Source: Escherichia coli (GTDB lineage: Bacteria; Pseudomonadota; Gammaproteobacteria; Enterobacterales; Enterobacteriaceae). From it: a stretch of DNA of 64,000 nucleotides. Positions 1-64,000 of this stretch are shown piece after piece. Numbering within the stretch: position 1 is the first letter of the stretch; each line of letters opens with the position of its first letter. Where the stretch lies: NCBI RefSeq assembly GCF_029227855.1, contig NZ_CP074356.1. The stretch is one strand, 5' to 3'. The notes under the pieces were generated by a model. That model was not told the DNA's origin. It did not search any database and saw only the letters and a program-made list of their open reading frames with translations. The position numbers and the translations under genes are program-made.

Positions 1-1015
1 ACAGGTCTATATGCAACTGCTGAATAAAGAGCAGGAGCTGAAAATCACCGAAGCCAGCACCGTCGGCGATGTGCGCATTGTTGACCCGGCAATCACCCAG
101 CCTGGCGTGCTAAAACCGAAGAAAGGGCTGATTATCCTCGGCGCGATTATCCTTGGCCTGATGCTCTCTATCGTGGGTGTGCTGCTGCGCTCGTTGTTTA
201 ATCGCGGCATCGAAAGCCCGCAGGTGCTGGAAGAACACGGTATCAGCGTCTATGCCAGCATCCCGTTGTCGGAATGGCAGAAAGCGCGCGATAGCGTCAA
301 AACCATCAAAGGGATTAAACGCTATAAACAGAGCCAGCTACTGGCGGTGGGGAATCCAACCGATCTGGCGATTGAAGCCATTCGCAGTCTGCGTACCAGT
401 CTGCACTTCGCGATGATGCAGGCACAGAACAATGTGTTGATGATGACAGGGGTTAGCCCGTCAATCGGTAAAACCTTTGTCTGCGCCAACCTGGCGGCGG
501 TGATCAGCCAGACCAATAAACGGGTGTTGTTGATCGACTGCGATATGCGCAAAGGCTACACCCACGAGCTGTTGGGCACTAATAACGTTAATGGCCTGTC
601 GGAAATTCTGATTGGTCAGGGCGATATTACTACCGCTGCTAAACCGACCTCTATTGCCAAATTTGACCTGATCCCGCGCGGTCAGGTACCGCCAAATCCT
701 TCTGAACTGTTGATGAGCGAACGCTTTGCCGAACTGGTGAACTGGGCGAGTAAAAACTACGACCTGGTGTTGATTGATACGCCGCCGATTCTGGCAGTGA
801 CCGATGCCGCAATTGTTGGTCGTCATGTCGGAACCACGTTAATGGTGGCGCGTTATGCGGTCAACACATTGAAAGAAGTGGAAACCAGTCTGAGCCGCTT
901 TGAGCAAAACGGTATTCCGGTGAAAGGGGTGATTCTGAACTCCATCTTCCGCCGCGCCAGCGCGTATCAGGATTATGGCTATTACGAATACGAATATAAG
1001 TCGGACGCGAAATAA
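1..1015 (+). CDS. wzc: Tyrosine-protein kinase Wzc, C-terminal portion (5' end lies outside the window)
   Basis: ORF 11..1015 is open to the window edge; Walker A-like GVSPSIGKT and tyrosine-rich tail YQDYGYYEYEYKSDAK; matches recalled E. coli Wzc C-terminus. Confidence 0.9.
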   Translation, partial: QVYMQLLNKEQELKITEASTVGDVRIVDPAITQPGVLKPKKGLIILGAIILGLMLSIVGVLLRSLFNRGIESPQVLEEHGISVYASIPLSEWQKARDSVKTIKGIKRYKQSQLLAVGNPTDLAIEAIRSLRTSLHFAMMQAQNNVLMMTGVSPSIGKTFVCANLAAVISQTNKRVLLIDCDMRKGYTHELLGTNNVNGLSEILIGQGDITTAAKPTSIAKFDLIPRGQVPPNPSELLMSERFAELVNWASKNYDLVLIDTPPILAVTDAAIVGRHVGTTLMVARYAVNTLKEVETSLSRFEQNGIPVKGVILNSIFRRASAYQDYGYYEYEYKSDAK

Positions 1016-1021
1016 CGAGAT

Positions 1022-1082
1022 CCGCTGTCGGATGCGATGCTGACGCATCTTATCCGACCTCCGTTCACGCCGCATCCGGCAA
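1022..1082. repeat. REP-like palindromic unit in the wzc-wcaA intergenic region
   Basis: cggatgcgatgctgacgcatcttatccgac followed by ccgttcacgccgcatccggca, resembling the E. coli REP consensus with tgaacg core and gcatccggc arm. Confidence 0.5.
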
Positions 1083-1143
1083 CAGAACCCGTAAACAAGC
1101 TTATAAACCGGCAGAACATCTCGACACTCCGGGAGAACAACCT

Positions 1144-1983
1144 ATGAAAGACAATCCGCTGATCTCAATCTATATGCCGACCTGGAATCGCCAACAACTG
1201 GCGATTCGGGCGATAAAATCGGTCCTGCGCCAGGACTATAATAACTGGGAGATGATCATCGTGGATGATTGCTCCACCTCCTGGGAACAACTGCAACAGT
1301 ACGTCACCGCCCTCAACGATCCGCGTATTACTTACATTCACAACGACATAAACAGCGGGGCGTGCGCGGTACGTAACCAGGCGATTATGCTGGCGCAAGG
1401 GGAATACATCACCGGGATCGATGATGATGATGAATGGACGCCCAACCGCTTGAGCGTCTTCCTCGCCCATAAACAGCAACTGGTCACACACGCCTTTTTG
1501 TACGCTAACGACTACGTTTGCCAGGGCGAAGTCTATTCCCAACCAGCAAGTTTGCCGCTATATCCCAAATCGCCGTATTCACGCCGCCTGTTCTATAAAC
1601 GCAATATCATTGGCAATCAGGTCTTTACCTGGGCGTGGCGTTTCAAAGAGTGTTTGTTTGATACCGAACTGAAAGCGGCACAGGATTACGACATCTTCCT
1701 GCGGATGGTGGTGGAGTATGGCGAACCGTGGAAAGTGGAAGAGGCGACGCAGATCCTGCATATCAATCACGGCGAAATGCAGATCACCTCGTCACCGAAA
1801 AAATTCTCCGGATACTTCCACTTTTACCGTAAGCACAAAGACAAATTTGACCGCGCCAGCAAAAAATATCAGCTGTTTACCCTCTACCAGATCCGCAATA
1901 AACGCATGACCTGGCGCACTTTGCTGACGCTGCTGTCGGTGCGTAACGGCAAACGTCTGGCTGATGGTATTCGGGGGCGCTAA
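1144..1983 (+). CDS. wcaA: Colanic acid biosynthesis glycosyltransferase WcaA (GT2)
   Basis: 279 aa ORF; MKDNPLISIYMPTWNR N-terminus and DDD motif; position after wzc. Confidence 0.92.
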   Translation: MKDNPLISIYMPTWNRQQLAIRAIKSVLRQDYNNWEMIIVDDCSTSWEQLQQYVTALNDPRITYIHNDINSGACAVRNQAIMLAQGEYITGIDDDDEWTPNRLSVFLAHKQQLVTHAFLYANDYVCQGEVYSQPASLPLYPKSPYSRRLFYKRNIIGNQVFTWAWRFKECLFDTELKAAQDYDIFLRMVVEYGEPWKVEEATQILHINHGEMQITSSPKKFSGYFHFYRKHKDKFDRASKKYQLFTLYQIRNKRMTWRTLLTLLSVRNGKRLADGIRGR

Positions 1984-1985
1984 AG

Positions 1986-2474
1986 ATGCTGGAAGATCTG
2001 CGCGCCAACAGCTGGAGTTTACGCCCGTGCTGCATGGTTCTTGCCTATCGCGCCGCTCATTTTTGTTCGGTGTGGCGCAAAAAGAACGTTCTCAACAATA
2101 TTTGGGCGGCCCCGCTGCTGGTGCTGTATCGCATTATCACCGAATGCTTTTTCGGTTATGAAATCCAGGCAGCCGCAACCATTGGTCGCCGCTTTACTAT
2201 CCATCACGGTTACGCCGTAGTGATCAATAAAAACGTGGTTGCGGGGGATGATTTCACCATTCGCCACGGCGTCACTATCGGCAATCGTGGTGCCGATAAC
2301 ATGGCATGTCCACACATTGGCAACGGCGTCGAACTCGGTGCCAACGTCATTATTCTTGGTGATATCACGCTTGGTAACAACGTCACCGTGGGCGCGGGCA
2401 GCGTGGTGCTCGACTCTGTCCCGGACAACGCGCTGGTGGTGGGAGAAAAAGCGCGAGTGAAGGTAATTAAATGA
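1986..2474 (+). CDS. wcaB: Colanic acid biosynthesis acetyltransferase WcaB
   Basis: 162 aa ORF with hexapeptide-repeat-like C-terminus; matches recalled WcaB. Confidence 0.92.
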   Translation: MLEDLRANSWSLRPCCMVLAYRAAHFCSVWRKKNVLNNIWAAPLLVLYRIITECFFGYEIQAAATIGRRFTIHHGYAVVINKNVVAGDDFTIRHGVTIGNRGADNMACPHIGNGVELGANVIILGDITLGNNVTVGAGSVVLDSVPDNALVVGEKARVKVIK

Positions 2475-3688
2475 ATATTCTGCAATTTAATGTGCGACTG
2501 GCGGAAGGCGGTGCGGCAGGTGTGGCGTTAGATCTCCACCAGCGAGCACTGCAACAGGGGCTGGCGTCACATTTTGTCTACGGCTACGGCAAAGGCGGCA
2601 AAGAGAGCGTCAGCCATCAGAACTATCCGCAGGTCATCAAATATACGCCGCGGATGACCGCGATGGCGAATATTGCTCTGTTTCGTCTGTTTAATCGCGA
2701 TCTGTTTGGCAATTTCAATGAGTTATATCGCACCATTACTCGCACACCGGGTCCGGTGGTCCTGCATTTTCATGTGCTGCACAGCTACTGGCTAAATCTT
2801 AAGAGCGTGGTGCGCTTTTGCGAAAAGGTGAAAAACTATAAACCGGACGTCACTCTGGTCTGGACGCTGCACGACCACTGGAGCGTTACCGGACGCTGCG
2901 CCTTTACCGACGGTTGTGACGGCTGGAAAACAGGCTGCCGGAAATGCCCGACCTTAAATAATTATCCGCCGGTGAAGATTGATCGCGCACACCAGCTGGT
3001 GGCGGGCAAACGCCAGTTATTCCGTGAGATGCTGGCGCTGGGCTGTCAGTTTATTTCCCCCAGCCAGCATGTGGCTGATGCTTTCAATAGTCTGTACGGT
3101 CCAGGGCGTTGCCGGATTATCAATAATGGCATTGATATGGCAACCGAAGCGATTCTGGCGGACTTGCCTCCGGTGCGCGAAACTCAGGGCAAGCCGAAAA
3201 TCGCGGTGGTAGCGCATGACCTGCGTTACGACGGCAAGACTAACCAGCAACTGGTGCGTGAGATGATGGCGCTGGGCGACAAAATCGAACTACATACCTT
3301 CGGTAAGTTCTCGTCGTTCACCGCTGGCAACGTGGTTAATCACGGCTTTGAAACTGACAAGCGCAAGTTGATGAGCGCGCTCAATCAGATGGATGCGCTG
3401 GTATTCAGTTCTCGCGTCGATAACTACCCACTGATTTTGTGTGAGGCGCTATCGATTGGTGTGCCGGTGATTGCCACCCATAGCGACGCGGCACGTGAAG
3501 TGTTGCAAAAATCCGGCGGTAAAACCGTCAGCGAAGAAGACGTGCTGCAACTGGTGCAGTTAAGCAAACCGGAAATCGCGCAGGCGATATTTAGTACCAC
3601 GCTGGCTGAGTTCAGCCAACGCAGCCGCGTCGCCTACAGTGGACAACAGATGCTGGAGGAGTATGTCAACTTCTATCAGAATCTGTAG
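2471..3688 (+). CDS. wcaC: Colanic acid biosynthesis glycosyltransferase WcaC
   Basis: 405 aa ORF, start overlaps the wcaB stop; conserved cluster order. Confidence 0.92.
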   Translation: MNILQFNVRLAEGGAAGVALDLHQRALQQGLASHFVYGYGKGGKESVSHQNYPQVIKYTPRMTAMANIALFRLFNRDLFGNFNELYRTITRTPGPVVLHFHVLHSYWLNLKSVVRFCEKVKNYKPDVTLVWTLHDHWSVTGRCAFTDGCDGWKTGCRKCPTLNNYPPVKIDRAHQLVAGKRQLFREMLALGCQFISPSQHVADAFNSLYGPGRCRIINNGIDMATEAILADLPPVRETQGKPKIAVVAHDLRYDGKTNQQLVREMMALGDKIELHTFGKFSSFTAGNVVNHGFETDKRKLMSALNQMDALVFSSRVDNYPLILCEALSIGVPVIATHSDAAREVLQKSGGKTVSEEDVLQLVQLSKPEIAQAIFSTTLAEFSQRSRVAYSGQQMLEEYVNFYQNL

Positions 3689-4880
3689 CTACCTGCTGCT
3701 GCCGCTGATTTACCTGTTGGTTAACGTCAAAATCGCCCAGCTTGGCGAAAGTTTCCCCATCACCATCGTCACTTTTTTACCCGTCTTGTTATTGCTGTTT
3801 TTAGAACGCATCAGCGTTAAAAAATTGATGATTGCCTTAGGGATTGGCGCGGGACTCACGGCGTTTAACTACCTGTTTGGTCAGTCGTTGGATGCCAGTA
3901 AATACGTCACTTCAACCATGCTGTTTGTCTATATTGTGATCATTATTGGCATGGTGTGGAGTATTCGCTTTAAAACGATTTCGCCCCACAACCACCGCAA
4001 GATATTACGCTTTTTTTATCTGGTGGTCGGGTTGGTGGTGGCGCTGGCGGCGGTGGAGATGGCGCAAATTATCCTCACCGGTGGCAGCAGTATTATGGAG
4101 TCGATTTCAAAATATCTGATTTACAGCAACAGCTATGTACTGAATTTCATTAAATTCGGCGGCAAGCGCACGACAGCACTTTATTTCGAACCGGCATTTT
4201 TCGCTCTGGCATTAATCTCAATTTGGCTCAGCATCAAACAGTTTGGTATCAAAACCCCTAAAACCGATGCTATGATTCTCGCAGGGATAATATTATCCGG
4301 ATCGTTTTCAGGGGTTATGACCTTTATCCTGTTTTATTTGCTGGAGTGGGCATTTCAATATCTGAATAAAGAGGCGATTAAGAAAAAGTTACCGTTAGCA
4401 TTGATTTCTCTGGCTGTATTCCTGGTTGGTGTGGTAATTGCATTTCCTTATATTTCCACCCGTCTGGGCGATTTAGGTACGGAAGGATCGTCATCATATT
4501 ATCGTATTGTCGGTCCGCTGGTGATGGTCGGTTATTCTTTGACCCATATTGACGGTGTAGTCAGATTTGGCTCACTTTATGAATATGTCGCATCATTCGG
4601 AATATTTAACGGTGCGGATGTCGGAAAAACCATAGACAATGGTTTGTATCTGCTGATTATTTATTTTTCCTGGTTCGCGGTGTTTTTATCACTGTGGTAC
4701 ATGGGGAAAGTGATAAAAATGATGATCAACGCTTTTGGTGATAACCGCAATTTTCGCGTGCAATTATATCTTTTTACTCCGGTATCGCTGTTTTTTACCG
4801 GTTCGATATTTAGCCCGGAATATGCATTTTTAATCGTCTGTCCGTTTATTTTGCGAAAAGCGTTAAATATTACGAGGTAA
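3663..4880 (+). CDS. wcaD: Putative colanic acid polymerase WcaD
   Basis: Multi-pass membrane protein; start placed at internal ATG ([12 protein letters not shown]...) to give 405 aa as in K-12 WcaD. Confidence 0.88.
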
Positions 4881-4890
4881 GAATAAGAAC

Positions 4891-5637
4891 ATGTTGCTTA
4901 GCATAATCACTGTCGCGTTTCGTAACCTCGCAGGGATAGTCAAAACACACGCCTCGCTGGCGCATCTGGCGCAGGCGGACGATATCAGCTTCGAATGGAT
5001 TGTTGTCGATGGCGGTTCCAATGACGGCACCCGTGAGTACCTGGAAAATCTCAATGGTATCTATAACCTACGCTTTGTCAGCGAGCCAGATAACGGTATC
5101 TACGACGCCATGAACAAGGGCATTGCGATGGCACAAGGCAAGTTCGCGTTGTTTCTCAACTCGGGCGATATTTTTCATCAGGATGCCGCAAATTTTGTCC
5201 GTAAGTTAAAAGTGCAAAAAGATAACGTGATGATCACCGGCGATGCGCTGCTGGATTTTGGCGACGGGCATAAGATTAAACGTAGCGCCAAACCGGGGTG
5301 GTATATTTATCACAGCCTGCCCGCCAGTCATCAGGCGATATTTTTTCCGGTATCCGGCTTGAAAAAATGGCGTTATGACCTGGAATATAAAGTTTCTTCC
5401 GACTACGCGCTGGCAGCCAAAATGTATAAAGCCGGTTATGCATTTAAAAAACTCAATGGCCTGGTGTCTGAATTTTCTATGGGTGGAGTATCTACCACCA
5501 ATAATATGGAATTATGTGCTGACGCCAAAAAAGTCCAACGGCAGATATTGCACGTGCCTGGCTTTTGGGCTGAATTATCCTGGCATTTACGCCAACGTAC
5601 TACCTCAAAGACGAAAGCCTTATATAACAAAAGCTGA
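4891..5637 (+). CDS. wcaE: Colanic acid biosynthesis glycosyltransferase WcaE
   Basis: 248 aa ORF; GT2-like; conserved position. Confidence 0.9.
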
Positions 5638-5652
5638 ATATAAGGGAAAACG

Positions 5653-6201
5653 ATGCAGGATTTAAGTGGTTTCTCGGTGCCGAAAGGGTTCCGGGGCGGC
5701 AACGCTATTAAAGTGCAATTGTGGTGGGCGGTACAGGCAACATTATTTGCCTGGTCGCCACAAGTATTGTATCGCTGGCGGGCATTTTTATTACGTTTAT
5801 TCGGCGCAAAAATAGGAAAAAACGTAGTTATTCGTCCGTCAGTAAAAATTACCTATCCGTGGAAATTAACCTTAGGTGATTACGCGTGGGTCGGCGATGA
5901 CGTCAATTTATATACCCTCGGTGAAATAACCATTGGCGCACATTCGGTGATATCGCAAAAAAGTTATTTATGCACCGGGAGCCACGACCATGCAAGTCAA
6001 CATTTCACCATTAACGCCACGCCTATTGTGATTGGCGAGAAATGCTGGCTGGCGACAGATGTTTTTGTTGCCCCAGGCGTCACGATTGGCGACGGCACCG
6101 TCGTGGGTGCACGAAGCAGTGTTTTTAAATCGCTCCCGGCAAATGTGGTTTGCCGGGGGAATCCCGCAGTGGTGATACGCGAACGCGTTGAAACTGAATA
6201 A
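5653..6201 (+). CDS. wcaF: Colanic acid biosynthesis acetyltransferase WcaF
   Basis: 182 aa ORF with left-handed beta-helix hexapeptide repeats. Confidence 0.9.
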   Translation: MQDLSGFSVPKGFRGGNAIKVQLWWAVQATLFAWSPQVLYRWRAFLLRLFGAKIGKNVVIRPSVKITYPWKLTLGDYAWVGDDVNLYTLGEITIGAHSVISQKSYLCTGSHDHASQHFTINATPIVIGEKCWLATDVFVAPGVTIGDGTVVGARSSVFKSLPANVVCRGNPAVVIRERVETE

Positions 6202-6227
6202 ATTCAAAAAATACAGAGGAATAAGAC

Positions 6228-7349
6228 ATGTCAAAAGTCGCTCTCATCACCGGTGTAACCGGACAAGACGGTTCTTACCTGGCAGAGTTTCTGCTGGAAA
6301 AAGGTTACGAGGTGCATGGTATTAAGCGTCGCGCATCGTCATTCAACACCGAGCGCGTGGATCACATTTATCAGGATCCGCACACCTGCAACCCGAAATT
6401 CCATCTGCATTATGGCGACCTGAGTGATACCTCCAACCTGACGCGCATTTTGCGTGAAGTGCAGCCGGATGAAGTGTACAACCTGGGCGCAATGAGCCAC
6501 GTTGCGGTTTCTTTTGAGTCACCGGAATATACCGCAGACGTCGATGCGATGGGTACGCTGCGCCTGCTCGAGGCGATCCGCTTCCTCGGTCTGGAAAAGA
6601 AAACCCGTTTCTATCAGGCTTCCACCTCTGAACTGTATGGTCTGGTGCAGGAAATTCCGCAGAAAGAGACCACGCCGTTCTACCCGCGATCTCCGTATGC
6701 GGTCGCCAAACTGTACGCCTACTGGATCACCGTTAACTACCGCGAATCCTACGGCATGTACGCCTGTAACGGTATTCTCTTCAACCATGAATCCCCGCGC
6801 CGCGGCGAAACCTTCGTTACCCGCAAAATCACCCGCGCAATCGCCAACATCGCCCAGGGGCTGGAATCGTGCCTGTACCTCGGCAATATGGATTCCCTGC
6901 GTGACTGGGGCCACGCCAAAGACTACGTAAAAATGCAGTGGATGATGCTGCAACAGGAACAGCCGGAAGATTTCGTTATCGCGACCGGCGTTCAGTACTC
7001 CGTACGTCAGTTCGTGGAAATGGCGGCAGCACAGCTGGGCATCAAACTGCGCTTTGAAGGCACGGGTGTTGAAGAGAAGGGCATTGTGGTTTCCGTCACC
7101 GGGCATGACGCGCCGGGCGTTAAACCGGGCGATGTGATTATCGCCATTGATCCGCGTTACTTCCGTCCGGCAGAAGTTGAAACGCTGCTCGGTGACCCGA
7201 CCAAAGCGAACGAAAAACTGGGCTGGAAACCGGAAATCACCCTCAGAGAGATGGTGTCTGAAATGGTGGCTAATGACCTCGAAGCGGCGAAAAAACACTC
7301 TCTGCTGAAATCTCACGGCTACGACGTGGCGATCGCGCTGGAGTCATAA
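6228..7349 (+). CDS. gmd: GDP-mannose 4,6-dehydratase
   Basis: 373 aa ORF; N-terminal Rossmann motif [19 protein letters not shown]; matches recalled Gmd. Confidence 0.95.
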
Positions 7350-7351
7350 GC

Positions 7352-8317
7352 ATGAGTAGACAACGCATTTTTATCGCTGGCCATCGCGGGATGGTCGGTT
7401 CTGCCATCAGGCGGCAGCTCGAACAGCGCGGTGATGTGGAACTGGTATTACGCACCCGCGACGAGCTGAACCTGCTGGACAGCCGCGCGGTGCATGATTT
7501 CTTTGCCAGCGAACGTATTGACCAGGTCTATCTGGCGGCGGCGAAAGTGGGCGGCATTGTTGCCAACAACACGTATCCGGCGGATTTCATCTACCAGAAC
7601 ATGATGATTGAGAGCAACATCATTCACGCCGCGCATCAGAACGACGTGAACAAACTGCTGTTTCTCGGATCGTCCTGTATCTACCCGAAACTGGCAAAAC
7701 AGCCGATGGCAGAAAGCGAGTTATTGCAGGGTACGCTGGAGCCGACCAACGAGCCTTATGCCATTGCCAAAATCGCTGGGATCAAACTGTGCGAATCTTA
7801 CAACCGCCAGTATGGACGCGATTACCGCTCGGTCATGCCGACCAACCTGTATGGCCCGCATGACAACTTCCACCCGAGTAATTCGCATGTGATCCCAGCA
7901 TTGCTGCGTCGCTTCCACGAGGCGACGGCACAGAATGCGCCGGACGTGGTGGTGTGGGGCAGCGGTACACCGATGCGTGAATTTCTGCACGTCGATGATA
8001 TGGCGGCGGCAAGCATTCATGTGATGGAGCTGGCGCACGAAGTCTGGCTGGAAAACACCCAGCCGATGTTGTCGCACATTAACGTCGGCACGGGCGTTGA
8101 CTGCACCATCCGTGAACTGGCGCAAACCATCGCCAAAGTGGTGGGTTACAAAGGTCGGGTGGTTTTTGATGCCAGCAAACCGGATGGCACACCGCGCAAA
8201 CTGCTGGATGTGACGCGCCTGCATCAGCTTGGCTGGTATCACGAAATCTCACTGGAAGCGGGGCTTGCCAGCACTTACCAGTGGTTCCTTGAGAATCAAG
8301 ACCGCTTTCGGGGGTAA
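7352..8317 (+). CDS. fcl: GDP-L-fucose synthase (GDP-4-keto-6-deoxymannose 3,5-epimerase/4-reductase)
   Basis: 321 aa ORF; [16 protein letters not shown]-terminus; follows gmd. Confidence 0.95.
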
Positions 8318-8319
8318 TG

Positions 8320-8799
8320 ATGTTTTTACGTCAGGAAGACTTTGCCACGGTAGTGCGCTCCACTCCGCTTGTCTCTCTCGACTTTATTGTTGAGAACAGT
8401 CGCGGCGAGTTTCTGCTTGGCAAAAGAACCAACCGCCCGGCGCAGGGTTACTGGTTTGTGCCGGGAGGGCGCGTGCAGAAAGACGAAACGCTGGAAGCCG
8501 CATTTGAGCGGCTGACGATGGCGGAACTGGGGCTGCGTCTGCCGATAACAGCAGGCCAGTTTTACGGTGTCTGGCAGCACTTTTATGACGATAACTTCTC
8601 CGGCACGGATTTCACCACTCACTATTTGGTGCTCGGTTTTCGCTTCAGAGTAGCGGAAGAAGAGCTGTTACTGCCGGATGAGCAGCATGACGATTACCGC
8701 TGGCTGACGCCGGACGCACTGCTCGCCAGTGACAATGTTCACGCTAACAGCCGCGCCTATTTTCTCGCTGAGAAGCGTGCCGGAGTACCCGGATTATGA
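8320..8799 (+). CDS. gmm: GDP-mannose mannosyl hydrolase (Nudix)
   Basis: 159 aa from [12 protein letters not shown]; Nudix fold; position after fcl. Confidence 0.9.
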
Positions 8800-10019
8800 A
8801 AATACTGGTCTACGGCATTAACTACTCGCCGGAGTTAACCGGCATCGGCAAATACACCGGAGAGATGGTGGAATGGCTTGCGGCACAAGGTCATGAGGTG
8901 CGGGTCATAACCGCACCGCCTTACTACCCGCAGTGGCAGGTGGGCGAGAACTATTCCGCCTGGCGCTACAAACGAGAAGAGGGGGCCGCCACGGTGTGGC
9001 GCTGCCCGCTGTACGTGCCAAAACAGCCGAGCACCCTGAAACGCTTGTTGCATCTCGGCAGTTTTGCCGTCAGCAGTTTTTTCCCGTTGATGGCGCAACG
9101 TCGCTGGAAGCCGGATCGCATTATTGGCGTGGTGCCAACGCTGTTTTGCACGCCGGGAATGCGCCTGCTGGCGAAACTCTCTGGCGCGCGTACCGTGCTG
9201 CATATTCAGGATTACGAAGTGGACGCCATGCTGGGGCTGGGCCTTGCCGGAAAAGGCAAAGGCGGCAAAGTGGCACAGCTGGCGACGGCGTTCGAACGTA
9301 GCGGACTGCATAACGTCGATAACGTCTCCACGATTTCGCGCTCGATGATGAATAAAGCCATCGAAAAAGGCGTGGCGGCGGAAAACGTCATCTTCTTCCC
9401 CAACTGGTCGGAAATCGCCCGTTTTCAATATGTTGCAGACGCCGATGTTGATGCCCTTCGTAACCAGCTTGGCCTGCCGGATAACAAAAAAATCATTCTT
9501 TACTCCGGCAATATTGGTGAAAAGCAGGGGCTGGAAAACGTTATTGAAGCTGCCGATCACCTGCGCGATGAACCGCTGATTTTTGCCATTGTCGGGCAGG
9601 GCGGCGGCAAAGCGCGGCTGGAAAAAATGGCGCAGCAGCGCGGACTGCGCAACATGCAATTTTTTCCGCTGCAATCGTATGACGCTTTACCCGCACTGCT
9701 GAAGATGGGCGATTGCCATCTGGTGGTGCAAAAACGCGGCGCGGCAGATGCCGTATTGCCGTCGAAACTGACCAATATTCTGGCGGTAGGCGGTAACGCG
9801 GTGATTACCGCAGAAGCCCACACCGAACTGGGGCAGCTTTGCGAAACCTTTCCGGGCATTGCGGTTTGCGTAGAGCCGGAATCGGTCGAGGCGCTGGTGG
9901 CGGGGATCCGTCAGGCGCTCCTGCTGCCCAAACACAACACGGTGGCATGTGAATATGCCGAACGCACGCTCGATAAAGAGAACGTGTTACGTCAATTTAT
10001 AAATGATATTCGGGGATAA
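8796..10019 (+). CDS. wcaI: Colanic acid biosynthesis glycosyltransferase WcaI (GT4)
   Basis: 407 aa ORF; GT4 architecture; conserved position. Confidence 0.92.
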
Positions 10020-10021
10020 TT

Positions 10022-11458
10022 ATGGCGCAGTCGAAACTCTATCCAGTTGTGATGGCAGGTGGCTCCGGTAGCCGCTTATGGCCGCTTTCCCGCGTACTTT
10101 ACCCCAAGCAGTTTTTATGCCTGAAAGGCGATCTCACCATGCTGCAAACCACCATCTGCCGCCTGAACGGCGTGGAGTGCGAAAGCCCGGTGGTGATTTG
10201 CAATGAGCAGCACCGCTTTATTGTCGCGGAACAGCTGCGTCAACTGAACAAACTCACCGAGAATATTATTCTCGAACCGGCAGGGCGTAACACTGCACCT
10301 GCCATTGCACTGGCGGCGCTGGCGGCAAAACGTCATAGCCCGGAGAGCGACCCGTTAATGCTGGTGCTGGCGGCGGATCATGTGATTGCCGATGAAGACG
10401 CGTTCCGTGCCGCCGTGCGTAATGCCATGCCGTATGCCGAAGCGGGCAAGCTGGTGACCTTTGGCATTGTGCCGGATCTACCAGAAACCGGTTATGGCTA
10501 TATTCGTCGCGGTGAAGTGTCTGCGGGTGAGCAGGATACGGTGGCCTTTGAAGTGGCGCAGTTTGTCGAAAAACCGAATCTGGAAACCGCTCAGGCCTAT
10601 GTGGCAAGCGGCGAATATTACTGGAACAGCGGTATGTTTCTGTTCCGCGCCGGACGCTATCTCGAAGAACTGAAAAAATATCGCCCGGATATTCTCGACG
10701 CCTGTGAAAAAGCGATGAGCGCCGTCGATCCGGATCTCGATTTTATTCGTGTGAATGAAGACGCGTTTCTGGCGTGCCCGGAAGAGTCGGTGGATTACGC
10801 GGTCATGGAACGTACGGCAGATGCTGTTGTGGTGCCGATGGATGCGGGCTGGAGCGATGTTGGTTCCTGGTCCTCTTTATGGGAAATCAGCGCCCACACC
10901 GCCGAGGGCAACGTTTGCCACGGCGATGTGATTAATCATAAAACTGAAAACAGCTATGTGTACGCCGAATCTGGCCTGGTCACCACCGTCGGGGTGAAAG
11001 ATTTGGTGGTAGTGCAGACCAAAGATGCGGTGCTGATTGCCGACCGTAACGCGGTACAGGATGTGAAAAAAGTGGTCGAGCAGATCAAAGCCGACGGTCG
11101 CCATGAGCATCGGGTGCATCGCGAAGTGTATCGTCCGTGGGGCAAATATGACTCTATTGATGCGGGCGACCGCTACCAGGTGAAACGCATCACCGTGAAA
11201 CCGGGCGAAGGCTTGTCAGTACAGATGCACCATCACCGCGCGGAACACTGGGTAGTGGTCGCGGGAACGGCAAAAGTCACTATTGACGGTGATATCAAAC
11301 TGCTTGGTGAAAACGAGTCCATTTATATTCCGCTGGGGGCGACGCACTGCCTGGAAAACCCGGGGAAAATTCCGCTCGATTTAATTGAAGTGCGCTCCGG
11401 CTCTTATCTCGAAGAGGATGATGTGGTGCGCTTCGCGGATCGCTACGGACGGGTGTAG
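10022..11458 (+). CDS. manC: Mannose-1-phosphate guanylyltransferase
   Basis: 478 aa ORF; nucleotidyltransferase N-terminus [14 protein letters not shown] and C-terminal cupin domain. Confidence 0.95.
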
Positions 11459-11558
11459 CCGTTGAATAATCAACCGGATTAATTCTCCGGTAAATAACGA
11501 AAAAACAAAATTGGCCGCTTCGGTCAGGGCCAACTATTGCCTGAAAAAGGGTAACGAT

Positions 11559-12929
11559 ATGAAAAAATTAACCTGCTTTAAAGCCTATGATATTCGCGGG
11601 AAATTAGGCGAAGAACTGAATGAAGATATTGCCTGGCGTATTGGGCGTGCCTATGGCGAATTTCTCAAACCGAAAACCATTGTGTTAGGCGGTGATGTCC
11701 GCCTCACCAGCGAAACCTTAAAACTGGCGCTGGCAAAAGGTTTACAGGATACGGGCGTCGATGTGCTGGATATTGGCATGTCCGGCACCGAAGAGATCTA
11801 TTTCGCCACGTTCCATCTCGGCGTGGCTGGCGGCATTGAAGTTACCGCCAGCCATAACCCGATGGATTACAACGGCATGAAACTGGTGCGCGAAGGGGCT
11901 CGCCCGATCAGCGGCGATACCGGACTGCGCGACGTCCAGCGTCTGGCAGAAGCCAATGACTTCCCTCCTGTCGATGAAACCAAACGCGGTCGCTATCAGC
12001 AAATCAATCTGCGTGACGCTTACGTTGATCACCTGTTCGGCTATATCAACGTCAAAAACCTCACGCCGCTCAAGCTGGTGATCAACTCCGGGAACGGCGC
12101 GGCGGGGCCGGTGGTGGACGCCATTGAAGCTCGCTTTAAAGCCCTCGGCGCACCCGTGGAATTGATCAAAGTGCACAACACGCCGGACGGGAATTTCCCC
12201 AACGGTATACCTAACCCGCTGCTGCCGGAATGTCGCGACGACACCCGCAATGCGGTCATCAAACACGGCGCGGATATGGGCATTGCTTTTGATGGCGATT
12301 TTGACCGCTGCTTCCTGTTTGACGAAAAAGGGCAGTTTATCGAGGGCTACTACATTGTCGGCCTGCTGGCAGAAGCGTTCCTCGAAAAAAATCCCGGCGC
12401 GAAGATCATCCACGATCCACGTCTCTCCTGGAACACCGTTGATGTGGTGACTGCCGCTGGCGGCACGCCGGTGATGTCGAAAACCGGACACGCCTTTATT
12501 AAAGAACGTATGCGCAAGGAAGACGCCATCTACGGTGGCGAAATGAGCGCTCACCATTACTTCCGCGATTTCGCTTACTGTGACAGCGGCATGATCCCGT
12601 GGCTGCTGGTCGCCGAACTGGTGTGCCTGAAAGGAAAAACGCTGGGCGAACTGGTGCGCGACCGGATGGCGGCGTTTCCGGCAAGCGGTGAGATCAACAG
12701 CAAACTGGCACACCCCGTTGAGGCGATTAACCGCGTGGAACAGCATTTTAGCCGTGAGGCGCTGGCGGTGGATCGCACCGATGGCATCAGCATGACCTTT
12801 GCCGACTGGCGCTTTAACCTGCGCTCCTCCAACACCGAACCGGTGGTGCGGTTGAATGTGGAATCGCGCGGCGATGTACCGCTGATGGAAGCGCGAACGC
12901 GAACTCTGCTGACGTTGCTGAACGAGTAA
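11559..12929 (+). CDS. manB: Phosphomannomutase
   Basis: 456 aa from [14 protein letters not shown]; active-site TASHNP motif; the ORF track's upstream start at 11511 is a likely over-extension. Confidence 0.93.
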
Positions 12930-12983
12930 TGTCGGATCTTCCCTTACCCCACTGCGGGTAAGGGGCTAATAACAGGAACAACG

Positions 12984-14378
12984 ATGACAAATCTAAAAAA
13001 GCGCGAGCGAGCGAAAACCAATGCATCGTTAATCTCTATGGTGCAACGCTTTTCAGATATCACCATCATGTTTGCCGGGCTATGGCTGGTTTGCGAAGTC
13101 AGCGGACTGTCATTCCTCTACATGCACCTGTTGGTGGCGCTGATTACGCTGGTGGTGTTCCAGATGCTGGGCGGCATCACCGATTTTTATCGCTCATGGC
13201 GCGGTGTTCGGGCAGCGACAGAATTTGCCCTGCTGCTACAAAACTGGACCTTAAGCGTGATTTTCAGCGCCGGACTGGTGGCGTTCAACAATGATTTCGA
13301 CACGCAACTGAAAATCTGGCTGGCGTGGTATGGGCTGACCAGCATCGGACTGGTGGTTTGCCGTTCGTGTATTCGCATTGGTGCGGGCTGGCTGCGTAAT
13401 CATGGCTATAACAAGCGCATGATTGCGGTGGCGGGGGATTTAGCCGCCGGACAAATGCTGCTTGAGAGCTTCCGTAATCAGCCGTGGTTAGGGTTTGAAG
13501 TGGTGGGCGTTTACCACGACCCGAAACCGGGTGGCGTTTCTAACGACTGGGCGGGTAATCTGCAACAGCTGGTCGAGGATGCGAAAGCGGGCAAGATTCA
13601 TAACGTCTATATCGCGATGCAAATGTGCGACGGCGCACGAGTGAAAAAACTGGTCCATCAACTGGCGGATACCACCTGTTCGGTGCTGCTGATCCCCGAT
13701 GTCTTTACCTTCAACATTCTCCATTCCCGTATCGAAGAGATGAACGGCGTACCGGTGGTGCCGCTGTATGACACGCCGCTTTCCGGGGTTAACCGCCTGC
13801 TCAAACGTGCGGAAGATATTGTGCTGGCGACGCTTATCCTGCTGCTGATCTCCCCGGTGCTGTGCTGCATTGCGCTGGCGGTAAAACTGAGCTCACCGGG
13901 GCCGGTTATTTTCCGCCAGACTCGCTACGGCATGGATGGCAAGCCGATCAAAGTGTGGAAGTTCCGTTCTATGAAAGTGATGGAGAACGACAAAGTGGTG
14001 ACTCAGGCGACGCAGAACGATCCGCGCGTTACTAAAGTGGGGAACTTTCTGCGCCGCACTTCGCTGGATGAACTGCCGCAGTTTATCAATGTGCTGACTG
14101 GCGGGATGTCGATTGTGGGGCCACGTCCGCACGCCGTGGCGCATAACGAACAATATCGCCAGCTCATTGAAGGCTACATGCTGCGCCATAAGGTGAAACC
14201 GGGCATTACCGGCTGGGCGCAGATTAATGGCTGGCGTGGCGAAACCGACACGCTGGAGAAAATGGAAAAACGCGTCGAGTTCGACCTTGAGTACATCCGC
14301 GAATGGAGCGTCTGGTTCGATATCAAAATCGTTTTCCTGACGGTATTCAAAGGCTTCGTTAACAAAGCGGCATATTGA
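12984..14378 (+). CDS. wcaJ: UDP-glucose:undecaprenyl-phosphate glucose-1-phosphate transferase WcaJ
   Basis: 464 aa membrane protein with C-terminal bacterial sugar-transferase domain (PRPHAVAHNEQY...). Confidence 0.93.
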   Translation: MTNLKKRERAKTNASLISMVQRFSDITIMFAGLWLVCEVSGLSFLYMHLLVALITLVVFQMLGGITDFYRSWRGVRAATEFALLLQNWTLSVIFSAGLVAFNNDFDTQLKIWLAWYGLTSIGLVVCRSCIRIGAGWLRNHGYNKRMIAVAGDLAAGQMLLESFRNQPWLGFEVVGVYHDPKPGGVSNDWAGNLQQLVEDAKAGKIHNVYIAMQMCDGARVKKLVHQLADTTCSVLLIPDVFTFNILHSRIEEMNGVPVVPLYDTPLSGVNRLLKRAEDIVLATLILLLISPVLCCIALAVKLSSPGPVIFRQTRYGMDGKPIKVWKFRSMKVMENDKVVTQATQNDPRVTKVGNFLRRTSLDELPQFINVLTGGMSIVGPRPHAVAHNEQYRQLIEGYMLRHKVKPGITGWAQINGWRGETDTLEKMEKRVEFDLEYIREWSVWFDIKIVFLTVFKGFVNKAAY

Positions 14379-14379
14379 T

Positions 14380-15858
14380 ATGAGCTTACGTGAAAAAACC
14401 ATCACCGGCGCGAAGTGGTCGGCGATTGCCACGGTGATCATCATCGGCCTCGGGTTGGTGCAGATGACCGTGCTGGCGCGGATTATCGACAACCACCAGT
14501 TCGGCCTGCTTACCGTGTCTCTGGTGATTATCGCGCTGGCAGATACGCTTTCTGACTTCGGTATCGCTAACTCGATTATTCAGCGAAAAGAAATCAGCCA
14601 CCTTGAACTCACCACGTTGTACTGGTTGAACGTCGGGCTGGGGCTTGTGGTGTGCGTGGCGGTGTTTTTGTTGAGTGATGCCATTGGCGACATGCTGAAT
14701 AACCCGGACCTGGCACCGTTGATTAAAACATTGTCGCTGGCGTTTGTGGTGATCCCCCACGGGCAGCAGTTCCGCGCGTTGATGCAAAAAGAGCTGGAGT
14801 TCAACAAAATTGGCATGATCGAAACCAGCGCGGTGCTGGCGGGCTTCACTTTTACTGTGGTTAGCGCCCATTTCTGGCCGCTGGCAATGACTGCGATCCT
14901 CGGTTATCTGGTCAATAGTGCGGTAAGAACGCTGCTGTTTGGCTACTTTGGCCGCAAAATTTATCGCCCCGGTCTGCACTTCTCGCTGGCGTCGGTAGCA
15001 CCGAACTTACATTTTGGTGCCTGGCTGACGGCGGACAGCATCATCAACTATCTCAACACCAACCTTTCAACGCTGGTGCTGGCGCGTATTCTCGGCGCGG
15101 GCGTGGCAGGGGGATACAACCTGGCGTACAACGTGGCCATTGTGCCGCCGATGAAGCTGAACCCAATCATCACCCGCGTGTTGTTTCCGGCATTTGCCAA
15201 AATTCAGGACGACACCGAAAAGCTGCGCGTCAACTTCTACAAGCTGCTGTCGGTGGTGGGGATTATCAACTTTCCGGCGCTGCTGGGGCTGATGGTGGTG
15301 TCGAATAACTTTGTACCGCTGGTCTTTGGTGAGAAGTGGAACAGCATTATTCCGGTGCTGCAATTGCTGTGTGTGGTGGGTCTGCTGCGTTCCGTGGGTA
15401 ACCCGATTGGTTCGCTGCTGATGGCTAAAGCGCGGGTCGATATCAGCTTTAAATTCAACGTATTCAAAACCTTTCTGTTTATTCCGGCGATTGTTATAGG
15501 TGGGCAGATGGCGGGCGCAATCGGCGTCACGCTCGGCTTCCTGCTGGTGCAGATTATCAACACCATTCTGAGCTATTTCGTGATGATTAAACCGGTTCTT
15601 GGTTCCAGTTATCGCCAGTACATCCTGAGTTTATGGCTGCCGTTTTATCTCTCGCTGCCGACGCTGGTGGTCAGTTATGCGCTGGGCATTGTGCTGAAAG
15701 GGCAACTGGCGCTGGGGATGCTGCTGGCGGTGCAAATAGCCGCGGGCGTGCTGGCGTTTGTGGTGATGATTGTGCTGTCGCGCCATCCGCTGGTGGTGGA
15801 GGTGAAGCGTCAGTTTTGTCGCAGCGAAAAAATGAAAATGCTTTTACGGGCGGGGTGA
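14380..15858 (+). CDS. wzxC: Colanic acid repeat-unit flippase WzxC
   Basis: 492 aa polytopic membrane protein; position after wcaJ. Confidence 0.92.
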   Translation: MSLREKTITGAKWSAIATVIIIGLGLVQMTVLARIIDNHQFGLLTVSLVIIALADTLSDFGIANSIIQRKEISHLELTTLYWLNVGLGLVVCVAVFLLSDAIGDMLNNPDLAPLIKTLSLAFVVIPHGQQFRALMQKELEFNKIGMIETSAVLAGFTFTVVSAHFWPLAMTAILGYLVNSAVRTLLFGYFGRKIYRPGLHFSLASVAPNLHFGAWLTADSIINYLNTNLSTLVLARILGAGVAGGYNLAYNVAIVPPMKLNPIITRVLFPAFAKIQDDTEKLRVNFYKLLSVVGIINFPALLGLMVVSNNFVPLVFGEKWNSIIPVLQLLCVVGLLRSVGNPIGSLLMAKARVDISFKFNVFKTFLFIPAIVIGGQMAGAIGVTLGFLLVQIINTILSYFVMIKPVLGSSYRQYILSLWLPFYLSLPTLVVSYALGIVLKGQLALGMLLAVQIAAGVLAFVVMIVLSRHPLVVEVKRQFCRSEKMKMLLRAG

Positions 15859-15929
15859 ATGGTTGTTTTAGGCTCCGGCAATAAAAACAACAACATAACC
15901 TCACCTGGCACCAAATTTATGAGGAAAAA

Positions 15930-17210
15930 ATGAAATTACTGATTCTGGGCAACCACACTTGCGGCAACCGCGGCGACAGCGCCATCTTGCGCGGCTTACT
16001 TGATGCCATCAACATCCTCAATCCACATGCCGAAGTGGACGTAATGAGCCGCTATCCGGTCAGTTCTTCCTGGCTGCTCAACCGCCCGGTAATGGGCGAT
16101 CCGCTGTTCCTGCAAATGAAACAACACAACAGCGCGGCGGGCGTTGTCGGGCGCGTTAAAAAAGTCCTCCGTCGCCGCTACCAGCATCAGGTATTGCTCT
16201 CACGCGTCACCGACACTGGCAAGCTGCGTAATATCGCCATCGCCCAGGGATTCACCGACTTCGTGCGCTTGCTGTCAGGTTACGACGCCATTATTCAGGT
16301 CGGCGGATCGTTTTTTGTCGATCTCTATGGTGTGCCGCAGTTTGAACACGCACTTTGCACGTTTATGGCGAAAAAGCCGCTGTTTATGATTGGTCACAGC
16401 GTCGGTCCCTTCCTGGATGAGCAATTTAACCAACTGGCAAACTACGTTTTTGGTCACTGCGACGCGCTGATCCTGCGCGAATCGGTCAGCCTTGATTTGA
16501 TGAAACGCAGCAATATCACTACCGCAAAAGTTGAACATGGCGTCGATACCGCGTGGCTGGTCGATCACCACATAGAAGATTTCACCGCCAGCTATGCCGT
16601 CCAACACTGGCTGGACGTTGCCGCACAACAGAAAACGGTAGCAATTACCTTGCGCGAACTGGCACCGTTCGACAAACGTCTCGGCACCACTCAACAAGCG
16701 TATGAAAAAGCCTTTGCCGGGGTGGTCAATCACATTCTCGACGAAGGGTATCAGGTGATTGCGCTCTCCACCTGTACGGGCATCGACAGCTATAACAAAG
16801 ACGACCGCATGGTGGCGCTCAACCTGCGCCAGCACATCAGCGATCCTGCCCGTTACCACGTAGTGATGGATGAACTCAACGATCTGGAAATGGGCAAAAT
16901 TCTCGGTGCCTGTGAACTCACCGTCGGCACGCGCCTGCACTCAGCCATTATCTCGATGAACTTTGCCACTCCGGCGATTGCCATCAACTACGAACATAAA
17001 TCCGCCGGGATCATGCAGCAGTTGGGGCTGCAAGAGATGGCGATTGATATCCGTCATTTACTGGACGGCAGCTTGCAAGCGATGGTTGCGGATACCTTAG
17101 GCCAGCTTCCGGTGCTGAACGCACGACTTAGCGAAGCCGTCAGTCGTGAGCGTCAGACAGGAATGCAGATGGTGCAGTCCGTACTGGAACGCATCGGGGA
17201 GGTGAAATGA
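15930..17210 (+). CDS. wcaK: Colanic acid biosynthesis pyruvyl transferase WcaK
   Basis: 426 aa ORF; matches recalled WcaK. Confidence 0.9.
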   Translation: MKLLILGNHTCGNRGDSAILRGLLDAINILNPHAEVDVMSRYPVSSSWLLNRPVMGDPLFLQMKQHNSAAGVVGRVKKVLRRRYQHQVLLSRVTDTGKLRNIAIAQGFTDFVRLLSGYDAIIQVGGSFFVDLYGVPQFEHALCTFMAKKPLFMIGHSVGPFLDEQFNQLANYVFGHCDALILRESVSLDLMKRSNITTAKVEHGVDTAWLVDHHIEDFTASYAVQHWLDVAAQQKTVAITLRELAPFDKRLGTTQQAYEKAFAGVVNHILDEGYQVIALSTCTGIDSYNKDDRMVALNLRQHISDPARYHVVMDELNDLEMGKILGACELTVGTRLHSAIISMNFATPAIAINYEHKSAGIMQQLGLQEMAIDIRHLLDGSLQAMVADTLGQLPVLNARLSEAVSRERQTGMQMVQSVLERIGEVK

Positions 17211-18427
17211 AGGTCGGCTTCTTTTTACTGAAATTCCCGCTGTCTTCGGAAACCTTCGTCCTCAACCAAATCACTGCGTTTATTGATATGGGCTTTGAGG
17301 TGGAGATTGTCGCGCTGCAAAAAGGCGATACAGAGAACACCCACGCGGCATGGACGAAATACAACCTTGCCGCCAGAACCCGCTGGTTACAGGACGAACC
17401 TACGGGCAAAGTGGCGAAGCTGCGCCACCGCGTCAGCCAGACGTTACGTGGCATTCATCGTAAAAATACCTGGCAGGCGCTCAACCTCAAACGCTATGGT
17501 GCCGAGTCGCGGAACCTGATTTTGTCTGCCATTTGCGGCCAGGTCGCAACACCGTTTCGCGCCGATGTGTTCATCGCTCATTTTGGCCCGGCGGGGGTAA
17601 CCGCAGCAAAACTACGGGAACTGGGTGTCATTCGCGGCAAAATTGCCACTATCTTCCACGGCATTGATATCTCCAGTCGGGAAGTGCTCAACCACTACAC
17701 TCCCGAATATCAGCAACTGTTCCGCCGTGGCGACCTGATGCTACCGATCAGCGATCTTTGGGCCGGAAGGCTGCAAAAAATGGGCTGCCCGAGGGAAAAA
17801 ATTGCCGTATCGCGCATGGGCGTGGACATGACGCGCTTTAGCCCGCGTCCGGTGAAAGCGCCCGCAACGCCGCTGGAAATCATATCCGTCGCACGCTTAA
17901 CCGAGAAAAAAGGTCTGCATGTAGCGATTGAAGCCTGCCGTCAGTTGAAAGAGCAGGGCGTGGCATTTCGTTATCGCATCCTCGGCATTGGCCCGTGGGA
18001 ACGACGCCTGCGCACCCTCATCGAACAATATCAACTGGAAGATGTGGTAGAGATGCCGGGCTTTAAACCGAGCCACGAAGTGAAAGAGATGCTCGATGAC
18101 GCGGATGTTTTCCTGCTGCCTTCGGTAACGGGTGCGGATGGCGATATGGAAGGCATTCCAGTGGCGCTAATGGAAGCGATGGCGGTCGGCATTCCGGTGG
18201 TTTCTACTCTGCATAGCGGAATACCGGAACTAGTGGAGGCTGACAAATCCGGCTGGCTGGTGCCTGAGAACGATGCTCGCGCACTGGCACAACGTCTGGC
18301 GGCATTTAGCCAACTGGACACTGACGAACTGGCTCCGGTCGTCAAACGTGCGCGCGAAAAAGTCGAACACGATTTTAACCAGCAGGTGATTAATCGAGAA
18401 CTCGCCAGTTTGTTACAGGCTTTATAG
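17207..18427 (+). CDS. wcaL: Colanic acid biosynthesis glycosyltransferase WcaL (GT4)
   Basis: 406 aa ORF; start overlaps wcaK stop. Confidence 0.9.
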
Positions 18428-18437
18428 AGGAGAACGC

Positions 18438-19832
18438 ATGCCATTTAAAAAACTCTCCCGACGCACCTTCCTGACGGCAAGCTCGGCGCTTGCCTTCCTC
18501 CATACCCCTTTCGCCCGTGCACTTCCTGCCCGAGCAAGCGTTAACATTAACGATTACAATCCACACGACTGGATTGCTTCATTTAAACAAGCCTTCAGCG
18601 AAGGGCAAACGGTCGTCGTGCCTGCCGGATTGGTTTGCGACAATATCAACACCGACATCTTCATTCCTGCAGGTAAAACGTTACACATCCTTGGAAGCCT
18701 GCGCGGCAACGGCAGAGGGCGATTTGTCTTACAGGACGGCAGCCAGGTGACAGGGGAGGAGGGCGGCAGTATGCATAACATCACCCTGGATGTGCGTGGT
18801 TCTGACTGCACCATCAAAGGGCTGGCGATGAGCGGCTTTGGTCCGGTAACGCAGATTTATATCGGCGGCAAAAACAAACGGGTCATGCGCAACCTGACCA
18901 TCGATAACCTGACCGTTAGCCACGCTAATTACGCCATCTTACGCCAGGGATTTCATAACCAGATTATCGGTGCCAACATCACCAACTGTAAGTTCAGCGA
19001 CTTACAGGGCGACGCCATTGAATGGAACGTGGCGATTAACGACCGTGATATTTTGATATCCGACCACATCATCGAGCGCATCAACTGTACCAACGGCAAA
19101 ATCAACTGGGGCATCGGCATAGGCCTTGCGGGGAGTACTTATGATAATAACTACCCGGAAGACCAGGCAGTGAAAAACTTTGTCGTGGCGAATATCACGG
19201 GATCGGATTGTCGACAGTTGATCCATGTTGAAAATGGTAAACATTTTGTTATTCGTAATATCAAAGCCCGCAATATCACGCCGGATTTCAGTAAGAAAGC
19301 AGGTATTGATAACGCCACAGTTGCTATTTATGGTTGTGACAACTTTGTGATTGATAATATTGAAATGATTAATAGTGCCGGGATGTTAATCGGCTATGGG
19401 GTAATTAAAGGCAAATATCTCTCGATACCGCAGAATTTCCGGGTGAATAATATTCAACTGGATAATACTCATCTTGCTTATAAATTGCGCGGCATTCAAA
19501 TCTCCGCCGGGAATGCTGTCTCCTTTGTGGCGCTGACTAACATTGAGATGAAGCGTGCCTCGCTTGAGCTACACAATAAACCGCAACACCTTTTTATGCG
19601 TAATATCAAGGTGATGCAGGAATCCGCAGTTGGACCCGCATTGAGCATGAACTTCGACATGCGCAAAGACGTTCGCGGCGTGTTTATGGCGAAAAAAGAA
19701 ACACTGCTATCTCTTGCAAATGTTCATGCGGTGAATGAAAAAGGACAAAGCTCGGTCGATATCGACAGGATTAATCACCATATTGTTAATGTGGAAAAGA
19801 TTAACTTTAGATTGCCGGAACGGAGAGAGTAG
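18438..19832 (+). CDS. wcaM: Colanic acid biosynthesis protein WcaM (twin-arginine-type signal, predicted beta-helix)
   Basis: 464 aa ORF; N-terminus [15 protein letters not shown] resembles a Tat signal; last gene of the cluster. Confidence 0.9.
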
Positions 19833-20006
19833 ATTTGCGACCATTCCTGGAAAAATGGAGCCATACTTAGGAACAATGCTACTGCAATCCACAACGAAGC
19901 GGCGTAACATTACAAGTAATTCAGTAATCAATTCAGGGTAATTGATGCTGGCGAAAAAAATCGAACAAGCTATAATTCAGCAACCATTTTACAGGTGGAT
20001 GAAATA

Positions 20007-20900
20007 ATGACGAATTTAAAAGCAGTTATTCCTGTAGCGGGTCTTGGGATGCATATGTTGCCTGCCACTAAGGCGATTCCCAAAGAGATGCTACCCATCG
20101 TCGACAAGCCAATGATTCAGTACATTGTTGACGAGATTGTGGCTGCAGGGATCAAAGAAATCCTCCTGGTAACTCACGCGTCCAAGAACGCGGTCGAAAA
20201 CCACTTCGACACCTCTTATGAATTAGAATCTCTCCTTGAGCAGCGCGTGAAGCGTCAACTGCTTGCGGAAGTGCAGTCCATCTGTCCTCCGGGCGTGACC
20301 ATTATGAACGTGCGTCAGGGCGAACCTTTAGGTTTAGGCCACTCCATTTTATGTGCACGACCTGCTATTGGTGACAACCCATTTGTCGTGGTGCTGCCAG
20401 ACGTTGTGATCGACGACGCGAGTGCCGACCCGCTGCGTTACAACCTTGCTGCCATGATTGCGCGCTTCAACGAAACGGGCCGCAGCCAGGTGCTGGCAAA
20501 ACGTATGCCGGGTGACCTCTCTGAATACTCTGTCATCCAGACCAAAGAGCCGCTGGACCGTGAAGGTAAGGTCAGCCGCATTGTTGAATTTATCGAAAAA
20601 CCAGATCAGCCGCAGACGCTGGACTCAGACATCATGGCCGTTGGCCGCTATGTGCTTTCTGCCGATATTTGGCCGGAGCTAGAACGCACTCAGCCTGGTG
20701 CATGGGGACGTATCCAACTGACAGATGCTATTGCCGAACTGGCGAAAAAACAGTCCGTTGAAGCCATGCTGATGACCGGCGACAGTTACGACTGCGGTAA
20801 AAAAATGGGTTATATGCAAGCGTTCGTGAAGTATGGACTACGCAACCTGAAAGAAGGGGCGAAGTTCCGTAAAGGGATTGAGAAGCTGTTAAGCGAATAA
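20007..20900 (+). CDS. galF: UTP-glucose-1-phosphate uridylyltransferase regulatory subunit GalF
   Basis: 297 aa from [30 protein letters not shown]; matches recalled GalF. Confidence 0.95.
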
Positions 20901-21157
20901 TGAAAATCTAACCGAATGTAACGGTTGATAAGAAAATTGTAACGGCAGTGAGGATTCGTGGCGAAAGTAATTGTTGCGAATATTCCTGCCGTTGTTTTAT
21001 ATAAACAATCAGAATAACAACGAGTTAGCAATAGGATTTTAGTCAAAGTTTTCCAGGATTTTCCTTGTTTCCAGAGCGGATTGGTAAGACAATTAGCGTT
21101 TGAATTTTTCGGGTTTAGCGCGAGTGGGTAACGCTCGTCACATCGTAGACATGCATG

Positions 21158-21196
21158 CAGTACTCTGGTAGCTGTAAAGCCAGGGGCGGTAGCGTG
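21158..21196 (+). promoter_or_regulatory. JUMPStart element with ops (RfaH-dependent antitermination) upstream of the O-antigen cluster
   Basis: cagtactctggtagctgtaaagccaggggcggtagcgtg contains the ops core GGCGGTAGCGTG at 21185..21196. Confidence 0.85.
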
Positions 21197-21336
21197 TCTA
21201 GTTCAATCCGAGTAAATTAAAAATAATAGTTTTGGAAAAATTGTCTTTATAATGTTAACAAAGCAAGAGTAGGTAATACATATCGTTTTGACATGTATTG
21301 CACTTAAAGAAAACATATCAATTAAATTATCATACT

Positions 21337-22362
21337 ATGCTTATTTACAATACAATATTTGTCTTTTTATCATTTCTTGCACTTTTAGATTTAAGTCATA
21401 AAAAAAATTTGTTATTTTTTTTATTTCCTTGTTTTATATTACTACTGTTAACTGCTATTCGTGGTAATGGAGGAGATGATTTTTATGTGTATGAAAAATA
21501 TTTTAACGCTCTTCCTAATGAAATTTTTAACTATGGATATGGTTATTATAGTTTAAATATGTTTGTTAAAAATTTTGGAGAGTATCCTTTTTTTATTATC
21601 ATTTCATCAATAATATGCATAACTCTTCAGGCAATTTTTATTTATCGTGAGACTGAAAAACCAACTCTGGTTTTGTTTTTATTTTATTCAACTAGCTTTT
21701 TATGGTTGGATTTTATTTTAATTAGGCAGTCAATTTCCGTTGGTTTTTTTATTTTGGCAATATCATTTTTCAAAAATAATAAAAAAATTTTTGCCTGTCT
21801 GTTTTTGATTCTATCTTCATTATTTCATGAGACCGCTATTTTTGCTGGAGTAGTTTTTTATATTTTATACAGAGCCGAGAAGGCAGGTTTTCTTTTTACA
21901 ATTGGCTCGGTATTAATTATTGCACCATTTTTATCTGATATAATCACTATCATAAATGATATGACGATAAAAAATAATAATATAACTCTCTATCTGGAGC
22001 AGCGTACCTTACCAAGCATTGCAAATGTAATTGAGTTAACAATAGCATTTGTTGCATTTTATATAATTAATAAAAATTCCGTGTTTAGAGAGAGTAATGA
22101 GTATAAAATATATAAAAGTATACTATATTCTTCACTATGCATACTATTATTGTCTTATACAATCCCATCATTGGCTAGATTCCTAGAATTTTTTCGTTTT
22201 TTTTACTTCATTTTAGTAGTTAGAATGCTAATGCAATTTAATGTGAGAAGTAGATATCTTTTTTTTGTAATTATACTAGCGTACTGTTTTATGAGACTTA
22301 ATAGCTTCATAAATCAATTTGATTCTGGTTTTGATTATATTTATAATGGAAAAATACTGTGA
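21337..22362 (+). CDS. wzy: Putative O-antigen polymerase Wzy (EpsG-like polytopic membrane protein)
   Basis: Very hydrophobic AT-rich ORF; N-terminal RGNGGDDFYVYEKYF resembles the EpsG/Wzy family; ATG at 21337 chosen over the TTG at 21298. Confidence 0.55.
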   Translation: MLIYNTIFVFLSFLALLDLSHKKNLLFFLFPCFILLLLTAIRGNGGDDFYVYEKYFNALPNEIFNYGYGYYSLNMFVKNFGEYPFFIIISSIICITLQAIFIYRETEKPTLVLFLFYSTSFLWLDFILIRQSISVGFFILAISFFKNNKKIFACLFLILSSLFHETAIFAGVVFYILYRAEKAGFLFTIGSVLIIAPFLSDIITIINDMTIKNNNITLYLEQRTLPSIANVIELTIAFVAFYIINKNSVFRESNEYKIYKSILYSSLCILLLSYTIPSLARFLEFFRFFYFILVVRMLMQFNVRSRYLFFVIILAYCFMRLNSFINQFDSGFDYIYNGKIL

Positions 22363-23228
22363 CTATATTATTTTCTGTTATTACTCCTACCTATAATAGG
22401 GCAGATGAGTTAAGCTCATTGTTCAAAAGTCTTAATAATCAAGAGGGTATCGAATTCGAATGGGTGATAATTGATGATGGTTCTGAAGATCATACACAAC
22501 AACAAGTTAATGACTTCAAAAAACATAATAAAAACATCACAGATATAAAATATTTTTATCAAGAGAATAAAGGTAAAAATTCTGCTGTAATTAGAGGGAT
22601 TCAGAATGCTTCCGGCGATTATATTGTGGTGATTGATAGCGATGATTATTTATTGGATGATGCTTTAATAAGAGTAAAAAATATATTAGATGAAGAGAGT
22701 GTTAATGGCGATGATAAAATAATTGGCATTTCAGGTGTTAAAGTTAAAAGTGATTTCACACCTGTAAGTTATATTAGCAACTCTTCGGCATTGCGAATGA
22801 GTCATTATGAGTGGTTTTATAAGTTTCAGCGGTTAGGTGATCGGATTGACTTTTATAAAGCCCGAGTGCTTAAAGAGAAAATATTTAATGCATTTCCAAA
22901 GGAAAAGTTTATTACAGAAGACGCATATTGGTTGGACCTCGTTGGGGAAAAAATTTTCATAAATGAACCGTTATTAGTAATAAAATATTTAGAGGGAGGG
23001 CTTAGTTCAAGTTACTCATTACTCCTGCGAAACAGTCCTTTTGGAACATCATATTATTATTATATTCTATTAATTAATGCTGATAATTTTAAAACAAAAC
23101 TTAAAGCATCATTATTGATGATGTACTATATATTTGTTACCATATTAAAAAATAGTAATATAGTAATTGGGTTATTGTCACTCATGTTATTTCCAATCTT
23201 ATGTATAATAAAATTCTTTCGAAGCTAA
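22359..23228 (+). CDS. Glycosyltransferase family 2 (O-antigen)
   Basis: 289 aa; SVITPTYNRADEL and DSDD motifs typical of GT2; GTG start overlapping the wzy stop. Confidence 0.75.
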   Translation: MTILFSVITPTYNRADELSSLFKSLNNQEGIEFEWVIIDDGSEDHTQQQVNDFKKHNKNITDIKYFYQENKGKNSAVIRGIQNASGDYIVVIDSDDYLLDDALIRVKNILDEESVNGDDKIIGISGVKVKSDFTPVSYISNSSALRMSHYEWFYKFQRLGDRIDFYKARVLKEKIFNAFPKEKFITEDAYWLDLVGEKIFINEPLLVIKYLEGGLSSSYSLLLRNSPFGTSYYYYILLINADNFKTKLKASLLMMYYIFVTILKNSNIVIGLLSLMLFPILCIIKFFRS

Positions 23229-24406
23229 GAAACACTATTCTTCCTTGTTTCACTCTAGGAACGTCGACGATTTTTTTCTTTGCGATAGGTTTCTTCTTTG
23301 GTATAAATGAAAAATCTGATTTTATATTATTTACGATTACTTTACTTTCAACCATTGGAACTATTCTTCAAATTTCTTGGTATGGATTGTTACCTCGTTT
23401 GAGTTCGAGTTCAAGCTTAAAATTTTTAGGTTATATTATTTCTAATGGTTTTATCTACTGTTTGATCATAAATACCCTACCATTTGTGATTTTAACTCTG
23501 AACTTTACAAACTTTTTTTTTGCAGGGTGTCTCTACTCTTTATTTTTCCAACTGCATCAGTATCTTAAGAATGTTTTTGTTTATCTTGGGCGGCTTAAAG
23601 CATTTTATATTTTTGATGCCATCGGCTATGCCATATGTGTTATAAGTATTACTGTGTTCCAAAAATATCTATTACATTCAAACCCTCAGGATTTATTTGT
23701 TCTGCTTTCGTTATGTTGGCTTTTAATAGTAATTGGTGAGGTCGTACATCTTAAACTATATATTAATTATGACATATCTGTAAAGCCTGTTTATGTATGT
23801 ATTATTCCAACATGGAAAACAAGGATTGCAAACAGTGGTTTTATTGTGAAAGATCTTTTAACTGCGTATGCGCTTAATATACTTGCGCCGGTAGGCGGTT
23901 TAACTATATATTCATACGCAAGTAAGATTTCAACAGCTGTTTTTCAATTATTCTCTCAATATAAAGTAAATGCTTGGGTGGGCAGCATAAGAAAAAAAAG
24001 GTTAAGTGAAGTAGAATACGGTGATATAAAAAAAGTGTCATTATCTTCTTCAATTGATTTTTGTATTTTTCAGATCGTTGCATGGCTTTGTATCTTACCT
24101 ATTATATTATATAATGGCACAAATATAAATATTGAATGGTATGTATTAAGTATTATTACTGGTGGATTACTATACTTGATACAATCAATGGAACAGCCTT
24201 ATGCTAGATTTATTTATATGTCACGACATTTTACCGATATTGCCATCGCAGATGGAATAAATTTTATTATTTATATGGTTTTCTTTTCATATGGATTGTT
24301 AATGTTAAATGTATATTATCTATTTTTAGGTATTATATTAGCTCAATTATGTTCACTAGTTACTTATTCTTTATTTTGCAAGAGGTTGTTTAGGAATGAT
24401 ACCTAA
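23201..24406 (+). CDS. wzx: Putative O-antigen flippase Wzx (polytopic membrane protein)
   Basis: 401 aa hydrophobic ORF with many predicted TM segments; position within O-antigen cluster; the Wzx/Wzy assignment between the two membrane proteins is inference. Confidence 0.5.
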   Translation: MYNKILSKLRNTILPCFTLGTSTIFFFAIGFFFGINEKSDFILFTITLLSTIGTILQISWYGLLPRLSSSSSLKFLGYIISNGFIYCLIINTLPFVILTLNFTNFFFAGCLYSLFFQLHQYLKNVFVYLGRLKAFYIFDAIGYAICVISITVFQKYLLHSNPQDLFVLLSLCWLLIVIGEVVHLKLYINYDISVKPVYVCIIPTWKTRIANSGFIVKDLLTAYALNILAPVGGLTIYSYASKISTAVFQLFSQYKVNAWVGSIRKKRLSEVEYGDIKKVSLSSSIDFCIFQIVAWLCILPIILYNGTNINIEWYVLSIITGGLLYLIQSMEQPYARFIYMSRHFTDIAIADGINFIIYMVFFSYGLLMLNVYYLFLGIILAQLCSLVTYSLFCKRLFRNDT

Positions 24407-25052
24407 AATAATACATTACTGTTGGTTCGGGGGCGGGGATAAACCTGCTTTAGTTAAAAAATGTATGGGGACATGGGAAAAAGTCTTGCCTGGTTGGGAT
24501 ATTATTGAATGGAACGAAGATAATTCGCCAGTATCAGTTCCTTATGTAAAAAATGCGTTAGAAGATAAACGATATGCATTTGCTGCTGATTATGTAAGAT
24601 TCTATGCGCTAAAAACCATGGGAGGAGTTTATCTTGATACTGATATGGAATTGATCAAAGATATTTCTCCGCTTTTGAATAATAAATTCTTTACAGCGAA
24701 AGAATCAGAGGAGCTTATTAATGCAGCAATAATGGGGAGTGAAAAAGATGGGAGATTTGTCAATTTAGTAATCCAAGAATTACAATTGCGCACAGGACAT
24801 ACTTACGAATCTATACCAAAAATACTTACTGATATATTTAATACAGGAAATGGATTTAAAGATGAAACAACCATTTATGATAAGGAATATTTTTATCCTT
24901 ATAATCCCTTTGATAATAAACGAAATGAAGTTAAACAACTTTTCTATTGTGATATAACTCCTCATACTTATGCCATTCATCACTGGCAACAAAGTTGGCA
25001 CTATACATTTCTTGAACGGGTTATTAACAGAATAAGGATGCTTATAAAGTGA
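24396..25052 (+). CDS. Glycosyltransferase, GT32-like sugar-binding family (DXD motif)
   Basis: 218 aa; IIHYCWFGG N-terminus and YLDTDME motif. Confidence 0.7.
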   Translation: MIPKIIHYCWFGGGDKPALVKKCMGTWEKVLPGWDIIEWNEDNSPVSVPYVKNALEDKRYAFAADYVRFYALKTMGGVYLDTDMELIKDISPLLNNKFFTAKESEELINAAIMGSEKDGRFVNLVIQELQLRTGHTYESIPKILTDIFNTGNGFKDETTIYDKEYFYPYNPFDNKRNEVKQLFYCDITPHTYAIHHWQQSWHYTFLERVINRIRMLIK

Positions 25053-25819
25053 GTGGAAATAAATTAATAAGCATAATTATGGCATCAAATAAAATAGATG
25101 AGTTTCTACCTCTGGCAATAAACTCAATTCTTGAACAAACATATCAAAATATCGAAGTGATTTTTGTTGCTAATGGTGATAAAGCTCACTGTATTAGTTT
25201 GTATATAAAAAATTTTTTTAAAGATGAGCGAATCAAAATTTATGAAACACCAATAGGCCAACTATCACATGCGCTTAACCTCGCTATTTCTAACGCATCG
25301 GGTGATTATATTGCCCGCATGGATGCTGATGACATTAGTTTACCTGAGCGATTAACTAAACAGTTGGAATATTTAAGGTCACATAATTTAGATATGGTAG
25401 GTTCGGATATAATTCACATAGATACAAATGGAGAAGTTATTGGGATTAAACATTATCCCAAAGGGTTAAATAAAATTAACAAACAATTGTATTTTAGGAA
25501 TACTTTTTCGCATAGCACTATACTAATCAAAAAAAAAATACTCATTTCAGCGAGAGGCTACAATGCTGGATTTAATTCAGAGGACTATGATCTCTGGTTA
25601 AGATTAAGACGGAAGAATATCAAATGGGATAATATGGAGGAATGCCTCTTAAAATATCGTATACATAGTGCATCTACACAAAGGAAGAGATTGGGTTACG
25701 CCGAAGTCGCGGGTTATTCTCTACGTGAATTTTTATTACGTTTCTCATTTATTGGTATTTTTTCTGTTTTAATTCATATTGTTAAAGTTTATATTAAATC
25801 ATCTTCTCATGAAGAATGA
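25049..25819 (+). CDS. Glycosyltransferase family 2 (O-antigen)
   Basis: 256 aa; GT2-like N-terminus and DADD motif; GTG start overlapping the upstream stop. Confidence 0.7.
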   Translation: MSGNKLISIIMASNKIDEFLPLAINSILEQTYQNIEVIFVANGDKAHCISLYIKNFFKDERIKIYETPIGQLSHALNLAISNASGDYIARMDADDISLPERLTKQLEYLRSHNLDMVGSDIIHIDTNGEVIGIKHYPKGLNKINKQLYFRNTFSHSTILIKKKILISARGYNAGFNSEDYDLWLRLRRKNIKWDNMEECLLKYRIHSASTQRKRLGYAEVAGYSLREFLLRFSFIGIFSVLIHIVKVYIKSSSHEE

Positions 25820-26010
25820 TTTATATTTTAGGATAATTAACTATTTAAATTAGAATCATTTGAGCAAACTTAGGTAACTCTATATAATACACAGCATTGC
25901 AAATGAGTAACATATTGGAATAGCCATTCAATGGTAATATTACAAATTGCTTTAATAATAATGGATCATTTAGCTATGGTGCAATATTTTCTTCTTGCGG
26001 AATTTTACCC

Positions 26011-27129
26011 ATGAAAATACTTCTAATAGGAAACCTCTCTGATACTATTGTATTATTCAGAGAGAAGTTAATAAGAGAGTTGATTAAAAAAAATATCACG
26101 GTTTATACATTAACGATGGATTCTAATCAAGAAAACTTCAACATCATTGCCAGCTACGGGGCCAAACCTGATTCATACTCTTTTTCTCGTTCAGGTACAA
26201 ATCCTTTTTCTGATATTTGGGATACATACAAATTAAATAAAAAAATAAAAAAAATAAAACCTGACGTTGTTCTTTCTTTTTTTCCAAAACCTGTTATTTA
26301 TGGTTCTTTAGCTGCTAAAATAGCAGGGGTGAAAAAAATATTTAGTCTCTTGGAAGGACTTGGTTTTTGCTATACGAATAATTCTAGTCCAATTAGTCTC
26401 AAAAGGAAGATATTAAAATGTATACAAACAATGCTATACAGAATTAGCTTGCCATTATGTAATAAAGTTTTTTTCTTAAACAAGGATGATTTTAATGATC
26501 TCATTATTGATAATAAAATAACCATAAAGAATTATGAAATAATTGGTGGAATTGGTGTTAATTTAGAAGAGTACAGTTATAAGCAACCAAAGATTGATAA
26601 AATACATTTTGGGATGGTTTCGCGATTACTAGTCGAGAAAGGTATTCGCGAATTTGTTTTGGCCGCGAGCCAGGTGAAAAAAAAATTTCCTGAGGTCGAA
26701 TTTAGTATTGCTGGCGCAATTGATGATAATCCTGGTGGTATAACCGAAGATGAGATAAAAAAATGGGAATCAGAGGGGGTTGTCAAATTTTTAGGTCAAG
26801 TTTCTAATGTTAAAAGTTATTTATCTAATATCTCTGTTTTCGTTTTGCCATCTTACCGAGAAGGCGTACCAAGAAGTACTCAAGAAGCGATGGCTATTGG
26901 GCTTCCAATAATTACAACTAATGTTCCTGGTTGTCGTGATACAATTATCAATATGGTAAATGGAATCATGATCCCACCATTTGATATTCAGTCTCTAGCG
27001 GACGCAATGGTATTTTTTATACAAAACCCTCAGAGTATAACAATAATGGGTAGAGAAAGTAGAATAATTGCAGAGAAAAAGTTTAATGAAATAGAAGCCG
27101 CGAATAAATTACTTAAATTAATAATCTAA
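26011..27129 (+). CDS. Glycosyltransferase family 4 (GT-B fold, O-antigen)
   Basis: 372 aa; C-terminal EGVPRSTQEAMAIGLPII resembles the GT4 EX7E region. Confidence 0.75.
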   Translation: MKILLIGNLSDTIVLFREKLIRELIKKNITVYTLTMDSNQENFNIIASYGAKPDSYSFSRSGTNPFSDIWDTYKLNKKIKKIKPDVVLSFFPKPVIYGSLAAKIAGVKKIFSLLEGLGFCYTNNSSPISLKRKILKCIQTMLYRISLPLCNKVFFLNKDDFNDLIIDNKITIKNYEIIGGIGVNLEEYSYKQPKIDKIHFGMVSRLLVEKGIREFVLAASQVKKKFPEVEFSIAGAIDDNPGGITEDEIKKWESEGVVKFLGQVSNVKSYLSNISVFVLPSYREGVPRSTQEAMAIGLPIITTNVPGCRDTIINMVNGIMIPPFDIQSLADAMVFFIQNPQSITIMGRESRIIAEKKFNEIEAANKLLKLII

Positions 27130-27159
27130 TATATAGATTAACATCTACCGGAGTGTTTT

Positions 27160-28179
27160 ATGGCTATTCTTGTTACTGGCGGAGTTGGTTATATCGCTTC
27201 GCACACTATTATAACTTTACTAGAAAAAGGTGAAGAAGTTATAATACTTGATAATTTATCAAATTCATTCTACGAATCTTTGCATAAAGTTAAAAAAATT
27301 ACCGGGTATGATAGTCGATTTTATAGAGGTGATATACTTGACAAAGAGCTCTTACGCAAAATATTCAAAGAAAACACTATTTCTGACGTAATTCATTTTG
27401 CAGGCTATAAATCTGTAAAAGAATCCATTTCTCACCCATTGAAATACTATCAAAATAACGTTTCTGGTACATTGTCATTAATAGATGCGATGGGGGAGGC
27501 TTGTGTAAAAAGTTTGATTTTTAGCTCATCAGCTACAGTATATGGTGAACCAGAAAGAATACCTTTAGATGAAAATTGCAGAATTGGAGGTACAACGAAT
27601 CCATACGGCACGTCCAAGTTATTCGTAGAAAAATTCCTTATTGATTATTCACATGCATTCCCTGATTTTAGAACTACCATCTTAAGATATTTCAACCCTG
27701 TCGGTGCTCATCCATCTGGTGAAATAGGGGAAGATCCCAATGGTATACCTAACAACTTAATGCCATATATATGTCAAGTTGCTATAGGGAAGCAACAACA
27801 CCTCACTATCTTTGGTAGCGATTATCCAACAAAAGATGGTACAGGTGTTCGTGATTATATCCATGTCATGGATCTTGCTGAAGGGCATGTTGCAGCGTTA
27901 GAACATCGAAATGAAGGAGCAAATTGCAAGATCTATAATCTCGGGACGGGCACAGGATACTCAGTACTGGAACTTGTTGATGCATTTCAAAGAGTTACTG
28001 CACGTAAAGTTCCATATGTATTCAGTAAACGACGACCTGGTGATATTGCTGAGTGTTGGTCTGATCCTTCTAAGGCTTATAGGGAACTTGGATGGAAAGC
28101 GAAGCGTGGGTTGGAAGAAATGGTTCGAGATGCCTGGAATTGGCAACAAAAGAATCCGAACGGTTATATAAAAGCATGA
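27160..28179 (+). CDS. gne: UDP-hexose 4-epimerase of the GalE/Gne family (likely UDP-GlcNAc/UDP-Glc 4-epimerase)
   Basis: 339 aa; Rossmann GGVGYIASH, catalytic YGTSK motif; located immediately upstream of gnd. Confidence 0.85.
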   Translation: MAILVTGGVGYIASHTIITLLEKGEEVIILDNLSNSFYESLHKVKKITGYDSRFYRGDILDKELLRKIFKENTISDVIHFAGYKSVKESISHPLKYYQNNVSGTLSLIDAMGEACVKSLIFSSSATVYGEPERIPLDENCRIGGTTNPYGTSKLFVEKFLIDYSHAFPDFRTTILRYFNPVGAHPSGEIGEDPNGIPNNLMPYICQVAIGKQQHLTIFGSDYPTKDGTGVRDYIHVMDLAEGHVAALEHRNEGANCKIYNLGTGTGYSVLELVDAFQRVTARKVPYVFSKRRPGDIAECWSDPSKAYRELGWKAKRGLEEMVRDAWNWQQKNPNGYIKA

Positions 28180-28297
28180 ATGCTCAATGGTATTTTTGTC
28201 AATCTTAAAAATTATCGATTTTATGTATCCTGAGTTAACATAGCATCTACATTGACCTGAGTTATGTTTCGCAGTATCACCCTGACAGGAGTAAACA

Positions 28298-29704
28298 ATG
28301 TCAAAGCAACAGATCGGCGTAGTCGGTATGGCAGTGATGGGGCGCAACCTTGCGCTCAACATCGAAAGCCGTGGTTATACCGTCTCTATTTTCAACCGTT
28401 CCCGTGAGAAGACGGAAGAAGTGATTGCCGAAAATCCAGGCAAGAAACTGGTTCCTTACTATACGGTGAAAGAGTTTGTTGAATCTCTGGAAACGCCTCG
28501 TCGCATCCTGTTAATGGTGAAAGCAGGTGCAGGCACGGATGCTGCTATTGATTCCCTCAAGCCGTACCTCGATAAAGGTGACATCATCATTGATGGTGGT
28601 AACACCTTCTTCCAGGACACCATTCGTCGTAACCGTGAGCTTTCTTCAGAAGGCTTTAACTTCATCGGTACCGGTGTCTCCGGTGGTGAAGAAGGTGCGC
28701 TGAAAGGTCCTTCCATTATGCCTGGTGGGCAGAAAGAAGCCTATGAACTGGTAGCGCCGATCCTGACCAAAATCGCCGCAGTAGCTGAAGACGGAGAGCC
28801 ATGCGTTACCTATATTGGTGCCGATGGTGCAGGTCACTATGTGAAGATGGTTCACAACGGTATTGAATACGGTGATATGCAACTGATTGCTGAAGCCTAT
28901 TCTCTCCTGAAAGGCGGCCTGAATCTCTCTAACGAAGAACTGGCACAGACCTTTACCGAGTGGAATAACGGTGAACTGAGTAGCTATCTGATCGACATCA
29001 CCAAAGATATCTTCACCAAAAAAGATGAAGACGGTAACTACCTGGTTGATGTGATCCTGGATGAAGCAGCAAACAAAGGTACGGGCAAATGGACCAGCCA
29101 GAGCGCGCTGGATCTCGGCGAACCACTGTCTCTGATTACCGAGTCTGTGTTTGCACGTTATATCTCTTCTCTGAAAGATCAGCGCGTTGCCGCATCTAAA
29201 GTTCTTTCTGGTCCGCAAGCGCAGCCGGCAGGCGACAAAGCTGAGTTCATTGAAAAAGTTCGCCGTGCGCTGTATCTGGGCAAAATCGTTTCTTACGCTC
29301 AGGGCTTTTCTCAGCTACGCGCCGCGTCTGAAGAGTACAATTGGGATCTGAACTACGGCGAAATCGCGAAGATTTTCCGTGCTGGTTGCATCATCCGTGC
29401 GCAGTTCCTGCAGAAAATCACCGATGCATATTCCGAAAACCCGCAGATCGCTAACCTGCTGCTGGCTCCGTACTTCAAGCAAATTGCCGATGACTACCAG
29501 CAGGCGCTGCGTGATGTCGTTGCTTATGCGGTACAGAACGGTATCCCGGTTCCGACCTTCGCCGCTGCGGTTGCCTATTATGACAGCTACCGTGCTGCTG
29601 TTCTGCCTGCGAATCTGATCCAGGCTCAGCGTGACTATTTTGGTGCGCATACTTATAAGCGCATTGATAAAGAAGGTGTGTTCCATACTGAATGGCTGGA
29701 TTAA
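28298..29704 (+). CDS. gnd: 6-phosphogluconate dehydrogenase, decarboxylating
   Basis: 468 aa; [28 protein letters not shown]-terminus; matches recalled Gnd. Confidence 0.97.
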
Positions 29705-29729
29705 TCTGATTTAACCAACAATAAATTGA

Positions 29730-29760
29730 GGCCCGGCGTATATTACGCCGGGCTTTTTTG
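29730..29760 (+). terminator. Rho-independent terminator downstream of gnd
   Basis: gcccggcg tatatta cgccgggc stem-loop followed by a run of six T. Confidence 0.8.
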
Positions 29761-30470
29761 TGCACAGAAAACCCCCAGCTAGGCTGGGGGTTCCGGAAAG
29801 CTTTCAGCTTTGAGCCAGTTATTAAAACCCCTTTTGATTTGTTAAAACACTTTGCGGTCTGGCAACTGCAAGTGTCAAACAAGAAATCAAAAGGGGGTCC
29901 CAATGGGGAACGAAAAGAGCTTAGCGCACACCCGATGGAACTGTAAATATCACATAGTTTTTGCGCCAAAATACCGAAGACAGGTGTTCTACAGAGAGAA
30001 GCGTAGAGCAATAGGCAGTATTTTGAGAAAGCTGTGTGAGTGGAAAAGCGTACGGATTCTGGAAGCTGAATGCTGTGCAGATCATATCCATATGCTTGTG
30101 GAGATCCCGCCCAAAATGAGCGTATCCGGCTTTATGGGATATCTGAAAGGGAAAAGCAGTCTGATGCTTTACGAGCAGTTTGGTGATTTGAAATTCAAAT
30201 ACAGGAACAGGGAGTTCTGGTGCAGAGGGTACTACGTCGATACGGTGGGTAAGAACACGGCGAAGATACAGGATTACATAAAGCACCAGCTTGAAGAGGA
30301 TAAAATGGGAGAGCAGTTATCGATTCCCTATCCGGGCAGCCCGTTTACGGGCCGTAAGTAACGAAGTTGGATGCAAATGTCAGATCGTGTGCGCCTGTTA
30401 GGGCGCGGCTGGTAAGAGAGCCTTATAGGCGCATTTGAAAAACCTCCGGCTATGCCGGAGGATATTTATT
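29761..30470 (+). mobile_element. IS200-type insertion sequence (IS200/IS605 family), boundaries approximate
   Basis: About 0.7 kb with a single Y1 HUH transposase ORF; left-end hairpin acccccagctaggctggggg and right-end hairpin cctccggctatgccggagg; no terminal inverted repeats, as expected for IS200. Confidence 0.75.
29903..30361 (+). CDS. tnpA: IS200 transposase TnpA (Y1 HUH)
   Basis: 152 aa from MGNEKSLAHTRWNCKYHIVFAPKYRRQVFY; HIHMLVEIPP (HUH) motif; essentially the recalled Salmonella IS200 TnpA. Confidence 0.92.
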   Translation: MGNEKSLAHTRWNCKYHIVFAPKYRRQVFYREKRRAIGSILRKLCEWKSVRILEAECCADHIHMLVEIPPKMSVSGFMGYLKGKSSLMLYEQFGDLKFKYRNREFWCRGYYVDTVGKNTAKIQDYIKHQLEEDKMGEQLSIPYPGSPFTGRK

Positions 30471-30654
30471 TTTACCAATTATCTTATAGACTAAATTTCA
30501 CTGCTTAATATTAACTTAATAAATATCAGCTATTCTTATAAAGAAATTCTGAATTGTTTTTCGTTGCGTTGACCATCCAACAACGTAGCGTTAAAACTTT
30601 TAGCTCTTATCAGGATGCTAAAAACATCATGATTCACAGTTAAGTTAATTCTGA

Positions 30655-31830
<1,176 letters not shown>

Positions 31831-31975
31831 CATCCTGTTATCAGGGCTATTTACGCCCTGATTGTCTTTTGTTACTTGCGTAACAATTCATTATTTTTAT
31901 CAATTATCCTATAGCATTCATGAGGATTATCGCTAAACTATGCGGACTTGGAAATTTCCGTCAGTTAGGGTAATG

Positions 31976-32956
31976 ATGAGAGTAGAAAATAATAATGTTT
32001 CTGGGCAAAACCATGACCCGGAACAGATTGATTTGATTGATTTACTAGTGCAGTTGTGGCGTGGCAAGATGACAATCATCATTTCCGTCATTGTGGCTAT
32101 TGCCCTGGCTATTGGATATTTGGCAGTAGCGAAGGAGAAATGGACGTCAACAGCAATTATCACTCAGCCCGATGTGGGGCAAATTGCTGGCTATAACAAT
32201 GCCATGAATGTTATCTATGGTCAGGCTGCACCGAAAGTATCGGATTTGCAGGAGACGTTAATTGGTCGCTTCAGTTCTGCCTTCTCTGCATTAGCAGAAA
32301 CGCTGGATAATCAGGAAGAACCAGAAAAACTTACCATCGAACCTTCTGTTAAGAACCAGCAATTACCATTGACTGTTTCTTATGTTGGGCAAACTGCAGA
32401 GGGCGCACAAATGAAGTTGGCCCAATACATTCAGCAAGTTGACGATAAAGTGAATCAAGAGTTAGAAAAGGATCTCAAGGACAACATTGCTCTGGGACGG
32501 AAAAACTTGCAGGACTCTTTAAGAACGCAGGAAGTGGTTGCGCAGGAGCAGAAAGATCTGCGTATCCGTCAGATTCAGGAAGCGTTGCAGTATGCGAATC
32601 AGGCGCAGGTGACAAAACCGCAGATTCAACAGACTGGCGAAGATATCACACAAGATACGTTGTTCCTTTTGGGGAGCGAAGCGCTGGAGTCGATGATTAA
32701 GCATGAGGCGACTCGTCCGTTGGTGTTCTCACCAAACTACTATCAGACACGTCAAAACCTGCTGGATATCGAAAGCTTAAAAGTTGATGATCTTGATATT
32801 CATGCTTACCGTTATGTGATGAAACCGACGTTACCTATTCGTCGCGATAGCCCGAAAAAGGCAATTACCTTGATTCTGGCAGTGCTGCTGGGTGGCATGG
32901 TTGGCGCGGGGATTGTGCTGGGGCGTAACGCTCTGCGTAATTACAACGCGAAGTAA
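31976..32956 (+). CDS. wzzB: O-antigen chain-length determinant WzzB
   Basis: 326 aa from MRVENNNVSGQNHDPEQIDLIDLL; the ORF track start at 31940 is an upstream extension. Confidence 0.93.
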   Translation: MRVENNNVSGQNHDPEQIDLIDLLVQLWRGKMTIIISVIVAIALAIGYLAVAKEKWTSTAIITQPDVGQIAGYNNAMNVIYGQAAPKVSDLQETLIGRFSSAFSALAETLDNQEEPEKLTIEPSVKNQQLPLTVSYVGQTAEGAQMKLAQYIQQVDDKVNQELEKDLKDNIALGRKNLQDSLRTQEVVAQEQKDLRIRQIQEALQYANQAQVTKPQIQQTGEDITQDTLFLLGSEALESMIKHEATRPLVFSPNYYQTRQNLLDIESLKVDDLDIHAYRYVMKPTLPIRRDSPKKAITLILAVLLGGMVGAGIVLGRNALRNYNAK

Positions 32957-32974
32957 TCTTTTCGGTTTTAAAGA

Positions 32975-33040
32975 AAACGGGCAGGGTGGTGACACCTTGC
33001 CCGTTTTTTTTGCCGGATGCGACAACAACATCGCATCCGC
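32975..33040. terminator. Bidirectional terminator region between convergent wzzB and hisI
   Basis: cgggcagggtggtgacaccttgcccg hairpin flanked by A and T runs, plus a second hairpin ggatgcgacaacaacatcgcatcc. Confidence 0.7.
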
Positions 33041-33052
33041 TCAGCACGCCAC

Positions 33053-33657
33053 TCACTGATGCCGTTTACGCAGGTTCTCAATTACCGTCGTTAAATCCAG
33101 ATCCTGATCCTGCAACAACACCAGCAGGTGATACATCAAGTCAGATGCTTCGTTGGTCAGTTCAAAGCGGTCATGCACCGTTGCGGCCAGTGCGGTTTCC
33201 ACGCCTTCTTCGCCCACTTTCTGCGCAATGCGTTTGGTGCCGCTGGCATACAGTTTGGCTGTGTAAGAGGTTTCCGGGTCGGCAGATTTGCGTTCGGCGA
33301 GCAGTTGTTCCAGTTGATACAGGAACAGCCACTGGTGAGCGGTGTCGCCGAAGCAGCTGCTGGTACCTTTGTGGCAGGTTGGCCCGATTGGATTTGCCAG
33401 CACCAGTAACGTGTCGTTGTCGCAGTCCGGAGCAATACTCACCACATTGAGAAAATTGCCCGACGTTTCGCCTTTGGTCCACAGTCGCTGTTTAGTGCGC
33501 GAGAAGAAGGTGACATTGCCGCTTTCGATGGTTTTGTCCAGAGCTTCCGGGGTCATATAGCCCAGCATTAACACTTCGCCAGATACCGCGTGTTGCACAA
33601 TCACCGGCATAAGTCCGTCGGTTTTTTCCCAGTCCAGTTCGCGACGTTGTTGTTCTG

Positions 33658-33664
<7 letters not shown>
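33053..33664 (-). CDS. hisI: Bifunctional phosphoribosyl-AMP cyclohydrolase / phosphoribosyl-ATP pyrophosphatase
   Basis: 203 aa; matches recalled HisIE; last gene of the his operon. Confidence 0.95.
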
Positions 33665-35742
<2,078 letters not shown>

Positions 35743-35743
<1 letters not shown>

Positions 35744-36809
35744 TACAGCACTCCTTTCGACGAGGGCAGAGTATCGCCTTCCACGCGGATGGCCTGGCGC
35801 AGGGTGCGACCAAAGGCTTTAAAGAGACTCTCTACACGGTGATGATCGTTTTTACCTTTGGTTTTCAGGTGCAACGTCACGCCCATGGTGTAAGAGAGCG
35901 AACGGAAGAAGTGCTCGATCATTTCAGTGCTGAGATCGCCCACGCGCTGGTAGGTAAATTCAGCTTTATATTCCAGGTGCGGGCGACCAGAGATATCCAG
36001 CGCGCAGCGGGCAAGGCATTCGTCCATCGGCAGCACAAAACCAAAGCGGCAAATACCGCGTTTGTCGCCAAGAGCAATTTTTAACGCTTCGCCCAGCGCC
36101 AGGCCGGTATCTTCGACGGTGTGGTGATCGTCGATATAGAGGTCGCCTTTGACGTTGATTTCCATGCGGAAACCGCCGTGGGTAGCGATCTGATCCAGCA
36201 TGTGATCAAAGAAGCCAACACCGGTGTTAATCTTGCTGCCACCTTCGCGATCCAGCCACACCTGGACGTCAATTTGCGTCTCTTTGGTGTTGCGCACTAC
36301 ATGGGCGTAACGGTCTCGTTTAGTGAGCTGCTCGCCAATCATTGGCCAGTTCAGGGTTTCGCGGTCATAGCGTAAACCATTAATGCCCATGTTTTCCGCC
36401 AGCTGAATATCGGTCGCGCGATCGCCAATCACATAACTATTGGCACGATCCATCGCTTGCTCAGCGAGATAACGCTCCACCAGTTTTACTTTCGGCTTAC
36501 GGCAGTCGCACTCATCGGCGGGCAGGTGAGGACAAATCAGCACTTCATCAAACTGCACGCCTTGCGAGGTGAAGATCTGCATCATCAGGTTGTGCGGGCC
36601 ATCAAAATCCTCCTGCGGGAAACTTTGTGTTCCAAGACCATCCTGATTAGTGATCATCACCAGCTTGTAGCCCGCTTTTTGCAGCTTCAGCAGCTCCGGG
36701 ATCACGCCTGGTTCAAAGGCGAGTTTGTCAAAACGGTCCACCTGAAAATCACTCGGCGGTTCGCTAATCAGGGTTCCATCGCGATCGATAAAAAGATACT
36801 TCTGACTCA

Positions 36810-36810
<1 letters not shown>
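35743..36810 (-). CDS. hisB: Bifunctional histidinol-phosphatase / imidazoleglycerol-phosphate dehydratase
   Basis: 355 aa from [19 protein letters not shown]; HAD phosphatase N-domain plus IGPD C-domain. Confidence 0.96.
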
Positions 36811-39181
<2,371 letters not shown>

Positions 39182-39186
39182 GGCGA

Positions 39187-40086
39187 TCACTCCATCATCT
39201 TCTCAATCGGCAGCACCAGGATTGAACTGGCACCCAGCGCTTTCAGTTTTTCCATCGTTTCCCAGAACAGGGTTTCGCTACTGACCATGTGCATCGCTAC
39301 GCGCTGTTGATCACCTGCCAGCGGCAGAATAGTTGGGCGTTCGGCACCTGGCAGCAGGGCGATGACTTCATCCAGACGTTCAGTCGGTGCGTGCATCATG
39401 ATGTATTTTGATTCGCGCGCCTGGATCACGCCCTGAATACGGGTCAGCAGCTTGTCGATCAGTTGCTGTTTAGATTCTTCCATTTCGCCATCGCGCTGGA
39501 TCAGGCAGGCTTTCGAGCGGTAGATAACTTCGACTTCGCGCAGGCCGTTAGCTTCCAGCGTGGCACCGGTGGAAACCAGATCGCAAATCGCATCCGCCAG
39601 TCCGGCGCGCGGGGCGACTTCAACAGAACCGTTCAGTAAGCAGGATTTAAAAGAGATGCCTTTCTGGTCGAGATAACGCTTGAGCAGGTGAGGATAAGAG
39701 GTGGCGATACGTTTACCGTTTAAGGAGAGCGGACCGTCCCAGGCTTCATCAACCGGCGTTGCCAGCGAAAGGCGGCAGCCGCCGAAATCCAGTCGACGCA
39801 GGGTAAAGTAGCGCGGATCTTCACCCTGGGCTCGGCGGTTAAGCAGCTCTTCTTCCAGCACGTTTTCGCCGATAATCCCAAGGTCTACCACGCCGTCCAT
39901 TACCAGACCGGGAATGTCGTCGTCACGCACGCGCAGAATATCAATCGGCATGTTTTCTGCCATCGCGATCAGGCGCTGGGTGTGAAGATTGATTTTAATG
40001 CCACAGCGCGCCAGCAATTCGCGTGAGTCATCACTTAAACGGCCGGATTTCTGCATAGCTATGCGTAAACGAGTGTTGTCTGTCAT
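39187..40086 (-). CDS. hisG: ATP phosphoribosyltransferase
   Basis: 299 aa from [21 protein letters not shown]; the ORF track start at 40125 is an upstream extension. Confidence 0.95.
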
Positions 40087-40134
40087 TTTCTTATTCCTCT
40101 TTAAACCTGTCTGAACCGTTATCAACAGCGCAAT

Positions 40135-40170
40135 AAAAAAGCCCCCGGAAGGTGATCTTCCGGGGGCTTT
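40135..40170 (-). terminator. his operon attenuator (leader terminator)
   Basis: On the minus-strand transcript: agcccccggaag-aucacc-uuccgggggcu stem followed by a U run; lies between hisL and hisG. Confidence 0.85.
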
Positions 40171-40231
40171 CTCATGCGTTCATGCACCACTGGAAGATCT
40201 GAATGTCTTCCAGCACACATCGCCTGAAAGA

Positions 40232-40282
40232 CTAGTCAGGATGATGGTGATGATGGTGGTGTTTAAATTGAACGCGTGTCAT
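40232..40282 (-). CDS. hisL: his operon leader peptide
   Basis: Reverse complement encodes MTRVQFKHHHHHHHPD-stop, with seven consecutive His codons. Confidence 0.95.
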   Translation of the reverse strand: MTRVQFKHHHHHHHPD

Positions 40283-40529
40283 AAAAGTCTCTGTGAATGT
40301 TTATTCAACTGATGTCTTTTAACCTAAACCACTTTCACGTTAGAAAGCAAGGGCTTTTTTATATATTTTATGGCGATGGATTTGTTTAATGAATGAGCGG
40401 GGAAAGGAGGGGGCTAAGAGGACTGTCCTCTAACCTGACGGCACCAAAAATAGCGAAGCCTGGATTTTCGTCTCACTGACAATATCTTGATCTACAAACT
40501 AATTAATAAATAGTTAATTAACGCCCATC

Positions 40530-40551
40530 ATTGTACAATGAGCTGTACATA
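40530..40551 (+). promoter_or_regulatory. yefM-yoeB operator/promoter with paired TGTACA palindromes
   Basis: ttgtacaatgagctgtacat about 15 bp upstream of the yefM start; TGTACA cores at 40532..40537 and 40544..40549. Confidence 0.7.
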
Positions 40552-40564
40552 AGAGGAGATTGAT

Positions 40565-40816
40565 ATGCGTACAATTAGCTACAGCGAAGCGCGTCAGAAT
40601 TTGTCGGCAACAATGATGAAAGCCGTTGAAGATCATGCCCCGATCCTTATTACTCGTCAGAATGGAGAGGCTTGTGTTCTGATGTCACTCGAAGAATACA
40701 ACTCGCTGGAAGAGACGGCTTATCTACTGCGCTCCCCCGCTAACGCCCGGAGATTGATGGACTCAATCGATAGCCTGAAATCAGGCAAAGGAACGGAAAA
40801 GGACATTATTGAGTGA
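40565..40816 (+). CDS. yefM: Antitoxin YefM (type II TA system)
   Basis: 83 aa; [55 protein letters not shown]. Confidence 0.95.
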
Positions 40817-41067
40817 AACTAATCTGGTCTGAGGAGTCATGGGATGATTATCTGTACTGGCAGGAAACAGATAAGCGAATTGTTAAAAAGATCATTGAAC
40901 TTATCAAAGATACCCGCAGAACACCATTTGAAGGTAAGGGGAAGCCAGAACCCCTGAAGCATAATTTGTCAGGCTTCTGGTCCCGACGCATTACAGAGGA
41001 GCACCGTCTGGTATACGCGGTTACCGACGATTCACTGCTCATTGCAGCATGTCGTTATCATTATTGA
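40813..41067 (+). CDS. yoeB: Toxin YoeB (ribosome-dependent mRNA interferase)
   Basis: 84 aa; start overlaps the yefM stop; C-terminal HRLVYAV...YHY. Confidence 0.95.
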
Positions 41068-41149
41068 ACAGATTCATTCATAGAATGAATTGTCAGTTTT
41101 GATACGCTAGCGTAGCCTTATAGATCTAAGGTGTATCAGGAGATAACGG

Positions 41150-41974
41150 ATGAAAAAGGTCGCAATTGTCGGGTTAGGGTGGTTAGGCATGCCGCTGGCG
41201 ATGTCACTTTCAGCGCGAGGCTGGCAAGTCACCGGGAGTAAAACCACGCAAGATGGTGTCGAAGCGGCCCGAATGAGTGGCATTGATAGTTATCTGCTTC
41301 GCATGGAGCCTGAGTTAGTTTGCGATTCTGACGATCTGGATGCCCTGATGGATACCGATGCGCTGGTCATTACGCTTCCGGCACGTCGTAGCGGCCCCGG
41401 CGATGAGTTCTATTTACAAGCGGTACAAGAGTTAGTGGATAGCGCGCTGGCCCATCGTATTCCCCGCATTATTTTCACCAGCTCAACATCTGTCTATGGC
41501 GATGCGCAAGGCACGGTGAAAGAAACTACCCCGCGTAATCCGGTGACCAACAGTGGACGAGTATTAGAAGAGCTCGAAGACTGGCTGCACAATTTACCCG
41601 GTACTTCGGTCGATATTCTGCGTCTTGCGGGGCTGGTCGGACCGGGACGTCATCCCGGACGCTTCTTTGCCGGAAAAACCGCCCCTGATGGTGAACATGG
41701 TGTTAATTTAGTCCATTTAGAAGATGTTATTGGCGCTATCACTCTGTTGTTACAGGCACCTAAAGGCGGACACATCTATAATATATGTGCGCCAGCTCAC
41801 CCTGCGCGTAATGTTTTCTATCCGCAGATGGCCCGTTTACTGGGGCTGGAACCTCCGCAGTTCAGAAATAGTCTGGACAGCGGCAAAGGTAAGATTATTG
41901 ATGGCAGTCGGATTTGTAATGAACTGGGATTTGAATACCAGTATCCCGATCCGCTGGTAATGCCGCTGGAGTAA
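41150..41974 (+). CDS. yeeZ: NAD(P)-binding epimerase/dehydratase-family protein YeeZ
   Basis: 274 aa; Rossmann N-terminus VAIVGLGWLG; conserved position. Confidence 0.9.
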   Translation: MKKVAIVGLGWLGMPLAMSLSARGWQVTGSKTTQDGVEAARMSGIDSYLLRMEPELVCDSDDLDALMDTDALVITLPARRSGPGDEFYLQAVQELVDSALAHRIPRIIFTSSTSVYGDAQGTVKETTPRNPVTNSGRVLEELEDWLHNLPGTSVDILRLAGLVGPGRHPGRFFAGKTAPDGEHGVNLVHLEDVIGAITLLLQAPKGGHIYNICAPAHPARNVFYPQMARLLGLEPPQFRNSLDSGKGKIIDGSRICNELGFEYQYPDPLVMPLE

Positions 41975-42019
41975 ACGATCACGCCAGCAGGACGCCGCAT
42001 GCACTGCAAGGGGGCGTGT

Positions 42020-42949
42020 ATGAAACCACTGCTGGATGTGTTGATGATCCTCGATGCCTTAGAAAAAGAAGGCAGTTTTGCGGCGGCGTCGGCCAAACTC
42101 TACAAGACGCCGTCCGCTCTGAGTTACACCGTTCACAAGTTGGAAAGCGACCTTAATATTCAATTGCTTGATCGTAGCGGACACCGCGCTAAATTCACCC
42201 GCACCGGAAAAATGTTATTAGAGAAAGGGCGGGAAGTTCTGCATACCGTGCGGGAACTGGAAAAGCAGGCGATCAAACTGCATGAAGGCTGGGAAAACGA
42301 GCTGGTGATTGGTGTGGACGACACCTTCCCTTTTTCTCTGCTTGCGCCACTCATTGAAGCTTTTTATCAACATCATAGTGTGACGCGCCTGAAGTTTATC
42401 AATGGCGTACTCGGTGGTTCCTGGGATGCCCTGACTCAGGGGCGAGCGGATATTATTGTTGGCGCGATGCATGAGCCACCATCTTCCAGTGAGTTTGGTT
42501 TTTCACGGTTGGGCGATCTGGAACAAGTCTTTGCGGTCGCGCCTCATCATCCGTTAGCCCTGGAAGAAGAACCCTTAAACCGTCGTATCATTAAGCGATA
42601 TCGGGCGATTGTGGTGGGGGACACTGCGCAGGCCGGCGCTTCTACGGCCTCACAACTTCTCGACGAACAAGAAGCCATTACCGTTTTCGATTTTAAAACC
42701 AAGCTGGAGCTGCAAATTAGCGGCCTCGGCTGCGGCTATTTACCCCGTTATCTGGCGCAACGTTTTCTCGATAGTGGCGCGTTAATCGAGAAGAAAGTGG
42801 TCGCCCAAACTCTCTTTGAACCCGTCTGGATTGGCTGGAACGAACAGACCGCAGGACTTGCCAGTGGCTGGTGGCGGGATGAAATTTTAGCAAATAGTGC
42901 GATCGCCGGTGTTTATGCAAAATCTGATGACGGAAAATCAGCCATTTAA
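42020..42949 (+). CDS. yeeY: LysR-family transcriptional regulator YeeY
   Basis: 309 aa from MKPLLDVLMILDALEKEGSFAAASAKL (HTH); the ORF track start at 41999 is an extension. Confidence 0.88.
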   Translation: MKPLLDVLMILDALEKEGSFAAASAKLYKTPSALSYTVHKLESDLNIQLLDRSGHRAKFTRTGKMLLEKGREVLHTVRELEKQAIKLHEGWENELVIGVDDTFPFSLLAPLIEAFYQHHSVTRLKFINGVLGGSWDALTQGRADIIVGAMHEPPSSSEFGFSRLGDLEQVFAVAPHHPLALEEEPLNRRIIKRYRAIVVGDTAQAGASTASQLLDEQEAITVFDFKTKLELQISGLGCGYLPRYLAQRFLDSGALIEKKVVAQTLFEPVWIGWNEQTAGLASGWWRDEILANSAIAGVYAKSDDGKSAI

Positions 42950-43029
42950 AGAAAAATTATTATGACAAGCCTCTCATTCTCTTGTCATTTCCCCCCCATT
43001 TAGGCACAATGCGCCGCTGTCAAAAAATG

Positions 43030-43068
43030 ACTAAAAACCGACGTTTCATCAGCGTCGGTTATTTTTTG
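43030..43068 (+). terminator. Rho-independent terminator downstream of yeeY
   Basis: aaccgacgtttcatcagcgtcggtt hairpin followed by attttttg. Confidence 0.7.
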
Positions 43069-43215
43069 CTTCAAACCAATCATTCATACCAAGAGGCCGG
43101 GCTTCGTACCGGATAGATATTTACTAAAAATCGACAGTTGTTGTCGCTGAGGAATCCAAAAAAATGGGGCAATTTTTTGCTTACGCGACGGTTATCACCG
43201 TAAAGGAGAATGACC

Positions 43216-44574
43216 ATGTCGCATAACGTTACTCCAAACACCTCTCGCGTGGAATTGCGTAAAACGCTTACGTTAGTTCCGGTTGTAATGATGGGTCTTG
43301 CCTATATGCAGCCGATGACGCTGTTTGATACTTTTGGTATCGTTTCAGGCCTCACGGATGGTCATGTGCCGACAGCCTATGCGTTCGCATTGATTGCGAT
43401 CCTGTTTACGGCTCTGAGCTACGGGAAGCTGGTTCGCCGCTATCCTTCTGCTGGCTCTGCATACACTTACGCCCAGAAATCCATTAGCCCGACTGTCGGC
43501 TTTATGGTGGGTTGGTCTTCTCTGCTCGACTATCTGTTCGCGCCGATGATCAACATTCTGCTGGCGAAAATCTATTTTGAAGCTCTGGTGCCTTCCATTC
43601 CATCGTGGATGTTTGTGGTGGCGCTGGTGGCCTTTATGACCGCCTTTAACCTGCGTAGTCTGAAATCCGTAGCGAACTTCAACACTGTAATCGTCGTGTT
43701 GCAGGTAGTGCTGATCGCGGTGATCCTGGGCATGGTTGTTTATGGCGTATTTGAAGGTGAAGGCGCGGGTACGCTGGCGAGCACTCGTCCGTTCTGGTCT
43801 GGCGATGCGCATGTTATCCCGATGATTACCGGGGCGACAATCCTGTGCTTCTCCTTTACCGGCTTTGACGGCATCAGCAACCTGTCGGAAGAAACCAAAG
43901 ATGCAGAGCGCGTGATCCCGCGTGCGATTTTCCTGACCGCGCTGATCGGCGGCATGATCTTCATCTTTGCAACTTACTTCCTGCAACTGTATTTCCCGGA
44001 TATCTCTCGCTTTAAAGATCCGGATGCGTCACAGCCTGAAATCATGCTGTACGTTGCGGGTAAAGCGTTCCAGGTTGGCGCGCTGATCTTCTCCACCATT
44101 ACCGTACTGGCGTCCGGTATGGCGGCGCACGCAGGCGTAGCGCGTCTGATGTACGTAATGGGGCGTGATGGCGTGTTCCCGAAAAGCTTCTTCGGTTATG
44201 TACACCCGAAATGGCGTACTCCGGCGATGAACATCATCCTGGTTGGCGCGATTGCTCTGCTGGCAATCAACTTCGACCTGGTAATGGCTACGGCGCTGAT
44301 TAACTTTGGTGCGCTGGTGGCGTTCACCTTCGTTAACCTGTCGGTTATTTCGCAGTTCTGGATTCGTGAGAAGCGTAACAAGACGCTGAAAGATCACTTC
44401 CAGTATCTGTTCCTGCCGATGTGTGGTGCGCTGACCGTTGGTGCGCTGTGGGTTAACCTGGAAGAAAGCTCAATGGTTCTGGGTCTGATCTGGGCGGCTA
44501 TCGGTCTGATTTACCTGGCTTGCGTCACCAAGAGCTTCCGTAATCCGGTTCCGCAGTACGAAGACGTAGCATAA
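43216..44574 (+). CDS. plaP: Putrescine importer PlaP (APC family)
   Basis: 452 aa from [27 protein letters not shown]; 12-TM amino acid/polyamine permease. Confidence 0.93.
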
Positions 44575-44590
44575 TCATCTTTTCTAATAA

Positions 44591-44630
44591 TAAACCGGAG
44601 TCGAATGAATATTTGGCTCCGGTTTTTTTA
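44591..44630 (+). terminator. Rho-independent terminator downstream of plaP
   Basis: aaccggagtcgaatgaatatttggctccggtt hairpin followed by ttttttt. Confidence 0.75.
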
Positions 44631-44752
44631 TTCTTTTTTATCGACATCCTCATTGATAACCATTTGTTCTAATTTAGAGAATTTGGTTATTGGTCTGCAT
44701 TCCACCAGTCATGAATAATTTCCCCATTAACATTCATCTGGTTAATTAATTT

Positions 44753-45811
44753 ATGTTTTCAATGATATTAAGCGGGCTAATTTGTGGTGCTCTGCTGGGA
44801 TTTGTCATGCAGCGTGGGCGTTTTTGCCTGACAGGTGGTTTTCGCGATATGTATATCGCGAAAAATAATCGCATGTTTTACGCCTTGCTGATTGCAATTT
44901 CGGTACAAAGCGTGGGGGTTTTTGCGTTAATTCAGGCGGGCCTACTGACTTACGAAGCCGGGGCGTTCCCGTGGCTTGGTACTGTTATAGGTGGGTATCT
45001 TTTCGGGCTGGGAATTGTTCTGGCGGGTGGATGTGCCACCGGGACCTGGTATCGCGCGGGTGAGGGATTGATCGGCAGTTGGATCGCGCTTTTCACTTAT
45101 ATGGTGATGAGTGCGGTGATGCGTTCTCCACACGCCAGTGGTTTAAATCAAACCTTGCAGCACTACAGTACTGAACATAACTCTATTGCTGAGACTTTTA
45201 ATTTGTCTGTGTGGCCGTTGGTTGCCGTTTTGCTGGTGATAACGCTCTGGGTAGTGATGAAAGAGTTGAAGAAACCAAAATTAAAAGTCGCGACCTTACC
45301 GCCGCGCCGAACCGGGATCGCTCATATTCTGTTTGAAAAACGCTGGCATCCCTTTGTCACTGCTGTACTCATCGGTTTGATTGCGCTTTTAGCCTGGCCC
45401 CTGAGTGAAGCAACCGGACGCATGTTTGGGTTAGGAATCACTTCCCCAACGGCCAATATTCTGCAATTTCTGGTCGCGGGTGACGTGAAATACATTAACT
45501 GGGGCGTTTTCCTGGTGTTAGGGATCTTCGTGGGGTCATTTATTGCAGCCAAAGCGAGTCGTGAGTTCCGCGTTCGCGCAGCTGATGCACAAACAACATT
45601 ACGTAGCGGGTTAGGTGGTGTACTGATGGGCTTCGGTGCCAGTATTGCAGGTGGTTGCTCTATCGGTAATGGACTGGTTATGACTGCAATGATGACCTGG
45701 CAGGGCTGGATTGGCCTTGTATTTATGATTCTCGGAGTCTGGACTGCGTCCTGGCTTGTGTATGTTCGACCGCAGCGTAAGGCGCGACTGGCAACTGCTG
45801 CGGCAAATTAA
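44753..45811 (+). CDS. yeeE: Thiosulfate transporter YeeE/TsuA (YeeE/YedE family membrane protein)
   Basis: 352 aa polytopic membrane protein with conserved Cys-containing loops (GRFCLTGG, GGCATGTWYR, GGCSIGNG). Confidence 0.92.
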   Translation: MFSMILSGLICGALLGFVMQRGRFCLTGGFRDMYIAKNNRMFYALLIAISVQSVGVFALIQAGLLTYEAGAFPWLGTVIGGYLFGLGIVLAGGCATGTWYRAGEGLIGSWIALFTYMVMSAVMRSPHASGLNQTLQHYSTEHNSIAETFNLSVWPLVAVLLVITLWVVMKELKKPKLKVATLPPRRTGIAHILFEKRWHPFVTAVLIGLIALLAWPLSEATGRMFGLGITSPTANILQFLVAGDVKYINWGVFLVLGIFVGSFIAAKASREFRVRAADAQTTLRSGLGGVLMGFGASIAGGCSIGNGLVMTAMMTWQGWIGLVFMILGVWTASWLVYVRPQRKARLATAAAN

Positions 45812-45824
45812 GTAAGGTGTAAAG

Positions 45825-46052
45825 ATGGCGATTAAAAAGCTGGATGTGGTGACGCAGGTCTGTCCGTTTCCACTCATAGAAGCAAAAGCAGCACTGGCAG
45901 AAATGGCCAGCGGCGATGAGTTGGTAATTGAGTTTGATTGCACCCAGGCAACTGAAGCAATCCCACAGTGGGCGGCAGAAGAAGGACATGCCATCACCGA
46001 TTATCAGCAGATTGGCGATGCAGCGTGGAGCATCACCGTTCAAAAAGCCTGA
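45825..46052 (+). CDS. yeeD: TusA-like sulfurtransferase YeeD
   Basis: 75 aa; CPFP motif (LDVVTQVCPFPLIEAKAAL) typical of TusA family. Confidence 0.93.
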   Translation: MAIKKLDVVTQVCPFPLIEAKAALAEMASGDELVIEFDCTQATEAIPQWAAEEGHAITDYQQIGDAAWSITVQKA

Positions 46053-46056
46053 CTCA

Positions 46057-46090
46057 AAATTGTCCTCCGCCGTACCAGCGGCGGAGGCTT
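46057..46090. terminator. Bidirectional terminator between convergent yeeD and sbcB
   Basis: cctccgccgtaccagcggcggagg perfect hairpin. Confidence 0.7.
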
Positions 46091-46094
46091 CACA

Positions 46095-47522
46095 TTAGAC
46101 AATCTCTTCCGCGTACTGCCAAAGCGCTTTTAACAGCGCCACTTTTTCTTTATCGTCGGCATACTGCTGCGCCAGCATCTGAATCTCTTCTGCATAGCCT
46201 TGTAAAAACTCTGGCGTGAAGACCTGGCGGCGGTGCTCCAGCCAGCGTTGCTGCTCGGCATAATCCAGCGTCCCCGGGAAGTTGCGTGCCCGATAATTGA
46301 ACAACAGCTTTTCAATCCGTTTATCAACAAAAGTGATATCCAGTGCCGGTAAATTACGCGGCTCGGTTTCCAGCACAATTTTCATTGCTGCACGATCGGC
46401 GTCACTGAAAAAGCCATTATAAAGCTGTGCATCCACGTTATCTGAAGGCGTAAACGGTTCGGCTTCCGCGAATATCGCCACCACTTTTTCACGCACTTGC
46501 GGATTTTCACGCAGAATTTTCAGGTTATCGAGGCAATGCTGACGATTAATTCCCAGTCGGTCGGCATCTTCCGGGCGTAGCGTATTCGCCTGGGCCAGCA
46601 CCGGACATTTATTGATATGCACCAGTTTAACCGGAACGGCGGCGTTATCGCCAAGATCGGTTTTTGCGGTATATAAACGCTCGCGCAATGTGTCGCTATC
46701 CAGTTCCAGTAATGGCGAAATATCTCCTGCCAAATCCACCATAATTACGGCATTGCGATTTTCAGGATGCCACGCCAGCGGTGCCACCCAGCTGGTATTG
46801 CCGCGCCATGCCCCAAACATTCCGGAAACGTGAACCAGGGGTTTCATCTGCGGAACATCAATCAACGCCATCAGTTTGTGTTTATTACGATGGGTAAAGA
46901 GATAATCAAACAGGCGTGGCTGACGCGTTTTTACCAGTTTCGCCATCGCAATAGTGGCGTACACATCAGCCATCGCATCGTGGGCGTTGCTATGTTCAAT
47001 ACCATTCGCTTTGGTTAAATGCTCAAGGCGAAAGCTCGGTAGACCTTCATCATTTTCAGGCCAGTTTATTCCTTCCGGGCGCAGGGCATAGCAGGCACGC
47101 ATAACATCCAGTAAATCCCAGCGCGAGTTATCATGCTGCCAGCTCCAGGAGTAAGGATCGTAGAAATTACGATAAAAAACGTTGCGTGTGACTTCGTCGT
47201 CGAAACGCACATTGTTGTAGCCCAGAATACAGGTCTTCGGTACGGTAAAAAGCGAGTGAATACGGGCGGCAAACGCGGCTTCGTTTTCTCCTTTCGCCCG
47301 TGCTTCCTGCGGGGTAATACCGGTAATTAATACTGCTCCTGGCTGGGGTAAATAGTCATCCGCGGGCTTGCAGTAAAAGACTTCGGGTTCGCCGATGACA
47401 TTGAATTCGTTATCAGTGCGAATGGCTGCGAACTGTGCAGGGCGATCTAACGCGGGGTGCGTTCCAAAGGTTTCGTAATCGTGAAACAAAAAGGTAGATT
47501 GTTGCTTACCGTCATTCATCAT
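46095..47522 (-). CDS. sbcB: Exodeoxyribonuclease I
   Basis: 475 aa from MMNDGKQQSTFLFHDYETFGTHPALDRPAQFA (DEDDh exonuclease motif); the ORF track start at 47570 is an extension. Confidence 0.95.
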   Translation of the reverse strand: MMNDGKQQSTFLFHDYETFGTHPALDRPAQFAAIRTDNEFNVIGEPEVFYCKPADDYLPQPGAVLITGITPQEARAKGENEAAFAARIHSLFTVPKTCILGYNNVRFDDEVTRNVFYRNFYDPYSWSWQHDNSRWDLLDVMRACYALRPEGINWPENDEGLPSFRLEHLTKANGIEHSNAHDAMADVYATIAMAKLVKTRQPRLFDYLFTHRNKHKLMALIDVPQMKPLVHVSGMFGAWRGNTSWVAPLAWHPENRNAVIMVDLAGDISPLLELDSDTLRERLYTAKTDLGDNAAVPVKLVHINKCPVLAQANTLRPEDADRLGINRQHCLDNLKILRENPQVREKVVAIFAEAEPFTPSDNVDAQLYNGFFSDADRAAMKIVLETEPRNLPALDITFVDKRIEKLLFNYRARNFPGTLDYAEQQRWLEHRRQVFTPEFLQGYAEEIQMLAQQYADDKEKVALLKALWQYAEEIV

Positions 47523-47730
47523 TAGGTTAAATCCGTTATTTCTGCTGTCTGCCAGAGTATCAAATATCACCGTGCTAATCAGCTTTAGCGCGACAATTTG
47601 ACAGCGAGTGGCAACAGATCATGTCAGATGAAAATGAGAGGGTAGTCACATTTTCTTGCACTTTATTCCAGCCAGTTCATAAGTATTTCCGTAAAAAGAA
47701 CAGCTATTTGAAACTCCTGAGGGTTTGCTG

Positions 47731-48897
47731 TTGAAACGCCGTCTTATTATTGCTGCTTCTTTGTTCGTTTTTAACTTATTGTCTGGTTTTGCGGCGGAAA
47801 ACATTCCTTTTTCACCTCAGCCTCCTGAGATTCATGCCGGCTCCTGGGTATTGATGGATTACACCACCGGTCAGATCCTCACCGCGGGTAATGAGCATCA
47901 ACAGCGCAATCCCGCCAGCCTGACAAAGCTGATGACGGGCTATGTCGTGGATCGTGCTATCGATAGTCATCGCATTACGCCAGACGATATTGTCACCGTG
48001 GGGCGTGATGCGTGGGCGAAAGATAATCCGGTGTTTGTCGGTTCTTCACTGATGTTTTTGAAAGAGGGCGATCGCGTATCGGTACGTGATTTAAGCCGTG
48101 GTTTAATTGTGGATTCCGGAAATGACGCTTGTGTTGCACTGGCTGACTATATTGCCGGTGGGCAACGGCAGTTTGTTGAAATGATGAACAACTATGCCGA
48201 GAAGCTGCATCTCAAGGATACGCATTTTGAAACAGTGCATGGTCTGGATGCACCAGGCCAGCATAGCTCGGCTTATGATTTAGCTGTGCTTTCTCGCGCT
48301 ATCATCCACGGCGAGCCCGAGTTTTATCATATGTACAGTGAGAAAAGTCTCACCTGGAACGGTATCACCCAGCAAAACCGTAACGGGTTATTGTGGGATA
48401 AAACCATGAATGTTGACGGCCTGAAAACGGGTCATACTTCTGGTGCCGGGTTTAATCTCATTGCTTCGGCTGTGGATGGGCAGCGTCGTCTCATTGCAGT
48501 GATAATGGGTGCTGACAGCGCAAAAGGTCGTGAGGAAGAGGCAAGAAAATTACTGCGTTGGGGGCAACAAAACTTTCCCACGGTGCAAATTTTGCACCGT
48601 GGGAAAAAGGTTGGTACGGAACGCATCTGGTATGGCGATAAAGAAAATATCGCCCTGGGAACGGAACAAGAGTTCTGGATGGTGCTACCGAAAGCCGAAA
48701 TTCCACATATCAAAGCCAAATATACCCTTGATGGTAAAGAGCTCACCGCGCCAATTAGCGCCCATCAGCGGGTAGGGGAAATTGAACTTTACGACCGTGA
48801 TAAACAGGTGGCGCACTGGCCGCTGGTTACCCTGGAATCTGTCGGGGAAGGCAGCATGTTTTCTCGCCTGAGTGATTATTTCCACCATAAGGCCTGA
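47731..48897 (+). CDS. dacD: D-alanyl-D-alanine carboxypeptidase DacD (PBP6b)
   Basis: 388 aa; apparent TTG start; active-site SLTK, SGN and KTG motifs present. Confidence 0.92.
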   Translation: MKRRLIIAASLFVFNLLSGFAAENIPFSPQPPEIHAGSWVLMDYTTGQILTAGNEHQQRNPASLTKLMTGYVVDRAIDSHRITPDDIVTVGRDAWAKDNPVFVGSSLMFLKEGDRVSVRDLSRGLIVDSGNDACVALADYIAGGQRQFVEMMNNYAEKLHLKDTHFETVHGLDAPGQHSSAYDLAVLSRAIIHGEPEFYHMYSEKSLTWNGITQQNRNGLLWDKTMNVDGLKTGHTSGAGFNLIASAVDGQRRLIAVIMGADSAKGREEEARKLLRWGQQNFPTVQILHRGKKVGTERIWYGDKENIALGTEQEFWMVLPKAEIPHIKAKYTLDGKELTAPISAHQRVGEIELYDRDKQVAHWPLVTLESVGEGSMFSRLSDYFHHKA

Positions 48898-48981
48898 CCT
48901 TTCTTTTGCAGCAGACTGGCAGGAGTGCGAGTCTGCTCGCATAATCAACACTCATTCCTTGTGGTTTTAATATTGCAACTA

Positions 48982-49001
48982 TACTGTATATAAAAACAGT
49001 A
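48982..49001 (+). promoter_or_regulatory. LexA (SOS) box upstream of sbmC
   Basis: tactgtatataaaaacagta matches the CTGT-N8-ACAG consensus, about 15 bp upstream of the sbmC ATG. Confidence 0.85.
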
Positions 49002-49015
49002 ATAATGGAGGCGTC

Positions 49016-49489
49016 ATGAACTACGAGATTAAGCAGGAAGATAAACGTACCGTTGCAGGTTTCCATCTCGTTGGCCCGTGGGAACAGACGGTAAAGAAAG
49101 GTTTTGAGCAGTTGATGATGTGGGTAGATAGCAAAAATATTGTGCCGAAGGAGTGGGTTGCTGTCTATTACGACAATCCGGATGAAACACCCGCCGAAAA
49201 ATTACGCTGCGACACCGTCGTGACGGTACCGAATAACTTTACGCTCCCCGAAAACAGTGAGGGCGTCATTCTGACAGAAATTTCAGGTGGTCAATATGCG
49301 GTGGCGGTGGCTCGTGTAGTCGGTGATGATTTTGCTAAACCCTGGTATCAGTTCTTTAATAGCCTCTTGCAGGACAGTGCTTATGAAATGTTACCAAAGC
49401 CCTGCTTCGAGGTTTACTTGAACAATGGCGCGGAAGATGGGTACTGGGACATCGAAATGTATGTTGCGGTGCAGCCAAAACATCACTAA
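49016..49489 (+). CDS. sbmC: DNA gyrase inhibitor SbmC (GyrI)
   Basis: 157 aa; [24 protein letters not shown]; SOS box upstream. Confidence 0.95.
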
Positions 49490-49686
49490 TTCATCTCAGG
49501 GCGGTGTGTTGACGCGAAGACCACTCTTTTTTTGAAAGCGAAAAGAGTAAGATGCGCCTTTCAAATTTTTCGCTCCTGCCGGGAAATTACACCGTTCCCG
49601 GTATGTCCGTCGGATAACTCAGAGGCGCGCCTTCTGGCCGACAGATGTGTTATGAGCGCTTTTAATCTTCATTACGGAGTTTCTGC

Positions 49687-50745
49687 GTGCGTGCCGATAA
49701 GTCATTAAGCCCGTTTGAAATCCGGGTATACCGCCATTACCGCATTGTGCATGGTACTCGGGTCGCGCTGGCATTCCTGCTCACTTTTCTCATTATCCGC
49801 CTGTTTACTATCCCGGAAAGCACCTGGCCGCTGGTCACCATGGTGGTGATTATGGGGCCAATCTCGTTCTGGGGGAACGTTGTCCCTCGTGCCTTCGAAC
49901 GTATTGGCGGTACGGTGTTGGGGTCGATTTTAGGTCTTATCGCTCTACAACTGGAGTTAATCTCGTTACCGCTGATGTTAGTCTGGTGCGCGGCGGCCAT
50001 GTTCCTTTGCGGTTGGCTGGCGCTGGGTAAGAAACCGTATCAAGGTTTATTGATTGGGGTGACGCTGGCAATTGTTGTTGGTTCCCCGACAGGTGAAATT
50101 GATACGGCGTTATGGCGAAGCGGCGATGTGATCCTCGGCTCTTTACTGGCAATGTTGTTTACCGGTATCTGGCCACAACGGGCGTTCATCCACTGGCGCA
50201 TTCAACTGGCAAAAAGTCTGACCGAGTATAATCGGGTCTATCAATCTGCATTCTCACCGAACTTACTCGAACGCCCGCGTCTGGAAAGCCATCTACAAAA
50301 ACTCCTGACCGATGCCGTGAAAATGCGTGGGCTGATTGCGCCCGCCAGCAAAGAAACTCGTATTCCAAAATCGATATATGAAGGTATCCAGACCATTAAC
50401 CGCAATCTGGTTTGTATGCTGGAGTTGCAAATCAATGCATACTGGGCCACGCGCCCCAGCCATTTCGTGTTATTGAACGCGCAAAAACTTCGTGATACCC
50501 AGCACATGATGCAGCAAATACTGCTGAGCCTTGTTCATGCGCTGTACGAAGGTAATCCGCAGCCGGTTTTTTCCAATACGGAAAAATTGAACGATGCTGT
50601 GGAAGAGCTGCGTCTGTTGCTTAATAACCACCATGACCTGAAGGTTGTGGAAACACCAATCTATGGTTATGTGTGGCTGAACATGGAAACGGCGCATCAG
50701 CTTGAGTTGCTATCGAATCTGATTTGCCGGGCCTTGCGCAAATAA
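49687..50745 (+). CDS. yeeA: Inner membrane protein YeeA (FUSC-like)
   Basis: 352 aa; GTG start; hydrophobic N-half. Confidence 0.88.
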   Translation: MRADKSLSPFEIRVYRHYRIVHGTRVALAFLLTFLIIRLFTIPESTWPLVTMVVIMGPISFWGNVVPRAFERIGGTVLGSILGLIALQLELISLPLMLVWCAAAMFLCGWLALGKKPYQGLLIGVTLAIVVGSPTGEIDTALWRSGDVILGSLLAMLFTGIWPQRAFIHWRIQLAKSLTEYNRVYQSAFSPNLLERPRLESHLQKLLTDAVKMRGLIAPASKETRIPKSIYEGIQTINRNLVCMLELQINAYWATRPSHFVLLNAQKLRDTQHMMQQILLSLVHALYEGNPQPVFSNTEKLNDAVEELRLLLNNHHDLKVVETPIYGYVWLNMETAHQLELLSNLICRALRK

Positions 50746-50916
50746 TTCCTGAACTTCAGAATCATCTTGCTGCTGCTTCGATTCAGCAAGGATAAAGGGT
50801 ATGATAGTGAAAAGGGATAAAAGCATTGTCATCTGCGGCAGCTATGAGTAATGTTGGCCCTATCGAATAGCGGTTGCTTAAACGAATCCGACTCTCACAT
50901 TATCAGGGGTATAAAA

Positions 50917-51246
50917 ATGGAAACTACCAAGCCTTCATTCCAGGACGTACTGGAATTTGTTCGTCTGTTCCGTCGTAAGAACAAACTGCAACGTGAAATT
51001 CAGGACGTTGAGAAAAAGATCCGTGACAATCAGAAGCGCGTCCTGCTGCTGGACAACCTGAGTGATTACATCAAGCCGGGGATGAGCGTTGAAGCAATCC
51101 AGGGCATCATCGCCAGCATGAAAGGTGACTATGAAGATCGTGTTGACGATTACATCATCAAAAATGCCGAGCTCTCCAAAGAACGCCGCGATATCTCCAA
51201 AAAGCTGAAAGCTATGGGCGAAATGAAAAACGGCGAAGCGAAGTAA
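50917..51246 (+). CDS. yeeX: UPF0265/DUF496 protein YeeX
   Basis: 109 aa from [41 protein letters not shown]; the ORF track start at 50851 is an extension. Confidence 0.92.
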
Positions 51247-51258
51247 TTCCTGTTTTAT

Positions 51259-51300
51259 TCAATGAGGGTTGCCCGGCAACCCTCATTGCTCATTGTTTCT
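51259..51300. terminator. Terminator hairpin between convergent yeeX and pduV
   Basis: aatgagggttgcc-cggcaaccctcatt perfect inverted repeat followed by a T-rich stretch on the plus strand. Confidence 0.65.
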
Positions 51301-51346
51301 TTTCTGTGTATCACCGTCATCATTCCCATCTGATAACCTATTGAAA

Positions 51347-51790
51347 TTAGCGACAGCCTTCTTCTGTATGCAGCAAGGCAAAAAGTTCTGCAACTCCATT
51401 GTTATTAACCGCACTGGTTACTAACACATTGTGCGCTCCAGCTTCCCGTAACCAACTTTTCACCAAAGATATTTGTTCCATGCTGGCTAAATCTGCTTTG
51501 GTGACTACTCCAATGACCGGGCGATTCATTGACGAGGTAAAGCCTGGCGAAAAAGGGGACCACGGTGCGTCCGCATTAAGCACCAGGGCGATAATGTCCG
51601 CTTCGCAGGCGCTGACCAACAGAGCACTGTAGAGGCTGCGGTTTTCGAGGTATTCGCCTGGTGTATCAATGGTGGTCGGGGACCAGACGATTGCCTGCGT
51701 TTTCTGATAATGAATATTTTCGCCACGCAGACATTGCGTGAGTGACGTTTTTCCGCACTGGCTGGGGCCGATGAGCATCATACGTTGCAT
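51347..51790 (-). CDS. pduV: PduV, EutP/PduV-family small GTPase associated with the Pdu microcompartment
   Basis: 147 aa; P-loop [10 protein letters not shown]; matches recalled Salmonella PduV. Confidence 0.88.
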
Positions 51791-51794
51791 AACG

Positions 51795-52145
51795 TCAGGT
51801 CCGCGTAATGGGGCAGGCGGTAAAGCGCATCATTTCACCCAGCGTACGGGTAACCTGGCTAAGTGCATATTCAATGGCAGAAACATCACCAGTCAGCACT
51901 ACGGCACCGGTAAAACGATCAAGAAAACCGATCTCTACAGCGCCTGATTTTGTGGCGATATCACATGCGATGATAGATGCTTCGCTGGGGGTAATTGTCA
52001 GAATGCCAATAGCAGAAACGGTGTCTGGTAAACCCAATTTCTTAAACAGATCCTTCCCTGGATTGGCGATGACATGTGCCAGCGTGACCTGCTTACCAGG
52101 GACATATTCCTGAATCATCCGTTCAGTTGTGTGCTGAGTTGTCAT
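51795..52145 (-). CDS. pduU: PduU, BMC shell protein (circularly permuted BMC domain)
   Basis: 116 aa from [32 protein letters not shown]; near-identical to recalled Salmonella PduU. Confidence 0.9.
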
Positions 52146-52699
52146 TATCCCTCCACCATCTGACGCCACATGGCTTCATGTGGACGGGCAATCACCGACC
52201 GATAGACCAACAAACCTTTTTCTCCCGCACGCTCGCTGGCGACAGAGACCGCGTTATTAACATCTGAAATATCGCCAGCAACCACCATGTAGCATTTACC
52301 GCCAATGCCAAAAGCCATATGCACGCGAACAAGAATGACATTCGCAGCTTTGACAGCACAATCGGCAGCGTCAATGCAGGCGGCGACACTCCAGGTTTCG
52401 ACTACGCCGACAGCCCGGTGCTGTTCAACTTGGTTCAGTCCGCTGGTTGCAGAAAGGAGGCTGGGATGAATATTCGGCAGGACAAGACTGTCGACCAGCA
52501 TTTCACCAGCAAGGGAAGCACCGCTGTTGATGGCCTGTTGCACCGCGCCCACATCGCCACCGAGCATCAGCAGAAATTTTCCGGGGCATAGCGTTTTGCT
52601 GACCAGTAACTCAACGTTGGCGCTTTTCAGCATGGCGTCGCCGGTTTCCATCCCTTTCGCGATACTGCTAAGTTCTAAAATACCTACCGCTTTCGACAT
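52145..52699 (-). CDS. pduT: PduT, tandem-BMC-domain shell protein
   Basis: 184 aa with two BMC domains; [29 protein letters not shown]. Confidence 0.9.
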
Positions 52700-52701
52700 C
52701 G

Positions 52702-54045
52702 TTAACCTCTCACAAGCGTAATCGCGTTTTCTGTCACATCGCTGACCATGCCATCAATACTGGCATGAATGGGGGCACCTAATGTGCCGTGTGGAATTTG
52801 ACCTACACATTGCCCATGAACGACGCGATCGCCTTTTTGTACACACGCAATTGCGCTGGCACCGATGTGCTGGCGTAACAATAACGTCACTTTTTCGGTC
52901 TGAGGCACCTGTTCAGACAATGGCGCATCCTGATACCACGGGGTTAAGCCAAGTCTGGTTACCAGCCGTTTTACGGGAATCAGTCGATAATTTGCCATGG
53001 GATCTGCAGGATTTAAGGTACCTTCGTAACGGAGATTTTGTGCGCGTAATTCTTGCTTAAGCAGGCGGTTTATGCGCATTGGTGAAATTCCTACCGGACA
53101 GGCGACGCTGGCGCAGACGTTGCACTCCGAACAGGTGAGCGCCGTCAGTAACAGTTGTGGCGTAGCGAGCTGTTGGTAGTTAACCGCACGTACTAATAAA
53201 TGGGGTGCCAGTTCGTGACCGATTAAATGACGTGGGCAGAGATCGGTACACAAGCGGCATTGCTCACAAACAGTTTTCGCGACGGCAAGTACGCTGCGGT
53301 CATTCTGCATTCGACGTTGGATCAGTGAATGAGAGTTGGGTAAAACCAGCAAGCCGCCAGTGGTTTTGCTGACTGGTGTGTCGAGCGATGTGATCAAACT
53401 TCCCATCATCGGCCCGCCATTGATAAAACCAGGAGCATCCACTGTTGCGCCGCCCGCCAGCGCCAGGACTTCACGTAAAGACATGCCGATGGGGACGGTT
53501 ACCGTTATTGGTTTCGCCACTGCACCATTAACGGTGAGTGTGCGGCGCGTCACTGGATACTGTTGCTCGACGGCTCTGGCAATATTAAGTACGGTTTGAA
53601 CATTATTGACCACCACACCGACGTTAACGGGTAATGCAGCGGGTGGAACACGGCGACCAGTTGCCATCCAGATGGTCAGCACTTCGTCTCCTGCGGGGTA
53701 AACGTCGGGCAAAATATGCAGGCGGATATCCGGTGGTAACAGTGGTGTGAGTGCGTTTATTGCCCGTTGATATTTCTCTTTCAGCGCGATGATTCCGCTA
53801 CTGGCCCCGGTGGCTTTCATCGCATAGTGAACACCGCGAAGCAGGCGGCTGGCTTGCTGCGCCATTAACTGTTGATCCACTTTCAACATTGGTTCGCATT
53901 CCGCCGCATTCACCAGGAACGTGTCAACACGCGCTTGTAGCTTAATATGGGTTGGGAAACCTGCGCCGCCAGCACCCACGACACCAGCTGCCTGTACTCG
54001 CTCGCGGATGGTCTGGTCGTCGCAGGAGGTTAACTCGACGTTCAT
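52702..54045 (-). CDS. pduS: PduS, cobalamin reductase (RnfC/NuoF-like flavoprotein with two 4Fe-4S motifs)
   Basis: 447 aa; GAGGAGFP nucleotide-binding motif; Cys clusters [12 protein letters not shown] and [13 protein letters not shown]. Confidence 0.9.
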
Positions 54046-55154
54046 AACAACTCCTCGAGCAGTTCTGCAATAGCGGTGGCATCAGCCGTACGCGGGTTGG
54101 TACGCAACGTTGCATCCGCCAGTGCCGCCTGAACCATATCTGGTATGCGTATTGACCATTCTGCTTTTTTTTCTTTCAGCACATTGGTAAGAGTCGGTAG
54201 CTTACAGGTTGTTTTAAGCTGTTCAATATGTTGAATAAGTATATTCAGGCTGGCGGTGTCATTGGCGTTGTCCGGGCATAAATGGCACGTTTTCGCCAGC
54301 CGGGCGTAGCGTTTGGCAGCGCGCGGATCGCCAGCATTAAAGCGGATAACCGCCGTGAGCAGGAGCGCATTCGCCAGGCCGTGTGGCAGATGAAACTGTC
54401 CGCCGAGTTGATGAGCAATTGCATGGTTTAATCCCAGTCCAGCTTGGCTAAAGGCCATTCCTGCAAGTGTCGATGCATTATGCATTTTGCCACGGGTGGC
54501 GAGACAATCGCCTTTCTTCACTGCAGTGGGCAGGTATTGAAAAACAATTTGCACGGCTTTTTCGACCAGTGCATCCGTGAAGTCGCTGGCGCGGGGAGAA
54601 ACATAAGCTTCAAGCGCATGGGTTAAAACATCCATCCCGGTATTGGCCGTTATCGCCGGTGGCACGCTGACGATCAGAGATGGATCAAGGATCGCGATAT
54701 CCGGATAAAGTGCATTATCGAAAAGGGGATATTTAATCCCTTTCTCAGGATCGCTGATGACACAAGCACTGGTCACTTCGGAACCGGTACCGCTGGTGGT
54801 AGGAATGGCTACGCAGGTTTCAATTTCAATGCCACACTGGCGACCGAACCAGACAATCGCTTTTGCGGCGTCCAGGGCAGAACCGCCGCCAAAACCGATA
54901 ACCACATCCGGGCGTAAAGTCTGCATTTGCGCAATGCCTTTCACCACGGTCTGGATAGTTGGGTCGGGCGTTATTTCGCTAAAAATACTAAGACGATTAC
55001 TGTCGGGCAGCGCCTGATGCAACGTGTTAATGAGTGGTGAGCGTGCCAGAAAGACGTCGCAAATAATCCAGATGTGTTTATGAGAGAAACGGCTAAGTAC
55101 CTTGAGACTTCCCGGTCCGCTGTATAAACGCGTCTGCAGTGAAAAAGTATTCAT
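54042..55154 (-). CDS. pduQ: PduQ, iron-containing 1-propanol dehydrogenase
   Basis: 370 aa; Fe-ADH family glycine-rich region GFGGGSALDAAKA. Confidence 0.9.
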   Translation of the reverse strand: MNTFSLQTRLYSGPGSLKVLSRFSHKHIWIICDVFLARSPLINTLHQALPDSNRLSIFSEITPDPTIQTVVKGIAQMQTLRPDVVIGFGGGSALDAAKAIVWFGRQCGIEIETCVAIPTTSGTGSEVTSACVISDPEKGIKYPLFDNALYPDIAILDPSLIVSVPPAITANTGMDVLTHALEAYVSPRASDFTDALVEKAVQIVFQYLPTAVKKGDCLATRGKMHNASTLAGMAFSQAGLGLNHAIAHQLGGQFHLPHGLANALLLTAVIRFNAGDPRAAKRYARLAKTCHLCPDNANDTASLNILIQHIEQLKTTCKLPTLTNVLKEKKAEWSIRIPDMVQAALADATLRTNPRTADATAIAELLEELL

Positions 55155-55164
55155 TTCCGTTTCT

Positions 55165-56550
55165 CTAGCGAATTGAAAAGCCGCTGGTTAACACGCAGCG
55201 TCGTGAGCGGGCAAAAGTCCGTGCTGACGTTGTCCCTTCTCCGGTCGGTGTTGCAATGGTAAAGGTCGTAAAGCCTTCGCCGCCGACGCCAATACCCGCC
55301 CAGGAGGGGCCGTTTTTGACAAAGATTGAGGTTTGCATAACGCGTGCGGTAAGGTTGAGCCGTGAGACGTTCTGCGAGTGCATAATTGCCGTGTGGTGCA
55401 AGCCGTCTTCCACTTTCAGCGCCAGGGTGAGAGCGCTATCAAAATCGTTGACCTTCACAATGGGCAGCATTGGCATCAGTTGTTCACAAGTAACCCAACT
55501 ATCATTGGCGTCGACAACAGCAATCAGTAGGCGCGGCGCTTTTGCGGGCAAAGGGAGGCCTGCCGCTTCCAGCAAGGCTGATGGGCTTTTCCCAACCAGT
55601 TTTTTGTTGGCGCTACCGTCTGGCAGGCAAATTGCACGCAATTTCTCCGTTTGCTCATAGTTAAGAAGAAGCGCGCCAAAACTTTGCATCTGCTGAATTA
55701 AATAATCTGCCACTGATGCCACGACAATCAGGCTTTTTTCAGCAATACACGGCAGGTTGTAATCAAATGAAGCGCCGTTGATGATGTCCTCGGCGGCTTT
55801 CACAATATCCGCCGTTTCATCGACGATGCACGGAGGGTTACCCGCTCCGGCACCAATCACTTTCTTGCCACTTTTCATTCCCATGGCGACGATCCCCGGA
55901 CCGCCGGTAATCGCCAGAACGCTGATTTTAGGGTGCGCCATCATCTGTTCGGTTGCAGCAAAGGTCGGTTCAGATACGGTAACGATCAGGTTATGAATGC
56001 CACTACAACGAAACGCGATGTCTTCGATTGTGGTAATCAGTTTTAACGAAACGTATTTGGCTCCCGGGTGTGGACTGAAGTAGACGCTATTACCTGCTGC
56101 CAGCATGCTGATGCTGTTGTTAATGATGGTTTCCGTGGGGTTGGTGCTTGGCGTGACCGAGCCAATAACCCCAAACGGGGAGTATTCAAACAAAACCATG
56201 CCACCATCACCGGTTAGTGCAGTGGTGGTTAAATCTTCAATTCCTGGCGTGTTATCAAGTGCCGCTTTGTTTTTTAGGTACTTATCTTCTTTATTTCCCA
56301 TCCCCGTTTCTTTGGCGCTTTCTTCTGCCAGTTCGGTCAGGCGGGGTATTAATTCTTCGCGAATGGCGCTGATAATGGCGCTACGGGTTTTAAGCGGGCA
56401 CTGTTGAAAGCGTAAAAAGGCCTGGTGTGCTGCGCAGACCGCTTCATCAACAGTCTGGAAAATAGCGTTTCTTTGCATTCGTTGCGTAGCGGGGGCAAGC
56501 TGCTCACGCAGAATATTGCGGATCAGTGTTTCTAATTCAGAGTTATTCAT
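55165..56550 (-). CDS. pduP: PduP, CoA-acylating propionaldehyde dehydrogenase
   Basis: 461 aa aldehyde dehydrogenase with N-terminal amphipathic extension MNNSELETLIRNILREQL. Confidence 0.92.
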   Translation of the reverse strand: MNNSELETLIRNILREQLAPATQRMQRNAIFQTVDEAVCAAHQAFLRFQQCPLKTRSAIISAIREELIPRLTELAEESAKETGMGNKEDKYLKNKAALDNTPGIEDLTTTALTGDGGMVLFEYSPFGVIGSVTPSTNPTETIINNSISMLAAGNSVYFSPHPGAKYVSLKLITTIEDIAFRCSGIHNLIVTVSEPTFAATEQMMAHPKISVLAITGGPGIVAMGMKSGKKVIGAGAGNPPCIVDETADIVKAAEDIINGASFDYNLPCIAEKSLIVVASVADYLIQQMQSFGALLLNYEQTEKLRAICLPDGSANKKLVGKSPSALLEAAGLPLPAKAPRLLIAVVDANDSWVTCEQLMPMLPIVKVNDFDSALTLALKVEDGLHHTAIMHSQNVSRLNLTARVMQTSIFVKNGPSWAGIGVGGEGFTTFTIATPTGEGTTSARTFARSRRCVLTSGFSIR

Positions 56551-57554
56551 TGGTTTACTCCCACGTTAATTGCCGCCATTGCGCTTTGGGCAATATCCAT
56601 GTCTTGTTCAACGCTACCACCGCTGATGCCAAGCCCCCCGAGCAATATTCCGTCACGCCAGAGGGGGAAGCCGCCACCAAAGGTGACGACTTTGCCTTGC
56701 ATATGGCTTTCGAGCCCGTAAAGCGGCGCGCCGGGTTGCACGGTATCAGCAAGTTTGTGGGTTGCCGTTTTCATCGCCACGGCAGTCCAGGCTTTTTTCG
56801 GTGCCAGTTCACTGCTGACCAACAGGGCATCAGGCATCCGCCAGGTAACACTTTCTGTTCCGTTGGCATCAACAATGCTGATGACAACGGGAATATGCAG
56901 TTCATCCGCGCGCATTGCCGCACTACGAATGAGCTGGTGAAGATCCTGAAAAGTGAGCGGCATTGTGCGTTCCTTCAATGCTGGTGTGTGGTTGGCTTTG
57001 TGATAACGTTTTGTGATTTCCTGAATTATCAGGTTTTGATGAGCGACGTTGTCTTCCACGCGGGCGAGGGCATACAGGCAATCGGAAAGTCGGTTGATAT
57101 AGTGCAGCAAAACATTCCGGACGGTGATTTCCGTTGTCAGTTCAACCAGACGTCTTTCAGCACGTCGAGCCACCGTGCGGGCGAAATGCATACGGCTTGC
57201 AGCTTCACATCGCCCAGGCAGAATGAAGCTGTGAACTGGGGGGACGGCGTTCATTGCGCTATCGATCGCGTTTTCCAGCGCGGCAATTTCTTCCGTACCG
57301 ATGTAACGCAGCTGCGCTGACGGCTGTTCGCTTTCACTGGCAAGTTCGGCGCTAAACCAAAATATCTGTTGTTGAATGGCTTCCAGTAAGATGCGATGGC
57401 TTTCGATGGCGGTGGCGCAATAACACAGACTGAGTGTCGCGTTCAGTTCATCCAGCGTGCCATAGGTTTCGACACGTAGATGAGTTTTGCTGACGCGCTG
57501 TCCGGTAAATAAAGACGTACTTCCTGAATCACCTGTTCGGGTATAAATTGCCAT
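56547..57554 (-). CDS. pduO: PduO, ATP:cob(I)alamin adenosyltransferase with C-terminal DUF336 domain
   Basis: 335 aa; MAIYTRTGDSGSTSLFTGQRVSK N-terminus typical of PduO-type ATR. Confidence 0.92.
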   Translation of the reverse strand: MAIYTRTGDSGSTSLFTGQRVSKTHLRVETYGTLDELNATLSLCYCATAIESHRILLEAIQQQIFWFSAELASESEQPSAQLRYIGTEEIAALENAIDSAMNAVPPVHSFILPGRCEAASRMHFARTVARRAERRLVELTTEITVRNVLLHYINRLSDCLYALARVEDNVAHQNLIIQEITKRYHKANHTPALKERTMPLTFQDLHQLIRSAAMRADELHIPVVISIVDANGTESVTWRMPDALLVSSELAPKKAWTAVAMKTATHKLADTVQPGAPLYGLESHMQGKVVTFGGGFPLWRDGILLGGLGISGGSVEQDMDIAQSAMAAINVGVNQ

Positions 57555-57565
57555 CTTTCAGCTCC

Positions 57566-57841
57566 TTAGCGCGAAAGCGTATCGACAATGCCGACCACTG
57601 CCAGGTCGATGGCCTCGTTAGGGCCGGAAAACACATGTCTGGCGCTGGAACCACTGCTGAGGAGTACCAACTCACCAACGCCTGCGCCGACTGAATCAAC
57701 GGCAACTTCGTCGCCGGTTAATGGCGTGAGAGGCAGTTCGCCGTCAGCACTGACCCGGCGAACCAGCAGCAGTTTTTTCCCGATCAGAGATGGTGATTTT
57801 TGCGTGGATACTACCGCGCCAGTGACTCGAGCCAGATGCAT
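57566..57841 (-). CDS. pduN: PduN, BMC vertex (pentamer) protein of the EutN/CcmL family
   Basis: 91 aa; [17 protein letters not shown]. Confidence 0.9.
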
Positions 57842-57844
57842 AGG

Positions 57845-58336
57845 TTACTCCTGCCTAATTAACTGAATATTTCGGGTAATTGCCGCTTCACGAGCCAGTG
57901 CGGTCACACAACATTTCCGCTGTAACACCAGTATTCCCGAGCTTAACTGTGCGATATCGGCATAACTTAAAAGTCGATCACGATGAAGGTAGATCGGTTG
58001 CCCTTGTTCGTCGCACCAGCTTAGCGGTAGACGGGCGAGAGTCTTCAATTCAATGGCGTTCAGGAAATGACGCTGCAACGACAATTGAATGTGCATTCCC
58101 CAGGCTAACGCTTCGTGTATCTGGATTGCTGCTCGATCTGACGTTTCGTTCTCCGCAAGTTGTCGCAGCAGCGGCAGATCGACATATCGGATTTGTAATG
58201 ACGCATACTGATGAACGCTCTCTTGAACGCTGGCGTCTCGCAGTTGAAAAACAGTCAGCACGAGTGCTTTTCTCGCACGTTGTTTAAGGCGAAAAACCAC
58301 CTCGTCAACAATACGTTGCATCAGCATGTTATTCAT
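57845..58336 (-). CDS. pduM: PduM, microcompartment structural protein
   Basis: 163 aa; position between pduL and pduN; length matches recalled Salmonella PduM. Confidence 0.8.
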   Translation of the reverse strand: MNNMLMQRIVDEVVFRLKQRARKALVLTVFQLRDASVQESVHQYASLQIRYVDLPLLRQLAENETSDRAAIQIHEALAWGMHIQLSLQRHFLNAIELKTLARLPLSWCDEQGQPIYLHRDRLLSYADIAQLSSGILVLQRKCCVTALAREAAITRNIQLIRQE

Positions 58337-58965
58337 GGCACTGACACCAGTGTGGCAAAAACGTCAGGGCTATCAGCGCCTGCGGCGTTGGCCTCATCGG
58401 TATCAATATGCATTTCAAGACGCATATCCGGAGAGACGCGAACAGCGACGTTTTCGAATATCAGTCGTCGCTCACCACCTTCAATGGCAACCGCCACTTT
58501 ATCGCCATGCGTAACGCCATAAATCAGGGCATCCAGCGGAGACATATGAATATGCCGTTGCGCGACAATGACGCCAGATGTGATCTCCAGTTCCGCAAAT
58601 GGGCTTATCAAACGAATCCCCGGAGTGCCGCTGAGATCGCCTGACATGCGTAGCGGGGCGGTGATCCCTAACGTTCTGGCGTCCGTCCGGGAAATTTCCA
58701 CCTGGCTTGCATTGCGTAGCGGCCCCAACAAGCGAACGTTGTGCAATTTGCCTTTTGGTCCCTCCAGCGTAACAACCTGTTCAGCAGCGAATTGGCCAGG
58801 TTGCATTAACGGCTTTTTCTCGCTAATCGGTTGTTCAGGAAAAAGACGCAAATAATCCGCTGTTGAAAGATGAATATGGCGACTGGAAACGCCCAGTGGG
58901 ATAGGGCGCTCGCGCATCTCATCCAGAATCTGGCTCACTGTTTCCTGCAGGGTTTGTTTATCCAC
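58333..58965 (-). CDS. pduL: PduL, phosphate propanoyltransferase
   Basis: 210 aa; N-terminal MDKQTLQETVSQILDEM amphipathic peptide followed by PduL/EutD-type domain. Confidence 0.9.
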   Translation of the reverse strand: MDKQTLQETVSQILDEMRERPIPLGVSSRHIHLSTADYLRLFPEQPISEKKPLMQPGQFAAEQVVTLEGPKGKLHNVRLLGPLRNASQVEISRTDARTLGITAPLRMSGDLSGTPGIRLISPFAELEITSGVIVAQRHIHMSPLDALIYGVTHGDKVAVAIEGGERRLIFENVAVRVSPDMRLEMHIDTDEANAAGADSPDVFATLVSVP

Positions 58966-58967
58966 TG

Positions 58968-59390
58968 CTACTCCCCTCGCTTATTGGCGTACAGGCAAAG
59001 TGAGCGGGGCTCACCTTTTTGCCGCTGACATGCCGGGTCAAGACACAAATTACAACTGATAATCTCTGAGGTGACGGTTGTTGCTGGTGTTTTGCTTGTT
59101 TCAACCGTCACGGTCAATGCTTCAATTGTGTGGGGCAGAATGCCGTCTCCCGGGCGGGCAATCACTTTGTGTGCGACAAGGCCATTTCGCTGTCCGGCGA
59201 AACTGGCTCCCGTCGCGATCGCCGCATTAACCGAGGCGACGTCACCGGTGATTTTGATGAGCGTCCAGCCTGAGCCATTGGTCTTCTCAAGGCCAACCAG
59301 CGTGATGGACGCGGCTTTTGCCATAGCGTCTGCGCAACTGATGGCGAGAGCCAGACCACTGACTTCAAGTAATCCCAGTGATTGCTTCAC
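58968..59390 (-). CDS. pduK: PduK, BMC shell protein with Cys-rich C-terminal extension
   Basis: 140 aa; N-terminal BMC domain MKQSLGLLEVSGLALAISCADAMAKAA; C-terminal CNLCLDPAC...C. Confidence 0.88.
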   Translation of the reverse strand: MKQSLGLLEVSGLALAISCADAMAKAASITLVGLEKTNGSGWTLIKITGDVASVNAAIATGASFAGQRNGLVAHKVIARPGDGILPHTIEALTVTVETSKTPATTVTSEIISCNLCLDPACQRQKGEPRSLCLYANKRGE

Positions 59391-59413
59391 GCTGTGCTCC
59401 TTAGCGAATGGGG

Positions 59414-59689
59414 TTATGCTGATTTAGGTAAAATAGCCTCAACATCACTGTGTGGGCGCGGGATGACATGGCAGGATTTCACTTCGCCAACGGCGCTTGC
59501 GGCGGCGCTTCCTGCATCAACGGCGGCTTTTACTGCGCCAACATCGCCACGGACCATCACCGTAATCAGACCCGAACCAATCTTTTCATAGCCAACCAGC
59601 TGCACGTTGGCGGATTTAACCATGGCATCTGCAGCTTCAATTGCGCCAACTAACCCTTTTGTTTCAACCAGTCCTAGTGCGTTGTTCAT
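59414..59689 (-). CDS. pduJ: PduJ, major BMC hexamer shell protein
   Basis: 91 aa; [40 protein letters not shown]. Confidence 0.9.
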
Positions 59690-59708
59690 ACTGCATTTCT
59701 CCTGTGGA

Positions 59709-60059
59709 TTATGAGTGGAGTTCCCGGAAGGGAATCCCTTTTACCAGGCGGGCAGCGTTAGAGCCAATGCTGCGCCGGGCATGGTTATCTTGTTGATACA
59801 TCAGCGTAAACAGTGGCGCTGATGCCGGTAAGTTTTTGTAATGCACAATCAGTTTTTCCTGATCGCAGGCAATGCCAACCAACAGGGGAGATTGACTAGC
59901 AGCCAGCCAGGCGCTATCGATAACTTCACCTGACGGAATGTGTTGAATGCGAAAGGGAATACCTTCCTCTTCAATGCCAAGAAGCACCTCATCCCATATA
60001 GTGATGCAGTTACCGATCTCCATGACGACGATGGCTGGTGCACGCTCTTTACTTTCCAT
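59709..60059 (-). CDS. pduH: PduH, diol dehydratase reactivase small subunit
   Basis: 116 aa; start overlaps the pduG stop; position after pduG. Confidence 0.85.
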
Positions 60060-61881
60060 GAATCGACTCCTTGTGCCAGGCGATGAGTAGCCCAGTAGCT
60101 ACCGCGTTGCGCGGACCTTCGCTACCACGGATATTCCCCCGTCCGGCGACCAATCGATAATGCGCCAATGCATCGGTGACTAACTGCGGTACTTCGAAAT
60201 CCAGCGAAGAACCGCCCACCAGAACGACGAACGGAATATCGCGAATATTTCCGGCAGGGCTTACCTGACGTAGCGCGCGCAGGGCATTGGTTACGAAGAC
60301 ACGCTCTTTCGCACTGCGGCGGACAGCGCGTACTTTTTCCAGCGTCAAATCACCGGGAATGGGCACCAGTTCGTCGGGTTTCACTACACAGACGCGGGCA
60401 AATACATGGGGGGATAGGGGAGTAGGGAAGAACTGAACGCTGCCATCTTCATGGCGTAAGTGGAACAGGCTTTCTACTTTTGCCAACGGGTACTTTTTGA
60501 TTTCTTCTGCCAGATAACGATCATTTAAGCCCAGCTCACGAGCGATAATCATCGTTACCATGTCGCCCGCTCCCGCAAGGTGAGTGGCAACAATTTCTCC
60601 TTTCTGATTGATGATGGAGGCATCGGTAGAGCCTGCACCTAAGTCCAGAATTGCCAGTGGACGTGTGGTTCCAGGGGTAGTCAAGGCCCCCTGAATGGCG
60701 GCTTCTGCTTCTGCGCCTCCGACCTGAACATCAACATGCAGTTTTTGCTTAATTTCACTGGCGATCATTGCCATTTGCAGACGGTCGGATTTCACCATAG
60801 AGGCAATACCCACAGCCTGTTCCAGTGAAAATTCACCTGCCAGACCGCCGGTTACGCTGACGGGGACAGAGGTATCTATCGCCAGCAAATCCTGAATAAA
60901 AATTTCGTTGCTGGGTTTGTTGGTCAGTTCCGCCATGGTCTGGCGAACATGTTCCAGCATTCCGCCGATGTTGGTGCCTGGTTCTCCCGTCACGTTTTCC
61001 AGTTTTGGGCACTCACCGACCGCTTTCATAATGGCATCGGCACCAGCAGCTACATCAACGCGCGTTGTGCGCCCGGCAGAAAGCAGTTCGATATTTCCGG
61101 CGGGTATCGAACGGGCTTTAACGTCGCCAGAAGGCGTTTTCACTACCACTGCTGAACGGTTGCCGATTAGCGCCCGCGCGACAGGAACAATATTTTTAGT
61201 CTCTTCAGCATTGAGGGCGAAAACGGTGGCAATCCCATACGGGTTAGACAGGGTTTCGATAACTTTCCCGGGAACGGCAACTTCAATTGCAGCCAGCATG
61301 CCGAGCGGAATACGATCGATGTAGAGGACTTCATCAACAATAGGTACAGCAATTTCCAGGCGGTTACTGACCAGCACGCCATCGTCGCGTTGCAGAATAA
61401 CGCCAGTCAGCTGATATCCGGCACGTACGGAGGCGTTTATCATCGTCGCGATATCGGCAAAATCAAATGCCGATGACACCACCAGGATGTAAGGTGTGTC
61501 CGCCGGGCGTGTTAATAACTCTTGCGGAGTGATGGTGAGCCCTACGCCCAGCCCCACTCCGCCCGGAGTTTTCGGGTTGTGACCGATCATGGTTGATTCG
61601 GTGATGATGGTTTCAGTGATGGTTTCCATCGCCACATCACCAATGACCGGAGTTGCTTCGTTGATACGAATAAGCGAAATATCGCTAACATTGATGCCGA
61701 CTTTTTTCGTTGCCTGTGCGAGCGCCTCCTGAATACCATGGACGTTACGCAACGTACCTTTAATTCCGGTGGTTTCCGCCAGGGCGCTACTCACGAACGA
61801 CAACTCTCCAGTTGCACTGAGCGTTGCCAGCGCAACCTCTGTTGATGAGTTGCCGATATCAATGCCTGCTATATATCGCAT
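60049..61881 (-). CDS. pduG: PduG, diol dehydratase reactivase large subunit
   Basis: 610 aa; MRYIAGIDIGNSSTEVALA N-terminus (ASKHA ATPase fold). Confidence 0.92.
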   Translation of the reverse strand: MRYIAGIDIGNSSTEVALATLSATGELSFVSSALAETTGIKGTLRNVHGIQEALAQATKKVGINVSDISLIRINEATPVIGDVAMETITETIITESTMIGHNPKTPGGVGLGVGLTITPQELLTRPADTPYILVVSSAFDFADIATMINASVRAGYQLTGVILQRDDGVLVSNRLEIAVPIVDEVLYIDRIPLGMLAAIEVAVPGKVIETLSNPYGIATVFALNAEETKNIVPVARALIGNRSAVVVKTPSGDVKARSIPAGNIELLSAGRTTRVDVAAGADAIMKAVGECPKLENVTGEPGTNIGGMLEHVRQTMAELTNKPSNEIFIQDLLAIDTSVPVSVTGGLAGEFSLEQAVGIASMVKSDRLQMAMIASEIKQKLHVDVQVGGAEAEAAIQGALTTPGTTRPLAILDLGAGSTDASIINQKGEIVATHLAGAGDMVTMIIARELGLNDRYLAEEIKKYPLAKVESLFHLRHEDGSVQFFPTPLSPHVFARVCVVKPDELVPIPGDLTLEKVRAVRRSAKERVFVTNALRALRQVSPAGNIRDIPFVVLVGGSSLDFEVPQLVTDALAHYRLVAGRGNIRGSEGPRNAVATGLLIAWHKESIHGK

Positions 61882-61890
61882 AGTTCGTCC

Positions 61891-62409
61891 TTAATCGTCG
61901 CCTTTCAGTTTTTTGCGCTCGACATAAAGTTCCGCAGCTTCACGGACAAATGCAGCACAAATTTTGGCCTGATAACGCCGTTCAAGATCGTCAGCAATGG
62001 CAATAAGTTCTTGCTTAGTCGAACGATAAGGGCGTAACGCATTGTAGATTTCGAGGATGCGATCATCCGGTACTGAGGTAAGCTCAGCGGCGCGTTCAAA
62101 ATTCATCGCCAGGCGATCGCGACCAGCATCTCTGGCAATCGCGGCCTGAATACGCAATGTTTCAGGGGTTATACGCATATCCTGGGCGGTGACGTTATCG
62201 CTGAGTACATTTTCCAGAGTGAAATCGTCGAGCGTTTTATTGGTCGCCGTTTTAACCCATTCCGGATGTTTATTTGCCAGCGGATAATCCGTCACTTTGG
62301 CGCTCTGTATTGACGCGTTGGGTGCCGCAGAAACAGGAGCTGCATCCTGTAAACTGTTCATGCGATTCAACACGTCCCTGACCATCGACTCAATTGCATC
62401 GGTATTCAT
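61891..62409 (-). CDS. pduE: PduE, B12-dependent diol dehydratase small (gamma) subunit
   Basis: 172 aa; matches recalled PduE. Confidence 0.9.
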   Translation of the reverse strand: MNTDAIESMVRDVLNRMNSLQDAAPVSAAPNASIQSAKVTDYPLANKHPEWVKTATNKTLDDFTLENVLSDNVTAQDMRITPETLRIQAAIARDAGRDRLAMNFERAAELTSVPDDRILEIYNALRPYRSTKQELIAIADDLERRYQAKICAAFVREAAELYVERKKLKGDD

Positions 62410-62423
62410 GAAGGTTTCCTTTG

Positions 62424-63092
62424 TTAAAACGTCACGCGCAGTTCTTGCGGTTTTTTGCCAGTGACCACGTACTTCGTCTCTTTAATATGCAAAATGGCAG
62501 ATTTGGCCTGGTATTTCGGCCGCGCCATTTGATCGTTGAGGGTCGGCACCGGTTGTGGAGACTCACGCTTTGCATAACGCGCGGCGTTTTTGCCAATCTG
62601 ACGATAAGTTTCCAGCGTCAACAAAGGCGCTTGTGGGAATAGTTCCAGGTTAGACAAGGGAGGAAGACCTTGCTGGTGGATAACCGTTGTGCCTTTCGAC
62701 TGAATACCGATAGCAATACCTGAACCACTAAGACGATCGCCTTCGACTGCTACGAATGCGACATCGGACGATTTAAAGCAGCGAATCACACGGGCTTTAA
62801 TGCCTTCTTCTTCGATACCAGCAATCACTTCGCGCAAGATGTTTTTATGCGGAATACCGATGATATTGACGGTTTGCGCCAGGCCGAACGCCGGGCCTAC
62901 AGCAATAATGACTTCATCTTGCTGAGTGCCTTGTTGGGCTTCGCCAATTTCGGCCAGAAAAGTTCCGGTATCTGGCGCGGAAGAGACAGTTGCACAGGCA
63001 GGTGCGCGAAATGAAACGGGCTTGTCGCTGGTTTGCATTTCTGCCAGCACGTCTTCGATAATCTGACGCAGTAATTTTTCGTTAATTTCCAT
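62424..63092 (-). CDS. pduD: PduD, B12-dependent diol dehydratase medium (beta) subunit
   Basis: 222 aa; N-terminal [19 protein letters not shown] amphipathic peptide. Confidence 0.92.
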
Positions 63093-63101
63093 TTCTCACC
63101 C

Positions 63102-64000
63102 TTAGTCAATTTCGTTGGGATCAAGTGCACCGGGAATATTTTTGATCTCTTCCCAGCGTTCCCCTTGCAGGCGGTAACCTGTAGCCGGTCCGGCGTAATC
63201 ATTGACGTCATTGACCGCAGAGAGCACTTGTCCGTCATCGACGATGATGGCTGAGGTATGGAGATAATCGCCGGTCAGTTTTGCTTTTTGCATGTTGAGC
63301 ATGTCTTGGGCGACATCGGTAAAACCGCCTTGCGCCAGGGCTTTCACCACTTCCAGGCTGTTCCGGTTTTTATTGATAATCTCCTGGGCGAACTTGATGT
63401 CTTCCACAATATTGCGCTCAGGCATATCTTTTGAACCGTGGGCATAGGTTGCCGCTTCGACTTCTTCATCGGTAATAGGCGGTAGTCCCATACCGGCAAA
63501 GACAGCCTGTAAAGCGCGAGCGGCTTTATTGCGGATAGCGATAACATCTTCTTCGCGTACTGGTCGCAGGCCGCCATCAACCTTCAGGTCACGCTGAATG
63601 ACGTTGTAATCATCGAAGTCTTCAGCATCTTCGTTTGAACCAGCAAACATGTTGTCGTAGTTCGGCACAGCGGAAAAACCGGAAGAGATAAAGTCGGTAC
63701 CTGGCAGAAACTGCATCAGGAAACGTGCGGTACGGCGCATATCCGAGTGGGTAAAGGTCTGGTCATTACTGGAGGCGCATTCCAGATCCAGCGATGAGCA
63801 AATTAAGTTTTCCGCTAATACTGCGCGGATGCCTGATGGCACAGCCGATGGAACACCGATGCAGCTTACCGAACCATTCTGTAGACCCTGAACTCCTGCG
63901 GCTTTGGTGATGTAAATGCAACGAGCCTCGAGATAAAGCATTGATTTGCCTTCCGCGTAACCCATCTGTACTTCAGAGCCGGAGCCGGAAGTAAAGCGCA
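63102..64000 (-). CDS. pduC: PduC, B12-dependent diol dehydratase large (alpha) subunit, C-terminal part (5' end outside window)
   Basis: Frame open to the window edge; roughly 299 C-terminal codons including ...GPATGYRLQGERWEEIKNIPGALDPNEID-stop. Confidence 0.9.
   Translation of the reverse strand, partial: RFTSGSGSEVQMGYAEGKSMLYLEARCIYITKAAGVQGLQNGSVSCIGVPSAVPSGIRAVLAENLICSSLDLECASSNDQTFTHSDMRRTARFLMQFLPGTDFISSGFSAVPNYDNMFAGSNEDAEDFDDYNVIQRDLKVDGGLRPVREEDVIAIRNKAARALQAVFAGMGLPPITDEEVEAATYAHGSKDMPERNIVEDIKFAQEIINKNRNSLEVVKALAQGGFTDVAQDMLNMQKAKLTGDYLHTSAIIVDDGQVLSAVNDVNDYAGPATGYRLQGERWEEIKNIPGALDPNEID

Follow-up and report, generated by a model that had tools for sequence, protein, structure and literature searches.

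The O23 O-antigen cluster of Escherichia coli contains, at one of its gene junctions, 191 bp of noncoding DNA for which position has been kept in related clusters of other taxa but sequence has not. We put the probability at roughly 60% that this gap is an ordinary untranslated intercistronic spacer in a single RfaH-dependent O23 operon, unconstrained in sequence and lying 5' of a putative, widely distributed GalNAc module. Such a spacer would sit where the serogroup-specific genes (wzy, GT2a, wzx, GT32, and GT2b) meet the GalNAc module, and it would date back to the ancestor shared by the O23-type clusters of Escherichia, Citrobacter, and Salmonella. From then on it would have drifted freely in both sequence and length, with the last ~15 nt alone visibly constrained, and its end would give GT4 its own ribosome-binding site. 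Transcription would read through it from a promoter 5' of the JUMPstart element, carried by RfaH-modified RNA polymerase.

The window, by which we mean the whole 64,000-nt stretch of DNA that was analyzed, is a piece of E. coli chromosome carrying the O23 O-antigen cluster. It runs from colanic-acid genes through galF, JUMPstart, and seven low-GC genes to gnd, ugd, wzz, and the his operon, and the order within the cluster is galF, JUMPstart, wzy, GT2a, wzx, GT32, GT2b, the gap, GT4, gne, and gnd (Table 1). A megablast search with positions 25400 to 26500 matched 21 of 5426 complete E. coli genomes, in which RefSeq names the wzy product "O23 family O-antigen polymerase" and the wzx product "O23 family O-antigen flippase." JUMPstart is a known marker of the start of RfaH-dependent O-antigen operons (Rfam RF01707). 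Outside the seven genes, GC content falls to 0.41 to 0.44 in the 3' portion of wcaM and on through the spacer to galF (window positions 18800 to 20200), well 5' of the O-antigen genes, and this tract may have arisen by old recombination at the border of the O-antigen locus. In 13TMH22, an O23 strain that is otherwise identical, IS1203 interrupts wzzB (L001, 11866 to 13101); the wzz gene of the window (31940 to 32956) is intact.

Table 1. Features of the O23 O-antigen cluster, with positions in the window
Feature	Position	Strand	Basis
galF	19995-20900		
JUMPstart (ops-containing), galF-wzy leader	21158-21196	+	Rfam RF01707, 60 bits (gathering score 35), E 3e-12
wzy (Pfam EpsG)	21337-22362	+	ORF, Pfam, RefSeq name
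GT2a (Pfam Glycos_transf_2)	22359-23228	+	ORF, Pfam
wzx	23201-24406	+	ORF, RefSeq name
GT32 (Pfam Gly_transf_sug)	24396-25052	+	ORF, Pfam
GT2b, family-2 glycosyltransferase, 256 aa, last gene 5' of the gap	25049-25819	+	Pfam PF00535, E 3e-23
Noncoding intercistronic spacer, 191 bp	25820-26010	.	Between GT2b stop and GT4 ATG
Candidate σ70 site TTGAGC-N17-TATAAT	25860-25888	+	Consensus scan, PWM
GT4 translation-initiation region (SD-like GCGGAA at 25997-26002)	25997-26010	+	Purine run common to homologues
GT4 glycosyltransferase, 372 aa, starts MKILLIGN	26011-27129	+	Pfam Glycos_transf_1, Glyco_trans_4_2
gne, GalE-family UDP-hexose/HexNAc 4-epimerase	27160-28179	+	NCBIfam GalE, 461-477 bits, above cut-off

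The sequence-only reading had described a 191-bp AT-rich noncoding gap, the only sizeable one in an otherwise overlapping cluster. The gap itself is real: it extends from the base after the GT2b stop codon to the base before the GT4 ATG, and both boundaries agree with the open reading frames and are identical in the RefSeq/PGAP annotation of O23 genomes. It is also the only sizeable gap among the seven genes, since the five upstream genes overlap each other by 4, 28, 11, and 4 nt and GT4 and gne are 30 nt apart; at the cluster edges, the galF-wzy spacer (436 bp) holds JUMPstart and the gne-gnd spacer measures 118 bp. The labels given to GT4 and to the last gene were likewise right, the former having GT4 Pfam domains and the latter being a GalE/Gne-type epimerase. 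The description as AT-rich holds against the genome but not against the cluster itself, where the GC content of the gap (26.7%) lies at the 21st percentile of 191-bp windows (mean 31.0%, standard deviation 4.8%). Neither strand has an open reading frame of more than 41 aa within the gap or extending across it, and the six-frame translations of the gap gave no Pfam match. Truncation of a neighboring gene was ruled out: GT2b has 256 aa compared to 253 to 255 aa in its homologues, and GT4 aligns with its homologues from residue 1.

Clusters of the same type were recovered from other taxa by protein search, a scan of genome contigs, and contig look-ups. The seven-gene order, with a gap at the equivalent junction, is found in E. 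coli O23, Citrobacter sedlakii (L085), Salmonella enterica subsp. arizonae CCUG 6322T (L027), and S. enterica subsp. houtenae (L088). The same gap is thus conserved in related clusters as far as its position is concerned, with lengths of 191, 251, 278, and 253 bp, respectively. Divergence is even across all seven genes, at 64 to 80% amino acid identity between E. coli and C. sedlakii and 55 to 71% between E. coli and S. arizonae, with GT4 and gne inside these ranges. Taking the three taxa together, identity is 55 to 80% upstream of the gap and 61 to 75% downstream of it, and GC3 is 0.19 to 0.25 upstream compared to 0.25 to 0.26 downstream. This even divergence and uniform GC3 indicate that the spacer and all seven genes were already together when the lineages separated and have been passed on jointly ever since. 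The S. houtenae cluster also has an extra acyltransferase gene (PF01757; L088, 10000 to 11103, within 9177 to 11674) in the gne-gnd interval, with ~820 and ~570 bp of noncoding DNA on its two sides, which suggests an O-acetylated variant of an O23-like antigen.

The sequence of the gap has not been kept in the same way. Local and semi-global alignments of the gaps of E. coli O23, C. sedlakii, S. arizonae, and E. coli O103 did not score above a null of 300 dinucleotide shuffles (z scores of -1.4 to 0.0), while the flanking genes hold 67 to 78% nucleotide identity. MAFFT alignments of the gaps looked partly aligned; they were rejected for all but the last ~15 nt, as local and semi-global scores did not exceed those of dinucleotide shuffles. 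Between S. arizonae and S. houtenae, 27.5% of the aligned gap sites differ, with a further 37 nt of indels, and 25 to 33% of the third codon positions of the seven genes differ. The gaps of two E. coli O23 lineages are 3.8% different and carry 10 nt of indels, compared to 1.3 to 2.0% difference in the adjacent genes, and among four genomes of the main lineage, SNPs occur at three sites of the gap but nowhere in 220 bp of coding sequence beside it. The gap therefore drifts at roughly the pace of silent sites and accepts indels; what has been conserved is its position, not its sequence.

The last ~15 nt are the sole recognizably conserved part. A Shine-Dalgarno-like GCGGAA lies ~8 to 9 nt 5' of the GT4 ATG, and a purine-rich motif (GGA, GGGA, AAGG, or GGGG) occurs 8 to 14 nt before the ATG in six clusters (E. 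coli O23, C. sedlakii, S. arizonae, S. houtenae, O103, and Escherichia albertii). From its sequence and placement, the GCGGAA region probably serves as the GT4 ribosome-binding site. GT4 needs a ribosome-binding site of its own because it lacks the translational coupling to a neighboring gene that the five upstream genes have.

Searches for known elements in the gap were negative. In positions 20800 to 28400, JUMPstart, at 21158, was the sole Rfam match at an E value of ≤1, so that the gap resembles the JUMPstart/ops leader (RF01707) as a noncoding stretch of one transcription unit but differs from it in matching neither JUMPstart nor ops. No terminator-like site (a GC-rich hairpin followed by a T run) was found in the gaps of E. 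coli O23, C. sedlakii, S. arizonae, and O103, which speaks against an intrinsic terminator or operon boundary there. With 25 C and 26 G among its 191 nt, the gap is C-poor and therefore a poor Rho-loading site; since the RNA is C-poor and a terminator is absent, we infer that the main transcript would read through. The gap has no notable repeats, only weak AT-rich inverted ones, and blastn at E values as permissive as ≤1 found no extra copies: it occurs once per genome, in only the 21 O23 genomes of the 5426. This single copy, restricted to O23 genomes, speaks against an insertion sequence remnant, a REP or ERIC element, or another dispersed repeat.

A cis-regulatory RNA leader, a small RNA, or a small protein that controls GT4-gne from within the spacer is a highly improbable reading and already largely refuted. 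At 191 nt the spacer is long enough to hold one, and a 27-aa open reading frame (25931 to 26014) overlaps the GT4 start. Against this, the RNA folds no better than its shuffles (z score of +0.80, with 164 of 200 shuffles folding at least as well), the Rfam search gave nothing in the gap, and there is no sequence conservation for base covariation to build on. Nor is any small open reading frame common to the gaps of E. coli O23, C. sedlakii, S. arizonae, and S. houtenae, which also disposes of a small conserved open reading frame as a candidate.

The gap does contain a promoter-like site. The candidate, TTGAGC-N17-TATAAT, matches the σ70 consensus at 10 of 12 positions, with a perfect -10 hexamer and the optimal 17-nt spacing, and ends 122 nt 5' of the GT4 ATG. 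Scored with a log-odds PWM under the base composition of the cluster, it reaches 12.8 bits and is the best plus-strand site in positions 20901 to 28297; this value is equalled by 17 of 2000 shuffled gap sequences (0.85%) and by no window among 628 of equal length from the rest of the cluster. The SNPs of the main lineage spare both hexamers, although they amount to three sites only. These properties speak for an internal promoter that would transcribe GT4-gne apart from the RfaH-dependent main promoter and thereby uncouple the supply of UDP-GalNAc and the expression of the second O-unit transferase from that of the other five genes, and so does the retention of a spacer in four taxa. A site this unusually good, matched by so few shuffles, also counts against a plain spacer.

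Other evidence points the other way. In the second O23 lineage, which comprises enterotoxigenic E. coli (ETEC) strains from pigs (L002) and a gut-metagenome contig (L005), a 9-bp deletion between the hexamers (within about 25867 to 25879) abolishes the site and leaves a best score of 8.1 bits; in the metagenome contig, GT4 and gne are intact. The orthologous gaps of C. sedlakii, S. arizonae, and S. houtenae reach only 7.9 to 8.2 bits, values equalled by 37 to 42% of control windows from their own clusters. Promoter-like sites are also not enriched overall: the consensus scan found 39 compared to 41.8 ± 5.8 expected from shuffles, and in none of the four regions scanned did the count exceed the number expected by chance from shuffling. 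The possibility of an internal promoter, raised in the sequence-only reading, thus holds to the extent that this lineage has the top σ70-like site of its cluster there, but the second O23 lineage has lost the site, and no orthologous gap scores above background. In E. coli CFT073, RfaH and the ops element of the 5' leader drive transcription through H-NS-bound O-antigen operons, and chromatin immunoprecipitation data showed that σ70 sites within the genes of RfaH-dependent, H-NS-bound operons, the O-antigen operon among them, add nothing to expression (PMC9765446). The candidate resembles such adventitious sites, and internal or secondary promoters of polysaccharide operons, in being a good -35/-10 pair in AT-rich, horizontally acquired DNA of an ops/JUMPstart-led operon; neither the sister O23 lineage nor the orthologous clusters have kept it. 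Judged on these sequence comparisons, a functionally important promoter at this site is possible but doubtful, and a promoter as the reason for the spacer's existence is less probable still. The site is most likely specific to its lineage and possibly adventitious, being of a kind that AT-rich DNA often contains. Some transcription of GT4-gne that does not depend on RfaH may start from it in this lineage, but it is not a conserved feature of the locus. Our literature search found no paper describing this spacer or an internal promoter in the O23 or O103 cluster.

Both members of the second O23 lineage are unusual in other respects. Strains ETEC1720 (L002; NZ_CP122859.1, 2202 to 7719), ETEC1722, and ETEC1739, from Belgian pigs, have a degraded variant of the O23 cluster in which IS1 has taken the place of galF, wzy, and GT2a together with the end of wcaM and the start of wzx; ETEC1720 moreover has its GT4 gene broken into three pieces. 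From this gene content, the three strains should be devoid of O23 O-antigen. The metagenome contig (UQVR01000036.1, 7224 bp) is filed as "uncultured Tenericutes bacterium UMGS686" but carries E. coli O23-variant genes, with GT4 and gne 98.7% and 98.8% identical at the amino acid level and the same 183-bp gap allele as in the pig strains. Almost certainly, this contig comes from E. coli and was mis-binned into a metagenome-assembled genome.

Downstream of the gap lie GT4 and gne. The best solved relative of GT4 is PglA (8dqd; E value of 2e-30 over the full length), an α-1,3-N-acetylgalactosaminyltransferase with a HexNAc-PP-undecaprenol acceptor, and by this similarity GT4 is probably an α1,3-GalNAc transferase acting on GlcNAc-PP-undecaprenol; gne is predicted to make UDP-GalNAc. 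The O23 O-unit contains one GalNAc and one GlcNAc, and GlcNAc was deduced to be the first sugar from the presence of gne in the cluster; the O103 O-unit likewise contains GalNAc and GlcNAc, gne is present, and GlcNAc has been proposed as the first sugar (PMC7685785). Together, GT4 and Gne would make up a GalNAc module responsible for addition of the second sugar. Among GT4 relatives of at least 57% identity, gne always lies downstream, at 15 to 97 nt in most and at 449 and 799 nt in two Yersinia clusters.

The sequence-only reading had also proposed that the gap could be a junction between modules of different origin. Some observations speak for this. GT4-gne is found behind an O103-type set (rml/fdt genes, wzx, GT2, GT2, wzy, and GT) in E. 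coli O103 (L003), an Enterobacteriaceae metagenome-assembled genome, Yersinia aldovae, Yersinia intermedia, Franconibacter, Pseudescherichia, Enterobacter, and Rahnella, and it also occurs behind an E. albertii-type set (L090; manB, wzx, wzy, GT11, and GT2) and in a Leclercia type (L093). DNA similarity between O23 and O103 extends from 8 nt 5' of the GT4 ATG to near the gne stop codon. In these respects the O23 locus is like other mosaic O-antigen clusters of the Enterobacterales, which are of low GC content between galF and gnd and in which gne and its cognate transferase travel together behind different gene sets (PMC7685785). The O23 locus differs from this pattern, however, in that no step in composition or divergence falls at the gap and in that GT2b, too, is found with the module in one further cluster type. 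In that cluster type, of E. albertii, a GT2b homologue that is 44% identical over its full length precedes a 140-bp gap, GT4, and gne, so that the shared block may span the gap (GT2b-spacer-GT4-gne) rather than stop there. What the junction proposal keeps is the occurrence of GT4-gne behind different gene sets; what it loses is any step in GC3 or divergence. The limit of the shared block coincides with the gap in the comparison with O103, but in the E. albertii type the block may extend across it. Composition and divergence give no sign, on any timescale that could be recovered, of a separate origin of the two halves, since GC3 and identity are even across the gap. Because the two sides have codiverged and have even GC3, any junction must be ancient, and an ancient module junction is how we would interpret the gap in this respect.

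The O103 cluster offers the closest parallel in layout: a 185-bp AT-rich noncoding gap lies 5' of a homologous GT4 (61% amino acid identity), which is followed by gne and gnd. Unlike in O23, the upstream gene belongs to another glycosyltransferase family, and the sequence of the O103 gap is unrelated. This 185-bp stretch (L003, 8824 to 9008) stands between a ~363-aa glycosyltransferase gene and GT4 and matches nothing to which it was compared. In eight related clusters from other genera (L006, L007, L008, and L092 to L096), the same two genes overlap or lie 3 nt apart (-4 to +3 nt). Since these O103-like and related clusters have no gap, the O103 gap looks like a separate insertion.

The presence of a gap largely follows the type of upstream partner. 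In about two dozen loci, from Acinetobacter to the Enterobacterales, GT4 abuts or overlaps an upstream gene for a ~365-aa glycosyltransferase (-5 to +3 nt), with O103 as an exception; other gaps before GT4 are found in Edwardsiella (43 nt), several Pseudomonas (26 to 174 nt), an Aeromonadales metagenome-assembled genome (76 nt), and Glaciimonas (128 nt). Wherever the neighbor is a GT2b homologue of at least 44% identity, the gap measures 140 to 278 bp. A gap with a GT2b-type partner, and usually none with the ~365-aa type, is what one would expect if the upstream partner had been replaced long ago and noncoding DNA had stayed behind. It is also consistent with a more specific reading, in which the gap is a decayed gene remnant or recombination scar, for example, the 3' end of a ~365-aa glycosyltransferase gene lost as a GT2b block joined GT4-gne; the variable gap length, as for decaying DNA, and the neutral-like rate of evolution agree with this. 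No trace of such a gene was detected. In a tblastn search against 96 related loci, the six-frame peptides of the gaps matched nothing at E values below ~0.01 except through flanking GT4 codons, and an HMM of the ~365-aa glycosyltransferase, built from a non-redundant set of 42 homologues, scored ≤0 bits on all six frames of six gaps; six-frame translation gave no Pfam match either. These negatives are weak, because divergence is saturated and no remnant would be expected to survive at the divergence reached. On balance, we regard a remnant or scar as improbable.

Two further points weigh against a plain spacer. Functionless DNA should shrink by deletion bias, yet 190 to 280 bp persist in four taxa, and 140 bp persist in the E. 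albertii type. In addition, an intergenic distance of 191 bp in E. coli is more typical of transcription-unit boundaries than of within-operon junctions, a feature that the gap would share with the start of a separately promoted unit. Persistence of the spacer, while GT4 abuts other partners elsewhere, hints at a role that depends on length or position. The spacer could then be a retained regulatory entry point, either a promoter kept through sequence turnover or an H-NS/RfaH-sensitive uncoupling region, through which GT4-gne would be expressed apart from the other O-unit genes. This would explain why 140 to 280 bp have been kept in Escherichia, Citrobacter, Salmonella, and E. albertii while GT4 abuts its neighbors elsewhere, and it would matter, for example, for the supply of UDP-GalNAc to other glycoconjugates. 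We consider a retained entry point unlikely and continue to favor an untranslated spacer whose sequence is unconstrained.

The overall importance of the gap is small, and no long-standing question is opened by it. If the σ70-like site were active, the O23 GalNAc transferase and epimerase would be transcribed in part independently of RfaH, which would be a small refinement of O-antigen operon regulation and relevant to O23 glycoconjugate engineering. For studies of cluster assembly, the locus is of modest use as a case in which GT4-gne has been reused behind at least three upstream gene sets and in which one family has kept the position of a spacer but not its sequence. Among the other hosts of GT4-gne, the O103-like cluster of Y. 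aldovae is probably decaying: one of its GT2 genes is split into open reading frames of 129 and 135 aa (L007, 3211 to 4108), and ~800 bp separate GT4 from gne (L007, 7486 to 8284).

Follow-up and report, generated by a model that had tools for sequence, protein, structure and literature searches.

The spacer between gnd and ugd in the Escherichia coli DNA analysed here (64,000 nt, hereafter the window) is occupied by an IS200-type element, which raises the question of how the element came to lie there and whether its arrival has consequences for the two genes. A first-pass annotation, made from the sequence alone, had described an IS200 with an intact tnpA gene and a terminator hairpin of its own, lying beyond the gnd terminator and ahead of the ugd promoter region, and had proposed that it could insulate ugd from gnd read-through or mark the boundary of a transferred segment. 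Our reading, to which we assign a probability of roughly 0.85 as a whole, is that the element is a complete IS200C that would have entered recently by terminator-directed "peel-and-paste" insertion at the T-run of gnd, with a near-neutral outcome. A literature search for IS200 in connection with gnd and ugd returned nothing relevant.

The gnd-ugd spacer harbours a complete IS200C

Positions 29760..30470 (+ strand) constitute a complete IS200C of 711 bp that has neither terminal inverted repeats nor a target duplication. With 29761..30470 (710 bp) as query, 10,727 places matched in 3,096 of the 5,426 complete genomes of E. coli that were searched. In 2,063 genomes the match is full-length, with an identity of up to 100%, and these copies are annotated as 'IS200/IS605-like element IS200C family transposase'. 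The window copy is 99.9-100% identical at the nucleotide level, over its full length, to hundreds of annotated copies of this NCBI-named E. coli element and shares their organisation, i.e. left-end hairpin, 5'UTR stem-loop, tnpA, and right-end hairpin. It is separated by one SNP from dispersed copies such as L002 and L003, is identical to the IS200C located at ymgK-ymgL of strain 315, and has a private T at 29851 when compared with copies like L003, L007 and L008. Within the window, a search for inverted repeats with a minimum length of 40 gave none, and no further IS200 copies or repeats were found.

The only gene of the ~0.7-kb element is tnpA (29903..30361, + strand), which is the sole long ORF in its frame; tnpB is missing. 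Its intact product of 152 aa, beginning with MGNEKSLAHTRWNCKYHIVF, is a Y1 HUH transposase with the HUH motif H61-I-H63 and the conserved Tyr125, and is identical to WP_000526135.1, a protein that NCBI names IS200C. The Pfam family Y1_Tnp (PF01797, 'Transposase IS200 like') matches it with E = 4.4e-38 over model positions 2-121 of 121, and the NCBIfam equivalog NF033573 with 147.7 bits at a cut-off of 55. Relatives with solved structures in the PDB are the Sulfolobus TnpA proteins 2ec2 and 2f4f, the TnpA of IS608 (2a6m) and the TnpA of ISDra2 (2xm3), and Tyr125, the surroundings of which (QDYIKHQ) correspond to KKYIEEQ in Sulfolobus TnpA 2ec2, lines up with the conserved tyrosine of that protein. 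Every defining feature of the IS200 group within the IS200/IS605 family that we looked for is present, and the element is apparently transposition-competent, to which the 24 copies in a near-identical genome and the presence or absence of the insertion on a single flank haplotype bear indirect witness. It is an ordinary, already catalogued IS200C, annotated in the near-identical RefSeq genome of E. coli JNEC-KY178, where IS200C occupies 24 places. The first-pass assignment to IS200 with an intact tnpA is thus borne out by the full-length IS200C match, the 152-aa ORF and the Y1_Tnp and NF033573 matches, and the likeness to IS200 extends beyond the tnpA ORF, as Rfam STnc490 matches 29770..29893 and both subterminal hairpins are present.

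Structured ends and 5'UTR

At the left end, a GAAAA motif (29767..29771, + strand), a candidate guide sequence, is located directly 5' of the left-end hairpin (29770..29792, + strand, nt 11-33 of the IS), which has a folding energy of -18.7 kcal/mol (+ strand) or -20.7 kcal/mol (- strand) and has been described both as bidirectional terminator and as TnpA-binding hairpin (PMC4513863, PMC5435999). According to published work on IS200, this hairpin terminates transcription in both directions without Rho and halts ~85% of the transcripts that run into it (PMC5435999, PMC4513863), and both this literature and the folding energy at 29770..29792 confirm that the element brings its own terminator hairpin, as had been proposed from the sequence.

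The match to STnc490 (RF01405; 29770..29893, + strand; 144.6 bits with a gathering score of 56, E = 1.2e-30) spans the left-end hairpin and the tnpA 5'UTR stem-loop and is antisense to the published art200 sRNA. The 5'UTR stem-loop itself (29828..29896, + strand) folds with -37.2 kcal/mol (z = -5.2) and serves to sequester the Shine-Dalgarno sequence of tnpA (PMC4513863); the private T at 29851 turns a G-C into a G-U pair within its stem. The right end (30437..30470, + strand) comprises GAAAAA (30437..30442), an 8-bp hairpin (30443..30461; -15.9 kcal/mol, z = -4.4) and the 9-nt tail ATATTTATT up to the cleavage point. This hairpin is terminator-like on both strands and was the only one listed in our consensus promoter/terminator scan, which missed the left-end hairpin and the gnd terminator, so that these two were folded directly. 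The right end of IS200C has the look of a terminator and mimics the target of the element. All three hairpins of the element, i.e. left-end, 5'UTR and right-end, fold far better than shuffled controls.

Exact ends and the empty site

The strain CUVM3 agrees with the window in its O23 O-antigen cluster and in its gnd allele, but its gnd-ugd site is empty, reading ...GCCGGGC TTTTTTTTT ACCAATT, whereas the filled site in the window reads ...GCCGGGC TTTTTT, then the element (GTGCACAG ... GGATATTTATT), then TTT ACCAATT, a net gain of 711 bp. Owing to the T's at the junction, alignment placement is ambiguous by up to 2 nt, and the ends were therefore fixed from copies elsewhere. The right end ...GGATATTTATT is shared by copies at other loci, where unrelated sequence comes next, and independent copies have a left end that begins with G; in a tandem arrangement in Yersinia pestis the right end of one copy is followed directly by the G of the next. 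Because copies elsewhere end in this way and the next tandem copy opens with G, the ends of the window element are 29760 and 30470, so that of the interval given in the first-pass annotation (29761..30470) the right end holds, while the left end was one base short.

When 29760..30470 is removed in silico, the remaining sequence matches 16 complete E. coli genomes with 100% identity over 600 bp. Therefore, the ends are exact, no target duplication was generated, and the haplotype did not have the element ancestrally. The comparison of gnd-ugd spacers that had been suggested for identifying the empty site is thus successful, with identical flanks in these 16 genomes, and the idea that the segment might be ancestral in all relatives is refuted by its absence from the same 16.

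A recent insertion in the interior of a recombined block

A near-identical relative of the window is JNEC-KY178, a clinical isolate from Japan, with differences at 6 of 64,000 positions; JNEC-KY178 has a nonsense mutation in tsuA that the window does not have. The window is thus a close sister of JNEC-KY178 and a different sequence. Upstream of the IS, CUVM3 shows a single mismatch to the window in 6,760 bp; the 1,030 bp downstream are free of mismatches, and from ~31,500 onward, inside ugd, it diverges by ~3%. S1-CAM-01-C, the site of which is also empty, is near-identical to the window in a block from ~19,630 to ~42,000 and 2-3% diverged on both sides of it. This common block of ~22 kb comprises galF, the O23 cluster, gnd, ugd, wzzB, the his operon and yefM-yoeB and contains 8 genuine SNPs, an alignment artefact at the junction being excluded from this count. 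Its sole length difference by pairwise alignment is the IS, which lies ~10 kb from either breakpoint.

The proposal that the IS marks the boundary of a transferred segment is contradicted by these comparisons. The breakpoints are found at ~19.6 kb and ~42 kb (S1-CAM-01-C) and at ~31.5 kb (CUVM3), none of them at the IS, which is interior to the block shared with either strain. A shared background with the IS200C-rich O102 genomes was considered as well and rejected, the window being only ~97.5% identical to WCHEC4533 over 22.9 kb downstream. The insertion is recent in the lineage of the window and took place after the spread of the ~22-kb O23-gnd-ugd-his block.

The same nucleotide is occupied in other haplotypes

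In a survey of the site with a 2.2-kb query across gnd, IS and ugd, 102 of the 5,426 genomes gave one collinear piece, i.e. a filled site in the same orientation. Nearly all other matching genomes have the two flanks ~1,490 bp apart, corresponding to the empty state, and a few have IS1 at the gnd-ugd site instead of IS200. In all six filled loci that were examined, from four O-antigen backgrounds, the junction is at the identical nucleotide. The O102 flank haplotype (e.g. WCHEC4533) is filled in at least 52 genomes, and the filled O102 genomes among the matches listed have 18-35 IS200C copies each; O102 flanks with an empty site occur in 28Eco12 and, with one T fewer, in AR_0067, YDC107 and others. 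Two genomes with an rfbBDAC-type cluster, A29 (capybara) and USMARC-51688 (cattle), carry the gnd-ugd copy as the sole IS200 of the genome, and in the O160 background the site is filled in 210205630 and KKo009.

Each of the four haplotypes has its own flank alleles in addition to its own SNPs within the IS, which are T at 29851 in O23 (the window), G at 30130 and A at 30244 in O102, T at 30049 and G at 30155 in A29 and USMARC, and eight changes in O160, among them Arg25 to stop. Inside haplotypes the element moves together with its flanks, since the O160 pseudogene copy is found in two genomes that differ downstream. The nearest flank SNPs that separate the window from the other filled haplotypes examined are 29745, 15 nt to the left, and 30474, 4 nt to the right of the IS, and the window alleles, A at both positions, are shared with the empty O23 genomes. 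Therefore, the element was not imported by homologous recombination, and the insertion in the O23 haplotype is independent.

Two alternative histories of the site have to be weighed against a recent and independent insertion. If the IS were ancestral in the O23-gnd-ugd block, the empty sites would have to be the product of precise excision, which is conceivable in so far as excision in the IS200/IS605 family is seamless (PMC5027513) and leaves a former donor site that looks as if it had never been occupied, and empty and filled sites do coexist on one flank haplotype, in O23 as well as in O102. We nevertheless regard such losses as improbable: 16 genomes with identical flanks are empty, and the only filled one in the collection is JNEC-KY178; the hosts of the empty genomes are diverse, and some of these genomes, e.g. 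S1-CAM-01-C and CUVM3, have a background that has diverged from that of the window; moreover, the window IS is separated by no more than that one SNP from dispersed copies (L002, L003) and not at all from the copy at another locus of strain 315. Still further from our expectation, and very improbable, is that the IS was imported with its flanks by homologous recombination and that all 102 filled sites go back to one old insertion. The identity of nucleotide and orientation in the 102 genomes would be accounted for in this way, and hitch-hiking within a haplotype is real, as seen from the O160 nonsense mutation present in two genomes and from the SNPs common to A29 and USMARC. However, the O23 alleles reach right up to the element, so that the crossovers would have to fall within 15 nt or less on the left and 4 nt or less on the right, whereas RecA-dependent recombination needs more homology than that, and the flank SNPs at 29745 and 30474 rule out this route for the window.

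Choice of the target

The target of the insertion is the intrinsic terminator of gnd (29728..29759, + strand), which consists of a 13-bp hairpin (29728..29753) and the T's 29754..29759. Weak Rfam hits to Leu_leader and anti-hemB at 29696..29761 (23.1 and 20.7 bits with gathering scores of 50 and 49.5, respectively) were rejected, as they correspond to this terminator. The E. coli IS200C sites that we read, among them those downstream of gnd, htpX and icd and the one between ymgK and ymgL, all follow a G+C-rich hairpin and a T-run (...TTTTT; 5 of 5), and in Y. pestis the element has even used its own right end as target, a second copy being located exactly after the tail of the first.

In order to describe the target beyond E. 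coli, one genome per species was scanned with the 22-nt left hairpin, which gave 118 distinct left junctions of IS200-group elements from Y. pestis, Vibrio, Brenneria, Pluralibacter, Edwardsiella and Budvicia as well as from metagenome-assembled genomes (MAGs) labelled Mailhella, Desulfovibrio, Oxalobacter, Bacillota, Peptococcaceae and Saccharibacteria. At least four T's are present in the last six flank bases of 115 of the 118 junctions, as compared to 5% of 1,200 random positions, and each of the flank positions -6 to -1 is a T in 78 to 114 of the 118. A perfect hairpin of at least 6 bp that ends no more than 10 nt away precedes 90 of the junctions (76%), although this strict form of hairpin is absent from the other 28; the corresponding value is 8.8% for random positions and 6.4% for 3,227 other T5 runs of the same loci, and the T-run alone was rejected as an explanation of the site on this ground. 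The commonest distance from the foot of the hairpin to the insertion point is 6 nt, which is also the distance at gnd.

On the side of the element, all variants keep GAAAA directly 5' of the left hairpin, and likewise GAAAAA 5' of the right one, while the left tip of 6-7 nt varies. In IS608 a guide sequence pairs with the cleavage and target site, and by analogy we infer that the GAAAA motif may read the T-rich target. The GC skew of the + strand is positive throughout the window and, therefore, the T-run belongs to the lagging-strand template, which agrees with a family-wide bias for this template and for insertion 3' of a short specific sequence (PMC5027513).

Based on these observations, the course of events may be pictured as follows. 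The element would have used the single-strand "peel-and-paste" mechanism typical of the IS200/IS605 family, in which the top strand of a donor copy, presumably one of the ~23 other IS200C copies of the genome, would be excised as a circle and pasted without duplication directly 3' of a T-run, in this case the T's of the intrinsic terminator behind gnd on the + strand, i.e. the lagging-strand template according to GC skew. The IS200 group would choose hairpins with a short T-rich tail behind them that ends in TT, in other words intrinsic terminators, which resemble the right end of the element itself; it is because of this preference that 102 of 5,426 genomes would have the same nucleotide occupied, and in the same orientation. 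What counts against this picture is that IS200 is almost dormant in the laboratory (PMC4513863), so that frequent re-insertion at one site is surprising, although 24 copies are found in JNEC-KY178.

One may go a step further and speculate that IS200-group transposases actively recognise terminators as mimics of their right end, i.e. a hairpin, a spacing of 4-6 nt and a T-rich tail ending in TT, presented as single-stranded DNA on the lagging-strand template and read by the GAAAA guide, and that the gnd terminator, at the edge of the E. coli O-antigen locus, is a hot spot of integration precise to the nucleotide and hit independently in at least two, and probably at least four, haplotypes. We advance this more specific proposal tentatively, at slightly less than even odds. 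Selection for harmless sites behind terminators could also contribute to the association. In a recent preprint, terminator-like sequences were found to be over-represented upstream of IS200/IS605 elements by statistics at the family level, and the upstream terminators were interpreted as a limit on transposase expression rather than as part of target recognition (10.1101/2025.07.22.666184). The target rule at nucleotide level described here goes somewhat beyond that family-level finding.

Consequences for gnd and ugd

The upstream neighbour of the element is gnd (6-phosphogluconate dehydrogenase; 28298..29704, + strand), a 468-aa ORF annotated as gndA (WP_000043507.1) in JNEC-KY178, and the downstream neighbour is ugd (UDP-glucose 6-dehydrogenase; 30664..31830, + strand), a 388-aa ORF annotated as ugd in the same genome; the spacer between them amounts to 959 bp in the window. 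The hairpin of the gnd terminator is intact (-23.1 kcal/mol, z = -4.8), and 6 of its 9 T's are left after the insertion. On the other side, the 193 bp from the IS to the ugd start codon are unchanged, including a predicted PmrA/BasR box of the ugd promoter region (30504..30520, + strand), which lies intact 34 nt downstream of the IS and matches the pattern CTTAAT-N5-CTTAAT perfectly, the half-site consensus being taken from the literature (PMC3973317). The placement given by the first-pass annotation, with the gnd terminator on one side and the ugd promoter region on the other, is therefore upheld by the terminator at 29728..29759 and the box at 30504..30520. In Salmonella, ugd has a PhoP site 145 nt upstream of one of its start sites (PMC3335776). 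If there are ugd regulatory sites more than 193 bp upstream in E. coli, they are now displaced by 711 bp.

As the gnd hairpin with six T's and the ugd-proximal 193 bp are kept and two more hairpin terminators now lie between the genes, the effect of the insertion on gnd and ugd is, from what the sequence suggests, likely to be close to neutral. The insulation of ugd from gnd read-through that had been envisaged is possible, but would be largely redundant, and its additional effect is likely marginal because the gnd terminator is already strong and the ugd-proximal 193 bp are untouched.

An alternative would be that the insertion has been kept as useful, e.g. because it shields ugd from the RfaH-driven transcription of the O-antigen genes and gnd, supplies IS200 5'UTR and art200 small RNAs, or modifies the regulation of ugd. 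The efficiency of the left-end terminator (~85%) and the regulation of Salmonella genes by RNAs derived from the IS200 5'UTR (PMC5435999) speak for such a role, and so does the O102 haplotype, where at least 52 genomes have the site filled; however, frequency within one clone is no evidence of selection. The gnd terminator, moreover, was present before, the O160 copy has been kept although it is now a decayed pseudogene, and most genomes lack the element, all of which fits neutrality. We thus consider retention for a benefit improbable, and a recent, terminator-directed and near-neutral insertion of IS200C remains our preferred reading.

Relation to known mobile elements and implications

Among the closest known systems are IS200 of Salmonella and IS1541 of Yersinia, with which the element shares the left-end hairpin sequence (the common 22-nt pattern; the Salmonella element being compared by description), the right end ...GGATATTTATT and the insertion after a hairpin and a T-run. 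It differs in length from Salmonella IS200, for which 707 bp instead of 711 bp are quoted (PMC4513863), and in the left tip from IS1541, which has GTGCCCAG where the window has GTGCACAG. IS608 and ISDra2, the family members characterised mechanistically, have Y1 HUH transposases that are related to the window TnpA with E = 4e-19 and 2e-16, respectively. Common to these elements and IS200C are subterminal hairpins, the lack of a duplication and insertion 3' of a short specific target that adjoins the left end; the orientation in the window fits the lagging-strand template as well (PMC5027513). In contrast to IS200C, IS608 and ISDra2 carry tnpB, and whereas the target of IS608 is TTAC, that of IS200C is T-rich and ends in TT. 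The strong association with a preceding hairpin in IS200C is not described for IS608. The target of ISDra2 is TTGAT.

Homing to a site just downstream of intrinsic terminator hairpins is a property of group IIC (bacterial class C) introns, which belong to the retroelements and have a ribozyme as well as a reverse transcriptase. They are similar to IS200C in the target only, not in membership. If terminators are indeed actively recognised by IS200-group transposases, IS200 would be the DNA-transposon counterpart of these terminator-homing introns.

For the gnd-ugd locus itself little is at stake, as a catalogued IS is located in the spacer and the neighbouring genes and their signals are intact. 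Nevertheless, IS200 has landed in the gnd-ugd spacer repeatedly and at precisely the same nucleotide, and its presence there is homoplastic, so that it is unsafe as a clonal or serotype marker unless the SNPs inside the IS are checked. Beyond this locus, the target rule, i.e. a terminator hairpin with a T tail ending in TT, could explain the distribution of IS200-group elements in Escherichia, Yersinia, Vibrio and gut anaerobes.

Genomic context of the insertion

Between positions 19630 and 42000 the window is nearly identical to S1-CAM-01-C, an E. coli comparator that has the O23 block in common with it and in which the gnd-ugd site is empty; only 8 genuine SNPs are found over ~22 kb, and the flanking DNA on either side diverges from this comparator by 2-3%. 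The stretch comprises galF, the O23 O-antigen cluster, gnd, ugd, wzzB, the his operon and yefM-yoeB and, judged from the sequence, it looks like an O-antigen block transferred by recombination, with one breakpoint apparently near wcaM/galF and the other near yoeB/yeeZ. Next after tmaR, the window carries a propanediol-utilisation (pdu) microcompartment operon (51350-64000, - strand); in S1-CAM-01-C the equivalent place is occupied by nothing more than transposase fragments and a truncated remnant of EutP/PduV.

JNEC-KY178, a genome in which the gnd-ugd site is filled, differs from the window at 6 positions over the 64 kb, and thus the window represents a close sister strain. The tsuA (yeeE) gene is intact in the window (44753-45811), but in the JNEC-KY178 record, which otherwise matches almost exactly, a SNP at 44906 introduces a nonsense codon.

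The gnd-ugd spacer contains a predicted PmrA/BasR box, i.e. the perfect direct repeat CTTAATATTAACTTAAT at 30504-30520, which precedes the ugd start codon by 144 nt and lies 34 nt downstream of the IS200C copy, and this repeat is kept in every haplotype aligned. In two other E. coli genomes, H37 (YJ6) and H57 (SBF22), the spacer harbors an IS1 family transposase, and thus this short region also gathers unrelated IS families. Two O160 genomes, 210205630 and KKo009, carry IS200 at the same gnd-ugd site as a pseudogene (9903-10361 in both loci, L134 and L135), in which Arg25 is replaced by a stop codon and which has seven more private changes. As the two genomes share this pseudogene but are unlike in their downstream sequence, KKo009 having an O8/O9-type cluster past wzzB, it is an old insertion that moves with the O160-gnd segment.

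IS200-group elements beyond the gnd-ugd site

The Rfam STnc490 match (29770-29893), which covers the left end of IS200C, lies on the tnpA-sense strand. According to the literature, the STnc490/art200 sRNA is antisense to the tnpA 5'UTR; the Rfam model seems to describe a sense-strand structure.

The IS200 left hairpin is found 14-230 nt from a contig end in many metagenome-assembled genomes (MAGs) that carry the labels Mailhella, Bacillota, Peptococcaceae and Desulfovibrio, and its 22-nt sequence in these MAGs is identical to that in Enterobacteriaceae. Evidently, such multi-copy IS200 elements interrupt the assemblies.

Yersinia pestis NCTC5923 contains head-to-tail tandems of IS1541, an IS200-group element, at three loci, L083 (about 300-370), L084 and L086. 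In the L083 flank the second copy begins directly behind the ...GGATATTTATT of the first, and in L084 and L086 two left-hairpin matches are separated by 710 bp. The head-to-tail arrangement thus implies that the right end of the element is itself a target for another copy.

Follow-up and report, generated by a model that had tools for sequence, protein, structure and literature searches.

The segment described here carries hisL, the leader of the his operon of Escherichia coli, together with its attenuator, and works by ribosome-mediated transcription attenuation, a reading to which we assign a probability of about 98%. It lies on the minus strand of the window, by which we mean the whole 64-kb stretch of DNA that was analysed, and its features are collected in Table 1. 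The element is already known in full, as this is a copy of the reference E. coli element; because the copy is identical to the K-12 reference, it brings no new biology and its value is one of annotation only. As an annotation, the hisL attenuator fixes the start and the orientation of the his operon, which runs on the minus strand from hisL at 40282 to the end of hisIE at 33053.

Identity of the element

The Rfam family RF00514 (His_leader) matches positions 40256-40133 on the minus strand, where its 131.6 bits (E = 1.4e-21) exceed the gathering score, which is 49. The match covers model positions 1-126 of 126, and no non-canonical pairs are flagged in it. A 401-nt query around the element matches 5423 of 5426 complete E. 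coli genomes, several of them at 100% identity, and the annotation under the match lists hisL (his operon leader peptide), the His leader region and hisG. Between a point upstream of the -35 hexamer and the end of the U-tract, the window has the same sequence as E. coli K-12 MG1655 (hisL = b2018) and encodes the same peptide. The 340 nt compared contain three substitutions, all outside the regulatory element: one upstream of the promoter, one just past the U-tract and one 5 nt ahead of the start codon of hisG. The initial annotation had called the region a textbook case of his attenuation, a view supported by the full-length Rfam match, the RefSeq annotation, the K-12 identity and the two sets of pairings, which were recovered by folding and are conserved. 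The his attenuator is among the founding examples of transcription attenuation, and decades-old experiments on the identical K-12 sequence and on that of Salmonella bear attenuation out. For his attenuation, PMC9291695 and PMC10989985 cite Johnston and Roth 1981, Barnes and Tuley 1983 and Chan and Landick 1993.

Table 1. Positions in the window of the his leader features and of the his genes that follow. The last column gives the share of paired cells in the alignment of 111 leaders or the source of the assignment.
Feature	Position	Strand	Description	Support
Probable his promoter hisLp	40321..40350	(-)	-35 TTGCTT 40350-40345, 18-nt spacer, -10 TAGGTT 40326-40321	
hisL leader peptide ORF	40232..40282	(-)	16 codons + UAG, product MTRVQFKHHHHHHHPD	translation; RefSeq E. 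coli annotation including K-12 b2018
Run of seven His codons	40241..40261	(-)	CAC CAC CAU CAU CAC CAU CAU; letters CACCACCATCATCACCATCAT	
Helix A:B	40214..40249	(-)	12 pairs, -12.2 kcal/mol	95.8% paired in 111 leaders
his pause hairpin	40240-40223	(-)	CCUGA...UCAGG; inner 5-bp stem of A:B, 8-nt loop	
Helix C:D	40190..40213	(-)	CUGGAAGA / UCUUCCAG; 8 pairs, -11.0 kcal/mol	98.3% paired in 111 leaders
Helix E:F, attenuator (intrinsic terminator)	40132..40172	(-)	14-bp core AAAGCCCCCGGAAG (40170-40157), loop AUCAC, CUUCCGGGGGCUUU (40151-40138); -29.5 kcal/mol	97.8% paired in 111 leaders
Alternative helix B:C	40205..40232	(-)	GUCUUUCAG (40232-40224) / CUGGAAGAC (40213-40205); 9 pairs including one G-U, -11.8 kcal/mol	98.8% paired in 111 leaders
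Alternative helix D:E	40154..40199	(-)	GAUCUUCC (40199-40192) / GGAAGAUC (40161-40154); 8 pairs, -9.9 kcal/mol	94.6% paired in 111 leaders
hisG (ATP phosphoribosyltransferase, 299 aa)	39187..40086	(-)	first structural gene; ATG 146 nt after the hisL stop	
hisD, C, B, H, A, F, IE	after hisG, down to 33053	(-)		

Leader peptide, promoter and operon

Translation of the minus strand from 40282 to 40232 yields the peptide with seven consecutive His codons that the initial annotation had claimed. The pattern (CAY)x7 has a single match in the window, which is the hisL run itself, and none in 100 dinucleotide-preserving shuffles. The codons of this run are the regulatory ones, at which the ribosome stalls when charged tRNA-His is low (PMC9291695, PMC10989985). 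The span 40135-40282 given in the initial annotation coincides to the base with the segment that begins at the hisL ATG and closes with the final U of the U6 run; it leaves out the promoter and the transcript start (about 40350-40314) as well as the 48-nt spacer to hisG. The orientation of the operon proposed there holds, as hisGDCBHAFI occupy the minus strand in this order between 40086 and 33053. The his operon is not known to have a repressor, and attenuation is its main specific control.

The published leader RNA has a length of 180 nt and ends at the attenuator (PMC10989985). The hexamers assigned to hisLp in Table 1 were read from the sequence, and their position fits this length; they would place the transcript start near 40314-40315, about 32 nt upstream of the hisL ATG. 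An A/T-rich stretch (40372-40355) lies upstream of the putative promoter. A scan for consensus promoters did not detect hisLp, because each hexamer matches only three of the six consensus positions, and a generic terminator scan did not detect the attenuator, presumably because its stem extends into the U-run. The sole hit of the generic promoter and terminator scan, at 39962-39946, is located inside hisG and is not meaningful. On the other side of hisL, the type II toxin-antitoxin genes yefM-yoeB (40565-41067, plus strand) are divergent from it, and the intergenic region of about 280 nt contains both promoters.

Helices of the leader RNA

The leader RNA can form five helices. Three of them, A:B, C:D and E:F, make up the terminated form, and B:C and D:E the antiterminated form. 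The initial annotation had described a GC-rich terminator hairpin with a U-tract, which is present at 40170-40132 as a G+C-rich stem of 14 bp followed by the U-tract. Beyond its core, E:F is extended by A-U pairs into the U-tract, and the end of the U-run, UUUUUUAUU, lies at 40132. This intrinsic terminator comes after the leader ORF and precedes hisG, the first structural gene, whose ATG is 48 nt away. Helix B:C constitutes the first half of the antiterminator conformation. Helix D:E takes up the top of the terminator 5' arm together with its loop and, by sequestering both, is predicted to act as the antiterminator proper.

The inner stem of A:B corresponds to the RNA polymerase pause hairpin, with U40212 as the 3' end of the paused transcript, both reportedly described by Chan and Landick 1993. 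Both the pause hairpin and the pause-site sequence, CGAUGUGUGCU followed by G, are present and identical to those of K-12. The published description of the his leader gives the identity of the pause hairpin and the pause site (PMC9291695), and the published attenuator has a 14-bp stem and a 5-nt loop, the same as here (PMC10989985). A 32-codon ORF with an ATG start at 40220-40122 on the minus strand overlaps segments C to F; it belongs to no family, its sequence is constrained by the RNA structure, and it most likely arose by chance.

Folding of complete and nascent transcripts

For the 185-nt leader the folding energy is -70.4 kcal/mol, and in the comparison with shuffles, none of which was as stable, z = -6.6. 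In equilibrium folds of the complete leader, even when a ribosome mask lay on any of the His codons or on the stop, the terminator always formed and the antiterminator never did, because E:F contributes -29.5 kcal/mol against about -10 to -12 kcal/mol for each other helix. The folding model thus suggests that the switch between terminator and antiterminator would be purely kinetic and decided before the F arm leaves the polymerase.

We therefore considered folds of the nascent transcript, for which the RNA was ended at 40152, before the F arm, and mean pair probabilities were calculated under ribosome masks. With no ribosome, A:B (0.97) and C:D (0.92) form, E is unpaired, and B:C and D:E are at 0.0. 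With His3 or His5 in the ribosomal A site (mask reaching 40241 or 40235), B:C rises to 0.96 and D:E to 0.97-1.0, while A:B and C:D fall to 0. The A site on His7 gives an intermediate state (C:D 0.72, D:E 0.27), and a ribosome on the stop codon gives D:E at 0.96 and C:D at 0.04. The initial annotation had proposed RNA folding as a check, with a lack of alternative pairings as the outcome that would speak against attenuation. The alternative pairings were recovered in the nascent folds and are absent from the full-length equilibrium folds; a naive equilibrium fold would seem to argue against attenuation, because the terminator always wins in it.

The ribosome at the stop codon represents the state of plentiful histidine. 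At equilibrium before the F arm (40152-40219), D:E has -18.4 kcal/mol against -16.0 kcal/mol for C:D, and because D:E is thereby ahead of C:D by 2.4 kcal/mol, the plentiful-histidine branch would depend on the order of synthesis. Helix C:D is complete, at -12.7 kcal/mol, about 30 nt before E exists, and refolding from C:D to D:E faces a barrier of about 13.7 kcal/mol, a crude estimate taken from the best path found. We infer that the textbook outcome, in which C:D persists and E:F follows, would be a kinetic trap rather than an equilibrium result.

Proposed course of attenuation

Ribosome-mediated attenuation is the classical account of the his leader (PMC9291695, PMC10989985). That read-through responds in vivo to the level of charged tRNA-His is known from experiments, cited in both papers, on Salmonella and on the K-12 sequence, which equals that of the window. 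In the window, RNA polymerase would pause at U40212 behind the pause hairpin, such that a ribosome could load on hisL. With little charged tRNA-His available, this ribosome would stall within the run of seven His codons and cover segment A. With A covered, B:C and D:E would pair, the E arm would be unavailable as F emerges, and the polymerase, meeting no terminator, would read into hisGDCBHAFI. With ample charged tRNA-His, the ribosome would reach the UAG codon and cover or free A and B; C:D would form first and leave E free to pair with F, and the 14-bp hairpin with its U-tract would terminate transcription 48 nt before hisG. In the absence of any translation, A:B, C:D and E:F would form, which would lead to termination too. 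Our analysis contributes the sequence identity, the five helices, their mutual exclusivity, the dependence on ribosome position in silico and the conservation, whereas the response to tRNA-His charging, the polymerase pause, and the promoter with its ppGpp control are established knowledge.

Conservation and alternative readings

A DNA-pattern scan of one genome per species, for six His codons followed by Pro-Asp-stop, returned at least 120 loci from Enterobacterales, Aeromonas and Pasteurella. The Enterobacterales in the set comprise Escherichia, Citrobacter, Enterobacter, Yersinia, Serratia, Pantoea, Erwinia, Proteus, Photorhabdus, Edwardsiella and others. Among the matches listed, all peptides are of the leader type and their N-termini vary freely (e.g., MTRVQFK, MNFVQTR, MKFTLLKT, MYSIQLN). 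The C-terminus HHHHHH(H)PD before the stop codon is kept in all listed leaders, as the selection pattern fixes HHHHHHPD-stop, and segment A is thus partly set by the choice of loci. In all 111 loci with enough downstream DNA (of 120 fetched), hisG follows on the same strand, 122-294 nt past the leader stop, and the median gap of 146 nt equals that in the window.

For each of the two conformations, pairs were counted in an alignment of the window with 110 distinct leaders. Paired cells amount to 97.2% for the terminated form (36 pairs), against 41-60% in controls with slid partners, and to 96.8% for the antiterminated form (17 pairs), against 40-55%; both contrasts are inflated, as the tested structures were derived from the window sequence, and the sequences are related. 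Compensatory changes occur in E:F, where both partners have changed in four pairs (61 cells, among them C-G to U-A in 33 sequences and G-C to A-U in 24), and in D:E, where they affect its two outer pairs. Among the 111 aligned leaders, no pair in A:B, B:C or C:D is changed on both sides, and the changes found there are single and wobble-compatible; the near-invariance of the segments leaves little covariation in these helices. In 26 sequences, segment C has G in place of A, which converts A-U to G-U in C:D and U-A to U-G in B:C, and both pairings are kept. Such near-invariance would be expected for segments that have two pairing partners and carry a pause signal.

The conservation of segments B to E bears on the proposal that a protein, besides the ribosome, sets the balance between terminator and antiterminator, as a layer added to the classical mechanism and not as its replacement. 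On the basis of RNA immunoprecipitation and of reporters in E. coli K-12, DnaA has been proposed to bind the leader RNA and to promote attenuation (Yao et al., PMC10989985), and since the window equals K-12 across the whole leader, any proposed boxes occur here too. However, these boxes are weak motifs with two mismatches each to the 9-nt consensus, and the authors themselves word the proposal as "possible" and "might bind" (PMC10989985). Nothing in our analysis requires a protein factor, and the double pairing constraints together with the pause signal already explain the conservation of B to E. We consider such a protein layer unlikely, and equally the reading that the his leader RNA does more than sense ribosomes, in that DnaA or factors binding uncharged tRNA-His also bind it and bias it to the terminator. 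If true, the near-invariance of B to E in Enterobacterales and Aeromonas would partly reflect protein binding, and the DnaA layer would be shared by all his leaders of E. coli and not be specific to the window.

A function in trans of the terminated leader transcript of about 180 nt, e.g., as a small RNA, or of the HisL peptide seems very improbable to us. The attenuated leader RNA is presumably abundant, stable and structured, and the sequence of B to E is more conserved than simple pairing needs; yet the overlapping pairings and the pause signal account for this conservation, the freely varying N-terminus among species argues against a function of the peptide, and we found nothing pointing to a function in trans. 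That the His-codon ORF and the hairpin stand side by side by chance, or that the ORF is untranslated and the hairpin ends an upstream transcript, is hardly conceivable: short ORFs of 16 codons are common, which is a general caution only, but the absence of the seven-His run from all shuffles, the full-length Rfam match and the conservation of the ORF, the five helices and hisG across Enterobacterales, Aeromonas and Pasteurella oppose chance, and conservation and synteny already refute such a juxtaposition; yefM-yoeB, being divergent on the opposite strand, leaves no co-directional transcript to end.

Surroundings of the his operon in the window

The window covers the his-gnd-O-antigen-colanic acid region of the E. 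coli chromosome, in the order colanic-acid genes, galF, JUMPstart, O-antigen cluster, gnd, IS200C, ugd, wzzB, his operon, hisL, yefM-yoeB and pdu. In the colanic-acid region, the Rfam "algC RNA" matches at 11505-11554 (plus strand, 77.3 bits), just upstream of cpsG-matching sequence. The JUMPstart RNA (21158-21196) is followed by the O-antigen cluster of about 7 kb, the whole extending over 21158-28280. This cluster shows no match to the O7 cluster of strain NRZ14408 and corresponds to the O23-family wzy and wzx, glycosyltransferases and galE annotated in strain JNEC-KY178. The gnd gene is 95.5% identical to that of NRZ14408 and the his side 99%, the recombination mosaic that is usual for this locus.

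Between gnd and ugd, an insertion of about 700 bp (29763-30465), missing from NRZ14408, is a copy of IS200C, with tnpA annotated in JNEC-KY178; the IS200C query has a median of 2 and up to 35 matches per E. coli genome. The Rfam hit to the Hfq-binding RNA STnc490 at 29770-29893 is the 5' end of this IS200 copy and not a free-standing sRNA gene. Beyond hisL, the Rfam family STnc240 matches at 42995-43069 (plus strand, 68.2 bits), just past the 3' end of yeeY. The end of the window (50736-64000) carries the pdu (propanediol-utilisation) microcompartment operon, pduC to pduV, adjoining tmaR and yeeA, with 99.9% identity to NRZ14408.

Comparison with other amino-acid leaders

The his attenuators of E. 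coli K-12 and Salmonella Typhimurium have the same architecture as that of the window, with A:B, C:D and E:F opposed to B:C and D:E, at the same site upstream of hisG. The same logic, a short ORF rich in cognate codons followed by mutually exclusive hairpins, is found in trpL with the trp attenuator and in the other enterobacterial leaders pheL, thrL, leuL and ilvL. The trp and other amino-acid leaders also share the intrinsic terminator and the pause hairpin that synchronises ribosome and polymerase (PMC9291695, PMC10989985). Whereas the trp leader uses four segments, 1 to 4, and two regulatory codons, the his leader has seven consecutive regulatory codons and six segments, labelled A to F, which form two stacked alternatives.

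Follow-up and report, generated by a model that had tools for sequence, protein, structure and literature searches.

Two short, overlapping genes lie beside the leader of the histidine operon in the stretch of Escherichia coli DNA analyzed here (64 kb in length; hereafter, the window), and two copies of the palindromic hexamer TGTACA precede them. The locus raises the question of whether this pair is the resident chromosomal yefM-yoeB toxin-antitoxin operon, with both genes intact and the palindromes serving as its own operator, or whether the toxin is attenuated, the palindromes are unrelated to the genes, or the pair is a recently acquired mobile copy. We consider in turn the two proteins, the promoter region, the chromosomal position of the module, and the single amino acid by which its toxin differs from that of E. 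coli K-12.

The overlapping gene pair

The pair consists of two small, adjacent, co-oriented genes, with the antitoxin gene first and a 4-nt overlap (GTGA, 40813-40816), and both reading frames are intact, which is the organization of a type II toxin-antitoxin operon. The genes and the ribosome-binding site in front of the first one are the following.

40554-40558, plus strand: Shine-Dalgarno sequence AGGAG of yefM, 6 nt before the ATG, read from the sequence
40565-40816, plus strand: yefM, antitoxin and autorepressor; ATG start, 252 nt, 83 amino acids
40813-41067, plus strand: yoeB, ribosome-dependent mRNA endonuclease toxin; GTG start, 255 nt, 84 amino acids

YefM is identical at 83/83 positions to chain A of 2A6Q, the crystal structure of the YefM-YoeB complex from E. 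coli, and matches both the Phd/YefM antitoxin family (PF02604; 6e-28, 96.8 bits against a cut-off of 29.8, residues 1-73 of the 74-position model) and the YefM equivalog model of NCBIfam (NF008499; 186.6 bits against a cut-off of 121, covering 1-83 of 83). A match to the Phd family model, that of the antitoxins of Phd-Doc systems, was obtained as well. YoeB is identical to chain E of 2A6Q at 83 of 84 positions, the sole difference being N28I, and the matching sequence is also present in the ribosome complexes 4V8X, 6OXA, 6OTR, and 6OXI. Its matches to the YoeB toxin family (PF06769; 3e-42, 142.9 bits, cut-off 27, covering 1-80 of 80) and to the Txe/YoeB equivalog (TIGR02116; 129.8 bits, cut-off 51.8) stand against weak matches to the RelE/StbE, YafQ, and ParE models, with RelE, YafQ, and ParE near or below the curated cut-offs. 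RelE-family toxins (RelE, YafQ, and HigB) have the cleavage of mRNA in the ribosomal A site in common with YoeB, but they are monomers, whereas YoeB acts as a dimer (PMC6821326).

The RefSeq annotation is in agreement with these assignments. In strain JNEC-KY178, which was a 100% match in two other stretches of the window that were searched, yefM and yoeB are annotated at positions converting to 40565-40816 and 40813-41067, respectively, with YefM (WP_001259255.1) at exactly the equivalent of the window coordinates; the RefSeq identifier of YoeB is WP_000767820.1. The pair is likewise annotated between hisL and yeeZ in other E. coli genomes of RefSeq, WP4-S18-ESBL-07 included. The Shine-Dalgarno sequence of yefM has its counterpart in K-12, where the ribosome-binding site is 6 bp from the ATG (PMC1802561), and a weak AAGGA motif lies 9 nt 5' of the yoeB GTG. 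The first-pass annotation had read the locus as an overlapping yefM-yoeB pair in which both frames are intact, and both statements were borne out: family models, identity to the solved structures, and RefSeq annotation concur on the pair, and when the E. coli YefM and YoeB proteins were aligned to the translations, the matches ran over the full length of the solved proteins and were free of frameshifts and internal stops.

The yefM-yoeB system of E. coli K-12 (2A6Q, 2A6R, 2A6S; 4V8X, 6OXA, 6OTR, 6OXI) occupies the same hisL-yeeZ locus, with the same gene order and the same 4-nt overlap. Between the window and K-12, there are 16 single-nucleotide differences in 871 bp, of which one, YoeB N28I, changes an amino acid. 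The two genes together account for seven substitutions, six of them synonymous (one, synonymous, in yefM; five synonymous and one nonsynonymous in yoeB). Judged from these sequences, the operon is complete and almost certainly functional. Growth inhibition by the toxin, neutralization by the antitoxin, and lability of the antitoxin to Lon would extend to this strain by virtue of the near-identity of its proteins to those of K-12 and 2A6Q, for which they are documented in the literature (PMC7167474).

The promoter and the paired TGTACA motifs

Upstream of yefM, one TGTACA hexamer occupies 40532-40537 and the other 40544-40549; a gap of 6 bp separates them, their centres are 12 bp apart, and the second one ends 15 bp 5' of the yefM ATG. 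The exact arrangement TGTACA-N6-TGTACA occurs once in the 64-kb window and in 0/100 dinucleotide-preserving shuffles; when one mismatch is allowed, the expectation for the paired motif is 0.14. The single hexamer has only seven copies in the window, two of which are the ones at the yefM operator. The features of the region, read against the published K-12 promoter, are as follows.

40511-40516, plus strand: -35 hexamer TAGTTA (pyy), transferred from published positions, with the yefM ATG (+21) as the reference point
40528-40541, unstranded: L (long) palindrome TCATTGTACAATGA, the primary YefM site; a perfect palindrome of 14 bp with the core TGTACA at 40532-40537, identical to the L repeat footprinted in K-12
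40534-40539, plus strand: -10 hexamer TACAAT, inside the L palindrome
40544-40549, unstranded: S (short) repeat with the core TGTACA, the secondary site, which surrounds the transcription start and is needed for full repression
40545, plus strand: transcription start (+1, the G of the S core), transferred by homology from primer-extension mapping in K-12

In K-12, Kedzierska et al. footprinted YefM and YefM-YoeB on the promoter (PMC1802561) and defined an operator made up of the L repeat, 5'-TCATTGTACAATGA-3', together with an S repeat that has the same TGTACA core, the two centres being 12 bp apart (PMC1802561). The yefM ATG of K-12 is at +21, with another potential ATG at -7 to -5 (PMC1802561); in the window, a second ATG at 40538-40540 falls on the same -7 to -5 positions. 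The published pyy elements are a -35 TaGttA, a 17-bp linker, and a -10 TACAAT (PMC7730913), and the operator covers the -10 box together with the transcription start (PMC1802561, PMC7730913). The L palindrome, S core, -35, -10, and spacing of the window are all those of K-12, and the sequence of the -35 region is identical. The promoter and leader differ from K-12 at four positions (40525, 40542, 40550, and 40564), all of them outside the L palindrome and both cores, with 40542 being a spacer base and 40550 the base that follows S. The layout is thus that of an autoregulated operator, with paired TGTACA palindromes whose centres are 12 bp apart and which overlap the promoter at less than 80 bp from the yefM start.

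The first-pass annotation had noted two TGTACA palindromes 12 bp apart over the promoter, which proved correct, the distance being that between centres, with L on the -10 hexamer and S on +1. The left end that it gave to the module, 40530, was close, but it clips 2 nt of the L palindrome and leaves out the -35 hexamer at 40511-40516. The generic sigma-70 scan of 40200-41200 did not report the yefM-yoeB promoter, because its -35 hexamer is weak, with only 3/6 matching positions. The sole promoter-like site returned by that scan, on the minus strand inside yoeB (40907-40879), was discarded as a chance hit, 1.8 such sites being expected.

Conservation of the operator was assessed in chromosomal and plasmid relatives. 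L, S, -35, and -10 are unchanged in another three chromosomal alleles, which are 96.4-97.4% identical across the query of 861 bases. The segment TTGTACAA of L is invariant in three chromosomal alleles and in four plasmid homologs (~80-85% identity), in which the flanks diverge, and GTTAAT around the -35 is likewise invariant in the plasmid homologs. In the latter, the S core is either changed at one position (TGAACA or AGTACA) or missing through deletion; an invariant L core combined with a variable S core agrees with the published ranking of L as the primary and S as the secondary site. The yefM-yoeB copies on large IncF plasmids of Salmonella and Citrobacter (e.g., NZ_CP030176.1 and NZ_CP053574.1) are about 85% identical to the window at the DNA level from the promoter through yoeB and share its gene sizes (252 and 255 nt), gene overlap, and L core, but they differ from it in the mismatched or deleted S core and in context, being located next to tra genes or genes for type III secretion chaperones. 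On a plasmid of Salmonella Give, a 13-bp gap removes the S core, and yoeB is absent from the PLSDB gene table of that plasmid, a table that is itself incomplete.

These comparisons bear on whether the paired hexamers could have arisen by chance, or could serve an unrelated regulator, with the gene pair being regulated in some other way. AT-rich promoter regions commonly contain palindromic hexamers, and in the plasmid homologs the S core is less than strictly conserved, being altered by one mismatch or lost. Against this, the exact paired pattern did not arise in any of the 100 shuffles, the L core persists across diverged homologs, and the K-12 L palindrome and S core were footprinted by YefM and YefM-YoeB, with mutations of the S repeat impairing repression (PMC1802561); moreover, the YefM encoded in the window is identical to the K-12 protein. 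We therefore regard a chance or unrelated site as extremely unlikely. By sequence identity and position, the two TGTACA motifs constitute the L/S operator that has been published for the yefM-yoeB promoter. K-12 shares the YefM, L palindrome, and S core of the window, and the specific binding of YefM and YefM-YoeB and the repression published for it would be expected here.

A similar operator is known from Axe-Txe of the Enterococcus faecium plasmid pRUM, a system of homologous protein families in which the TGTACA core of the L and S repeats, their 12-bp spacing, and the -10 hexamer TACAAT are all the same (PMC7730913). The two promoters differ in how the repeats are placed: in pat, the promoter of Axe-Txe, L is in the spacer between -35 and -10 and S partly overlaps the -10, whereas in the window L is on the -10 and S on +1 (PMC7730913). 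In addition, the pat -35 hexamer, TTGCTT, is stronger than TAGTTA of the window, and pat has an extra upstream promoter (PMC7730913).

Chromosomal position and the 652-bp variable segment

According to RefSeq and the open reading frames of the window, hisG, the His leader, and hisL are encoded on the opposite strand and are followed by yefM, yoeB, yeeZ, and yeeY on the yefM strand. The coordinates of the adjacent his elements and of the variable segment described below are the following.

40133-40256, minus strand: His leader (Rfam, 131.6 bits)
40232-40282, minus strand: hisL (RefSeq annotation)
40421-41072, plus strand: variable segment of 652 bp that includes the promoter, operator, and both genes, from the alignment with O157:H7 H2495

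The start codons of hisL and yefM are 282 bp apart and, with both the His leader and hisL being encoded on the minus strand, the module is divergent from the his operon. The first-pass annotation had placed the module immediately upstream of the his leader; the sense of this stands, and only the wording needs correcting, since the two are on opposite strands. In the permissive Rfam scan of 39900-41300, the His leader was the only hit, with nothing above chance within the module, and no terminator was found in the scan of 40200-41200. A hairpin at 41073-41091, ATTCATTC-ATA-GAATGAAT, which is AT-rich, begins 6 nt past the yoeB stop, and precedes a short run of Ts, was examined as a terminator candidate and is not convincing (-9.6 kcal/mol, z = -1.87; 13/200 shuffles fold as well). 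Because this hairpin belongs to the flank common to O157:H7, which lacks the module, it is not counted as part of it.

Of 5426 complete E. coli genomes, 5416 have a match to the region 40290-41150, and 4211 of these cover at least 80% of the query; the region is 100% identical to WP4-S18-ESBL-07 and 98.1% identical to K-12. The alignment with O157:H7 H2495 delimits the variable part: the flanks are identical in both genomes up to 40420 and from 41073, so that the right end of the cassette is 5 bp past the yoeB stop, and O157:H7 H2495 has an unrelated 210-bp segment in its place. This alternative segment contains GCCGGATGCGGCGTGAATGCCTTATCTGG, which we take to be REP-like. At a coverage of at least 80%, the module query is found in 4211 genomes and the alternative segment in 1197, the sum being 5408 of the 5426 complete E. 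coli genomes. Target-site duplications and terminal or inverted repeats bounding the 652-bp cassette were looked for and none was found. The left junction of the cassette lies within a 15-bp palindrome, AGAGGACTGTCCTCT (40416-40430), which has no counterpart at the right junction and is kept in 5/5 aligned module-bearing alleles.

The existence of a discrete 652-bp presence/absence segment, along with related copies on conjugative IncF plasmids of Salmonella and Citrobacter, might suggest that the window carries a recently acquired mobile copy, from a plasmid or island, rather than the resident chromosomal module. However, K-12 and the other genomes examined have the same hisL-yeeZ position, flanks, and junctions, the identity to chromosomal alleles is 96-100% versus about 80-85% to the plasmid copies, and the module together with its flanks is found in a median of one and a maximum of two places per genome. 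Recent acquisition is, in our assessment, very unlikely, and we regard the pair as the resident module of the his-yeeZ site.

Elsewhere, the window contains two further gene clusters of note. The O-antigen cluster at approximately 21000-28400 is of the O23 type (O23 family wzx and wzy) in the annotation of 100% identical strains, and this stretch is covered at 80% or more in only 18 of the 5426 complete genomes. A propanediol-utilization (pdu) cluster follows tmaR (yeeX) at approximately 51500-64000 and is covered at 80% or more in 637 of the 5426. At the position of the pdu cluster, WP4-S18-ESBL-07 has an island with cbtA-cbeA and yeeS/T/W genes, presumably CP4-44-like.

Working of the operon and natural variants of YoeB

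Taken together, the locus is best explained as yefM-yoeB, the type II toxin-antitoxin operon of the E. coli chromosome, a reading in which we have very high confidence. It is a textbook system, found where it normally resides in the chromosome and free of structural anomalies. In the account that follows, the identity and place of the genes, proteins, and operator are as observed in the window, and binding, repression, RNase activity, and Lon dependence come from published work on K-12. The weak sigma-70 promoter (-35 TAGTTA, -10 TACAAT, +1 at 40545) would produce a bicistronic mRNA, from which YefM would be translated by means of a good Shine-Dalgarno sequence and an ATG, and YoeB by coupling from the GTG overlapping the yefM stop; the GTGA overlap and the GTG start suggest that the antitoxin would in this way be kept in excess. 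A YefM dimer would bind one YoeB and keep it inactive, as in the structure 2A6Q. YefM alone and, more avidly, the YefM-YoeB complex would bind first the L palindrome on the -10 and then the S repeat on the start site, and occupancy of the operator would exclude RNA polymerase and repress the operon, in line with the published findings that YefM is the repressor, that YoeB enhances repression, and that RNA polymerase is excluded upon binding to L and then S (PMC1802561, PMC7730913). Upon depletion of YefM by Lon-dependent proteolysis, which has been seen with Lon overproduction and at 42 °C (PMC7167474), the free YoeB dimer would enter the ribosomal A site and cleave the mRNA codon there, as described for YoeB (PMC6821326), with arrest of translation. 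The physiological trigger and the benefit of yefM-yoeB are disputed in the literature (PMC7167474).

The toxin step of this scheme depends on residues that are retained in the window. Glu46, Arg59, Arg65, His83, and Tyr84 are the residues of YoeB that contact or cleave mRNA on the ribosome (PMC6821326), and all five are present in the translation; among 150 family representatives, they are conserved in 142 (E46), 147 (R59), 143 (R65), 111 (H83), and 107 (Y84). The one substitution, N28I, is encoded by ATT at 40894-40896. I28 is a minority allele in E. coli, the exact 63-nt stretch with this codon being present in 87 of the 3782 genomes that match the stretch.

Given this substitution, the operon might be intact in sequence and nonetheless encode an attenuated toxin, with N28I weakening the dimer and the thermal stability of YoeB, so that YefM would serve mainly as an autorepressor in a decaying toxin-antitoxin pair. 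Asn28 is part of a hydrogen-bond network at the dimer interface of YoeB (PMC6821326), and engineered monomeric YoeB has a lower thermal stability (PMC6821326); furthermore, position 28 is Asn in 5/5 solved homologs and in 111 of the 150 representatives, I28 is rare, and the existence of natural E. coli alleles changed at catalytic positions (e.g., R65L, in strain Esc8; see below) indicates that decay of the toxin occurs at this locus. On the other hand, the catalytic and mRNA-contacting residues are all intact, Ile, Leu, or Val occupies position 28 in 15 of the 150 representatives, the dimer interface is described as largely hydrophobic, and the engineered monomer keeps its ribosome-dependent RNase activity (PMC6821326). 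The ratio of synonymous to nonsynonymous changes relative to K-12, 6:1, is also unlike decay. We consider attenuation unlikely, and it is similarly doubtful that N28I has an appreciable effect on stability; the N28I YoeB is probably functional. That N28I is an inactive toxin was likewise rated unlikely, considering that 10% of the representatives have I, L, or V at this position and that the catalytic residues are intact.

A different variant is found in E. coli strain Esc8 (NZ_OZ369299.1), in which the YoeB allele WP_000767819.1 carries R65L plus T19A. Arg65 contacts the scissile phosphate (PMC6821326), which suggests that the Esc8 allele is a naturally inactivated toxin at the same locus. 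It is also conceivable, if improbable, that the replacement of a polar interface residue by hydrophobic I28 changes the stability of the dimer and hence the range of temperatures over which free YoeB acts; with R65L and the 652-bp polymorphism added, the his-yeeZ site would then offer, within one species, a natural series running from the full module through altered and inactivated forms to its absence.

With its crystal structures, ribosome complexes, and footprinted operator, yefM-yoeB is among the best characterized type II toxin-antitoxin systems, and the value of the present finding is that of a positive control, in which a reading of raw sequence placed the genes and the operator to within 2 nt. 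The accompanying observations, namely, the 652-bp cassette and its 210-bp alternative, the N28I allele, and the R65L allele, may be of modest use for population studies of the gain, loss, and decay of toxin-antitoxin modules in E. coli.

Follow-up and report, generated by a model that had tools for sequence, protein, structure and literature searches.

What is the palindrome that lies immediately upstream of sbmC (gyrI) in this Escherichia coli DNA, and does it have any function other than binding LexA? Within the window (the whole 64-kb stretch that was analysed), a direct read of the plus strand places the LexA box TACTGTATATAAAAACAGTA at exactly 48982–49001; these same positions are occupied by the sequence tactgtatataaaaacagta. 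We conclude that 48982–49001 is almost certainly the LexA operator of the E. coli sbmC promoter, which makes it an already known feature, a textbook SOS operator. The box and the elements around it are:

48982..49001, no strand assigned: LexA operator (SOS box) TACTGTATATAAAAACAGTA, from sequence, a heterology index (HI) of 0.95 and identity to K-12
48984..48987, no strand assigned: left half-site core CTGT, invariant in five E. coli alleles
48996..48999, no strand assigned: right half-site core ACAG, which is ACAG or CCAG in 37 of 37 intact Enterobacteriaceae loci other than the window
48979..48985, plus strand: candidate −10 element CTATACT of the sigma-S type (C at −13 plus TATACT), proposed from sequence
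48985..48997, plus strand: approximate transcription start region (about 48990), from a K-12 tiling array (PMC3009722 Table 8)
49007..49011, plus strand: Shine-Dalgarno sequence GGAGG of sbmC, from sequence and conserved in nearly all orthologous loci
49016..49489, plus strand: coding sequence of sbmC (gyrI), 157 aa, the regulated gene, from the open reading frame, Pfam, NCBIfam and RefSeq

A preliminary description of this DNA, made from the sequence alone, had called the site a near-consensus LexA box of the form CTGT-N8-ACAG with an AT-rich spacer. Both parts of that claim hold. The pattern is present at 48982–49001 with two perfect cores, its single occurrence in the 64-kb window, and the box matches the consensus TACTG(TA)5CAGTA at 18 of 20 positions, the two mismatches (positions 12 and 14) both falling in the spacer. 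Heterology-index scoring, which the same description had put forward as a check, was performed with a Berg-von Hippel matrix derived from the 18 aligned SOS boxes in Table 4 of PMC3009722; the sbmC box and the umuD box, which is an identical 20-mer, were excluded, leaving 16 published E. coli boxes. With this leave-out matrix the sbmC box has an HI of 0.95, better than 15 of the 16 training sites. When both strands of the window were scanned, the runner-up at another position scored 9.26, and in 40 first-order Markov simulations of the 64-kb window the best site had an HI of at least 7.36 (median 10.5). By its match to the consensus, its HI and its conservation upstream of sbmC orthologues, the box fits the class of E. 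coli-type LexA operators. The runner-up itself, the LexA-like 20-mer TTCTGCATAGCTATCCAGTT at 31301–31320 on the minus strand, falls within the coding sequence of ugd, has a score in the chance range, and was rejected as a second operator.

The downstream gene is the gyrase inhibitor gene that the preliminary description took it to be. Its product scores 302.8 bits (cutoff 179) with the NCBIfam equivalog NF007451, "DNA gyrase inhibitor SbmC", over residues 1–157 of 157, and also matches the Pfam GyrI-like family (E = 6.8e-33); RefSeq annotates the gene as sbmC in E. coli DNA that is 100% identical. The gene order in that annotation is dacD / sbmC / yeeA; the neighbours of sbmC are sbcB, dacD and the FUSC-family gene yeeA. 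The window is E. coli chromosome: a 1-kb stretch around the box is 100% identical to E. coli MS8345, and 5,419 of 5,426 complete E. coli genomes contain it. According to published titles and abstracts, tolerance to gyrase poisons such as microcin B17, albicidin, cystobactamids and phleomycin is affected by the dosage of sbmC.

On a larger scale, identity to MS8345 is about 98–99% from roughly 36 to 48 kb of the window, falls to about 78% and about 90% in the flanking blocks, and gives way to non-collinear DNA outside about 32–52 kb. The MS8345 counterpart is flanked by gnd and the O-antigen and colanic-acid clusters on one side, and by CP4-44-like prophage genes (cbtA/cbeA, Ag43) on the other. 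Since positions 1–32000 and 52000–64000 of the window are not collinear with MS8345, the source strain differs in these variable regions.

A gap of 14 nt lies between the box and the sbmC ATG (49016), and 5 nt separate the box from the Shine-Dalgarno sequence. Its left arm is overlapped by the candidate −10 element CTATACT. The sigma-S −10 consensus consists of a C at −13 followed by TATACT, and TATACT or TATAGT is found at the equivalent place in E. coli, Enterobacter and Lelliottia. A −10 of this type at sbmC agrees with the control by RpoS that is named, together with H-NS, in the title of Oh et al. 2001 (cited in PMC6231494). In Table 8 of PMC3009722, the 100-nt sequence given upstream of the sbmC transcript that UV induces in K-12 opens with AGGCCTGACC, which corresponds to position 48890 of the window; hence, the K-12 transcript would start at about 48990, inside the box, a value that is approximate given that the intergenic probes of the tiling array were spaced down to 7 nt apart. 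A simple sigma-70 scan found no promoter over the box, its sole match lying upstream (CTGGCA-18-CATAAT, 48916–48945); such a scan would miss a −10 of the sigma-S type that lacks a −35, and we therefore gave its silence over the box no weight. The preliminary description had also placed the box over the likely sbmC promoter. The candidate −10 across the left arm and the K-12 start near 48990 support this overlap and stop short of proving it, the start being approximate and the sigma-70 scan silent.

Between the dacD stop codon and the sbmC promoter, a stem-loop spans 48908–48945, with GCAGCAGACT and AGTCTGCTCGC separated by 12 nt; the 60-nt stretch that holds it (48891–48950) has an RNA minimum free energy of −22.9 kcal/mol. 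It is followed by CATAAT, has no U-tract and has no match in Rfam, and it overlaps the sole sigma-70-like match of the scan. An Rfam search of 48500–49700 returned two sub-threshold matches to miRNA models only and no known RNA family. Enterobacter, Lelliottia, Leclercia and Pseudenterobacter share the stem-loop, which in Leclercia shows a compensatory change (GCAGGCT...AGCCTGC); in the group of Klebsiella, Pluralibacter and Citrobacter, its place is taken by an ordinary terminator and TGTGAA-N-CGCACATACT.

We propose that, in undamaged cells, a LexA dimer would occupy the two CTGT/ACAG half-sites. Bound LexA would keep RNA polymerase off the promoter, the box extending over both the −10 element and the start site as these are placed above. 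Upon DNA damage, RecA filaments would promote self-cleavage of LexA, the operator would be vacated and sbmC would be transcribed; SbmC would then bind DNA gyrase and protect the cell from both gyrase poisons and DNA-damaging agents. In the source strain, sbmC should be SOS-inducible, as in K-12.

The second part of our question concerns mobile DNA. We consider it very likely that the 20-mer is also a specific integration site, a reading that adds to the LexA explanation and does not compete with it. Among 5,417 E. coli genomes, the match to the dacD–sbmC intergenic region is interrupted in about 276, and the break is at the LexA box. Two elements, an insertion sequence (IS) and a group II intron, account for the interrupted regions.

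The IS is 1,316 bp long, belongs to the ISL3 family, is annotated as "ISKox3 family", and carries DDE_Tnp_ISL3, HTH and Zn-ribbon domains. It was located at:

L003:4085-5430, E. coli PRO_A-1496: IS in the sbmC box
L132:1340-2695, E. coli strain 81: IS in the sbmC box
L110-L131, viral contigs: IS copies

Within the sbmC box, the IS is preceded by TACTGTATATAAAA and followed by ATATAAAAACAGTA, junctions that reveal an 8-bp target duplication corresponding exactly to the operator spacer, the N8 between CTGT and ACAG; the IS would thus cut on both sides of the spacer. Queries for the junction between IS and sbmC box found the IS in both orientations, in 132 and 163 genomes, indicating at least two insertion events; together these numbers exceed the 276 interrupted genomes, and the similarity of the IS ends makes an overlap between the two counts probable. 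In roughly 5% of complete E. coli genomes, the sbmC box is occupied by the IS. Many of the carriers are probably clonal, and hence this proportion does not represent that many independent events. An unbiased scan of viral contigs with the IS end yielded 22 copies, in all of which the left flank ends in (C/A)TG(T/G) plus 8 nt. Wherever both ends were present (14 of 14 copies), the duplicated 8 bp are the spacer of a LexA 20-mer that, once reconstructed, has an HI of 0.95–6.1. The regularity of the left flank, the coincidence of duplication and spacer, and the presence of this IS inside the sbmC box of E. coli all argue for integration at LexA operators.

A search of the IS-occupied sbmC locus found no remaining LexA-like site with an HI of 9 or below, and the insertion moves the native −10 element 1.3 kb away from sbmC. 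From its position, the IS is predicted to abolish SOS control of sbmC, uncoupling the gene from LexA in the approximately 5% of complete E. coli genomes that carry it there.

The second element, a Kl.pn.I5-like group II intron, is 1,909 nt long and scores 180.6 bits with Rfam RF02005. The protein that it encodes scores 373.7 bits with TIGR04416; RVT_1 is the sole intron-related Pfam match, a search of Pfam found no endonuclease domain in the protein, and its nearest solved relatives are IIC reverse transcriptases. The copies considered here are:

L039:430-2345, minus strand, K. michiganensis: intron
L004:2090-3998, E. coli O68:H12 strain 97.3: intron
L132:2695-4603, E. coli strain 81: intron
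L047-L109, viral contigs: intron copies
L135:12052-13960, pK245: intron

In K. michiganensis DSM 25444, the intron is inserted between positions 19 and 20 of the sbmC box: ATACAGT is followed directly by the first intron bases, GTGCGCC, and the last, CGCGAC, by ATTTTATC. The junction between intron and sbmC is present in seven E. coli genomes, and in E. coli strain 81 the IS and the intron are nested in one sbmC box. A viral-contig scan with the first 19 nt of the intron identified 66 copies, of which 62 lie directly after the ACAGT (or ACAGC or CCAGT) of a LexA box; the sequences around these 62 represent 30 or more contexts, with differing spacers. The other four comprise three tandem copies, intron after intron, and one located elsewhere. 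The recurrence of the intron after LexA boxes in so many contexts, and its presence at the sbmC box in both Klebsiella and E. coli, again favour a specific integration site. A candidate EBS1, ACUGU, lies about 235 nt into the intron and would be complementary to the right arm of the box.

In the viral contig IMGVR_UViG_2880021599_000003 (L095:6088-13700), four head-to-tail introns follow one LexA box at a spacing of 1,909 nt, each later copy beginning directly after the 3′ end of the preceding one. In E. coli O68:H12 strain 97.3 (L004:1809-4040), the 5′ exon of the intron is the LexA box of a divergent, truncated gene for a UmuD-like S24 peptidase in prophage-like DNA, ending in TACTGCATATACATACAGT; the 3′ exon is the sbmC leader, and there is no dacD within 4 kb upstream. 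This locus looks like a rearrangement by recombination between intron copies in two LexA boxes.

The 3′ exon of the intron usually starts with A, so that position 20 of the box is restored after the element; with the G of the intron itself at position 20, the occupied box has an HI of 2.9. The intron would therefore leave a usable operator and, when in the sense orientation, would lie inside an SOS-controlled transcript. Of 17 readable cases, 12 have a gene on the same strand after the intron, DinI-like and UmuD-like genes among them. The idea that the intron always lies in the sense orientation with respect to the regulated gene was rejected in view of clear antisense cases, including that at umuD on pK245.

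Among plasmids, the intron was found in 4,252 of 72,556 (5.9% of PLSDB), 3,750 of them from Klebsiella. Plasmid pK245 carries the reference copy of Kl.pn.I5 (PMC3522654), to which our intron is 92% identical over its full length; the pK245 copy follows TTACTGGTTATACATACAGT, beside umuD. PMC3522654 infers a consensus Kl.pn.I5 homing site, with no mention of LexA, SOS or umuD.

Two points weigh against the integration-site reading. The 64-kb window contains no copy of either the ISKox3-family IS or the Kl.pn.I5-like intron, and the sbmC box at 48982–49001 is therefore an empty site; and selection after insertion is an alternative to targeting. We nevertheless have little doubt that the targeting of LexA operators by both elements is real. 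Whether it is previously undescribed is an even call: we found no description of operator targeting by an ISKox3-family IS or a group II intron in the searchable literature, which is not proof of novelty. The joint claim, that LexA operators, that of sbmC among them, serve two unrelated mobile elements as a dedicated niche for insertion, with targeting both real and previously undescribed, is accordingly tentative, a little short of an even chance. Recognition may involve base pairing plus a hairpin, recognition of the palindrome by a protein, or guidance by bound LexA. As single-stranded DNA the box folds weakly (−3.3 kcal/mol, with a 6-bp stem), which neither supports nor excludes hairpin recognition by the intron. 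If the targeting is as we propose, the use of a repressor's operator as a homing site would be an unusual principle of target selection, and insertions would rewire or abolish the SOS control of individual genes. We attach more weight to this by-product of the analysis than to the re-identified operator.

Returning to the operator itself, the preliminary description had predicted SOS induction, and published data for K-12, whose box is identical, support this. K-12 sbmC is UV-induced, and its box ranks first in the MEME SOS-box motif from UV-induced genes (PMC3009722, Table 4 for the motif). It is classed as a classical SOS gene with a published HI of 2.8, is induced 5.7-fold by AZT, and after AZT is expressed at a 9.5-fold lower level in lexA3, which encodes an uncleavable LexA (PMC11228462 Table 1). 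The review PMC6590174 includes sbmC in its table of SOS genes, and PMC10886550, in the passage citing Baquero 1995, describes GyrI as SOS- and stationary-phase-induced and as protecting against mitomycin C. By analogy, we expect the induction of sbmC in the source strain to depend on LexA. The Salmonella sbmC gene has a single box, located 21 bp from the ATG, with an HI of 6.32; the gene is induced 3.55-fold by nalidixic acid (PMC8072944 Table 1) and belongs to a class with LexA-independent ON subpopulations (PMC8072944).

It is conceivable that the operator is real and LexA is a minor input, sbmC being governed mainly by RpoS and H-NS in stationary phase and the box acting merely as a brake. 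The title of Oh et al. 2001 and the sigma-S-like −10 (CTATACT) are compatible with this idea, as is the induction of sbmC by the stringent response (PMC6590174). Moreover, umuD is induced 56-fold by AZT (PMC11228462 Table 1); induction of sbmC is thus about ten times weaker despite identical operators, implying that other inputs shape the output. However, the 9.5-fold lower post-AZT expression in lexA3, the rank of the box among the best-fitting of the regulon and its strong conservation all point the other way, and we regard a minor role for LexA as improbable.

That the box is an AT-rich palindrome arisen by chance, or ordinary promoter DNA, and has no LexA function is a negligible prospect: the region is indeed AT-rich promoter DNA, and the bare 16-nt pattern CTGT-N8-ACAG is by itself unsurprising, since it has at least one match in 35 of 100 dinucleotide-preserving shuffles of the window (mean 0.5), but the full 20-mer has none in the 100 shuffles even with up to three mismatches and is therefore far beyond chance, its HI lies well below that of any simulated site, a box stands at the same place in 37 of 37 orthologous loci, and LexA-dependent induction has been published for the identical K-12 site (PMC11228462).

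The conservation of the LexA operator was examined within E. coli and across the family. In five E. coli alleles (95.8–100% identity), 19 of the 20 box positions are invariant and only position 20 varies, being A or G. Polymorphism clusters just outside the box, at 48975–48981, at 49002–49003 and in the Shine-Dalgarno sequence. Comparison of the window with L002, L005 and L006 shows that the variable points of an otherwise invariant 118-nt intergenic region adjoin the box; they comprise the last base of the box itself (A or G), the two bases after the box (AT, TC or TT), the Shine-Dalgarno sequence (GGAGG, GGGGG or GG-GA) and the hexamer TTGCAA. The 3′ cluster of polymorphisms (49001–49012) begins exactly at the insertion point of the group II intron.

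For the wider comparison, we searched a single genome of each species for the SbmC motif WVAVYYDNP, written as a degenerate pattern. We obtained 40 loci, 37 of them intact, from Enterobacter, Lelliottia, Leclercia, Klebsiella, Raoultella, Pluralibacter, Citrobacter, Silvania, Pseudenterobacter and Escherichia. Within the 200 nt upstream, each of the 37 intact loci has its best LexA-like site 14–24 nt from the start codon. The HI at that site is 8 or below in 34 of the 37, as compared with 0.01% of 7,523 background 60-nt windows from the same loci. When the orthologous loci are aligned, the flanks have diverged, and TGTAT-N-ATACAGT and GGAGG stand out. A separate observation concerns Escherichia sp. 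MOD1-EC7003 (L036), in which the LexA box upstream of the sbmC homologue is deleted, with TTGCAAACATACTG joined to ATTGGAGGCGTC, and the sbmC frame is truncated to 83 aa; this lineage seems to be losing operator and gene in parallel.

How does the operator in the window compare with known systems? The sbmC box of K-12 is the identical 20-mer, placed identically with respect to sbmC and again within dacD-sbmC-yeeA. Strain-level differences between the two loci fall outside the box only: the two bases that follow it are TC in K-12 and AT in the window, and the upstream TTGCAA region differs by one base (ATTTTG in K-12, ATATTG in the window). The K-12 umuDC operator is likewise exactly the same 20-mer, TACTGTATATAAAAACAGTA (PMC3009722 Table 4), and is among the tightest-fitting boxes of the regulon, whereas the umuD promoter context and output differ from those of sbmC. 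The sbmC boxes of other Enterobacteriaceae also form a LexA-like palindrome 14–24 nt upstream in every intact locus, with a higher HI (median 5.4 with the leave-out matrix). Most of the other genera have a good right arm and an HI of about 3.4–8, whereas the promoter-distal arm is degenerate (TAGTGT in Enterobacter; ATGT in Klebsiella and Raoultella), giving a left core of GTGT or ATGT. In the boxes from Escherichia (the window, L012 and L015), and in no others, two canonical arms (CTGT plus either ACAG or CCAG) go together with the lowest HI values, 0.95–2.9. Judged by these arms and scores, the comparison suggests that LexA would repress sbmC more tightly in E. coli than in its relatives.

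Follow-up and report, generated by a model that had tools for sequence, protein, structure and literature searches.

The DNA analysed here, a stretch of 64 kb referred to below as the window, comes from an E. coli chromosome. Strain JNEC-KY178 matches it at 100.0% identity over positions 39001-64000 (25 kb) and strain EFF60 at 100% over positions 50700-52200 (1.5 kb), and hundreds of other E. coli strains match at 96-99% identity. At the locus of interest tmaR (yeeX) converges on the last gene of a pdu operon, pduV, with a short spacer between the two stop codons (Table 1). The stop codon of tmaR is a TAA at 51244-51246 and that of pduV lies on the minus strand at 51347-51349. TmaR is 100% identical to TmaR of K-12 and scores 188.5 bits on the NCBIfam model NF040881 (cut-off 170) and 197.6 bits on NF003844, which places it in the TmaR/YeeX (DUF496) family. 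PduV matches TIGR02528 at 187.4 bits (cut-off 138.35) over residues 2-141 and so belongs to EutP/PduV; it is 88-94% identical to PduV of other Escherichia, 72-80% to that of named Citrobacter and Pseudocitrobacter and 67% to that of a soil MAG (locus L027). On the other side of tmaR, yeeA provides an anchor of synteny common with Citrobacter, where it occupies the same position with 75-79% amino-acid identity. A scan of positions 50700-51900 for sigma-70-like promoters found none, and a search of positions 50600-51900 against Rfam at E <= 1 matched no family.

The pdu operon reaches pduB and pduA beyond the edge of the window, as seen from the EFF60 annotation, and the RefSeq annotation of the identical region includes the shell genes pduA/B/J/K/N/T/U as well as the B12-dependent diol dehydratase pduCDE; the products of these genes are 67-100% identical to their Citrobacter orthologues. 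The core enzymes PduP (55165-56550), PduQ (54042-55154) and PduL (58333-58965) are intact and 80-85% identical to those of Citrobacter braakii.

Table 1. Features around the tmaR-pduV junction (window positions unless another locus is named)
Feature	Position	Strand	Description and basis
sbmC	49016-49489	+	Gene near the junction, 5' of yeeA
yeeA	49687-50745	+	FUSC-family membrane protein; core gene, 5' of tmaR; EFF60 annotation of the identical region
tmaR (yeeX)	50917-51246	+	DUF496 PTS regulator, 109 aa; convergent with pduV
Spacer between the convergent stops of tmaR and pduV	51247-51346	.	Exactly 100 bp; homologous genus-wide in Escherichia
Intrinsic-terminator-like hairpin of tmaR (predicted)	51260-51305	+	Stem-loop 51260-51288, T-rich tail after it; terminator scan
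Presumed deletion scar	51289-51358	-	Last three pduV codons (GCR), stop codon and ~58 nt of spacer
pduV	51347-51790	-	EutP/PduV GTPase-like microcompartment protein, 147 aa; last gene of the operon
Part of pduV surviving as a remnant (K-12 'yoeF') in pdu-negative E. coli	51347-51529	-	183 bp; adjoins CP4-44-type island
pduU	51795-52145	-	NCBIfam match and RefSeq annotation of the identical region
pduT	52145-52699	-	NCBIfam match and RefSeq annotation of the identical region
pduS	52702-54045	-	NCBIfam match and RefSeq annotation of the identical region
pduQ, P, O, N, M, L, K, J, H, G, E, D and part of pduC	54042-64000	-	ORF list, EFF60 annotation, identity to Citrobacter orthologues
pduV stub in other strains	K-12 (L002) 18747-18926; L033 and L034 6648-6830		Annotations of K-12, CFT073 and O157:H7

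An earlier note on this DNA had described the spacer as about 100 bp with a terminator hairpin, and both its length and the hairpin were borne out, the latter by a terminator scan and by folding against shuffled sequences. The stem-loop consists of a 13-bp stem with 7 G-C pairs and a 3-nt loop, followed on the plus strand by CTCATTGTTTCTTTTCT, and has a fold energy of -21 to -23 kcal/mol. The fold of the spacer beats all 200 shuffles on both strands (z = -3.3 on the plus strand and -5.25 on the minus strand). Read along the tmaR strand, the G+C-rich stem-loop is succeeded by a U-rich tract, the sequence signature of an intrinsic terminator, whereas along the pduV strand the hairpin is followed 3' by the A-rich tail TTGAATAAAACAGG and this signature is missing for pdu. 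A strong stem is present shortly 3' of the tmaR stop codon in 22 of 23 other loci checked, and a weaker one in the remaining locus (L019), and it is retained across lineages even where the sequence differs between them. Because the stem is kept 3' of tmaR in spite of this sequence change, the hairpin is best read as a predicted terminator of tmaR that is there with or without pduW and pduX beyond it. The proposal that it acts as a bidirectional terminator serving pdu too was rejected as unsupported; with an A-rich stretch following it on the pduV strand it does not have the form of a canonical pdu terminator.

The pdu operon of Salmonella enterica LT2 and Citrobacter freundii (pduABCDEGHJKLMNOPQSTUVWX) has the same gene order from pduA to pduV as the operon in the window and then continues with pduW and pduX. 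The central statement of the earlier note, that the operon here ends at pduV beside yeeX and lacks these two genes, proved exact in its coordinates and agrees with the NCBIfam identities of the genes and with searches made with proteins of C. braakii (locus L013). In that species pduV is followed by a 404-aa protein with a score of 837 bits against the PduW-type kinase model NF009063, and next by a 288-aa GHMP-family kinase in the position of PduX. When these PduW and PduX sequences were compared by tblastn with the whole 64-kb window, the best matches had E = 1.5 and E = 0.14 respectively, and hence neither a pduW 3' of pduV nor a pduX at the end of the operon was found.

The same question was asked of E. 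coli at large by searching 2.2 kb of Citrobacter pduW-pduX DNA by blastn, with 11-base words, against 5,426 complete E. coli genomes including their plasmids, a DNA-level search that speaks for absence down to an identity of roughly 65-70%. None of the 5,426 genomes had a Citrobacter-like pduW at the pdu locus and none had pduX-like DNA anywhere. JNEC-KY178, identical to the window over 25 kb, was part of this collection and gave no match to either gene, which at this level of identity also speaks against pduW and pduX lying elsewhere in the genome. Six genomes matched over 63 nt of tdcD, and the one other match was a pduW-like kinase gene, 75.5% identical in nucleotides to Citrobacter pduW, in strain 48, a deer isolate and the sole case of its kind in the collection. 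This gene sits at another chromosomal site in a second pdu operon, which runs from pduA to pduV plus the kinase, is without pduX and is flanked by remnants of IS66 and IS21 (L031 421-16188, corresponding to NZ_CP166879.1 5244379-5260146). The second operon of strain 48 is foreign and separate from the locus linked to tmaR.

The distribution of the junction in E. coli was determined with a 351-bp probe that reaches from the end of tmaR across the spacer into the end of pduV, counted at a coverage of at least 80%. Of the 5,426 complete genomes, 5,383 (99.2%) have the junction, and 641 of the latter have intact pduV and pduU contiguous with tmaR, as in the window. At least 80% of the 25-kb stretch from 39001 to 64000, which comprises core genes and the in-window part of pdu, is held by 613 genomes, and hundreds of RefSeq genomes annotate exactly the same gene order. 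Architecture and junction in pdu-positive E. coli in RefSeq (AIEC isolates, ST372 and others) are identical to those of the window, which is an ordinary member of this group with nothing of note to set it apart.

Most pdu-negative genomes, as judged from an evenly spaced sample (30 matches listed), align with the window from 50700 to 51529 only, that is, up to a point within pduV. The stub of pduV that remains in such strains is 95-98% identical to the window (95% over 60 aa in K-12). In K-12 the prophage CP4-44 lies between cobU and the pduV remnant beside tmaR, and the stub abuts the annotated end of CP4-44. The same stub is found in CFT073 and in an O157:H7 strain, next to a CP4-44-type island that carries yeeW-cbtA-cbeA-yeeT-yeeS, so that these distant pdu-negative lineages have a common breakpoint inside pduV. 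K-12 thus retains tmaR, the 100-bp spacer with its hairpin and the last 183 bp of pduV, but differs from the window, where the operon is intact, in that CP4-44 replaces the remaining pdu genes, pocR and pduF. The earlier note had placed this replacement at the spacer; the replacement itself is real, but its boundary falls 183 bp inside pduV, at 51529. This also accounts for the K-12 coding sequence 'yoeF', listed in RefSeq as an uncharacterised protein, whose 3' part, the last 60 codons, is the pduV stub.

Beyond E. coli, a scan with PduV over one genome per species returned 28 loci from relatives with at least about 64% identity; Salmonella and Klebsiella are not among them, and their pdu gene order next to tmaR is presumed here, partly on the basis of the literature. 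The stop codons of pduV and tmaR are 100-115 bp apart in each of the Escherichia loci (two divergent E. coli lineages, E. whittamii and E. albertii). The gap measures about 2.2 kb and encodes PduW and PduX in all Citrobacter loci that extend as far as tmaR, as well as in Pseudocitrobacter and a contig labelled Raoultella. In a Pluralibacter MAG pduW and pduX come directly after pduV, in a retrieved locus without a tmaR match, and in the more distant soil enterobacterial MAG (L027) the order is pduW, a cobA-like methyltransferase, pduX and then tmaR. This comparison between Escherichia and the Citrobacter group was one that the earlier note had itself proposed, and its outcome goes against the interest that the note had seen at the level of the strain, since the short form is the common Escherichia arrangement in 99.2% of E. 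coli as well as in E. albertii and E. whittamii. The layout is common to all Escherichia genomes examined and is therefore ordinary, not a trait of the strain from which the window comes. The observation is thereby confirmed and its interpretation partly supported, with the arrangement being the normal one for the genus.

Several of these loci have features of their own. The gene between pduW and pduX in the soil MAG (L027 11643-12386) encodes a uroporphyrinogen-III C-methyltransferase of the cobA / cysG C-terminal type. In Citrobacter amalonaticus AUH_CA_2023_1 pduW (L024 10438-11651) is split into three overlapping pieces in different frames and is either a pseudogene or affected by assembly frameshifts. 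A contig of a 'Citrobacter' MAG (L028 10001-10210) has a pduV that is 100% identical to that of E. coli over 70 aa, and a contig of a 'Planctomycetota' MAG (L029 5064-5511) has a tmaR 100% identical to that of E. coli over 25 aa; both contigs are probably mis-binned or contaminating E. coli.

Pairwise alignment of E. coli with C. braakii shows where the two arrangements part. Similarity stops after codon 144 of pduV and resumes at the hairpin. In Citrobacter the start codon of pduW overlaps the end of pduV at this same codon-144 breakpoint, and the hairpin lies directly 3' of the stop codon of pduX. For the intervening segment, 51289-51358, an nhmmer profile built from seven Escherichia junctions gave no significant match to pduV, pduW or pduX in eleven pduV-to-tmaR stretches of the Citrobacter group. 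The part from the hairpin to tmaR alone matched (E = 0.003), and a few colinear matches in the last ~230 bp of pduX, at E values of 0.6-15, are unusable. In E. albertii pduV has a TAA four codons before the stop of E. coli (L006, about 10430-10445), and the spacers of E. albertii and E. whittamii are 8 bp longer. This earlier stop in E. albertii suggests that the C-terminal tail of Escherichia PduV is unconstrained.

The explanation that we favour, with a probability of about 0.88, is that the junction is the usual distal end of the pdu operon in Escherichia, that the locus has been vertically inherited and that pduW and pduX were lost once in an early ancestor of Escherichia. The Escherichia operon would then be a 19-gene version, from pduA to pduV, placed between cobUST and tmaR-yeeA-sbmC-dacD as in Citrobacter. 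A single deletion of ~2.1-2.2 kb in the ancestor of the genus, before E. albertii and E. coli diverged, would have taken out precisely pduW (propionate kinase) and pduX (L-threonine kinase), starting near the pduW start codon, at its overlap with pduV, and ending close to the 3' end of pduX. It would have given PduV its new three-residue tail and produced the 100-bp spacer, in which the pre-existing tmaR hairpin would be the only recognisable element. The spacers of the window, K-12, E. coli E69 and SCPM, E. whittamii, E. albertii and Escherichia sp. MOD1 align over their full length, which points to a single event in their common ancestor. Most E. coli would later have lost the remainder of pdu, a CP4-44-type island taking its place and leaving the pduV stub. 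Vertical descent is supported by the fact that the pdu genes and the flanking core genes are equally diverged and have the same neighbours: nucleotide identity to C. braakii lies mostly at 73-83% across the pdu genes and at 72-80% across yeeA, sbmC and dacD, identity to E. albertii lies mostly at 86-94% and 86-88% respectively, and the neighbours on the tmaR side are those found in Citrobacter. The view of the earlier note that the strain keeps an ancestral pdu locus in shortened form therefore stands as far as ancestry is concerned, but the shortening belongs to the genus and not to the strain. Gene content, junction, distribution and synteny were observed directly in the genomes; that the change was a loss in Escherichia and not a gain elsewhere would follow from parsimony. 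Counting against it, the spacer contains no recognisable residue of pduW or pduX.

This last point could be turned around, such that the short Escherichia form is ancestral and the lineage of Citrobacter and Salmonella gained pduW and pduX by insertion between pduV and tmaR. A spacer free of any recognisable remnant would be expected in that case, and PDU1B-type loci without PduW exist elsewhere (PMC4207490). We nevertheless consider it unlikely, given that pduW and pduX occupy this exact site in Citrobacter, Pseudocitrobacter and the distant soil enterobacterial MAG, and also come after pduV in the Pluralibacter MAG and in Salmonella (PMC7181861). The tight layout of the Citrobacter operon, with pduW overlapping the end of pduV and the pduX stop abutting the tmaR hairpin, argues in the same direction, as does the fact that similarity to Escherichia PduV ends exactly at the pduW start, in a tail that appears unconstrained. 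Acquisition of the whole operon by horizontal transfer from a donor without pduW and pduX, through homologous replacement at the old site, draws some plausibility from the repeated gain and loss of pdu within E. coli lineages such as ST372 (PMC9997745) and from strain 48, which shows that foreign pdu operons can be acquired. It is made highly improbable by the equal divergence of pdu and flanking core genes, both from Citrobacter and from E. albertii, by the unchanged neighbours on the tmaR side and by the pduV stub of pdu-negative strains, whose 95-98% identity implies that the E. coli-type operon is older than their loss of pdu; transfers of pdu within the species would leave the conclusion unchanged. 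A recent truncation specific to the strain or its lineage, with other pdu-positive E. coli keeping pduW and pduX, has the contrast with the Salmonella operon as its sole basis, and no support for it was found. It is refuted by a junction that is near-universal in complete E. coli genomes and common to E. albertii and E. whittamii, by the joining of pduV to tmaR in all 641 genomes with intact pduV-pduU, and by the lack of pduX-like DNA in the complete E. coli genomes searched.

The loss of the two genes looks tolerable from what is known of their functions. In Salmonella PduW converts propionyl-phosphate to propionate with a gain of ATP, PduX is the kinase of L-threonine for the aminopropanol arm of B12, and both enzymes are cytosolic and lie outside the microcompartment (PMC7181861). 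PduX acts together with CobD and CbiB, whereas the assembly of the nucleotide loop in E. coli involves CobU, S, T and C only (PMC6249242). The gene tdcD is present in 5,377 of the 5,426 complete E. coli genomes, and its product, a propionate kinase, is 44% identical to PduW. E. coli also has ackA, and TdcD and AckA could convert propionyl-phosphate to propionate in place of PduW. PduX would feed only the CobD/CbiB steps of corrin-ring completion, which are absent from Escherichia because the cbi operon has been lost and cobinamide or B12 is only salvaged via CobUST; with the cbi genes gone the threonine kinase would have nothing to feed. In pdu-positive E. coli a cobalamin riboswitch lies 3' of pocR and is followed by a 145-aa N-terminal fragment of CbiG and then by cobU-cobS-cobT. 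The Salmonella cbi block comprises 17 genes, and the CbiG fragment is what remains of it in these strains. The ORF matches the N-terminal third of CbiG only and is located beyond the right end of the window (EFF60 L001 37709-41049).

It seems very unlikely that the loss of pduW and pduX amounted to a rewiring of the pathway and was not neutral tidying after the loss of B12 synthesis. Were this so, the housekeeping enzymes AckA and TdcD would have to handle all the propionyl-phosphate that PduL makes, with possible effects on acyl-phosphate pools and on propionylation or signalling in pdu-positive E. coli of the gut such as AIEC. A separate idea, of equally low probability, is that the ~58-nt segment of the spacer functions as a 3'-UTR element, in which case this segment, without a counterpart in Citrobacter, may serve pdu or tmaR.

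In comparison with the operons of Salmonella LT2 and C. freundii, the Escherichia locus has in common with them the shell proteins, the diol dehydratase and its reactivase, PduL/P/Q, PduO/S and PduV, together with the divergent pocR-pduF and the neighbouring cob genes, and it has in common with Citrobacter the downstream neighbourhood tmaR-yeeA-sbmC-dacD. It differs from them in lacking the distal cytosolic genes pduW and pduX, in having the cbi part of the cob operon reduced to a fragment and in the different three-residue tail of PduV. In the absence of a PduW propionate kinase it resembles the PDU1B-type loci as described by Axen et al. (2014; PMC4207490), whose classification of microcompartment loci includes a PDU subtype without PduW. 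That E. coli is without PduW is already published. Chittori et al. did not find a counterpart of Salmonella PduW in E. coli (PMC3475010), and in a pdu-positive Crohn's isolate TdcD was the only PduW homologue and PduL was present (PMC7360682). The arrangement is in this sense already known; no paper describing the tmaR-pduV junction itself was found, and there is nothing unexpected about the junction. The finding matters little beyond recording which version of the operon, from pduA to pduV, is carried across the genus Escherichia. It does mean that models of propanediol metabolism in pdu-positive E. coli (AIEC, canine ST372) should not take a dedicated propionate kinase or a threonine kinase for granted, and it would date the loss of pduW and pduX to before the split of E. 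coli and E. albertii, and so earlier than the replacement of pdu by a CP4-44-type island.

One further protein of the operon stands out in the comparisons made here. With 54% identity to its counterpart in C. braakii and 40% to that in the soil MAG, PduM (57845-58336) is far more diverged than its neighbours, the adjoining Pdu proteins being 68-100% identical, and between E. coli and E. albertii it has the lowest conservation of all Pdu proteins (84%).
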